Assembly (NCBI RefSeq): GCF_032062105.1
Contig: NW_026924588.1
Location: 1 to 64,000 of the forward strand
Direction of reading: 5' to 3'
DNA: 64,000 bases
Source: Saccostrea cucullata
Taxonomy: Eukaryota
Positions 1 to 64,000 of the stretch are shown here, piece after piece. Under the pieces are notes generated by a model. The model was given only the letters and a program-made list of their open reading frames with translations, was not told the origin of the DNA and did not search any database. The position numbers and the translations under genes are program-made. Positions within the stretch are counted from its first letter, which is position 1. Every line of letters starts with the position of its first letter.

Positions 1-174
1 ATGGAACTGGATCAGTCGCCCTTTCTCTATGCAGCTCAGAGAAAAGATGAATTTACCTTGGAGTAAAAGTAGAAATCAAGGGTTCTTCTAACATGGTCAA
101 ACTTTTTCCAATTCTTAATATAATAATAAACTTTAATATCATTTTTGCAACATCTTCTTTTCGATTAGCTTGCG

Positions 175-449
175 GTGTCTGCTCTAGAGTCGCGAAGTAA
201 GGAGTCAATCCTTACGTCGCGGGTTCGAATCCCACTGTGGGACGTGAAGACCGGTCTTTCGGATGAGGCCCCGTGTCGCAGTAGGTGCTGGCACGAAAAA
301 GATCCCTCACTGCTCAAAGGCCCTGAGTGCCGAGCATAGGACAAAATTTGTAGCCCTCCACCGGCAAGTGGTGGCGTCTCCATATGAGTGAAAAATTCTC
401 AAGAGGGACGTTAAACAGCATACAATCAATCAATCAATCAATCAATCAA
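175..449 (+). mobile_element. tRNA-derived SINE, 5'-truncated, Deu/Nin-like core, with TSD
   Basis: B-box GGTTCGAATCCC at 222-233. Core GTCTTTCGGATGAG..CCCCGTGTCGCAG..GGCACG..AAAGATCCC. (CAAT)n tail 423-449. 14-bp TSD TCGATTAGCTTGCG at 161-174 and 450-463. Confidence 0.85.
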
Positions 450-776
450 TCGATTAGCTTGCGTGATAATTTGCAATGTATATTTTAGGCACATATGAAA
501 ACATACAGAGAGAGTTCTTGTTACAAATGTACCCATTATTCGGTGATAGGGACCATGTGAAGGATGTTATCAGACAATTCTGTAGAGAGGATTAAAAGCA
601 AACTAACCTTGTTACTGAATTTACACCATAAAAAACTGCCATTGAAAAATATGTCAAAATTAAGCAATGTCAAGAAAAAAATGTGATCAAAAATAACTAT
701 TACTTGAGTAATCCAAACGTCTTCAATATCATTGATACTACACACACATACTCTTTGCATGTACTCTATACATGTA

Positions 777-1404
777 CAGGGTGTCCCAAAACATATGTTA
801 CACTTTTAAACCATCATAAAAATTTTATGCCTCAAGTTACAATAATGAAATTTAAAATGTATATTAACATTGTTATAATTTTTTTTGTGAAGCATACAGT
901 TGCCAAAATTTCCTTATTAATCATCTATATTTTTTCTTTAGAATAACATATGTCATTTTACAACAAGTTCCATATGACGTCCATTGAATTGAAATTATTT
1001 GAACACAATTCCTGAAGTTTTTATTTATCAAGCTGTAAATATAACATATATTCCAACAGTTTAACTTTAAATACCTTTATAAACATGTAAATTAGTATTC
1101 CGTTGAGGACTTTCATAACAAGATGTTGTTTTCTTATGGTACTTATGACTAAAGTAACAATTTTAGACCGATAGTAAAAATTTACAATATCTACCAGCTC
1201 TTCACATGAAGGTTCCATATCAAAATATGATGACATCATTAGGACATCATAATTACCTGACTCTTGAATAGAAAGTTCTCGAAAGTTTGTCAGATAAAAT
1301 GTATGCTAATACATTATAAGTTGACAAAATATATTTCTTGAATGCTTTTAATTTGATAAAGTTATAGGTGATTAAAAGTGTAACATATGTTTTGGGACAA
1401 CCTG
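777..1404 (-). mobile_element. Tc1/mariner internal-deletion derivative (MITE)
   Basis: TIRs CAGGGTGTCCCAAAACATATGTTACACTTTTAA / TTAAAAGTGTAACATATGTTTTGGGACAACCTG with TA on both sides. Internal segments are reverse-complement matches to 11560-11720 and 12190-12443. Confidence 0.85.
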
Positions 1405-1761
1405 TATATGTATGACTTTTATAACTTCTTACTTTTAGAACTTCATTCGTTCGAGTGAAATCGAGTGGAATTTCGAATGAAAATAATAATGAGGAGGTAA
1501 ATTTATCTAGTTTTGAATTAAAACAAAACGCAATGAGTTTTCATATCATAGAGTACCGAGATATAAAAATAATGCATGAAAAAAGTAGGTTAGCATAAGT
1601 GGTAATGTTAAAAAGAACTGTATAAGAAGGGCATTATTTGTACATGTGATTTACGTTGTCACGACTTATAAGTGTATTCGGAAAAAACAAAGAGCTGTTA
1701 TAAATGTAACTGAAATGTTTTGCTTAAATGACACTCCATTTAAAAAATAAACAAGCTTTTC

Positions 1762-1763
<2 letters not shown>

Positions 1764-1808
<45 letters not shown>
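1764..1808. repeat. (GA)n microsatellite
   Basis: About 22 GA units with one interruption. Confidence 0.95.
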
Positions 1809-1810
<2 letters not shown>

Positions 1811-3069
1811 TAAAGAAGTCGGTATTTATCTAGCTGTTGTATGCCAAACAAGTTTTTGTCTGCTTGGTTTATGTGTTTTGTGCATGTTTGACGAAACATA
1901 AGACATTACCAGTCTTAAGGAAGGGGGAAATTATGCATATTTAAATATAATTGGTATGACATTATTTTTTATGCTTATAATACCTATGCAAATAAAAACA
2001 ATTGAGATTTTTAAAACCAAATTTACTGAACTTGAATATCACAAATATTTTATAAAATTTTTCTTGCTTAAAAAGATTGTTCTCAGATAAAGATGGAATG
2101 CTGCAACATTTAATGAAATAGACAATATACTCTTTTCAGAAAATTTAGCTTTGTAAAGTGTAGGCTGACTGTATTCAGGTGAAAAACAGCAGTCGTGTCT
2201 TCACCCATCTTTATCAACAAAGTTACCTTACTTCTTTCAATTTATAAATAAACGATCGCGATTTAAACTGTCTGATAATTTACAAGTACTTTCATTTATC
2301 CTGGACTTCGGGCCAATTCTTCCATCATCAACGATATTTCTCATATCCCCCAAACGCCTGAGGAATATAACCCGGCTAAATGGCTGAAAGTAGTTTCTTT
2401 CTCTGAATTCACATTTTGTGTACATAAAAAAGACAATGGGATAATCACGTAGCATTGTAAACACAATTATGCTAGCCATTGTTTGACATATATGAATATT
2501 TATTTATTTTTCTTTGACAACTTATATTACTATACCTTATTATAATTATTCTATACGACGTGTAATTTGATTGGTTTTAGATCATCCCGTGACAGGGCAA
2601 AACATCTTCACATATGTCCCTGTCGTCGCCATGTCCTTTATCATATTCAATATCTTCGGATACCTTGTGCATTTTCCTCAATAGTTGTTCATCGAACGAA
2701 AACTCCCGAGAGTAGTAGGTGTCACAATACACTGGTTCACGTTTCATTTTTTCAGATTGTTTTTGTCCACGGGATTCAGTAACTTTACATTTTCAGATAG
2801 CTTGCTATCATTGAAATATGCTTAATCCGAAACTCTAAAGCAGACCTCTACCATCACTTCGCCATGCAGGCGACTTTCAAGAATTAAAGAAAATATATAT
2901 GATACATTTGGAGAAGGCTTAACGTTGCATTATGCATTTGTAAAATTATAATTACCTTTGTTCTCTTTTTTTCAGAAGAAAATATATTTCAGTGTGAGTA
3001 TTCCTCAATATCAGCATAAGCTATGACAATGTGTGAATATTCAACAACCTAAAAAAACTGAATTACATC

Positions 3070-6000
3070 ATGGCTTCACCTTCTAATGTACCTCCGGCTA
3101 GAGCAAGTTTAGCTACTGGACCCCCAGCTACTGTGTCACCAGAGGAAACTAATTTTCTACGATTCGTCAATCTGGTCCTGAAGAGAGCACCAAAGGCCCT
3201 GAGGGTCCATTTTGATACAGTGCATCCTCCAAATAACCTTGTTTCTGTCCTAACAACACAAAGACCTACTCTGTTACGCTTGAAATCAAGAAAAATAATA
3301 AACCAGGTTCAGTGGGACACACTTTTTGGAGGTATATTGTAAAAATGTGTAAGAAAGTGTTTAAACATGTTCCTTTCAATATCAAACAACTTCACTACTT
3401 CAAAGATAATATTTTATGTTCAGTAATTTTATTAATACGAGTAAGTAAGCAAATAAAGAAGGGGATCAGAGTATACAGCAAATCGGGAGATTATATCCCG
3501 TCCCTGCATCTGCAATTGTAACAATTTCATTTTTTTCTACAGAAAATGATTGTAAAGATCTTTGATCAAACTGTTTCAGTTTAACACTTAAAACTTAATG
3601 ATACAAGATTAAGATCTTTCTCTCTCTTTAAATTTCCAAATTTCATTTTCAATTGATTTAGTTAACAATCCTGTGTCAAAGGACTTTGATGTTACACTAT
3701 TAATCTGCCTTTTACGTAACATGAGTCCCTCTACACCAGCACCAGCAGGAGGATTCGATGTTCTACCCAATTCATCAGATGTTAGTACTGGGGCTGACTT
3801 AGCAAGAATTAAGTTCTACAGAAACACAGTGGCCCATTCGTCAGGTGCAAGAATGACCACAAATGAATTTAATACTAGCTGGAACGACATTGAAGGGGTA
3901 AGAAAAAATTCTTTTGTCATTCTATAGTCTATGTAGAAACTGATTGATATAGGAGGGATATGATTACCGTTCCATACCCTAAAAGTTCGTGTTTCCATAC
4001 CTCAATTCCAATGGTTCTTCTGAAATTTACCAAATTGTGAGTTACATTCCCTAAAAGAGATTTTATGGACAGGGGTTCAAGTAAGTAGGAAGTTACCATG
4101 AATGAGTTCAATTAACCATAGCAAAATACAAAGAAAAGTGAGAATTTAAAAAAAAACTAAATGTTCTGTTTGTCTACAACATTTTAGTTTAAACAACATA
4201 TGCATAATCAATGGAAAAAATAAAGAGCTCATGCCATAATTTGATTAATGATTAATTTACAAATACCTCTTTAGCATATCAATATTAATTTATTTTCCAA
4301 TACAGTTGAATAATCCACAATATATATCAATTATTTTAGGCTATTGGAAGACTTGGAGGTTCTGCATTACTAAATGAAGCTCAAACTTTAAGGGTGACCT
4401 CAATCGATGACTCTGAGAGAGAACTTCTTTTAGAGCATTTACTGGAAATAAGACGGCTGAGATTGGAACGGTTAGAAACGATACCCTGGAATGTTAGAGG
4501 TAATCTTTGTATACCACTTGGATATATTAAGAAAAACTCAATCATTTCTCATTCATAAAGCTGATAAGACACAAATTCAATGTTGATATTTTCTAAAATT
4601 TTCTGTAAAATTCTATAACTTAAGTTAAAGATAAAAATTGTGAAGATGTAAGGATGTGTCAATCAAATGCGTCTAGAAATTTGTAGTTTCAAAAAATTTG
4701 AGAATGAATAAGATTTTTATAATAATGTCGTATGAATTGTAGGAAAACATATAAGTTATGGAATTATACAGATATTTTTTAATTAACATCAAATCCATGG
4801 CTATGCACATTTAAAGTAACATTGGTTTGTAACTCTTGGATTTTACATTTGATATCAAATTTTTTTTTAATAAAAATAATGATTTCTTATGATGAACAGA
4901 TAAATAAAATTCTATATAATAAGCAAATCTTTGCTGAAGTTTTGTCTAAACTGCATGCCTAATAAGATTTTAAAATATCCTTTTACTCATTGCAAACATT
5001 GGGTAACTACTTTCAAAAATCTTAAATGATCAATGTTATCTGTAGAAACGCCAAAGGTACATGTATATATTAATGATTAGAGATCTACAAATATTTTACA
5101 GTTAAAGTATATCATTGAGACAGTTAGATTACAGTTCCCCTCGACCAGGACTATTTCCCGAGGCTGCGTCTCGGGAAATACTCCTGGACGAGGGAACTTT
5201 GATTTTGCTGACCCCCTCAATGATATATGTATTTTAACTGTTTTATTATACCGATACAAAAGTGAAAAAAGTAGAGAGTTACAAATGACAGGGAATTAGC
5301 TTCCGAACTTACGCATGCAGGATTAGTCCATTAACTTTTGGACCGACATAATAAAATATAGACTTACTGAAAAATGGGGTATTAGCTTCCGAAGCAGGGA
5401 TTAGCTCATTTGACTAACGCATGGGGATCAGCCAATTCACAGAGATTTCTGGGGAAATATTCACATTGTACTAACTAACTTTTATATAGGAAAAAAATCA
5501 GCAGAGGTATGATAATTCCAGTTAATTGTATTTTAAAGTAATTGTATTTATAGTAAAAAAAAGGTTGTAAATGTAAAGATCAAATAAAATCTATTATTAA
5601 ACCTCTACAGATTTTCCTTACATAACAATAGATCATTAGATCTCACCAAAACCCTAGAAATCGGTATGAATGGACTATAAATATCCCTGTGCGTCAAGTC
5701 AAGTGAGCTAATTCCTGCTTGTAAGGCTAATTCCCAATTATCGTAATTGAAGTACGAGTAATCATTTAGATTTTACTTATACATTGGTATGATATGTGAG
5801 TGGACTAATTCCCTTGTGTTTGTTCAATGAGCTAATCACTGCTTTGAAATCACCCTATTTGAATCATCTAAAGGTTGCGTTTAGCCAATCAAAAAGTGTT
5901 TTACAAAACAATTGCATTAGAATACTAATTTAATATGTAACATTTTAATCAAGCTTATTTAAAAGTTAAAACTGTTTAGAGTTTGCATATATCATACGGG

Positions 6001-9000
6001 CCCATAACAAGTCATAATGCGAATTTTTACGCAAGTAGATAACACTATATACTCGAGTTTAAATTATCTGAAAGCAATTGTTTCAATTTTATAGTATTTG
6101 GGTGGGATAATTTCTGCATTTTTCAAGGCACTTCCCCTAGGCCAGGACTATGTTCCCCGGTTTCACCTCGGGAAATATAGTCCTAGCCTTGAGGAACTGG
6201 AATCTTGTTAACTCCCTTAATGATATACTTAAATTAAATTACACAAGAACTGTTGATTTAAACAACGTTAAAACATATATATCGGTATAATGATATACTA
6301 ATCTGTGCAGCAAATATCTTTATTTACTTTCCTGATTTTACTCATATAGAATTAATTGAGGAGAAACTGGAGTCCTGGGAAGAAGAGGATCAAGTATTTG
6401 TAGAAACGAAATCATCCACAGCTGTTGAAAAATTCATTAAAGAACACCCATGTGTTGTGGTGGTCGGTCATCCAGGATCAGGAAAGTCAGCCATCATTCA
6501 TCACATCGCTCTTAAAATGAGAAAAGAAGGTTTTTCAGTTATACCTATTCATCGCCCTGGTGAGATCACGACTTATCACAACAGAAAAAATCCTCAAGTC
6601 TTTGTTACCGATGATCCATGTGGTGAATATACAGTTAATGAACATGTTTATGAATGGGCTAAGTACTCTGAAGATATTAAAAAATGTCTAAATTTCAAAG
6701 GAAGGGAAAGACAAGTAAAGGCAAAACTTCTTGTTTCCTGTCGGTTAGCATTGAGCTCAGTTCGCACATTTAGAAAGATTAAAATATTTTCAAATTTTAT
6801 ATTCAATTTAGAAAACCAAGAAAATCATTTATCATTTATTGAGAAAAAACAAATTTTGGAAGCTCATGTTCAGAGCGAACTAGATTTACCAAAGCAATTG
6901 TTTGAAAAGCATATTGATTGCTTCCCGTTGCTTTGTAAGCTGTATGTAAATGCTTGGGCTGATCCAGATCGTTTGGTAACTTTTTTTGATAATCCTTTCA
7001 TTCAGTTGGTTTCGAAGTTTGACTTGATGATAGACGATCCCAAACCAGAAAGCATTTACGAATATTGCTCTCTAGTTTGTTGTTCCCTTTCAGAAGACAA
7101 ACTTGCTTTATATCTATCTGGAAAGGAAAACTCTGAAGACTTTGGGTGCCTTGAACAAATTCACAATGCTTGTGAAGTAGATCTCAATCCCTCAGAATTA
7201 TTATCAGCCGTCAACAGACTTGTTGGAAAGTATATCAAACAAATAGGTCAAATATTTTCTGTAATACATACAAAACTGCTTGATATAATAGTTTGGCACT
7301 TTGGAAAACAATCACCGGAAACATTGATACATCATTCACCATTAGAAATATTTCAAAATAGGCTTAGACCTTTTGGAAGATTAGAATGTGATGATAATGA
7401 AGATTTGTTCCTAGTAGAATTGGACGAAAGTACCTTGACATCTTATGTAGAAAGAATACAGAAAGATTTAGAACAAGGGATAGTTCTTGAAGTTTTTGAA
7501 AACCCAACTCTGCCAAAAGCACAGATTGAATCTTGTCTGTATTCTTTGTTAGAAGATAGACATGTCTTGGATAAAGCACTAACGAAAACAGGCCGAAGCT
7601 TGTCATCAGGTACAATAGACTCTATGAATTCATTTTCGAAGAAAGCTCTATTAGGAAATAACCGAATTTCATTTCATCATTTAATTATTGCATACAACTG
7701 GTCAACATTTTTTGAATATCTGTTCCAAATGGAAAATGAGACTCTCTTTCAAACATTATTTGATCAAAAGGCATGTTCAATATACTTGGCTATTCTTAGT
7801 GAAAATATTGAAATAGTTCAACGGTGCTTTGATTACTATATTCAAATTTATGAAAATGTTCACTATCTTATGGAAGAAATGTTTTCAGATGATAATTGTT
7901 TGTATTGTGACTTTAGTAAAGAAAGCAAAATCCACGAAGATCATTGTCCAATTGCACGAATCCCATTGCCAATTCTAGTTTGTATAACGGGAAAAATAGA
8001 AATATTGGAATTCCTTATCCAAAAGAAAGTCTGCTCTCAGGAAGATCTTACCTCAAATGTTCATTTAATGGATGAAATGGTTTCACCTTTAATGGTTAGC
8101 AGTTTTTATGGGCATTGTGATCTTACTCATTACTTACTATCAAAAGGGGCATCCGTGAATTTTCAGAATGAAGTCGGTATTTCTGTACTCCATGAAGCAT
8201 GTCGGAATAATCATGTTAATGTAATTAAATTATTACATGACTTTGGAGCTGAAGTAGATATCAAAGATAACAATGGTGAGACACCATTCTACCTAGCATG
8301 CCGAAATGGTTCATTGGAAGCTGCAGATCTTTTGATTACTCTTGGGGCAAATTTCAATTTACAAGACAACCTTGGATGGACAGCTTTACATTCATCTATT
8401 TTTTCTGAGCAGAAAAGAATGACTCAATTCCTAATTGAAAAAGGTTGCGACATTAACTTAATTGCTAATGACGGTGAAACTCTTTTATCGTTAGCATGTT
8501 CTCTTGGAAATTGCGATACCATCAAGTCGTTACTAGAAAAAGGTATTAATATACAACATCAACAGAATTTACTTTTGAAATCTTGGCAAACTGGAAATAA
8601 AGATGTCGTTTCTATGTTATTGGAACAAGGACTGGATATAAATTATAGGAATGAGATTGGTTTGACAGCACTACATATCAGTTGTGCGTATAACAACCCA
8701 GAACTTCTTCATTATCTGCTCTCCAAAGGAGCGTGTCCAAACATTCTTACAAAAGAAAATCGAACTTCTTTGCATATTGCTTCAGAAAATTTATCAGAAG
8801 AATGCATCTCAATTCTTACAAAACATGGGGCAGATATAAATGCATTAGATAACGAAAATAAAACAGCTCTACATTACGTATGTCGAAATCCAATCACTGA
8901 ACGATTTTTTACACACGACGCAAGAGGAAATGACAGTTGTTTCCTTGAGGAACTGAAAGAGTTAACGTACGTTCAACAGCATGACTTAACTTACTGTCAA

Positions 9001-10688
9001 CAGAATTCTGCACCAAATGTTATTACAATTAATACATCGGATATTACCAGATATATAGAATACTGTCAGTGTAACGCAAGATTAATTGAGAAAATTGAAA
9101 GGATAGTCGATATACTTATACAAACTGATATCGATATAAACATCGCTGACAAAGATGATTTAACTCCCTTACCTATTGCTTTTTTTGGGAATTTTTCAAA
9201 GGTCATCGAAATGCTTTTGAAAAACAATGCAGTTGTAAATTTGGTGGACAAAGATGGACAAACACCTTTACATATGGCTTGCATCAATGGAAATTTAAAG
9301 GTTTTGATGTTACTTATACAAAAAGGAGCAAATGTGAATATTGCAGACAAGACCGGATCTATATCGCTACATATCGCTGCACAGAACAACGATATTGATA
9401 TACTTTCTTGTTTAATTTCTAATGGGGCAAATGTGAATCAACAGGACCACCAAGGTTTAACACCACTTCACATTTCTTGTTACAGTGGCGATATAGATAT
9501 TGTTAAGGAACTGTTAAAGTCTAATGCAGATGTCAAAATGCATTCCAAAGGTGGGGTTAATCCTCTAACGGTTTCAGTTGCAAACGGCTACTATCATATA
9601 TCGGACGAAATTCTAAAAGAAGGTGTTCACATACTTGATATGAATTTTTTGCATTTGTTACAATCTGTCCAGTGTAAATCGAATATTTGCCAAATTTTGG
9701 ACAGGTACAGTGATGTCCTTACGTACCGAAGTAGTGATGGACAGTCACTTCTGCACATAGCAATATTGGAAAAAATACACAATGGGCTAATGTTCTTCTC
9801 TCTAAGGAGAATTTTACTAAAGTGTTAGTCAACGAAGGACATATGCCCTTATTTTACGCAATTGAACATGGGTTGCAAGACATTATAAAATTACTTTTGA
9901 AAGAAGACTTGCCCGAAGCAGTGAGAATTGAATGTCTTCGCATGGCAAATATAAACGGTAGAAAGGATACTGTATCAATACTGTTCAAAAAGTATCCTGG
10001 TTTACTGGATAATTTAAATGGGAGTGACTATAGAATGGTACCGAAGTTGCTGAGAACCCATAGTGTATACAATAAAATAATGGAAAATGCTTTAAATAGC
10101 AGAAAGTACCTTGAAATATACAGCATTATTCTTGTTGATCTTCCAGATGAATTATGGAACCTTCATACAAGCACAGTACCATGTCTATCTCCAGAAAACT
10201 GTATGACAAGCGACCACAATTGGTTAGAGGAGAAAACAATAATTGATAAAGTGAGATATATTAGAAATTTAACAGTTTTATCCCCCTTGGAGATATGGCC
10301 GCTTCTGTTTTGTTCTGATAATCCAATATTAAAAGGTTTATCATTTTTGGAATTTATTAGTTTTGCAACAGATATTTTTTCATTGAAGGATGTCATTGGA
10401 AATAGCATTTTACATTATATGTGTTTAATGGAAAATGAAGATTTATCCCGAATTTTCTTAATGGAAAATGAGGATTTATTCGACATTTCTCCTCTCAAAA
10501 ATAAGACTAAGATCTTAAGATCTTCTCTAAGAACGCTTATCAATATGCAGAACCTTGCGGGATGTACACCCCTCCACTACGCAATAAGAAATCGTGGTAC
10601 ATTTCGTTTACTTGTTGACTTTGGTGCTGAAATCGGAATTAGGGACAAATCTGGTCATGATGCTGAACATTATATTGGATGTGAATAG
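3070..10688 (+). CDS. HEPN (DZIP3-like) - STAND NTPase (nSTAND3-like) - ankyrin-repeat protein, paralog 1 (~1665 aa if one frameshift is repaired)
   Basis: Phase-consistent GT-AG exons 3070-3331, 3662-3897, 4340-4499, 6350-10688. HEPN motifs DFDVTLLICLLRN and RIKFYRNTVAH (RxxxxH at 3820-3837). Walker A GHPGSGKS, Walker B VFVTDD. Many TPLHxA/GAxVN ankyrin repeats. One base is missing in the A6 run 9770-9775; the shifted frame continues to align with paralog 2. Confidence 0.85.
5105..5228. repeat. Long imperfect palindrome (hairpin) in intron 3; related copy at ~6130-6230
   Basis: TATATCATTGAG...GTTCCCCTCGACCAGGACTATTTCCCGAGG-ctgcg-TCTCGGGAAATACTCCTGGACGAGGGAAC...CTCAATGATATA. Confidence 0.75.
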
Positions 10689-10935
10689 ACACTTTAAAAT
10701 ACTCCTCTTTGCTGGGTTTTATAAACTGACTAAAAATAACACAAAGGCACAGCAAACCGTAGCAATCCTTGACCTTGACAAGGAGCATATTATATAAATC
10801 AAACCAGCATTCGACATCGATTCCAATGAAAATCTCTTCATTTCTACTTTTGTACATGACTACCGCACTCACAAATGAACACACCTGGTCACATTACTTT
10901 ATCCTATCCAACTCCCTCTTTATGAGATTATGAAA

Positions 10936-11113
10936 TACTGTGAACCAATTTTTATTCAGAAATATTTCTCGCCGCGAACTGGTCCTTAAAGTGGATGTGT
11001 CTTTTAACAACAGATCGAAAAAGGCTTGATCGCGAAAATAAATCGCCGTGAACTAGTTTATACCTGTTAAATCGCGAAATAAAGTCGTAGGAAATAAAAG
11101 TTGTTTGACAGTA
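10936..11113. mobile_element. Short MITE with TACTGT...ACAGTA ends
   Basis: Imperfect TIRs TACTGTGAACCAATTTTTATT / AATAAAAGTTGTTTGACAGTA. Related end types at 32799-33018, 36611-36813 and 61620-61852. Confidence 0.6.
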
Positions 11114-11209
11114 TCTGGAAACAAAAGCAAAACGTATTTTCTAAAAGTTAATTTGTAAATTAATGAATAAGAATGAAGGACATTGATCGTTATTTGTACA
11201 ATGTATTAA

Positions 11210-11542
11210 GGTCAGACGATACGTTGCTCTCATATATATCTTGCATCGCTTAGTATTATATAAAAAAATTGTTCATATTTGTCATTATCTTTTGATTTTT
11301 ACATTGATTTTAACATTGTTTTCAAAATGTTTTTAATTATAAGTACACCGAAAATTGTGTCATTAGCTATTTAGAATATTAACCATAAAGGTTTTATAAG
11401 AAATATGACGCTATGGTGTCCTGGCCAAATGCTTGGTAAGGTACCCTAATTTTTTTTAAGAGGAAACTTGTTTGAGTACCTATACTTCAATGACAAATTC
11501 TTAGAAAAAATTATATAATATTGAGGAACGTGTCATCTGACC
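11210..11542. mobile_element. MITE with TTAA TSD (Kolobok-like ends)
   Basis: TTAA-GGTCAGACGATACGTTGCTC ... GAGGAACGTGTCATCTGACC-TTAA. Confidence 0.75.
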
Positions 11543-11546
11543 TTAA

Positions 11547-12443
11547 AGTCAATGTTCAAATGAAGGCATCATATTTTTAATTTTGAACCTTCAAGTGAAC
11601 AGATGGTAGAAGTATTGTCAAACTTTAATATGGGTGTAAATCTGCTACTTTGGTCATAGGAACCATGAGAAAGCAAATTCTGCAATGAAAGTACACAACA
11701 GAATGCTAATTTACAGACTTGCGAGGGAGTTAAAAGTTAAAGGCACCATAAATGACACATGACTTAATTCTGGTAATAAGACCAAGGAGTGCTCGTACCA
11801 AAGAGAACATTAATTTCATTGATAGAGTAATCACTGAAACTTTATAAAAATCCCACAGACGGGTACTGCCTAAACTAGATGCATATGGTACTATTGGTAA
11901 ATCTAGTGTTCATAAAATATTCAAATTCGATTTAAAACTGATTCCTTACAAGATAATTGTAATGCAGCATTTGATAGAGACAGAAATTAGATGTCGTTTA
12001 GAGTTTGCCTATTGGATTTTGATTATATAGACCAAACTCTGCAAATTTAACAGATGCATGGTTTTCCGATTAAGCCCACTTCCATTTTAACAAAATGTTA
12101 TTGAAGCGAATCTTACGTTCTTGTGTTTGTTGAAACTCGATTTAATTGTGGAAAAACCTGTTAGAATGTTACATATAAAACTTAGTAAAAAAACTTAAGA
12201 AATCGTGTTCAAATAATATTAATTCCAAGGGATTTAATTTGGAACATGCTGTAAAATGTCATATGTTATGAAGTTATTCTAAAAAAAAAATTGTTGATAA
12301 TTAATAAGGAAATTGTAACAAATGTGTGCTTGACAAGAAATTCATAACAATTTTATTAAATATTTTTAATTTTATTAATGTGACTTGAAGATTGGAATTT
12401 TTATAACGGTTTAAAAGTGTAAAATATGTTTTGGGACACCCTG
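11547..12443 (+). pseudogene. Decayed Tc1/mariner transposase relic with right TIR
   Basis: Broken frame containing DAWFSD*AHFH (~12053-12085), resembling the WFSDEAHF catalytic motif. Right TIR TTAAAAGTGTAAAATATGTTTTGGGACACCCTG-TA is shared with 777-1404. Confidence 0.7.
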
Positions 12444-13550
12444 TATATAATTTCAATGTCGTCTATTTGATTGTGGATATGAAGGACAGTTTCATTAACA
12501 CCAAATTGTGATAACTGTAAAATAATGCTGTTTTGTGAAATTGTGTCATAGCCTTCATCGTTCAGTGTGTTTGTAATATATTCAAAAGTTTGTGATGATG
12601 TTTATGGAATTATTTCAATGATGTACTTTTAGCAGTTCTTAAAATAAAAACAAAATCAACACGTTTAAGCATGTCATAAAATAATTTGCAGAATGCATCT
12701 GGTTCAACAATAATGTGATTACCTTAATTATCAATCTGACAAATCCCCTTTCTTAATACCGTCTTTCCATTAAATACCCCCCCCCCAAACTTTAAGCCCA
12801 GTTTCGAAGAATCTTCGTGCAATGTAATAAACAAGGATTCATTTGCGGTAAGCGTAACTTAGAAGCTATATCATACTTTGAATCATTATTTAGTATTAAT
12901 ACTGAACGTCCTTATTGACCAAGGCGTAAATATTTTTCACGTTAATTTGCGTCAAAATAATATTAATAATGTCCAACCATTACAGGAAAACACATTGATA
13001 GAAACAAATCAAATGCATGCACATTTTTTTTAATTTTCCCCAATTCATCCAATTATCCGATATTATTTCCATATTCAATCTAAATACATGTAAAAAACAA
13101 TACTTGTGATAGAAATTGAATTTTTTCATGATCTTCTAAATTAACCGTGTAGAAGAATTTGAACTTCACTATAACTTTCACAGTTTTCAGACAATATCAA
13201 CATATAGGTGAAAAATGCGATGTACGTTTTTATCTTGCTTATTAAAAAAAATTCAAAACGTTAGTTTTATCTTTTAAAATGGAATTTCACAAAAGGCTTC
13301 ATCATACAGTTCTTTAAATTTGACAGAAAACATACAATATGTTCATTATTAGAAGAAAAAAATCAACGTTTCATCAAAACCTTTTTTTTTCAAATTCATT
13401 TTATTGATTGCTGACCGAAGAATATTCATTTGCATCGATAAGATGTCATCCATACCCTTTATTGTATTTAAAGATCTAATTCATCAGCAGTTTATATACA
13501 TGTTTTGACAGTTCGAAACAGAATGAATAACATGATCAATATACATAGAG

Positions 13551-14100
13551 AATAATACATACCCTTTTCCATATCACATCCTCTATCAGCCTGAGACACC
13601 AATACCAGCCAGAGGGCCGAAGGCCCGAGAGCTGCTATTGGTCGAAGGCTGATACGGGATGTGATGTGGAAAAGGATATGTTTTATTATATTTATTACAT
13701 ACATAGTAATACAATACAGAACACATTAAGTTGAGAAGAAAATGAGTAAATAATCATGCACGGACTTCTTAAAATGTACACAGTCAAAAATTGTCTCATA
13801 CAGTTTCGGTTTGTTTCTGCATGTACTTCTATTTCAAATGTCCCCAATCAGTAATTTAAAAATAATCTATTATTTATCATTTAGATTATCATTACATTCA
13901 CAAAGTTAAAATAAAGAGAATTGTGTAACCCCAAAATATATGTGTATGATCACAAGTACTAGTACTGTTTTTTGAGGTTGAATTTACTAGGGGTGTGATA
14001 ATGATCCGTATCAGCCCTGCAGGACTGATACGACTATTGTGACGTCAGCCGTATCGCATATGCAAATATCCTGTAATTATTATTAAGTATGTAATAAAAA
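13551..14100. mobile_element. Hairpin-bearing non-autonomous element, unclassified (possibly Crypton-type)
   Basis: ~135-bp imperfect palindrome 13551-13687 centred on GGGCCGAAGGCCC, followed by TTTATTACATA ... TATGTAATAAA inverted pair (13693 / 14088). Confidence 0.55.
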
Positions 14101-16383
14101 TGTATATTTGCCCCAGCTCATTAAGTATCAACGACACATCTTAGACCCAAACTACACGGTTATATATACCGAAAGGAAAAAAAAAACGCCGGGTAGCATA
14201 ATATACGAAAAAAATTGACCGCATGACCGAAAATTACGAAAATCGGTCAGATGAGAAATTTAGTTACTATGCACCAAAATCAGTGTTCAGAATTACTCAA
14301 CCGTAAAAAGGAATGACGTCACGTAAGGAAAATGCTAAAAGGTCCAAAACACGTGCAATTTGATGATGGCGAGTTTCTCACCAAATCTTGTTGCACCATT
14401 TGATGCATCTGATGTATACACATCATTTTCAATATTTAGAGACAATATAAATTTCTTAATACAGTTAACGGAAGTTACATCTGGTCTGGTTTTTGACTAG
14501 CCTATTTAATAAAATTGGCAAGAACGGGTACCTAAGCAGTTTCTTGTAAAGAAGAAGGTATGGTTTCAATACAAATCTTGCCCCGTGATTTTCTTAAAAA
14601 TTAAACTGATGTAAAAAAAATGAAAACACTTGTATTTTTAATCATTGAAATTCCATGCATAATTTTTCTACAAATTATGTTTCTTATATGCATTTCTAAA
14701 TGCTAATTGTGACGTCATAAACATGTGCATTTTCCCGTATTTTCTTAAAATGTTGCAGAAGACACCAATTTTCAATTGAATTTTGTTTCAGAAAATATTG
14801 TCCACAGGCATCGCCCACAAAGATTTTGAGATATGTGATTTTTCATTGTATTTTGCACAACATATCCAAAAATTAAAGTGAACCCTAGCTGTGGATACTT
14901 TTTCTCACGGAAAATTCCCTTTGAAATGGTCCATTTTGATGCTTTTTCTGTTTTGAATAGAGAAATGCATCAAAACAATGATGTCATAATTCCAGAACGG
15001 TACTCCTTCATGCCATAATCTTTCCAGATTTTTCACAGCCATAAACTCGAATAATATTTATGAAAGCTTCAGAACTTTTTGAAAACATTACACTTTTAGG
15101 AAACAATTCCACTATTTGGGTTTTGAGCCGCTCAACTTACTAGATTGTGTTTCTCTCACTGACCCATCCAAATACAGCTACAGTTTGAAAGATAAACATT
15201 CTGATGAATTCCGTGCAAAGAAGAATCCAGGTTGTGAGAGATGCGCGGGGAAGACATTGAAATTTATAAGAGTATTTAATTTTCTCATTTGGGGGGGGGG
15301 GGGGGGGGGGGGGGGGCTTTCGTCATATGAACTTCAATAACTATGAGACAAAATCAAATAGGATTTTGGTTTTATCTTTTTGAAAGATAATTTTAAAAGT
15401 TAGATAGGAATACTTGAAAAATAAATTTAATTCACCTCAAAGTTTACCATGCGATTCTTTTTCCTTTCAGTATTTTTTTTATAATTTCACAGAAATATGT
15501 ATCTTAAAATTAGCGTCAAACACAGAGACAGATGCGCACGAGATTTGCATTCGTATTAGGCCTCCTTAGCTGCTGACCTATCGACCTGCCTCATTTACAT
15601 TCCGGCAGAATTATCAAGAAATAAATCCACCCAACTTTCAAACAGTTATCACAGAGAAAAATAATTAGAATTAGAAATGGAATCATAATGTAATAACATA
15701 ATAATAACATAATTTAACATAATTTTGACGTTTAAAACCTTTCATTGAAAGATGACGGTAAATTTATTTTGCCATTTTGAAGTGTAAAACAACATCACAA
15801 GGCGGTTATACGTTTCCGTTTCATCTACGATGTCAGATATGGGCGTTATTAAGTAAATGTACCCATTTTTGAATTATATTTTCTTATAAGATCGGTATAA
15901 CTTGCATGTTAACATGAATAAGTCGCATGTCTTCGTAATTATTTTGCATTTTTACATAATTTATCTTGCATGTAGGGAGCAGAAATATGCCACCATAATA
16001 AAAAAAAACTTCCACGTACACACGTTACCTTTCTCCATTTCTATTTCTTAATAGAATATCATAGTGATTTGGTCCATGATATATTTGCAAATACTTACTT
16101 TTCAAAATATGTATCCTTAAAGCTATATGTTCCAACTATCCGCATTGTCGCCACGTATGAAATCGGGGACTCGAACGTGGAAAAATAATAGTGATCGTAT
16201 CTAACAACAACAAATCTTGTGTTCACTCTTCGCTCTCGTGTTGATCGTGAAATCTCTTTTGATTGTCAAAATTATAATCGTTCTCATCGCATCAGACCGT
16301 ATTATATTGCATCGTAACTAACGTCAGCTGCATCGTACGTAAACGGATCTAATCTGGCTTTCATATCGTGATGACACCGAAGC

Positions 16384-16745
16384 TGTGCTGAACCAAGTTA
16401 TAATTATTTGTCATTAAAACTTATTTTATAGTCTCTTTTATTTCTTAATTCTTTTTTTTTTTTTTAGAAATTAGGACCATACAAATTAGCGCGTGCTCGC
16501 AAGGAAGAAGGTTACCACGCAATTCATTTTCTTCTCATTCTCATCTTCATACAATTTCTGCTTTCTCTCTTTTTCAAGACGCCTCAGTAAAACATTATTC
16601 CTGTTCAAAAATCCTAGCCACCCACGAAACACAACCACAGAAATCGTCAATTTTCAATATCTCGGTGAACTCAATTTTCTTTTGGCGTATGATCTCTACA
16701 GACAAAGTATTCCACCACTTGATCTGTTCAAAAGACCAACTCTTC
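16384..16745 (-). pseudogene. Degenerate copy of the last exon and 3' UTR of the multi-HTH gene
   Basis: Same-orientation similarity to 30822-31257 (TGTGCTGAAC..AATTATTTG.CATTAAAACTTA, AAATTAGGACCATACAAATTAG, CTCTCTTTTTCAAGAC, GATCTGTTCAAAAGACCAACTCTT). Confidence 0.8.
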
Positions 16746-18164
16746 TACCCTGCGTGTATACAACGCAAGTACATGAAAGAGTTTGGCGCAAGACAAGGCA
16801 ATTGTGTAAACAAAAAAAAAATGCAAACTAAGATTATCAGGTAGCACAGGTAGCTGGCCTATCAAAAGCTATAATTGTTTTTTAATAATTGACAGGCGGT
16901 AAAGATTGATCTTGAATCAGGTAGATTTTGGTGGCTTTCACATAATATTGGGTGTTTGAATCGTGTTTAAGATGCACACCTAGCTAGAACTAATGCTGTT
17001 CATGAGTTTTTTGGGACAACTCTTAAAGTTGTGTTTTGTGTTTTATTTGAACCAGAGCATTACATCTAATAGGGTTACAAAATATGTACATAAATATTTA
17101 AACATAAGATTTGCACATGATAAATGTAATACATGCTCTGCAAACCAAGCTGCGTGTTGAAGTTAAGGTTCTTTGATTTTTATGAATATTAAAAGAAATC
17201 ACTCACAGGTATACCCTTTAAAGCTTTTGCTAACTCCGAGCACTGTTTTTTTTTCAGAGTCGAGTTTGATATATAACGTGTATATTATATGAGTAAGGTT
17301 GAGTAAAATTATCTTTGTTGAACAATCCTGTGCTCTGCTTCAACTTAAAAAAATTATTTTGAACCTCTTCACAGTTTTCATTTACATGCGATTGACCAGT
17401 TAAGAATCATAACAAGCCACGTAGATTTGTGTCGTTACCGGGTAAATGCCTGCAGTATAAACGTGCTTGCAAGCTCTCAGTTGAAACGTACTCATTTTTA
17501 TATATCGTTAAGTGTGGACTTGTCTGGTTAATCTAGTTATAGTGTTTTAATGCTTATGTTTTATAAATAAAAAATTGTATTTGTAGTTGATTTTGAATCG
17601 TGAACATATAATTCGTCTTCGTCATTAAAAGAAAAATATCATATATCAAGAGTATTCTTTTAATAGCATCTAATCGAAATATCTCCTCCCATTTCCTTGT
17701 AAAAGAGAAACCGTAGTCTTTTGGGGGAAAATGTTCCTGCATTTTTTTTACTGTGATGGGTGTTAAAAATTGGCTTGAATTTTTTATGTTACATTATTCC
17801 ATTATGAATACAACATGCTTGAATAATAAATATTTTGTTATACACAATGAAATAAAAAAAAATACTCTTTGCTTATATCCTACCAGTATACTAAGAGTGT
17901 AAAAAGGGACCACGCTACTATATTGTTGATGCCCTGGCATACCCAACAAACCACTAATACACATTGGTTCCTGAGATGTACTAAACATCACCTGCATGTG
18001 GTATTTTCATATGATGGTTGTCCGGTATAGTCGTGGACAAATTCTCTAGAATGAAAAATAATCATTTTTACACAAACAATTTCAAAGAGAGTTATTAATT
18101 TTGCAAAGTTTTACAATAATCTGAAGTTTTTGGTCTAAGTCGTAGTTCTTCTGTTAAAAGCTTC

Positions 18165-18423
18165 GTGGGGATCCGGGTTAGAATAGGTCCTCAGTTCCCC
18201 TTGCTTTTCGTAAAAGGCGACTAAATGGGGCGGTCCTTCGGATGAGACCGAATAAACCGAGGCCCCATATGACAGCAGGTGTGGCACGATAAGGATCCCT
18301 CCCTGATCAAAGGCTGTAAGTGCCGAGCATAGGCCTAAATTTGCAGCCCTTCACCGGCAATGGAGACGTTTCCATATCAGTGAAATATTCTGGAGCGGAA
18401 CGTTAAACAGTATACAATCAATC
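18165..18423 (+). mobile_element. SINE with Deu/Nin-like core, same tail as 175-449 but a different 5' region
   Basis: GTCCTTCGGATGAGACCGAATAAACCGAGGCCCC..GGCACGATAAGGATCCC..GCCGAGCATAGG..CGTTAAACAGTATACAATCAATC. Confidence 0.8.
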
Positions 18424-19654
18424 TTTTGTAAAACGGGCCCCTGATCTCTAGAATGACATACAACATAGAAATCATATGACATTAAGCTTGATTTTCTCTC
18501 AGGATTGAATTTTTAATGAATTGGTTACAGTTTATGCGCAAAACCACTTTTCATCACATAGTTTCATTGTGAGAAGCTGAAAACATTGGCAATTCGAGAC
18601 AGAGCATTAAGAATAAACGGTAAAGAATCAGAAAACTAGAGTAAAATTAAACGCTTCATTAAAATAGTCGTACTGTAAAATTTTTAAAAATAAAAAAATA
18701 CTCACTTAAATAAGTAAAATGTACAGCTACCAGTGTCTGTTTTACAGAGACAAAAGCAGGTGGATTTCAATGAACGAAAAAAATATTACGGCTATATAAA
18801 TGGGTACGGTCTTTGGCGACAAGGACTTACAACAACCAATGTACTGTGTACCAAAATTCGACAAATTATCATTCATGATGTTTTATTGACTTAATGACTT
18901 TGCGACAAATACATGTAACACATTTGATAGACATCATTTAAAGATTTGAATTGAATTGGTACATTGTTGTTACAATTCTGATTCGGGGAGGCAGTAATTT
19001 TTAATCGAAGTTCATTAATGTTTGGTTAGTTTAAATTTGAATAGAGTAAATTGTCCTAACGGCAAGTTGTTTTAGAAGTAAACCGTCCAAAACATTCTTG
19101 TGCACCCGTAACCTAATCTTTGCCCATGGCATCCTTTTTGGCGCCACTGTTTTCTGAGTGGATCTCAGGGTCCACGGAATCAATATCTGTTTTGAAAACT
19201 CAGTTGCGCTTATTTATGGTTGTGTAATTTAAATTAATAGTATGATTTAAGACGAATATTCCATTTACAATACCTCAATAATATAAGTATACGGATATTT
19301 GTACAACAAATTGATTACCCAGTGATGTTAAAATGAAATTGGAAAATCATGCAAATTAAGAATGCAGATTTGAAAGACAACGAGAAAAAAGAAGGCATAT
19401 AATGTTTGCAAACTTGAAACAGTTCTGTAAATTGACACTCAAAAAGTCTTGTATGAAATACAATGAGAATATACTGTTCATAATAATGATAATAATAATG
19501 ATAATAATAATGAATTTAAAAAAAATGTTAAATTGATATCTAATGAATACCAAAATAGAGCCTCATATATATAGTCCGTAAATGGATTGTAATGAACTTC
19601 TTTTTTCGGAGAATTAAGACAACATACCAAAACAAAATGTTTTCTAAAGTATCT

Positions 19655-19947
19655 TTTTTTTTTTTGCTTGTTTAACAATTCTCAACGAAATTTTCATCCA
19701 TATTGTGTCGTCATAATTTGCCGGTTGAGGGTTGCAACTTTAGACCTTTACTTGGTACTTACGGCCATTGAACAGTAAGGAATCTTGTTGGTGCTACCAC
19801 ATACTTCGACACGGGGCCTCGATTTAACCGTTTTAATCAAAAAGACTGTTTTCCACGACAAACAGTGGATTCGAAGCCGCAAGGTGAGGATAAAATGCTT
19901 ACTCCGTGACTCTGCATAAAACGCTCTAACCACTGAACCACGTGGGC
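19655..19947 (-). mobile_element. Diverged full-length tRNA-derived SINE of the same family
   Basis: On the minus strand: A-box TGGTTCAGTGGTTAGAGC, degenerate B-box GCTTCGAATCC, core GAGGCCCCGTGTCG, A-rich tail. Confidence 0.7.
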
Positions 19948-20195
19948 TCATTATAAATATGAGAAATCTTTCAGAGTTCAATTAAAATACTTGCAAATCT
20001 ATTTCCCTTTTCTGATTTCAAGACAATGTATTAAAGCAAGGAATTGATAAAATGCATCAATGACATTTATATTGTGATGATGCATTTCAATATCATACTT
20101 TCTTGCTTATCGTTTTTGTACATTTTTCAAAGTAATGTTATGCTGCGAAACAATCCACGTCATGGATTAAATAGACATATCACTTAAACACCTCA

Positions 20196-23100
20196 TTAAC
20201 GTCTGTAGGTATCATAGCGTTTTAGGATTTCTTCTGTGTCCTGAAAACCATACGCTTTAGAATAATCTAGAACATCCCGACCAGATTTATCCTTAACTTC
20301 AATATCTGCACCCAATTCTATTAGTGTTGATATGTTCAAAGGACAAGGACACTGTACTGCATAATGAAGGGGTGTACAACCTGCCAAGTTTTGGCGATTT
20401 ACATGCTCATCTATTGACAACAAAAAATCTCTCTTGAAATGATTAAAACAATCAAACGTAAAATACATATTTGGAATTAAGGAGCTATAATGCAAGAAAG
20501 TATTTCCAATAGCATCTGTGATTGACAACAAGTTCAAATAATCATTCATTGGATATCGGAATCTTTCACCAATGTATCGCATTATCAAATTGCAATCTTT
20601 TCTTAAAATCAAAAGTGGCCAAATCTCAAACTTGGAGAGCATGAAGAGGTTTAGATCGAAAGGTAAACATTTCTCTATTTCCTCTCCTTGTTTTATCCAG
20701 TTCTGACTACTCGTTTCTCCACGTTCTGGACAGAGACAAGGTATTATACTTTTGTGAAGGTTCCATAGTTCATCGGGAAGTCTTGCAAGAATAATATTGT
20801 ACATGTCAATATACTTGCCGCACTTTAAAGCTTCTGTAATAATTTTATCATATCCAGAAGAACAATATTTAATTGTAAAATCCGTCAAATAGTAGTCCTT
20901 TACATTTCTCATAAACTTACGGACAATGTCATGATTTCCACTATCGAACACCATTTCGAATTCATCAAAATGTAGCCGAGAAATTTTAAACAAAGTCTCT
21001 AAAAAACAAATATAACCCCTCTGTAATTTCTTTCGTAGATTTAATGTGATAGCGTCTCCAGACGTGCACCTTTCAAGAAACAAATCAATAATGCTGGCCA
21101 CTTCACTGTATATCGCGTATAAGAAAGCAGTTTGTCCTCTGTTGTCAACTTCTTTAAATAGTTCGGTCTTATTAAGTAAAGTCCCGACCCAATATGAATT
21201 GTTGTCTAGCGTTGCGATGTGTAAGATGGATTGGCCCTTTTTATTTCTGTACTTATTAATCGTACCTCGATATTTGTTCAAAAACTTAAAAATGTCATTT
21301 GTATTTATAAAACATTGTAACAAATACCTTAAATTGTTTTCATACAGATGAGCTCCATTTTCAAACAATACATCACTAATGTCATAGTGATGACATTTTA
21401 TTGCCATGGTAACAGCATTTACACCTTCACTTATTTCTATCTCATAATCAGCCCCAAACCTCAATAATATCTCCACGATTTCATTATAATTTTGGCAACA
21501 ACAGAGTAACAATGGTGTAAAACCATCATTATCCCTTGCATTAACATTTGCCTCATTATATAGCAGAAAATAAATAACATCTTGACGTGTATTCTTTATT
21601 GCGATATGCAATGGAGTAGACCCAGTCTTGTCTGGAATATTAATCTTTGCACCATATTTTACTAGTGTTGACACTACCTCCAAATTTCCTATAACGCAAG
21701 CTAAATGAAGGGGACTGGAACCATGCACATCTGTAGCGTTGACGCGACCTCCATGCTCTATTAGCAATTGCACTGGAAAGAAATGGCATTTAAAGCAAGC
21801 TATATGTAAAGGAGTGAAGTCATCTTTGTCGGATGCATTTACATTTACTTTATTACGAAGGAATTCTTTGACGATTTCGGGAAAATTTCCGGAACAGGCT
21901 GTATGTAAGGGTGTTTGCCCATTGATGTCTGCCGTGTTAAGATCGATCTTATTTTCAATAAGAATATCTGTTATTCTTTTAAGCTTATTTAAAGCTTCTT
22001 GATTAGTTGAATCCTGAAATATATTATTTCTTCCTTCGTGTTCAAGTTCCATTTCCTCTTCTTTCGAAAAGTACCAATCAAAATCTGTTAAGGCATAATG
22101 AAGAGCTGTTCTCCCTTTATCATCAATTGCCATTATTTCTGCTCTGTTTTGTAGAAGAATTGATAAACATTTTAGCGATAAATGCTTTGCTGAAAATGAA
22201 GAGGTGTTTTTTTATCCTTTGATTGAATATTTGCAACCACCCCTTTACGAAAAGATATGTTACAAGATCTGCATTGTTCTGTGCACAGCTAATGTGGAGA
22301 GCTGTAAGACCTTGAGTATTCTTCCAATTTATCTCCGCTCCATACTCCAAAAGTATTGAAATAATACCTTTATTTCCTTTCACGCAAGCTTTCAGCATCC
22401 CATCCTGTAATTGTTGCCTGTTTATTCCCTTCTCAATTAACAATCTAACGATAGCACAATTTCCATAAAAGCAGGCCAGAGAAAAAGGAGTATCACCTCT
22501 TCTAGAAACTATATTGATATCACAATTTCTTTCAGTAAGGAATTCGACAGTCTTTATGTTCCAATCAGATATAGATTTATGTATTGGTGTCAATCCTTGG
22601 GAGTCTTGCAAATTAATGTCTGCACCATTACACAAAAGTTGGTCAGCAATTTCTATGAAATCATTCCTGCAGGCGAGGGAAAGTGGCGTTTCCTCATCTG
22701 TATCTCTTGAATTAACTTTAGCCCCATTGGAAAGCAATATTTTTATAACTTCTAAATGTCCTCTTTGACAAGCTTCATGAAGAGGTGAAATTCCATTTTC
22801 ATTTTGATAGTTAACAGATGCCCCCTGTTGAAGTAAATAACGAACAATACTGCAATGCCCATGCAAACTGGTCACCATTAATGGGGAAACCGTTTCTTCA
22901 AAGAGTTGATATTCAGAAATGAGGTCCTTTTGTGAGCAAACTTTTTTTTGGATAAGATATTCCAATATTTCCAGCTTACCAGTAACACAAACAAGTAGAG
23001 GGATTCGAACTTGTGTAACTGGACAGTACAATTTATGACTCAAATCTGTTAGGTGTATGCCGCAAAACAAACAGTGAGTATCATACGTTATTCCAAAATT

Positions 23101-26100
23101 CATGAATTCCTCCAAGCTATCAAAAGTCTCACTATAATATTGGAGACACATTTGCACAATCTCAATATTTTCACTTAGAATCGCTAAATGTAGCGTGCTT
23201 GCTCGTTGGGAAAATAGAGTTTCAAACAAAACATCATTTCGTGTTTCAAAAAGTTTTTCTAAAAATGCTGCCCAGTTGTAAGCTATTGTCAAATGAAGAA
23301 ACTTTACTTGGCTATTTTCCAATAAATCTTCCCTTGAAAATGAGGCATATGCTTCAGTAATAATTGATGGTATATTAAGATTTGTTTTTAAAAGCGTTTC
23401 TTCTAAAATATGTCCATCTACTAATGAGTCAAATAGACAAGTTTCTATTAGAGCATTTGGCATGCATGGGTTCTTAAATATATTTCTGAAATTCCCTTGA
23501 CTGATATCATTCTGTATTCTTTTAGAGTAGAATTTCATCCACTTCTTGTCTAATTCTAATAGAGTTTTGTCTTCCTTGAAATCAAAATCTTTCTGTAGTC
23601 TCCCTTGTGGTCTAAGTCTGTTTTGAAATATTTCAGTACATGAGTGAAGAATCAGTGTTTCAGGACATCGGTTTCCGAAATGCCACACAACGACTTCCAA
23701 AAATTTTGAATGTATGAGCGCAAATGTACAACCCACCTTTTTAACATATTTACCATTCATCCTTTCCAGTGCTGAGAGTAAATTTGAGGAATCAATCTGC
23801 CTATCACAAGCATTTAAAATTTCTTGAAGATGTTCATCAGCAACATTTCTCTTAATACCCATTACATATGAATTCACCCTTTTCTCTGCAAGGGCACAAC
23901 AAACTAAAGCGCAGTATTCATGAATGGCTTCTGACCTAGGATCATCAACCATTACGTTAAGCTTAGAGACTAACTCAATGAAAGGATTCTCGAAAAAGGC
24001 TTCCATGCATGCTGAATCAGTAAATGCATTAGCATATATTTTACAAAGGTATGGAAAGCAATCGAAATTCTTTTCTATTACCAATTGAGGTAAATGAACT
24101 TCGTGTTGAACGTGCACAGACAATATTTGCTCTTTCTCGAATACAGTTAACTTATTTTCGTGATTTTCTAAATTGATAATGAAATTGGAGAAAATTTTTA
24201 TTAAACGAAACGGTCGAGTACGACTTACGACAAAACGACATGAAACTAAAAGTTTTGATTTAACTTGATCTTCCTTTTGTTGAAAATTCAAACATGTTTC
24301 GATGTCTTTTGAATACTTAACCCATGCACTAGCTGCTTGTTCGTCAACAATAAATTCTCCACAAGGATCATCAATCACAAAGACTTGTGGATTTTTTCGG
24401 TCGTGATAGCTTTTAATTTCATCGGGATGGTCAATAGGAATGATAGAAAATCCCTGTTTTCCCATTTTTAAGGCGATGTGATGAATGATGGCTGATTTTC
24501 CCGACCCTGGATGACCAACAACTACAACGCATGGATTGTCATTTACAAAGTTTTCAACAGCTGTGGACGCCCTTATTTCTACAAAAAGTTCATCTTCTTT
24601 TTCCCAGGATACTAGTTTTTCTTCAATCAATTCTACATATGATTAGAAAAGCAAAATACAACTCTCATTACCTCTTCATATTTCAATTTTGCATGATAAT
24701 AAACTATTAAAAATATTGACATTTGCCCACTATATGTATATTACTCTTTTTAGTTCTAAATATCATTAACTGAAAGTTTAACTAATTACATAATTAGTAA
24801 ATAAATTAATAACTGATTATCAAAGTAAGAATTAAAGCAAAGTTATAATTTACCATTATTACTTTTATAGAGGGAAAAATATTTCAGCATTTTTTTTTAT
24901 TCTTAAACAAAGATCACCTCTAACATTAGGAGGGATTGTTTCTAACTGCTCCATTTTCAGATGTTTAATTTCGAGAAGAAGCTCCAGAAGAAGTTCTTTC
25001 TCAGATTCATCCATTGGAGAAAATCGCAAAGCTTTGGTTTCATTCAGTAATGCAGAACCTCCAAGCCTTCCAATAGCCTGAAAAGATTTGATTTTCAGAG
25101 TGGTTAAAAACACAGGTAATTTGTTTTTGAAAATAAATTTGTTGTGAAGATCTTGGTACAGTCATGTCTATAAAACAATAAATGTCATGTCTGTTAAAAT
25201 ATAAAAGATTCGGTCAAGATTTAAATATATTAAAAAGAAAGTCAATTTTAAGGCCAAGGACAAATCAATGATACATTCACATTGTCACAGGCACTGCACA
25301 CACGGATTATCAAAGTTGTTAAAAAATGTGTCATCAATCCACCTTTTTAAATGTAAGTTAACATGTTTTTTCTCTGTTATCAATATTTTTTAAAATTCTT
25401 TTATGTTGCTTAAAATAATTTTCCTACCTCCTCAACATGTGTCCAGCTAGTATTAAAATCATTTGCGTCCATCCTTGCATTTGCTGAGTGGGCAACTTCG
25501 TTTCTGTAGAACTTGATTCTTGCTAAGTCAGCCCCAGTACTGACATCTGATGGATTGGGTAGAATATCGAATCCTCCTGCTGGTGCTAGTGTAGAGGGAT
25601 TCATGTTTCGTAAAAGGCAGATTAACAGTGTAACATCGAAATCCTTTGACATAGGATTGTTAACTGAAACAATTGAAAATGAAATTTGAAAATGTTTAGG
25701 TAAGAGAAAATGTGAGATATTTAATAAATCTTTTATCATTAAGTTTCAAAATGACTTTGAAAGTGCAAATTTGCAATCATTTCCTGTAAAAGAAAATTTG
25801 TAATTGTAATTGCCAAATAAATGCAGAGTACATATCTTTTGATACACCTTCAGACCACAGTCCCTCGATTTATCTGCTCAAGAACTAAATACATATTTTT
25901 AGAATAAATAATTAATCCTAAATGTTATTTTTGATTTAGTGAAGTTGTAAGATATTGACAGGAATATGTTAAAACACTTTTTGAATACTATCTTGAACAT
26001 ACCTTTGAAAAGTTTGTCCCACTGGACCTGATTTATTACTTTTCTAGCTTTCAAGCTGAACAGCAGAGTTTTTTGTGTTGCTAGGTCAGTGACAAGGTTA

Positions 26101-26267
26101 ATTGGAGGATGAACTGTATCAAAATGGATCCTTATGGCCTTTGGTGCTCTCCTCAAGACTAGATTGACAAATCGTAGAAAGTTAGTTTCTTCCGGTGACA
26201 CAGTGGGCGTGGATCCTGTGGCAGGGGCTCCTCTACACGGAGTCGCAGTAGGAGTAGATGACGCCAT
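20196..26267 (-). CDS. HEPN (DZIP3-like) - STAND NTPase - ankyrin-repeat protein, paralog 2 (~1699 aa if two frameshifts are repaired)
   Basis: Exons 26267-26003, 25663-25428, 25077-24918, 24632-20196, with the same intron positions and phases as paralog 1. RIKFYRNEVAH, GHPGSGKS, VFVIDD and ankyrin repeats present. Two 1-nt deletions in T4 runs (~22250-22253 and ~22193-22196) split the last exon. Confidence 0.85.
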
Positions 26268-27459
26268 GATGAAGTGATACTTAGGTTGATGTTGTTTAAT
26301 AACTGTTCTCACTTTTTTATAATTATGTAGCTGAGGAATGCCCTGATAGATATATCACAGTTACTGGTATCTAAATCTTAACTTATACGGATTATGCAAT
26401 TCATAACCTTATCAAAATTTGTTTAATATGTATTTTCAAACTGAGTGAAGTTTCTTTTGTATAACAAAAATCATTTTCCACTTTTGCATGATGTCTAAAT
26501 TTGGATATATTTACATTTTAAACCACTGTCACGTGTTCCTTTCCTTAAATAATTGTTGTATTGAAAAGACAATCTGTGTCCAAAATTTTTAAATCACAAA
26601 CCGTTGAAAAGAGTTTTTAAATACCTCATTTCCTTCTCCTTTAGGTTTTTTTTTAAATTTTGAATGCGTGATTTAAAGGCCTCCGTATATTACAATAATA
26701 GCATTTAAAAACAAGGTCAAGGTAAACAGCAGTCCTCTGGTATGATAAAAATAAATAAATAACATGCAAAAACATCAATTAAGTTGATTTTTAAGGAACT
26801 TAAAAAATTTTGAAAATTTTAACATTGCTTAATAATGTTAAAACTAAAATTAAAATCCATAACAGACCTGTCAATGACTGTCATGCTTCAAATAAATACA
26901 TCTTGCATTAAAATATCTCTCTTGTAAAAATAGCATTTATATCATTATTTTGCAATAAAATTTATGTAGAGATTTTTTATAACAATTCTTTAAAAAAAAA
27001 AGAACGAATCTATGTTTAATAGTAAATTTGACCTACCTGAGGATATAGAAATATCTTGTTGCATTTCTCAATTAATTTCGACAAGGTAGATTGATTATAC
27101 CACACAGAACAATATCTAATGGAGAGCCATTAAGCAAGTCTCTTGCTAATTGATTTCCTGATAATGCATTTTAAATTATGTATGAAATGCAGTTGAGCAT
27201 ATCAATAGCTAGCACAAAACAAACTGTTATATTTAAAAGCATAAATAATTCAAATTATTTTAATGAACACACTTTTAACAGTATGCGCAATAATTTTGCC
27301 GTCATCATGCATTGTCACTATACAAGGTCAAATTCTCGGTTTAATGACTTTCGCTTCAGACACTTCTACGACCTATCAATGAATGTCATGCTTCATGGTC
27401 TCGCCACCCAGTCCATATAATTTTCTCTTTTTTTCAAGATTTTTGTATTCTAATTTAAA

Positions 27460-40000: not shown

Positions 40001-43000
40001 CATTTTATTATATATTAAGTTTGTTTATACTCCTCCTACAAAAGAAATGTAAATTTAAATAAAATTTAAATTTGCAGTTTTAAAAAAAAACTTTTATTTC
40101 CTTCAGTAGAAAGATACAACAAACAAGGCCAGGCAAAAACTGTGAAATAATTCTATTTCATGGAGGACAATGTTCTGTGCAATCATAAACCACACACAAT
40201 TTTTTCTTTAAACTTTGGGAAAAAAAATCTCAATTTTTGCTTTTAATTTTAAATTTCTGAGAAGCACGGTATACATTGCTGTCCACAGTCTCATATTTTT
40301 CCTGATAATTAAGATCTGATGAATGAATAAAATTAGCAAGCATGAAATTTTATGTTCTCCTTACTATCTTATCTAATCTTCAAGAACTCTCAAAGTAATT
40401 AACATTATTATTAAGCCAATGTCTAGAGAACATTTTGTAGGTAGGAAACAGAAAATGAAAATGCATTTAATTGTAGAAAGAAAGCATGGTTGTTCTTGCT
40501 TGCCACTGGGTGATACTTTTCAATGCCCACAGACAAAATTACAAGCATTTGCTATAGGTGGTTATTTGCAACTCTGTGGCTGTGTTTATTAAAAAATTCA
40601 ATTCTTTACACCTTAGATAGCTATCCCATTTACAAGCCTTCTTACCCTGGGATGGTACTCAGGAATTTCCACTGAATTGTTCATTGCTGAGGTTTTCTTT
40701 CTTTTCTCAGGCAAATACTCCGAGACTGTCCCTTCACTGCTGCATTTCTCTTTTGTCTGCTCTGCAACCTAAAAATGTAAAAATAAATACATTGATTCTT
40801 GAGCCTGAGATAAAGCAATTCTATTTCACATGGGCACAGCAAAAGACAGCATGGAATTTTCTAACAATTTTGTGTTAGATGCCAAGATAAGAAGTTGATA
40901 AATACAAATTTAAATTATTGTTTTGGGTGTGATCTGAAGTTTAATTCCCTGAAGATACAAGTATCTTAAATAAATGCATTACCCCCAATCTGAAATAGCT
41001 TCCTTCATATCTGTGATAGAATGTGCTTAGAAACTTCTTGATAAAATATTAATGGTAGATTAAGAGTAATGTTCTAATATATTAAGTTTCATGATTTTTT
41101 AAAATAATATGTCCAACACTGCTTAGAAAAAGTCATCACAAAGCCGCTAGTACAATGGGTTTGTATGAACTCATCCACACACTCACAAGCATGTTTATAC
41201 TATATTCCTGGTAACTTTTGGTGGATAATGAGCAATAAGTTAAAATACAAAGAAGAAAACATATTCACTTCAATCTGCATTGTTCCATTCTCTTCCGTGT
41301 TATGAGGGTTTGAGTCCTCACTGTGAGACGAGGTCCCATCTCGCTGAGATACTAAGTCATCATTCTGATATCTTGAGTCATTATCTTGAGATACAGCCTC
41401 AATTTCAGCCTCTTCAGGAACTACTTCCTCTTCTTCAACTTCCTGTTGAGAAACTTCTTCCTCGTTTGTTGACGTATTCCGAGTTTCTACTTGAGGTTTT
41501 TTCTGGTGAAATACATGTATTCAAATAGTAAGAAATGTTTAATTGATTTCTGAAAAATTTTTATAAAATTTTTATAAAATGTATGCCAACTGCATGAAAA
41601 ATATTTACAAAATAATATCCATTCTTTCTTTAAAAAAACTTGTCAATGAATACAGTGGACCTACGGATATCCGTACACCAGATATCCCGATGCTTCAGTA
41701 TCTGGACGATTTTTCATCGGAACAGAATTTTTTAACATTATTTGGTCTTGTTTAACCTGTAATTCAGATATCTGGATGCTCGCTTCATATATCTGGACAA
41801 ATTCACTAAGAACCACAGTGTCTGGATAAATGAGGCTCCACTGTATAATTGCTTAGCATTTTCATTGTATCATAATGTGATTTTAGTCCATGTATTTTTT
41901 TTTGGGGGGGGGGGGGGATATGTCTTTACCCTTTGTCTCTTGTCAATCAGAGAGAAAAATAAGTCTACATCTAACTCACCTTCATCGCCGTCGAGGGTAT
42001 ATTGTGCCTTAATTTCCACCTCATAAGCCAACCAGATGAAGGATTAAACAACATTTTACCCAGCTTCCTAGCCTCTAGCTCAGCCTGCTCCATTATTATA
42101 TAGTTGGGAATGTATTTCCCAGGCCGATAAATGCTTTTAAACCAATTGGTCAGAGCTACCTCCACGTCTGCTGCTTTTCCGGCTCGCAAACGTTTTCTAC
42201 TGGGATTTAAGTTATTCCCTTGTGCATAGATCTCCTGTTCTCTGGCAGCAATTTGGGAAATTACAGACTGGGCACAACCAACACGTCTGCCCACTTCTGT
42301 CTGTGTCCTGCCTTGCTTTAACAGGTCCAGAACTTGCATTTTTTGAGCGAAATTTAGGTCATTCCGGGTTCTCTGAAATTAGGAGAAAGTGGAATACCAT
42401 AGGTGTTTTGAGTTAAACATGTAATACACTATTGATGGAAACAGAATTTCAAGATGTTTACAATCTACAGTCGAACTTTGATTTCTCAAACCTGATGGGG
42501 CTGAGAAAAAACTTTCAATTGAGATATTCCAGGATTCAAGATATCCTGGGAAAAATTCTTAGAGAATATGTGATTGGGACTACCACATCACTTTGACATA
42601 TCCATTGTGTTTGAGATATGATCTTTCAGAGTTCAACTGTATATTATTTGAAATTCTATGTTTCAAAATTAATATCAATCTCTGCCCTTAAACTGTAAAA
42701 TGATCAAACACTTTGAACTTAAAATTATTTTGAAAACCATCGAGAAAACTTTTGACTGAAATAACTTAATTCATCAAAGCATTTCTACGAAAGTGTACAT
42801 GTAGCTCACCCTTGGACAATCCTCGATGGCTTTCACTGAAATACTCTTCTGAGGCCTAACGTAACAGACGATTCCGTTCAGCTCGTTTTTCTCCATCAAA
42901 TACGAAGTGGTAAATCCACCGGGAGGCTCGGAGATGTTCTCTAAACTAAAAGTTCTTTTCCTTTGGAACAGCTCAAATCCTCCTGCCTTCCTGAGTTGCG

Positions 43001-46000
43001 GGCATGCGCTGAGGATCGCTTCTCGGAATGTTGCCGGGTTTTCGTCTATGGTAAAAGTCACTACCTTGTTTCCAAGATCTGCTTCATTCAGCTTCTTGAC
43101 TTCCGCATGCCTTGGAACAACGCGCTGAAATGACATTGATGCTATATATCAAAACATACGGTGAATTTTGGAATCATTTCAATTCGTGGGGGTCAATATT
43201 TGTTGTTAAGCAAAATTTTACTTGTTCATTTGGACATACCAAGTAATTTAATTGTGGTTTGCTTTTTATAAGTAGTCAATAAAGCAAATATATTTACAAA
43301 AAAAAATCATTCCTAGGAATGCAAAATTGTGGGTAAGGGTGACTCAGGAAATTCATAAACATTGGTCCCTCACAACAATGATGATTCCACAGGTATTTAA
43401 TTGACTGAAAACTACAATGATGGCATATTTTCTAACATACAAATTTATATACTGTTACTCTGAGATAAACGTTAATTTATATGTTAGAATCATTGGGTTT
43501 ATGATTACTGTACTTTCTCTCCAGATTTTTGAGTTACTTAACACAGTCAAACAGATTATAAAATATTAATTAATCTATACATGTACCATTGATTTATCCC
43601 TTACCTGATTGCAATTTGACAAAAAACAGAATTTCTGAGTCCACATTCTTTCATTTTTAATTTCTTTATTCTAGAAAAAAAAAACATAAACATTATGCAT
43701 GTGATTAAACATTTAGGGAGCTGTTACACCAAGTTTTGGGTTATCTTTAAAGAATCAAAATAAATATAAACTCAATCAAAAATTTTAAAAGATAACTCAA
43801 CATGTCTTAGCAAAACAAAGAAAATTTTTGGGTTTTTTTATGCTCTATGTTTGAACATGTACCAGATTATCATCTGTGACCATTACACTCGGACTTAGCA
43901 CTCGTTCAATCTCTGTGTTCTCTGGTTCCTCAGTTACAATATCATCATCCACTGTAAAAGATACCACAGCTAAAGTATGAACATGAATTTGTCAAGGAGA
44001 AATGTCTTTAGGTCATATATCATAATATATCAACCTCTTAGGTATTACCCTGTTCATTCATCTAAAATGTGTATTTAATATTACTTGACGTATTGACTTT
44101 CCAAAAGAAATGATATTTATTATTAAAATACATACATTATTTTAGCATGCCTTTCATGATCAGTGTTTGACTAAAGATGTCTTTTTAACTTAAGAATTAT
44201 AATAGTCTTTAATCAGATGGTAGTTGTCTCCCTTATCGGAGATTCAGAGAACCTTAAACCCTTACCCTCCATCTTTAATGGAATGCTGTCTATCTCTGTC
44301 TGTACATGTTCTGTTAGTGATGTACCTGAAGAGAACACTAAATTACAAAAAAATCTCCTGTTCATAGTTTATAGATCAACTACAAGCAGTAAACTTAAAG
44401 CAAATACCAGGGATTAATCTAGGTTTTGGGGGGAAACTATACCCTTTCTGGAGAAATTTGGAAAATCAGCTGGGGGTCTGGAGGCTACTCCATATTCAGT
44501 TTCTAAACATTTTTATTTTAAATTTCCACTTTTTATAAAGGAAAAAAATTATTTCAGCCTTGTATCATTGTCAAGGGAATTTTTTTAACTCATAAAAAGG
44601 GGAAAATGTGGTATTCTGGGGAATTTTTTTTGGTAAGTAACCCTAGATTAATCCCTGATTACATACAATATATTCTAATTTTAACCAAGATTGTGAACTA
44701 AAAACATACTTCAGTAATGGTTCAAAACACTCAACACAGCATAACATTTTCACTACTAATACTTTTTTTCTCAAAATATTAGACTCTGCTACTACTACTT
44801 TTACAAATACTCAGAAATATAATAGCAGTTTTATCTAGAAATAAATACTCAATATTAAAGAAGCTCTGGCTAACCACTCATTGTAAATAAGAGCATTCTT
44901 TTCTAATTAAATAATAATTAATTAAAGTTCATTTACTTACTGGTACATGTAACACAATCTACATCTTTACTGTTCTGTGTTTCTAGGTCAGGCAGTGCCC
45001 TACATAACATTGAAAGATTAAGTTTGTGTGTAACAATTAAACTCAAGACTCCTAATTATTATCAGAAATTAATCAATACACATTCACTTGTAACTTCATC
45101 ATTTAATGACAGCTTTTAAGATATCTAATTTTTTTTTACCCATTTCCTGCTTTTGAAACAGAATTGGTCTGTCTCTCTTTCCTTTTCCTACCATTTTCCT
45201 TATCTACTGATGTGTCCGGGAAAGTCTTGTACCTACCAAAATAAAATGAATTTCCTTTCACCAATGTTAGTATACCCCAACTGATTCTATTTCGTCATAA
45301 TTACTTCCGGAATTATGTGAGATATAGTAGTACGCATGTGCAACCTCAGTTCGTGTCTAAGTTAACGTGGTTAACTATTTTTTCGTTTGACACATTGATA
45401 AGATTTTATTAATTACAGAACTCGAGGAGTTCTGTTTTTTACGACTATTATCAACAAAACTCGAGGAGTTTTGTGTTTACGACTACCATAAAGCGGTTCT
45501 TCGACTACTTTATGATAAAGTCGTAAAAAATGGCGGAACAGATGATTCAAAAGAAACAATTACGAAGTACTACTTGCTTTGAAGAAGAAGTAGACACAGA
45601 AAAGACAGACGGAACATGTAAAAGTAACGATGTTACTAAAAAGAACTCTAAAGTCGAGGTTCAGGGAACAAAGACTAAGAAGCATGGTAGTTCTGTCGGC
45701 AGTACGGTAAGCGCTACAAGCACTAGGTCCAGCGGGACGAAAAAACCTGTGAAAGTTGTGGCCGATGTCCACAATAGCGGTAATACACAAAACGATAATC
45801 AAATTATGTGTATACTGAATACAATTCTTGAAAATCAGAAAAAACAAGATGAACAGATTGGTACATTGAACAATAAGATCAATATGATAGAAAACGAATT
45901 TCAAGAATGTGATGATTATGAAGGTTACGATGATGATCAGACATACGACGAGAGTTGTAATAATGTTCAGCGTACAGATGATAATGTTGAAAATTCAGAT

Positions 46001-49000
46001 AATGCTTCTGGAAAAAGGAAGAGTGATCATTTGGACACAGAAGTTGTTCAAGAAAGTTCAAGTCGTTTTAAGAACATGAGTAAAAGATTTAAAAGCAGAG
46101 AAGTGTGTGATGTGAAAATAGATGAGACTTTGGCTACAAATATAACAGATTTGTTTAGAAATGGAATGAATGAAGATCAGTATTCAGATATGATTAAAGA
46201 TGAAAATAATGCAAGACCAGAAAATTGTGAAGGTCTGAAAGTTGTGAAGACAAACCAACTCGTTTGGGATATTATATCTCAAGAAGCTAAAACAATTGAT
46301 AGAAAAATGCAAAACATAGAAACTTCTGTTATTAAAGGTTCTATCATTCTGGCCAAAGTTGTGAACAAGTTGGCAGATGTGGAAAATGAATTAGATGATA
46401 CACAGAAAACGAAGTTGGGAAAAATTATAGATGAATGCAATGACAGCTTGGCTCTATTTGGACATGCAAACAAACAAGTAAATATGACAAGACGTGAGCT
46501 TATAAAACCAGAATTAAGATACGAATACTTGCACTTATGTGCACAAACTGTACCTTATATGTCTTGGTTATTTGGTGACGATATTTCAAAAACTGCGAAA
46601 GAAATTGAAGATTGCAGCAAGATTGGTCACAAATTGAACAGAGGTGGATCATTCCGAGGGAGAATGAGAGGACGTTTCAGAGGTCCTGGTCGTAGACCTA
46701 GAGGACGTGGAAACTATTACAACAACAACACTGCATACAATCCTAACTATCCAAACAGAAGTAGTGGCCAATTCTATCCAAAAAACTTCAAGAAGAGCAA
46801 TACGACACTGTCACAGCAGAAAAACAAGAATCAATAAAGAATGAGGTTAGTGAGAAAAATGATGAATTTTTTGCAGGTAGATTGAAATATTTTTCCAAAG
46901 AATGGGAAAAAATTACATCAGATAAAAATATATTACAGATAGTTGAAAATTGCAAAATAGAATTTATAGATAATGCAGCTCCAACAAAATGTAGTTTGTA
47001 TGAACCTGTGTTTAACTCGGTAGAATCTGAAGTGATAGATCAAGAAATTCAGAATTTATTAAAAATGGGAGCCATTGTCGAGGCAATTCCTGGACCAGAT
47101 CAGTTTCTTTCATCTATTTTTGTTAGACCAAAGAAAAATGGGGAATACAGAGTTATCCTCAATTTGAAAAATTTAAATGAACATGTGGTATACCGTCATT
47201 TCAAGATGGATACTTTCGAATCTGCAGTAAATCTGGTCAAGGAAAATTGTTTTATGGCATCAATTGACATAAGACATGCCTATCATACAATTCCAATAGC
47301 AATTGAGCATCAAAAGTATTTGAGATTCAGATGGAAAGGAAAAATATTTCAATATACCTGCTTACCATTTGGTTTGTCATCAGCACCTAGAATATTCACA
47401 AAAGTTCTCAAACCAATTTTTGCTAAGCTTAGAACATTAGGTTATCTTAGTATGACCTACATTGATGATGTTCTACTGTTTGGGGATACTATTGATGAAT
47501 GCAGAATGAATGTGAACATTACAAGAGAATATCTTGAGAAATTTGGTTTTGTGATTCATAGAAAGAAAAGTCAATTCGAACCTCAAAAATGTATCACATT
47601 CTTGGGAAACAAAATAAATTCTGAGAGAATGATTATTGAACTGACTGAGGAGAAGAAAGATATTATTTATGAAGAATGTAAGTGTTTAATAAATCAAGAT
47701 CTAGCAAAAATAAGAACTGTAGCTCGAGTCATTGGACTGATTATTTCAAGTTTTTCAGCTTCAGAATTGGGACAATTACATTACAGATTGCTAGAAAAAG
47801 AGAAAATAAAGCATCTAAAAGAAGCTAAAGGGAATTTTGATTCATTAATGCCAATAACTATGCAAATGAAAAAAGAGCTAAATTGGTGGTGTTTCAATAT
47901 TCATTCTCAAATCAGATTTATTTCTAGAGGTAATCCAGAGATTACCATTCAAACTGATGCATCCTTGTCAGGTTGGGGTGCAGTATGTACACAAGATAAT
48001 ATCAAAACTGGTGGAAGATGGAAAGAAGAAGAAAAATTGAATCACATAAATTATTTGGAAATGCTTGCAATTTACTTTGCTTTGAGATCTTTTGTGAATA
48101 TTGTGAAAAACAAATATGTAAGAATATTATCAGATAATACTACAGCCATTAGTTATATTAATAACATGGGTGGTATTAAATCTGAAATTTGCAATAAACT
48201 CGCAGTGGAAATATGGGAATGGTGCATTAAGAGAGACATTTGGTTGAAGTGTTCTCATATTCCAGGGAAAAATAATATAGAAGCAGACAAATTATCCAGA
48301 GAGTTTAATGATCAAGTGGAATGGCAATTAGATCATGATATATTCTTACAAATTTGTTCAAAGCTAGTGTTTCCAAATATAGATTTGTTTGCATCAAGAC
48401 TTAATACACAAGTTGAAGTGTTTTGCTCATGGAAACAAGATCCAGAATGTAGTTATGTTGATGCATTTTCATTGAATTGGAGAGATTTTGATTATCTTTA
48501 TATTTTTCCACCTTTTAGTCTGATGGGCTTGTGCATCAAGAAGATTCAGGAAGACCGGGCAAGAGGGATTATCATTGCCCCATTATGGCCCACTCAGACT
48601 TGGTTCACAGGATTAATGAAAAGTATAGTCAAGAATCCAATTTTACTTCCGAGAAAGAAGGATCTACTTTTAAACCCTCACAAAAAAGAGGCTCATCCTT
48701 TGTGGGAAAAAATGACCTTGATTGCATGCCAAGTGTCCGGCGAACTTACAGAAACCTTGGATTTTCAAGAACAACTACCTCCATTATTATGGCATCATGG
48801 AGAACCGGTACTAAAAAACAGTATCAAACGTTCATTAAAAGATGGTTTCAGTACTGCTTTGAATGGAAAATTGATCCAATTTCACCATCTGTAAACAATA
48901 TTTTGGAATTCTTGACTTTACTTTTTGATAATGGACTGAGTTACAGTTCTCTCAATACAGCTCGAGGGGCTTTGTCAGCTTTGGGCATAAAGTTAGATGG

Positions 49001-51715
49001 AACCAGTGTTGGATCCCATGCTCTTGTTATCAGATATATGAAAGGTGTATATAATATTAGACCAACTAAACCCAGATATTCTGGAACATGGGATGTATCC
49101 TTAGTGCTACGACTGTTGAAGAAATGGTCTCCTGTGAAGAATTTAAGTTTGAAACAGTTAACATTGAAACTTGTAATATTAATCGCTTTGACAAATGCTG
49201 CACGAGCTCAGTCAATTCATCTTATTTCTGTAAATAATATGAAAAAGTGTTTTAATGAATATATATTTGAATACTCTGGATTGCTAAAGCAATGTAGACC
49301 GGGGTATAAAATGCCTGTTGTACATATGAAAGCACACCCTCCAGATAGGAGACTTTGTATATATGTTGTGGTGAAGGAATATTTATCAAAGACAGCACCT
49401 ATTAGAAATGGAGAACAATCACTTCTATTAAGTTATGTTAAACCTCATAAGGCAGTTACAAGAGACACAGTGTCTAGATGGATAAAGATGGTAATGAAAC
49501 TTTCTGGTGTTAATACAGATGTATTTGGATCGCATAGTGTAAGATCTGCTTCAGTGTCAAAAGCGAAATCAGTAGATGTGCCAGTAGATGAAATTTTAAG
49601 GAAGGCTGGATGGACAAATGCTACAACATTTTCCAGATTTTACGAAAAAGACATCATAGTTGAAAATGAAAGTTTTGCATCAGGTGTACTTTCAAAGAAC
49701 AATTAGAGTGGGAGACTTCTCAGTAAGTAAAATAGTATTATGATCAAGTAATTTTTCTTGTATTTTGAAACATTTGATCATAATGGGCTTTGAAGTCTCA
49801 CATAATTCCGGAAGTAATTATGACGAAATAGAATTTAAAAATTTGACGAGACTTACCTTGGTTAAGTCGAAGTCAGATTGTAATTCTATGAGTCATTATA
49901 ATTACTGTAGGGATTATGTGCCTCCCACCACTCCCTGCAGAATTATTCAGATATTCATAGATATCCAACCAATAATGTATAAAGTAATATAAGTAAAGTA
50001 ATTATATTCTATATGATTACATTATGACCAAATGTTTTAATTTGAAAACTGAGGTTGCACATGCGTACTACTATATCTCACATAATCCCTACAGTAATTA
50101 TAATGACTCATAGAATTACAATCTGACTTCGACTTAACCAAGGTAAGTCTCGTCAAATTTTTAAATTTTTCCCTATAAACATAATGATAAAGATAGTTTA
50201 ATGTGAATGATTCCCTAGAAATCACTGTGTCTGAAGGAACTAATCCCACATGTTAATCAAATGAGGTAATCCTTGCATTGGAAGTATTTATCCACTAAAT
50301 TTTACTTGTTGTATCTGTATATGTAACTGGAATGATCCTAGTCAATTAAGCATGTCACTCTGTTGCTAATAGCCAATTCTCAGTTTTCCGTAATTCTTTC
50401 TCTCTATATAGTTATTTTTTTTTTGAAAATTTTGTATCACATAATAAAACATTTAAAAAGCATAGCATTGACAGAGTCCCTTTTTCCCAAAATGCTCAGG
50501 GGAACCTGATTCTAGCTTACTCTCTACCTCAGTCAACGATTTACTTGAACTGTGTTATAAATCTATATTAAATGCAAGTTCTTTTTTAAATCTACTGAAA
50601 TATCACACATGTCGGCTAGCATGGGCATTGGAAGTTAATGTAAATTATTGATGTATGTGCATGGACAATTATTATTTACTTTTAAATTACATTAACTTCC
50701 ATTGGCACTTTGCTATCTTAATGCAGGCTGGTACTTGCTTGGACTAATTGGACCCTTTTTAGCAAGTCTACATACATAGCAAGTTCTGCTAAACGTGTAC
50801 ATTCTTTATAAACATGCATATTTAGATATAAATAAAGAGTGACACTCAACTTTCATTTACAAACATTTGTGAAAACATGGATTCATGATTGTGGTCTCTT
50901 ATGTCAAATTACGGGTGCGTCGATTTACCCAAATGGACCCAAATGGAAACAAATGGACCCAAATGGAAACTCAAATGGACCCAAATGGAAATCAAATGGA
51001 CCCAAATGGAATATAAAATACATCTATACAGTGTATTATCGTATTCTCAAATATTTACTTATTTAAAATATTGCAAATAATGAACCTAATAAAAGTAGAA
51101 CATTTTAATAATTATTTTCTTATATTGTATTTTTTAAAAAAAATTACGATTTTTTTCCATTTGTAATAACTTTTGCACATAATTGAATACAAAACTGGAG
51201 TAAATAGTGTCCATGTCAGTCAGAACGGAGTGGAGAGGGGGGGGGTGCTGAGAGGACATCCCCCACCCCCCTGATTTTGCCGGTAAATATAGAATGATAT
51301 AAAAAATAATTCAATTTCATGTCTCAAAATACAATGTTAGAAATAATTTATTAATTCAAATCTCAATTTTAACTGTTAGATCATTTATTTTTATCATTTT
51401 AAATAAGTAATAAAATACGATTATACATATTTAATATTCCATTTGATTTCCATTTGGGTCAATTTGATTTCCATTTGGGTCCATTTGTTTCCATTTGGGT
51501 CCATTTGGGTAAATCGACGTGCCGTCAAATTACCAATGGTCTAGCAAGATTTGTATGGCTTCTGAGTCGCGTGTGCAGTTGACTCTAATCTTAAAATTAC
51601 ACCATCTCCTAAACTGCTGTATGCATATTGATATTTTTGTAACTTCTTCATCTAAACGACGCTTCTTTCCTCCGAACCCCTCTGGTTCTGCTTGCACCTG
51701 TTCGCATGTCGCCAT
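31058..51715 (-). CDS. Multi-exon protein (~1356 aa) with transposase-type DNA-binding domains: ZNF692/653-N-like motif, uncharacterised domain, 2x psq-HTH+CENP-B HTH, Brinker-like HTH, Brinker-like+CENP-B HTH; no DDE domain
   Basis: 15 phase-consistent GT-AG exons: 51715-51534, 45232-45140, 44999-44941, 44325-44266, 43951-43863, 43670-43605, 43124-42810, 42372-41980, 41502-41269, 40768-40646, 39979-39707, 36477-36343, 36194-34932, 34097-33781 (1 nt short near 34030), 31525-31058. CENP-B motifs VEVALTNWF..FNPSSGWLMRWKLRHN and FPASSGWLYRWKDRHN. Brinker-like RRSYTSEFKLEVANYA..AAQRKYGVSEKLIRYWRKQ. Confidence 0.8.
31855..32552. repeat. 34-bp minisatellite with an internal orientation switch
   Basis: Unit TTACATGTGACATGATACTCTGT(A/G)ATGTTTGCGT; about 14 forward copies to ~32340, then about 4 reverse-complement copies at 32416-32552. 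Confidence 0.92.
32632..32762. repeat. Palindromic MITE-like element
   Basis: TGGAGTTTTATGAAGAGGCTTACTTTTAC / GTAAAAGTAAGCCTCTTCATAAAACTCCA, a perfect 29-bp inverted repeat. Confidence 0.8.
33056..33526 (+). mobile_element. Helentron-associated element (HINE-like)
   Basis: Starts AACAAGAGGCCGATGGGCC; GACA/GACG microsatellite at ~33453-33467; 3' palindrome GAGCTTTCAGCTC. Confidence 0.7.
37110..38010 (+). mobile_element. HINE-like element with tandem ~108-155-bp internal repeats
   Basis: Six copies of AAAATGTAGGTCAGATCCAGCATCCGAAGCAAGTCTGGTAGTGTCCATCCCTAGATGCATCATCCATGCAAGTTTGG; GACGCC microsatellite; 3' palindrome CTCGACTTCGTCGAG. Confidence 0.8.
38243..38714. mobile_element. hAT-type MITE
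   Basis: TIR TAGGGCTGGGACGAT / ATCGTCCCACTACTA; 8-bp TSD TTAACCTT at 38235-38242 and 38715-38722. Confidence 0.85.
38961..39574 (+). mobile_element. HINE-like element with ~146-bp tandem units
   Basis: AACTAG start; about 3 units containing CCAGTGACCTTGAACTTCCC..AAGAAAGATATGGACC; (GGAC/AGAC)n; terminal palindrome CCCCAAACTTCGTTTGAGGGG. Confidence 0.8.
41653..41843. mobile_element. pogo/Tigger-like MITE (family also at 54352-54538 and 58807-58969)
   Basis: TA-CAGTGGA ... TCCACTG-TA ends with internal ATCCGGAT/ATCTGGA repeats. The 54352 copy is in inverse orientation. Confidence 0.8.
45530..46837 (+). CDS. DIRS ORF1 gag-like protein
   Basis: 435 aa. Coiled coil, RPENC..L.V...N..VW, RRELIKP, WLFGDD and RG-rich C-terminus, typical of DIRS ORF1. 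Confidence 0.85.
   Translation: MAEQMIQKKQLRSTTCFEEEVDTEKTDGTCKSNDVTKKNSKVEVQGTKTKKHGSSVGSTVSATSTRSSGTKKPVKVVADVHNSGNTQNDNQIMCILNTILENQKKQDEQIGTLNNKINMIENEFQECDDYEGYDDDQTYDESCNNVQRTDDNVENSDNASGKRKSDHLDTEVVQESSSRFKNMSKRFKSREVCDVKIDETLATNITDLFRNGMNEDQYSDMIKDENNARPENCEGLKVVKTNQLVWDIISQEAKTIDRKMQNIETSVIKGSIILAKVVNKLADVENELDDTQKTKLGKIIDECNDSLALFGHANKQVNMTRRELIKPELRYEYLHLCAQTVPYMSWLFGDDISKTAKEIEDCSKIGHKLNRGGSFRGRMRGRFRGPGRRPRGRGNYYNNNTAYNPNYPNRSSGQFYPKNFKKSNTTLSQQKNKNQ
46765..48894 (+). CDS. DIRS ORF2: reverse transcriptase - RNase H - Dam-like methyltransferase
   Basis: Frame open from 46765 with no ATG before AGRLKYF. LPFGLSSAP and YIDD (RT); TDASLSGWG, HINYLE, SDN, HIPGKNNIEADKLSR (RNase H); IDLFAS, DAF, YIFPPF (MT). 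Confidence 0.93.
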   Translation, partial: WPILSKKLQEEQYDTVTAEKQESIKNEVSEKNDEFFAGRLKYFSKEWEKITSDKNILQIVENCKIEFIDNAAPTKCSLYEPVFNSVESEVIDQEIQNLLKMGAIVEAIPGPDQFLSSIFVRPKKNGEYRVILNLKNLNEHVVYRHFKMDTFESAVNLVKENCFMASIDIRHAYHTIPIAIEHQKYLRFRWKGKIFQYTCLPFGLSSAPRIFTKVLKPIFAKLRTLGYLSMTYIDDVLLFGDTIDECRMNVNITREYLEKFGFVIHRKKSQFEPQKCITFLGNKINSERMIIELTEEKKDIIYEECKCLINQDLAKIRTVARVIGLIISSFSASELGQLHYRLLEKEKIKHLKEAKGNFDSLMPITMQMKKELNWWCFNIHSQIRFISRGNPEITIQTDASLSGWGAVCTQDNIKTGGRWKEEEKLNHINYLEMLAIYFALRSFVNIVKNKYVRILSDNTTAISYINNMGGIKSEICNKLAVEIWEWCIKRDIWLKCSHIPGKNNIEADKLSREFNDQVEWQLDHDIFLQICSKLVFPNIDLFASRLNTQVEVFCSWKQDPECSYVDAFSLNWRDFDYLYIFPPFSLMGLCIKKIQEDRARGIIIAPLWPTQTWFTGLMKSIVKNPILLPRKKDLLLNPHKKEAHPLWEKMTLIACQVSGELTETLDFQEQLPPLLWHHGEPVLKNSIKRSLKDGFSTALNGKLIQFHHL
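48531..49706 (+). CDS. DIRS ORF3: tyrosine recombinase
   Basis: Overlaps ORF2. Catalytic residues AAR, HSVR, AGW and FSRFY; N-terminal SWRTGTKKQY. Confidence 0.93.
   Translation: MHQEDSGRPGKRDYHCPIMAHSDLVHRINEKYSQESNFTSEKEGSTFKPSQKRGSSFVGKNDLDCMPSVRRTYRNLGFSRTTTSIIMASWRTGTKKQYQTFIKRWFQYCFEWKIDPISPSVNNILEFLTLLFDNGLSYSSLNTARGALSALGIKLDGTSVGSHALVIRYMKGVYNIRPTKPRYSGTWDVSLVLRLLKKWSPVKNLSLKQLTLKLVILIALTNAARAQSIHLISVNNMKKCFNEYIFEYSGLLKQCRPGYKMPVVHMKAHPPDRRLCIYVVVKEYLSKTAPIRNGEQSLLLSYVKPHKAVTRDTVSRWIKMVMKLSGVNTDVFGSHSVRSASVSKAKSVDVPVDEILRKAGWTNATTFSRFYEKDIIVENESFASGVLSKNN
50913..51523. mobile_element. Fold-back MITE with tandem CCCAAATGGA subrepeats and 9-10-bp TSD (MULE-like)
   Basis: GTCGATTTACCCAAATGGACCCAAATGG.. 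/ ..CCATTTGGGTCCATTTGGGTAAATCGAC; GTCAAATTAC duplicated at 50903-50912 and 51524-51533. Confidence 0.85.
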
Positions 51716-52002
51716 ACTTGTTTACGATGATGCGGTCTCAAATGTATTCGATTCCTAACTATTTGATACCGCATCAGTTGAAAAACTATTTGATACCGCA
51801 TCAGTTGAAATAAGCGCAATAAGCTCCTTTGGGATACCTGTTTTTAACCATGGCAATGTTAATTTATAATACCAGATACATCAATAATGTGATGCCTTTG
51901 AAAAGACTTATCCATAAATAAATTCAAAAGGTCGTCATTTTGAATGCGGTGTCAAATACTTAGGAGCAATATACTCATGACACCGCATGATTGTAAACAA
52001 GT
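51716..52002. promoter_or_regulatory. Putative bidirectional promoter / 5' UTRs of head-to-head paralogs
   Basis: 287 bp between two divergent ATGs, each preceded by GTAAACAAGT. Five TGANACCGCAT motifs. 27-bp tandem duplication 51757-51810. Confidence 0.65.
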
Positions 52003-55000
52003 ATGGCGACATGTGAGCGGGACCCAGCCGAGGGGCTCTCATTCGGAGGAAAGAGGCGCCCTTTAGATGAAGAAGTTACCAAAATATCAATAGGCAAACG
52101 GCAGTTTAAAAGATGGTGTAATTTTAAGATCAAAATCAATTGCACTCGCGACACGGAAGCAATGCAAATCCTGCTAGACCATTGGTATAAATATTTGACA
52201 AAAGATACCACCATGGCCAATTGGCCATGTTAATTTTGTTATTACAAAGTTTACAAATGAATATTGACTGTCACACTTTATTGATAAGTAAATATGCATG
52301 TATATAAAGTAGGTACAATTACCACTCGGACTGACAATACATGTACTGTTCAAAAGTTAAGGTCAAAGTTTGGAATTTTTGTGTAAAAGTGAGTCAAACT
52401 CTAAGGTAAATGTCAAAAGGTCAAATTTGGTGTTACCTAAAGGTTTTGTCACATGGAATACACAGGTGAAGTATGAAAGTCATAGCTCCACTTAAAGCCA
52501 TATATGGCGTAAGTACAATGAAAATTATTGAACTAAAATTAAAAGACTTATTATTTGTATCATTATACTTTCTATAAAGATAGAACTTTTCCGTAAATTA
52601 CAAAATCTAAATCAATTGCGTTATAAAGATATCACAATTTAATTTGGATTCTCGGAATTTTCTCCGACTCGGAAGAAAATACAAAAGATTTAAATAACAC
52701 ATTACAGAGAAGATAAAATCGTATTACCGTATATTAGATGAAACGAGGTGTTCTCCATGTTCAGAATTGTATGAAAATCTTTAATTTAAATGTATCAACT
52801 ATATTTCTTTACTTGATTTTGTATTTTTCAAAAATATATTTTTTTGATCAGTTACGCCATATATGGCTTTAATCAAAAGTTATGGGCAAGGTTAAAGTTT
52901 TTGTAAGGGACGGACAGACTGACGGACAGAGGAATGAGATTTAATGTCTGTTCATGTGAGTATGGTTTGGGCCTTGGATATCGGCCTGGATAGATCAGTT
53001 GGTAGAGCACATGACTAGACGCAGGGGTCGTGGGTTCGATTCCTGGTCCAGCCATATATTTTCTCCTTTCCTGTTATTGATTTGGTGCCATTGACAAACC
53101 CTGGAATTGCAGGTGAAAGTCCTGCCAGGGGTAATAGGAACTTGGGTTGTGTCTTTGAGGGCGAAGACCAATTAAGGAGGGAGGAATGTAATGGTTTGGG
53201 CAGTGGATATTGGACTGGATAGCTCTGTTGGTAGAGCACCTGACTAGAGATGCAGGGGTACCGGGTTCGATTCCCGGTCCAGCCATACATTTTCTCCTTT
53301 TCCTGTTACACATGAAAGTGGGGGACAATAAATATGACATATTGCACTGTATGCAAATTTATTGTTAAATTGGCAAATCAGAAATTCCAGGAACTTACAT
53401 GTACAATGAAATGAGTTTATAGGTCCCTGGATTGACATTCACAATTTTGCTCAAATTGAGCCACCATAATTAAATGAAAAATATCATAATCATTTGATGT
53501 ACTCAAAGTCATATTTTTCACTCTGGGTAGGTTTGTAAAATGCAGCAGCCACACCACAGTATTTTAAAAGTTTTATGGAAGATAATGTCTAGATTATCAT
53601 TGTTTTAAGGAAATATTAAGTTGGTTTATAATTATTTTTTTTTTTTTTAGGTATAAGGCATTTCCAGAGCATGATACCAAGAGGAAAGGGAGGGGGAGAA
53701 GGCCTGCATCTACAGTGGGAAATGGGTAAAAATATATCAATCTAATTAAAATTAGATCCATAACACTCCTTTATTTAGATGTACAGAAACATAAAAAAAT
53801 ACAAGATTTTAAACATGGTAAAAGATTTAATTTTGATTAGAATAAATTTATAAAGATATTTAATTGAGTAGAATGTATGTTTAAAAAACCCATGTATACA
53901 TACAATATGTATTAGGCCATAAAAAATTAATTTCTTGGTTATCAGGCCCTTCCTCATTTGTTCAAATGGTGCCTCATTGACCACTGTCATTGCTAATTCA
54001 AAATAAAAAAAAATAGATACAACAAATCACCTCCCTCATCATTTTTTTTAAGGTTTTGCACAATGTAAAAAGCTGCCTTATCATGTTTTGGGGGCAATAA
54101 AAAGTATTTAAAAAAAAACCAAAAACCATCCGTCTCTCATCATATTTCTTGAAAAAAAAAGGCCTGAGAACCAAAGAATTAAATTTGCATGGCCTTAGCT
54201 AAATTCAGATAGGCTGAGGGTCAGTTGGGAATTCACAATGGGCAGGAGCTTAGAGATTCTCAAATACAAATTTACTTCTAATTAGGGCTTTGCCTGACAC
54301 AGAAACACAGAACAGTGAAGATGAAGATTGCGTAACATGTACCAGTAAGTACAGTGGAGCCTCATTTATCCGGACGCTTTGGTTCCCAGTCAATTTGTCC
54401 GGATATGTGAAGCATCCGGATACCTGAATCACCAGTTAAACAAGACAACATATCATTAAAAAATTCTGTTCCGATGAAAAATCGTCCGGATACTGAAGCA
54501 TCCGGATATCTGGCGTCAGGATATCTGAAGGTCCACTGTATACGCACCTCTATTTATTATTACTGTAGAAGTACTTCTTTTCCTTGTGGTATTAATTTAC
54601 TCTATGTACGGGGTCACAAACTTTCCGTTGAAATTTGTCTCAGTGTACGTAATATGAATGTAAGGCATATAGTGACAGTTTAAGAAATCTGTGTAATTTT
54701 CTACCCACGGATAAAACAGAAATTGAGATTCCGCAGAATTATGACCCTGTTGAAAAAAGTATGTCTACAGTATTTAAACAATTAAGAAAGAATTCCCAAT
54801 TTACAATATTGTGGAATTGTTCATGGGGGACGAATGTTTGTGGCTTTTGTGGGCTACCCTGACCCACAAATTTACACCCTCATGAGCGTATATACAAATA
54901 TTTGTTTTACAATTATATGTATTTATATGTTGCGAAAATGAAAAAGAGCTTGTTATCATCGAAACAATGTCCCCACCAACCAGGAAATTTTGACCCCCAC

Positions 55001-58000
55001 AATATAGGCACCTGACGTTACTTATTTTTCTTTTAATAAATAAAAATATACCCATATCTAATAATAAACATTATTATTATGTTTGGTAATATATTTTTTT
55101 TATTAAAAGAAAAATATGTGACGCCAGGTGCCTGTGCCCATGATTCCACAGCAAGTAGTTAGCCACAGTTTCCTTAAGTATTTTTTTTATCTAGAGTTGC
55201 AATAATGTTTTGGGATAATTTGTGATTCCATTCCAATAATTTAGTAGCAGAGTCTAATATTTTGAAATAAGGAAAAATAATAATTACTGGTAATTGCCAG
55301 GGAAATCCATGCCGTTTTCAGTGTTTTGAACACTTACTAAAATGTACTGTATGTGTTCTTAAAATAGCAGGCTTCATATTTTAGAAACTTTTGTGCAGAC
55401 AATGATGCACCAATTCATGAATACTGGTACCGCTAAGAAATAATTAATTTTATAAGTAGAATATACGACACAAACATGATTTCTCCAGCAACTCCAAATC
55501 CATTGATTGAGCTAAACTTTGAATACGCTAAATTATGTACACAGTCATACAGTATGTTTTAAACCACAACCATCAGGGATGGTTAAATTAACAAAATTAA
55601 TGGCTTCAGGCTTACTGCTTGTAGTTTACCTGTAAATTTAACTATGAACTGGAAACTTTTCTAAAGTAAGTAGTGTTTTCTTCAGGTATATCACCCACAG
55701 AACAAGTACAGACAGAGATGGATAGCATACCATTAAAGATGGAGGGTAAGGATTTAAGGTTGTCTGAACCATACCATTAAAGATGGAGGGTAAGGGTTCA
55801 AGGTTCACTGAACCATACCATTAAAGATGGAGGGTAATGTCTTTAAACATTTTCTTCATAGAAAACCATGGGAAAACAGTAATCTCAATTCTGATTATAA
55901 AAATAGACAATCCTCAGCCCAAAATTTCTCAGTCACAAAAATGCAAGTTGGTTTTCATTTCATTTTTTTTTAATTTATTCTTTGCTCACAAATGCTACCA
56001 TTTTAGTCGCAACTTAGAGCGCTGTGATAAGTAAGATAATTTTCATTATGCTGAATGTCTTCTATTTCTTTATAAATTAACATGTTAAAAGGCCTTTTTT
56101 GTCAAATATTGCTAATGCAAGGAATGCTAAAATTATAAATGGAATATTTTTAGAATAAATTTCATTTCTTTTGGGAAAATCATTGCATTAAAATTGAAAA
56201 GTTTTATCAGTGAACAGGGGGGATGTCTGAGAGGTTGATAAATTGTGATATCTACCCAAGACATTTCTCCATGACCAATGCATGTTAATACCTTGACTTT
56301 GATATCTTTTACAGTGGATGATGATATTGTAACTGAGGAACCAGAGAACACAGAGATTGAACGAGTACTAAGTCCGAGTGTGATGGTCACAGATGATAAT
56401 CTGGTACCTAGACTTCTCGTTTCATGTGTTCTTGTTTAGACATGGAGCAGAAGAATATGAATGAAGCATTTCTTTGTTTTGCTAATTAGAAATGTGTAGA
56501 GTCATCTTAATTTGATAATTTTTTGTTGTTTGATTTGCAAGAAGTGCTACTGAGGTTTTCCTTTTGCTTGTCTTAAAATAGAGAAATCAAATTTAGATTA
56601 CAATTTAAATTTTTTTAATTGTGTACACATACATGTATATTTATGATTCCTTTTTTTTCAGAATAAAGAAATCAAAAGTGAAGAATTGTGGACTCAGAAA
56701 TTCTGTTTTTTATCAAATTGCAATCAGGTAAGGGAAGAATTAATGGTAAATGTTGGAATATGTAATCTGCAAAGAATGTATAATTAAAGTTTTCTAAAAA
56801 TCTGGAGAGAAAGTACATATATGTATCTGAAAACCCAAACTCTCTAGATAGGATTCAATATATTGTTATACAATGAAGCGAATTGAAATGGTAAAATTTT
56901 CCGTTTTGATGAAATGTTCTGAGTCATGTTTTGAACGTCAATTATAACATAATGACACACCTATATTTTTGGAAACGAGAAAGAAATATTCGTCATAATG
57001 TTTTAGGACACCCCACTCTTCGCGACAAGAAACATAAGCTACACTGAAATGGAGCTTTAAAAAATTAGAAAAGAGAGTTAGAGACTCCCTGTTTCTGTTA
57101 AACACAAATTGCAACAAATATGTACATATTTTTGAACTTATCACGTCTATTGAAGTTACCACAACACATGTTTTGGTCAAACATGTGTTTACTCGGTTTT
57201 TATTTAGACCGTCAATTTGATTGGCTATTATATTTATGGAAAACCTGTTCTACAGGTATTCAAATAAACAAATTGACCGTTTTATCGATTTCTAAAGAAA
57301 TGGGCGTGTCATCAGATGACAATAAACGTTCTAAAGATAGCCAAAAACGTTCCATTCGAACAGAAAATTTTACCACTTCAATGTGCTTCATTGTATGTAT
57401 CTTTGAGAATATTTATTTTGAAAGGTGGAAAATATAATATTTACCTGTAAGTTCTTAATTATATGCAAATAATTTCTTATCGCATAATTTTGCTAGAATC
57501 TTTATGCGCAAAATTAAATTACCGGCTTTTGTCTTGGTGGTGCTGAAATCCATGTATTACTGAATACTCTTGATCAACCGTCCATAGGCAGATAATAATT
57601 TTTGCGATTTGATGTTAAAAAGCCATTTCGGGATTATAAGTATTTGCAAAAATAAGGAATCTATGTTTATATGTGAATGTCCATTCCATTCAAATATGTA
57701 CAAATGTTTATCATCATTGTCATTTCAGCGTGTTGTACCGAGGCATTATGAAGTCAAGAGGTTAAATGAAGCAGATCTTGGAAACAAGGTAGTGAATTTT
57801 ACCATAGACGAAAATCCGGCAACATTCCGAGAATCCATCCTCAGTGCATGCCCACAATTGAGGAAGGCAGGGGGATTTGAACTGTTGAGAAGGAAAAGCA
57901 AGTTTGGTTTAGAGAGCATCTCCGAGCCCCGTAGTGGATTTACCACTTCGTATTTGATGGAGGAAAACGAGCTGAACGGAATCATTTGTTATGTTAGGCC

Positions 58001-61000
58001 TCGAAAGAGTATTTCAGTGAAAGCCATCGAGGATGGTCCAAGGGTGAGCTATACATGTACACTTACGGAAAAATGCCTGGATGAAGAGCAAGAGCCACGT
58101 TGGGCCTTATTTGGCCCTGAGAATTTCCGAAAAATCAAAACTGCTCAGTTTAGGTTGCAAATGCAGTATTTATTACTTTGAGTTTTGGTGACCACGTATC
58201 TAATAATCCTGACGTAATTTCCCATCTAGCCAATGCATTATGACATCATGAAATGCGTCATTTTCCTCATATCCTGTGAATTCTTTTGAAAATGACCTAA
58301 AGTCGAAGCATTTTTTCAATAATTCATGTAGAGCACAACCTCTGATCTAAAATATGCAAATGCATAATAAAAGCTCTGTTTCTGAAGATTAAATAACGTT
58401 TTATTTTTTGGATCGTGGGCTGTGCTCATATTTTAATTATTTGCTGAAGGTAGTCAAATATGCGTGTTTTCTGCAAATTTCAAGAACATTGCAATTTCTC
58501 AAACCTTTTTTCCAATATCTGGATTCTCAAAACGAAATTTTATTTTAGAAAATGAAAGCACCAAGTGTCTACTTTATTTTGACATATTAAATGCGAAAGA
58601 AGGTGATATTTAATTAATTGATATAAGTACAGGGCCATTTTATGCATAAGATGGCTCTTGCTCTTTAATAGGTGTTTCAGTCAAAAGCTTTTGTTAATTG
58701 TCTTTAAAATAATTTTAATTTCAAAATGGTGGATCATTTTACAGTTTAAGAGCAAATACTGTTAACTTTTTAATTCCTGATGCAGTATAGTATTCATATT
58801 TATATACAGTGGATGTCAGATATCCGGGTACTTCATATATACTTTTCTCAGAACAGAATTTTTTTTTGTTATTCATTATTGTTTAACTGGTAATTCAGAT
58901 ATCCGGATGCTTCACATATGCGGACAAATTTACAAGGACCAAAGCATCCGGATAAATGAGGCTCTACTGTATTTGGCTTTGTATTCTATTTACCAACTTT
59001 TGTGAAACCAGCTTGCAGTAAATCAAATGCATTTCTAAATGTCTTCCATATACATGTATACTCACAGTCAATAGAAACGCAACACCCTAATTTTAGGGGT
59101 GAAAATTATATACGGGACATAACTATGTACCAAAAAAAGTTAGGACATCTTTTACTTTGCCAAATCGGTTATTTAAAAATCAATTGATTTTTAGCCCCCA
59201 GCAGAAATAAAAAATTAGCATTTTTAATAAAATTATTGTCAATATTTTGGGTTTTCAAGGTTTTGTACCTGTTAACATCTACTGAAATCCGGAAAAAAAA
59301 CATTTTGTGATGCCTATATTTCTTCAAAGTAACTGAAAGCACAGAGAATTTTCATTGCTTATGTTGGAAATTTTCAAAATTTTGAAAAAAATACATCTAT
59401 GTGTTTCAAAAGCAATATAAGTCCAAAGGTTACTACACTACACCAAAGTTCATTTAAAAAATGACAAGAATATTTATTTCGCTCAGATTAAGACATTGAT
59501 AAAATCTGCTTATGTTGTACATGGCGGACTAGCACGTTTTTATTGAATCGTCGGAAGGGGGGATGTTTTAAAAGTTATGTGTTACTTTCTAAGGTCTAAA
59601 GATAACATTTAAAGTTTAAATGATGTATCATTGTTTTGTAAATTTACTTTTACATTTATGTATTCATTCTTAATCTTATCTTTAAACCTTATAAAGTAAC
59701 ACATGACTCTAAAACAGAATTCAATTAAAACGTGGTCCGCCATGTACAACATAAGCAGCCCTTCTACCATGCATTAAGTTTATCAATGTCTTAATCTGAG
59801 CGAAATAAATATTCTTGTCCTTTTTTAAATGCCTGTTTTTAAGATATTAAGGTCGAATTTTCTCTAACTTGGTGTAGTGTAGTAACCTTTGGACTTCTGG
59901 TCAAGGATATGTCATTCATGCTTTTGAAACACATGAGCCCGAAAAGTCGTTATGTAGTGTGTATCTTCATTTTTAGCTCTCCCATTTCTTTATTTTGAAA
60001 ATCTCCAACATAAGCAATGAAAATGCGTGCTTTCAGTTACTTTGAAGAAATACAGGCATCACATCCGGAAGAGAAAGAAGGAGACTTTTTACAAGACTTA
60101 TGATTAAAAAAAACCTTGAAAACCCAAAATATTGACAATAATTTTATTAAAAATGCTAATTTTTTTACAGGGGGCTATAAATCAACTTCCGGTAATGGAA
60201 TGAAAATCATTCAACCGTTAAATAACTGATTTGGCAAAGTAAAAGATGTCCTAAATTTTTTCGTACATGGTTATATCCGGATTATCCCGTATAAAATTTT
60301 CACCCCTAAAATTAAGGTGTTGCGTTTCTATTGACGGTGAGTATATATCTATATCTCAACCAGATTTAGAAATATGATAAATCAGACCTACAATTTATTT
60401 GTAAAAAAAAAACAATATCCACCAAAAATACTGTTAATGCTTTTTATTCAAAACATCTTCACTATTTAATTTTCTTCTAATTTCAGAGACTACGAAATGA
60501 CCTCAGTTTTGCTCAAAAAATAGAGGTCCTAAAGCTCCTAAAACAAGGCCTGAAGCAGACAGAAGTGGCCAGGCGCCTTGGTTCTTCCCAGTCCGTGATC
60601 TCCTTAATCGCTTCCAAAGAAAAGGAGATTTACTCCCATGGGAATAACTTAAATCCCAGTAGGAAACGTATACGACCCGGAAAAGCTGCAGACGTGGAGG
60701 TCGCCCTGACGTGCTGGTTTAAAAATGTTTACGTTCCTGGTAAATACATTCCCAATACTATAATAATGGAACAGGCAGAACTACAGGCTAGGAAGCTAGG
60801 GAACATGTCATTTACTCCTTCCTCGGGTTGGCTCAATAGGTGGAAACTGCGGCACAATATACCCTCAACAGCATCGGTCAAGGTGAGTTAGAACTACAGG
60901 CACGTAGCAACAGGGGGCCCCCATATACATGTAAGTGGAAATTTTAGCGAGACACAAATTTAGCAATTTGTCTTTAAAAATGGAATTTTAGTTTGAGTGA

Positions 61001-61598
61001 GAAGTAATTTTAGCGATATTAAAAAACTCATTAAAGAGGCCATGACAAAACACAATTCATTTTTTAGCGATACTTAATTTCAGCAATTTCAGCACCCTGG
61101 CTAATAATGCCAAAATTAAATCCACACAAAAAATTCTACTTATACGGTATTCAAGTTTGGGCAATTTCCCCAGCTTTTCCAGGAAAGGTAAAATAAAAAA
61201 TTATCTGGCTACTCTCCCTTCAAAAAGGATGCTTCGTTACTGAACTAGACTTCATTTTCTGTCATCAGATATCGGGGAAGGAAGATTGAAGAAAAAAAAG
61301 TATGAATTAATGTATGATCATAAAACTCTGCTGATTATAAACTATTTTTTGAATTTTTTTTTTCCAGAAAAAACGCGATCAAACTCGGAACAAAGCGACC
61401 AATGAGGAAGAAGTTTCTCAACAGGAAGTTGAAGAAGAGGAAGTAGTTCCTGAGGATGCTGAAAGTGAGGCTGTATCTGAAGATGAGGACTCGAGATGTC
61501 AGAATGATGACTCGATATCTCAGCGAGATGGGGCCTTTTCTCACAGTGAAGACTCAAACCCTCAGTACACTGAAAAGAAAGGGGACAAGCAGAGTGAG
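52003..61598 (+). CDS. Inverted paralog of the multi-HTH gene (first 9 exons; probably continues beyond the window)
   Basis: Exons 52003-52184, 53651-53725, 54286-54344, 55686-55745, 56315-56403, 56662-56727, 57729-58043, 60487-60882, 61368-61598 each match the minus-strand exons in sequence and phase, with no stops. Confidence 0.82.
52496..52868. mobile_element. MITE with TTAA ends
   Basis: TTAAAGCCATATATGGCGTAA / TTACGCCATATATGGCTTTAA perfect inverted ends. Confidence 0.8.
52957..53310 (+). mobile_element. Miniature non-autonomous LTR retrotransposon with tRNA-like LTRs (Ajax/Cassandra-like TRIM)
   Basis: LTR1 ~52957-53078; LTR2 53187-53310 (TGTAA...TTACA). PBS TGGTGCCATTGAC at 53083; PPT AAGGAGGGAGGAA at 53174-53186. 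CATG on both flanks. Each LTR has A and B boxes and a cloverleaf. Confidence 0.85.
55727..55837 (+). repeat. 44-bp tandem repeat spanning an exon end and splice donor
   Basis: ATACCATTAAAGATGGAGG|GTAA at 55727, 55771 and 55815. Confidence 0.9.
58086..58664. mobile_element. TIR element, unclassified
   Basis: AAGAGCAAGAGCCA ... TGGCTCTTGCTCTT inverted ends; absent from the paralogous intron. Confidence 0.55.
59061..60341. mobile_element. Tc1/mariner-type MITE with ~470-600-bp inverted arms
   Basis: TA-CTCACAGTCAATAGAAACGCAACACC ... GGTGTTGCGTTTCTATTGACGGTGAG-TA; arms pair inward to ~59530/59735. Confidence 0.88.
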
Positions 61599-61619
61599 GT
61601 AATTAAGGCTTACGTCTTA

Positions 61620-61852
61620 TACCGTATAGCGGGTTTTCTTGGCGGGTGTAAAATTTGGCGTTTTGCCTCCTCAAAAGTATGCCAATAAGTTTGGCGTAAT
61701 TTATTTTAGCGGACACAAGGTTATTAGCCCATTGCAGATAAACACTAAAAAGAATACTGAATATTTTAGCGATTGAAATTTTAGCGGGCTACCATCAAAA
61801 CGCCAAAATAAGCCAAAATTAACACCCCGCTAAAATAACCCGCTATACGGTA
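61620..61852. mobile_element. MITE (TACCGTATAGCGGG ends)
   Basis: TACCGTATAGCGGGTT / AACCCGCTATACGGTA perfect TIR. Confidence 0.8.
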
Positions 61853-62362
61853 TTACTGTAAATTAAATAATGAGGAATTTTGGTGATTTCTGATTGGTCT
61901 AGACGCTCTTTCCTGAGATGTACCTCAGAGTGAGTTCACCTCAAATGAAGAATTTGGAGGTTTATTTGGCACTATTCCAACTAATTTCCATAGGGTCAAA
62001 TAGTTAAATTTGACAATATTTGAGATGGCCCCCTAAGAAATCAGGGTGGTAAACATTCAATTTTTTTTATCTTAAAAAAGTACATATAACAGTAAAAATT
62101 AATTAACGAAAAGATATCAAAATCCGTAGGGCGGAAATAATTAGACTTGACCTTGTTTTGGAATACAACCCAAATTTCATAATGTTTTTGCAAGAGGAGG
62201 GGACACAAATAAAGTGTTTTTGAAAGTACTGTTTAAATAAACTTTTGAAATGGTTTGGTTCAGGAAATATTCTCTTCATTTATTTTGTATTTCTTAAGGC
62301 CGGTATACACGGTAAGATTTGTATTATAAGATTTGTATTATAATACAAAATCTTACTGTGTA

Positions 62363-63430
62363 CGAGGGTTGTCCCGTAAAATCGTGGACAAAGCATTTTT
62401 CTCGAAAAGTAATGGGCGCACTAAGCTGAAAATTTCAGTAAATGTTTATTTATCATATTTAAGTGCATGATAAATTTTTTGATAAAATATAGGCAAAAAT
62501 AAAGATTTTATTATGCTTGAATGTGCACGGGGTATTGTCCTACGGCGCACGGAGAAAAATACAAGGTTTTATCAAAGAATACACAAGTTTGAATTCGAAA
62601 TAAAAGTTTTAAATACATAAGATTTGGATTAAAATTATCCTCATTCAATTCCACAATCAATTTAGTAGTCTTTGTAAAAATTTTAAGGCATTTGATTAAT
62701 TTTTGGCAGTTTCTCGAGCATTTGAAATTGGAAAGTGGTAAACACAACACACGAAAAATGGTGACGTTTTATGACGTTACGGCGCACCGGAGAGCAGTTC
62801 CGTTTTAATTCGATGTTGTAATGACACCTTCAGAGACTTGAAATGACCATAGAAGAAAAAAGATTATAAAAATATCACCATATCTTAAGTAAAAAAAATG
62901 AAATAGGAGTTTTTCTTAGCGAAGTCTTTTTTGATCGAGTCCCTGGGGAGTACAAAACACGGACAAACTCCTAAATATAAATGTAACAGCAAAAGACGCT
63001 GTCTCAGTAGACCGCCGATATGAGATTTTCTATTAGTTTATTGATGGTGAGAATATTGTCCGTAACTTACTGATAAATCTTCAGAAGATCGCAAGAGGGT
63101 GCTAATTGGTTCTTCGACTGTTTATGGAGACTAAAGAATGTGTATCGATGAAATTCCTAAATTTAAGTCGGACTCATCCAACTTCATTTTCAGCAAAGAT
63201 AAAACGTGACACTGTTTAAGATACTTTGACGTTATAATCCATGCGCCGTAAGGTGATACAATACATGGCATAAAATCACATAATTTGTTTATTTATGCAT
63301 ATTTTTATCTGAAATTTGCTGTGTATATTACTAAAATATGTACTCTAAATAATAGTGAAAATTTCAGAACGCAGTGATGTTTATTTTTTACACTAGACAA
63401 CTTGTCCACGATTTAACGGGACAACCCTCG
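62363..63430. mobile_element. Mariner-type non-autonomous element
   Basis: TA-CGAGGGTTGTCCCGTAAAATCGTGGACAA / TTGTCCACGATTTAACGGGACAACCCTCG-TA. Confidence 0.85.
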
Positions 63431-63872
63431 TATACACTCTTAATACAGTGTATCATAAGATTTTTCAAATCTTATAAAACTGTATTGAGAATAGAGCAAT
63501 GCTCTATTTCCTAATACAAGTCCTAACTTACCTATCACTTTCAACCAATGAAATGACACTAGGGGTGATCCTATTTTATCATTACTAAAAAAACACATGG
63601 TAAATAACAACTTTTCAAGTAAAGACGTCGAAAAACTTGTGGCTTAATGGGAAATAATTTAATTCTGGTTGTAACGCTGTATTTGATTGGATAAAAAATT
63701 ATTTTATATTGTATAAAATGGGTTGCCTACGTCACAATGACTTTCGTCAAAAACGTATCAATCCGCCTGACGTTACGCTCAAATTTTGTACAATTTAAAG
63801 TCATTTTTTTAGAACAATAATCTTTTTTTCTTACATCAAAAGAATGAAAATTAAATTATAAGCAATGAATTT

Positions 63873-64000
63873 AATAGCTACCCATTTTATAAGGTATAAA
63901 CTGGGTTGGAACAGTTTACGCTTTTTTATAAACCGCTTTGCGGTTTATAAAGCGTAAACTGCCCCAACCCAGTTTACACCGTATAAAATGGATAGCTATT
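63873..64000. repeat. Long palindromic hairpin
   Basis: AATAGCTACCCATTTTATA..TTTATAAACCGC-ttt-GCGGTTTATAAA..TATAAAATGGATAGCTATT. Confidence 0.8.

Follow-up and report, generated by a model that had tools for sequence, protein, structure and literature searches.

A convergent pair of genes, LOC134266774 and LOC134266775 (RefSeq), lies in the window, by which we mean the whole 64-kb stretch of Saccostrea cucullata DNA that was analysed. The window is without any N. The two genes, here called gene A and gene B, have four exons each, with the following features:

Gene A exon 1: 3070-3331, + strand, start codon and N-terminal HEPN helices; weak HEPN_DZIP3 match (E 0.0035); corresponds to XP_062604983.1
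Gene A exon 2: 3662-3897, + strand, HEPN_DZIP3 core (E 1.7e-23); RNTVAH at 3820-3837
Gene A exon 3: 4340-4499, + strand, final HEPN helix and helical linker, with the helices seen in the paralogue model
Gene A exon 4: 6350-10688, + strand, nSTAND3, helical and winged-helix domains, helical arm, ankyrin array, stop
Gene A nSTAND3 NTPase (exon 4): ~6397-6873, + strand, Walker A (GHPGSGKS) at 6466-6489, Walker B at 6598-6615
Gene A putative cryptic intron: ~7610-7916, + strand, left out in RefSeq isoform X2 (659 aa, without ankyrins); RefSeq annotation alone
Gene A ankyrin array (exon 4): ~8050-10650, + strand
Gene A frame break: 9770-9775, + strand, at an A run; an additional base in each of the three closest paralogues
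Gene B exon 1: 26267-26003, - strand, RNA coverage and match to the RefSeq protein
Gene B exon 2: 25663-25428, - strand, HEPN_DZIP3 core (E 2.7e-23); RNEVAH at 25505-25488; RNA
Gene B exon 3: 25077-24918, - strand, final HEPN helix and linker; RNA joint 24632-24918
Gene B exon 4: 24632-20196, - strand, nSTAND3, helical and winged-helix domains, ankyrin array, stop; RNA
Gene B nSTAND3 NTPase (exon 4): ~24585-24106, - strand, Walker A (GHPGSGKS) at 24516-24493
Gene B frame breaks (two, one base each): near 22192 and 22239, within 22192-22243, - strand, at or next to short homopolymers; an additional base at each site in RNA contigs and paralogues

All six introns are GT-AG, with phases 1, 0, 1 in each gene, and our splice translations were identical, residue by residue, to RefSeq XP_062604983.1 (1378 aa) and XP_062604985.1 (1056 aa). 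Together with Pfam matches above the cut-offs, this bears out the four-exon HEPN-NTPase-ankyrin genes proposed in an earlier note on this DNA. Sensor-less isoforms were considered as a conserved feature and dropped, as a paralogue's short isoforms stop at its assembled stop or break and gene A isoform X2 is known from RefSeq only.

RNA covered all four exons of gene B with intron depth near zero. The intron 3 joint was exact (24632 to 24918) in three studies, the intron 1 joint had the correct net length of 339 nt, and the intron 2 joint was absent from the joint listing. Read numbers in two raw RNA runs, 18 and 68, show a very low expression level, and the RNA, which came from animals other than the assembled one, may stem from close paralogues of 90-99% identity. 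On this evidence, gene B or close alleles of it are spliced and expressed.

The assembled ankyrin exon is interrupted by one-base breaks in both genes, one in A and two in B. Small introns at these sites were rejected, as the relatives differ there by single bases only. Since extra bases are found in RNA contigs for gene B and in paralogues for both genes, the breaks are probably assembly errors. Each of the three amounts to a single missing base at or beside a homopolymer run, the extra base at 22239 is backed by two independent RNA studies and that at 22192 by one, and past the breaks the reading frames run on without a stop for 288 and 645 codons, in which ankyrins are matched. These observations make it improbable that the breaks are real and both copies recent pseudogenes or truncated alleles, a reading to which the assembly itself, the truncated RefSeq products, the real stops carried by several paralogues and the origin of the RNA lend some weight; so does the letter added by the contig at 22192, which differs from the homopolymer letter.

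Pfam profiles were searched exon by exon with curated cut-offs of 27 bits for HEPN_DZIP3 and 27.2 bits for nSTAND3. From exon 2 alone, HEPN_DZIP3 (PF18738) reached 83.4 and 82.8 bits, and the same profile matched 66 of the 66 aligned relatives. The R-N-x3-H motif, which satisfies the Rx4-6H requirement, is intact as RNTVAH in gene A and RNEVAH in gene B, as the note had read it, and falls at the end of helix 112-127 in the paralogue model. Across 73 HEPN domains its R was retained in 97%, its N in 100% and its H in 99%. Fold comparison gave a TM score of 0.92 to a predicted HEPN_DZIP3 model, and matches to other HEPN families were weak. No solved HEPN structure was matched in a HEPN-profile search of the PDB or in the fold-search lists, which were filled by NTPase matches.

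The switch domain matched nSTAND3 (PF20720) with 83.1 and 85 bits. Both genes carry GHPGSGKS, VFV[T/I]DD, LLVSCR and CFP[L/Y]LC, corresponding to Walker A, Walker B, the post-strand-4 arginine and the HD1 proline. Among 95-100 NTPases the Walker A lysine was present in 100%, the arginine in 99-100%, the HD1 proline in 99% and a winged-helix histidine in 95-97%. Most relatives have a winged-helix H-D pair (Asp in 86%) and the subfamily of genes A and B has H-T or H-S, so that its autoinhibition may differ. NACHT scored 13.4 bits, under its Pfam cut-off of 26.7, and the Walker B reads DDPCG, the NACHT signature being D[GAS]hDE (10.1101/2022.07.19.500537). No LRR family was found in either gene with Pfam, the repeats being ankyrin only (E down to 1e-81). 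The description of these genes as NLR-like therefore holds only as an analogy; as the switch is nSTAND3 rather than NACHT or NB-ARC and LRRs were not found, they fall outside the NLRs proper.

The protein folded was a database paralogue (P0003, XP_062615008.1, residues 20-560, pLDDT 91.7), in which RefSeq joins two tandem copies into a chimera. These are ~80% alike in the exons concerned, so the conclusions on fold hold; contacts between domains are not readable from the chimeric model. The fold search returned STAND proteins: 8bob (Z 14.3), NRC2 (13.7), NOD2 (13.3), NLRP9 (13.1), NLRP3 (12.9), Apaf-1 (12.0), SAMD9 (11.6), AVAST5 (10.6) and Avs4 (10.0). The matches span the NTPase, helical and winged-helix domains, over 260-297 residues for 8bob, NRC2, NOD2, NLRP3 and Apaf-1 (Z 12-14.3). 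In the model, this part of the protein has a STAND fold. Foldseek with a 900-residue model gave ankyrin/DARPin matches only, and the NTPase sequence gave nothing significant against the PDB.

Genes A and B are among ~14 close copies in a family with 88 or more NTPase loci in S. cucullata; these counts concern candidate loci rather than confirmed genes, and haplotypes that were probably left uncollapsed (for instance L032 and L033) make them too high. The family, which is common to other oysters and mussels, comprises hundreds of candidate loci with tandem clusters and broken copies. Hence the pair is not the special find it had seemed: it belongs to a very large bivalve family that is already annotated. 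Family size, the frame breaks and the nSTAND3 identity of the switch had been overlooked. In relatives, CARD-CARD or SAM-CARD-CARD stands in the N-terminal slot ahead of the same NTPase, and in bacteria the closest resemblance is to nSTAND3 proteins, many of which are fused to Mrr nucleases. Furthermore, trees of the HEPN exons and of the NTPase exon were incongruent (AU p<1e-4), implying that the effector module has been swapped or homogenised between copies. Along the protein dN/dS differed, with 0.21 in the HEPN exons, 0.17-0.18 in the NTPase and winged helix and 0.32-0.40 in the ankyrins and C-terminus; at the domain level, dN/dS above 1 was not seen in the ankyrins. Amino-acid identity dropped from ~0.8 in the HEPN/NTPase part to 0.4 in the sensor. 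Per-position variability of the ankyrin surface covers six anchored repeats only. The effector swapping in relatives, the big birth-and-death expansion and the conservation gradient from HEPN/NTPase to sensor lend indirect support to a role as immune receptors.

On the whole we consider it fairly probable that genes A and B encode autoinhibited receptors in which oligomerisation dimerises HEPN into an RNase. This model builds on the architecture, the catalytic and switch motifs kept intact under selection, the expansion of the family and the exchange of effector modules between copies. Each protein, of some 1670-1700 aa, would act in the cytosol as a self-contained immune receptor of the STAND type. 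At rest, by analogy with NLRs, Avs and SAMD9, the nucleotide-bound nSTAND3 would be held closed by the ankyrin array and the helical arm. Binding of a foreign or damage ligand by the ankyrins would let the NTPase swap its nucleotide and oligomerise. The oligomer would join the N-terminal HEPN domains, so that two R-N-x3-H motifs could together make up one RNase site that needs no metal; as in other HEPN nucleases, this site might cut host or viral RNA and lead to a translation halt or cell death. Counting against the model are the missing match to a solved HEPN structure, an ankyrin dN/dS that does not exceed 1 at the domain level, the very low expression and the altered winged-helix pair.

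Instead of acting as a nuclease, the HEPN domain of these STAND receptors might be non-catalytic, or bind RNA, and serve as an adaptor, bringing in partners in the way of CARD in relatives. CARD and SAM domains do occupy the same slot, homogenised HEPN exons would suit a homotypic interaction surface, and in the literature searched we found no enzymatic data on, and no RNase test of, any HEPN_DZIP3 domain. However, R, N and H are kept at 97-100% over relatives with only ~25-40% identity, as catalytic residues should be, and 194 of 202 pearl-oyster HEPN domains retain the motif (PMC9646362); we regard the adaptor as unlikely. We give similarly little credence to a sensor-switch-RNase that works in non-immune stress, RNA surveillance, the control of transposons or allorecognition instead of defending against pathogens. 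HEPN nucleases also act in stress and RNA processing (PMC3710099), and certain STAND proteins switch metabolism or apoptosis, such as the top fold match 8bob (maltose regulation) and Apaf-1, but hundreds of candidate loci, with copies clustered in tandem, others broken and modules shuffled, fit an arms-race repertoire better than housekeeping.

Extended to the family, the ligand-gated RNase reading would give bivalves a repertoire of Avs-like receptors that numbers in the hundreds and has HEPN RNases as direct effectors, the effector exons being interchangeable through gene conversion or exon swapping, possibly also cross-copy splicing, while the ankyrin sensors diverge. We put this forward tentatively, as a possibility with slightly more against it than for it. 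If true, the repertoire would amount to a STAND system in animals that employs a HEPN nuclease and is diversified in modular fashion. Bivalves survive heavy viral and bacterial exposure, and to our knowledge classical NLRs are few in bivalves apart from the pearl oyster; we found no description of an RNase L-type effector in bivalves. Should the proteins be ligand-gated RNases, they would make up a large and so far unstudied branch of intracellular immunity in molluscs, represent a second animal case, after SAMD9, of the bacterial-style sensor-switch-enzyme, and be candidate resistance loci for oyster breeding.

As the note had stated, HEPN fusions are known from bioinformatic work. For bivalves, papers of 2013, 2021 and 2022 describe HEPN joined to STAND and to ankyrin, and the one of 2013 already gives ankyrin and NACHT as fusion partners of DZIP3 HEPN, with an oyster expansion (PMC3710099). 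The parts and near-identical builds are thus already known, and RefSeq annotates the same Pfam domains; in the literature searched, we found no paper treating HEPN-nSTAND3-ankyrin as a family. The HEPN_DZIP3-NACHT proteins of bivalves and cnidarians share with A and B the N-terminal HEPN_DZIP3 with Rx4H, a STAND switch and C-terminal repeats (PMC9646362; PMC8260672; PMC3710099), as well as lineage expansions and a proposed putative RNase and immune role. They differ in the switch, which is nSTAND3 in A and B, and in the sensor, which is ankyrin in A and B and not LRR, TPR or WD40. The Crassostrea TRADD-N receptor-like proteins likewise combine oyster expansion with a variable C-terminal mix of STAND NTPases, HEPN RNases and ankyrins, but have an ectodomain, a transmembrane helix, DED and TRADD-N, whereas genes A and B begin directly with HEPN (PMC8195603).

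The anti-phage protein Avs5 (Sir2-nSTAND3-TPR) has a switch of the same Pfam family (10.1101/2025.07.08.663546). Avs5 and Avs4/Mrr-nSTAND3 resemble A and B in their N-terminal enzymatic effector, repeat sensor and fold (Z 10-10.6); in contrast to these spliced animal genes, they are prokaryotic and have an NADase or DNase effector and a TPR-type sensor. With PADLOC no curated Avs model matched, the matches being confined to the P-loop region (best PDC-S73, E 6e-9). Among animal STAND proteins, SAMD9 is a characterised one that carries its own RNase (PMC10246899). Human SAMD9/SAMD9L are STAND-like as A and B are (fold Z 11.6 for SAMD9) and have a built-in latent RNase effector that is freed on infection (PMC10246899, PMC13245274). 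Their effector is a metal-dependent AlbA_2-type tRNase in place of HEPN, and they have SAM and SIR2 domains and a TPR/OB sensor instead of ankyrins; with Pfam, none of the SAM, AlbA_2-type tRNase, SIR2, TPR and OB domains was found in A or B. Moreover, the Walker A lysine is replaced in SAMD9 and intact in A and B, and one or two SAMD9/9L genes compare with the large repertoire of the A/B family. RNase L, an ankyrin-pseudokinase-KEN/HEPN protein, is activated by dimerisation and has a known ligand, 2-5A. Like A and B it unites an ankyrin sensor and a HEPN-superfamily domain (KEN is listed in PMC3710099) in one chain; unlike them it has the reverse domain order and a kinase-fold switch where A and B have a STAND one.

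The gene pair is real, and its description in the earlier note is correct except for frame breaks. Both genes have four coding exons and are convergent, with genes and motifs at these positions:

3070-10688, plus strand, gene A (LOC134266774)
3820-3837, plus strand, HEPN RxxxxH motif RNTVAH of gene A
6466-6489, plus strand, Walker A GHPGSGKS of gene A
26267-20196, minus strand, gene B (LOC134266775)
25505-25488, minus strand, HEPN RxxxxH motif RNEVAH of gene B
24516-24493, minus strand, Walker A GHPGSGKS of gene B

The translated splices equal RefSeq XP_062604983.1 and XP_062604985.1 at every residue and all introns are GT-AG (phases 1, 0, 1 in each gene), confirming the proposed four-exon splicing. 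Pfam scans of each exon separately found HEPN_DZIP3 in exon 2 of both genes (E ~2e-23; 83 bits, cut-off 27), and nSTAND3 opening exon 4 (E 2e-23 and 6e-24), followed by many ankyrin repeats; hence the claimed order of HEPN, P-loop NTPase and ankyrins holds. RefSeq isoform X2 of gene A, known from annotation only, has a cryptic intron within exon 4 (7610-7916), and this sensor-less form of 659 aa stops before the ankyrins.

RNA aligned to gene B covered every exon, with near-zero depth in introns. The intron 3 joint was exact in runs from three studies, that of intron 1 had the correct net length, and that of intron 2 was absent from the joints listed in the alignment; the expected joining of exons in transcripts was thus seen exactly for intron 3 and in net length for intron 1 of this gene. 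Raw-read depth was low and, because the reads were only 90-99% identical to the assembled copy, this RNA is attributed to alleles other than the assembled one or to close paralogues. In the assembly both genes have an interrupted open frame, a point absent from the earlier note: that of gene A is broken at the A run 9770-9775, that of gene B near 22192 and 22239. Paralogues carry one additional base at all three sites, the extra base was present in RNA contigs of two studies at 22239 and of one study at 22192, and beyond the breaks both frames are open through to the common C-terminus. The breaks are most likely, and with high probability, due to assembly error, on the basis of paralogues for both genes and of RNA for gene B only. 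The predicted full-length products would be ~1665 and 1700 aa, resembling paralogues of 1672 and 1684 aa.

The genome contains 891 HEPN_DZIP3 candidates (all 150 scored exceeded the cut-off) and 675 nSTAND3 candidates, and the gene A NTPase region retrieved 88 scored loci, counts probably inflated by haplotigs. About 14 of the 88 are close copies (56-84% identity, gene A itself excepted), clustered in tandem on five contigs; stops or breaks interrupt several of them. The closest NTPase relatives of gene A carry a ~1.6 kb insertion within HEPN exon 2 (L044:506-2122, L045:501-2114). Among the database matches listed, ~55 of 120 combine HEPN_DZIP3 with nSTAND3, most also with ankyrins, in Saccostrea, Ostrea, Crassostrea/Magallana and Mytilus. 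The NTPase region was matched by 910 clusters at 50% identity; in some relatives CARD-CARD or SAM-CARD-CARD precedes the same NTPase, a change of effector such as STAND receptors typically show.

The HEPN motif is conserved in the 73 domains compared (R 97%, N 100%, H 99%). In 95-100 NTPases, conservation is 95-100% at the Walker A Lys, at the Arg that follows strand 4, at the HD1 Pro and at the winged-helix His. The residue following this His is Asp in most relatives, and Thr or Ser in genes A, B and 12 close paralogues; plant NLRs become autoactive when the corresponding Asp is altered. The proposed STAND fold was recovered in the AlphaFold model of paralogue XP_062615008.1, a RefSeq chimera of two tandem copies (residues 20-560, pLDDT 91.7), whose best matches are STAND proteins: 8bob (Z 14.3), NRC2 (13.7), NOD2 (13.3), NLRP9 (13.1), NLRP3 (12.9), Apaf-1 (12.0), SAMD9 (11.6), AVAST5 (10.6) and Avs4 (10.0). 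The HEPN part matched predicted HEPN_DZIP3 models only (TM 0.92), and profile and structure searches, with fold-search lists filled by the NTPase, gave no match to a solved HEPN nuclease. Among bacterial proteins the closest look-alikes have nSTAND3, in many cases together with an Mrr nuclease.

Among close paralogues dN/dS was lowest in the NTPase and winged helix (0.17-0.18), followed by the HEPN exons (0.21), the arm (0.24) and the ankyrins and C-terminus (0.32-0.40), and identity dropped from ~80% in the HEPN/NTPase part to 40% toward the sensor. Purifying selection acts in all regions, the sensor being more variable; regional dN/dS, at most 0.40, demonstrated no positive selection. Synonymous distance was 0.53 in the HEPN exons versus 1.0-1.4 in exon 4, from slightly different gene sets. 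Between genes A and B the HEPN exons are 86% identical and the first intron is alignable, versus 68% identity over the opening kilobase of exon 4. Ten-copy trees of the HEPN exons and exon 4 are mutually incompatible by the AU test (p 9e-7 and 3e-5), the HEPN tree being short and weakly resolved; it groups paralogues L039 and L042 at 100%, whereas the exon 4 tree joins L042 to gene A. Effector exons are therefore exchanged between copies, by conversion or swapping. We only tentatively, and with slightly more doubt than conviction, speak of a modular repertoire of HEPN-RNase receptors. In RefSeq LOC134276729 (G000:C1128, 28 kb-135 kb), isoforms X1-X6 chain exons 1, 2, 3 and 4 from different tandem copies (L032, L034, L037, L040, L041, L047) over ~106 kb, which may stem from cross-mapped reads or from genuine splicing between paralogues.

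Elsewhere the window holds an apparently intact DIRS-like retroelement, which has inverted terminal repeats as well as a complementary region in its interior and is surrounded by a second inverted duplication (blocks 71-88% identical), and further elements. The minus-strand HTH and Ser/Thr-rich ORFs are possibly exons of a single multi-HTH gene.

45284-50167, DIRS-like retroelement
45530-46837, its gag-like ORF
46882-48894, its reverse transcriptase/RNase H ORF (Pfam RVT_1, E 1e-23)
48531-49706, overlapping, its putative tyrosine recombinase ORF (read by eye; no Pfam match)
41267-45002 and 54283-61600, second inverted duplication
41971-42339 and 60565-60891, CENP-B/Tc5 HTH ORF, one per copy
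42774-43136 and 57609-58181, unnamed ORF, one per copy
31058-31519 and 39626-39943, minus strand, additional Brinker/CENP-B HTH ORFs
34854-36059, minus strand, Ser/Thr-rich ORF
59048-60354, imperfect palindrome of 1.3 kb
31846-32554, 37170-37932 and 39021-39487, minisatellite arrays (units 34, 108 and 146 bp), the first including an inverted half

The loci are a spliced HEPN-nSTAND3-ankyrin gene pair with catalytic and switch residues intact and under selection. STAND proteins are kept closed and oligomerise upon sensing, and HEPN RNases act as dimers. The nSTAND3 domain is the switch of anti-phage Avs5 (10.1101/2025.07.08.663546), and most HEPN domains that have Rx4-6H are RNases (PMC3710099). 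By analogy, it is rather probable that a ligand would dock on the ankyrins, the NTPase would exchange nucleotide and oligomerise, and the oligomer would bring HEPN domains into dimers that cleave RNA, leading to translational arrest or death.

Of the rivals, a HEPN serving as an adaptor without catalysis is unlikely: the RxxxxH residues are nearly invariant. A surveillance role outside immunity we consider similarly improbable. That these two copies are dead alleles is a separate point, to which the frame breaks lend some colour and the additional bases in paralogues do not; we give it little credence. Receptor-like RNase action remains our preferred reading.

As the earlier note had stated, DZIP3-like HEPN fusions were already described in invertebrates: with ankyrin and NACHT as partners, and expanded in the oyster, in 2013 (PMC3710099), with STAND and ankyrins in oyster proteins in 2021 (PMC8195603), and as >50 HEPN-NACHT genes in a pearl oyster in 2022 (PMC9646362); cnidarian HEPN-NACHT expansions were reported in 2021 (PMC8260672). 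In literature searches that covered few subscription papers, we found neither a paper on HEPN-nSTAND3-ankyrin as a family nor a functional test, in agreement with the stated lack of characterisation. An animal STAND-like protein that carries an RNase of its own has been characterised, namely SAMD9 (PMC10246899). Genes A and B lack the domains proper to SAMD9, matched no Avs model and failed the Pfam NACHT and LRR tests, so that the proposed NLR-like receptor stands as a likeness in manner of working and falls as membership. The two proteins belong to none of NLR, Avs and SAMD9, yet would, by analogy, act like all three.
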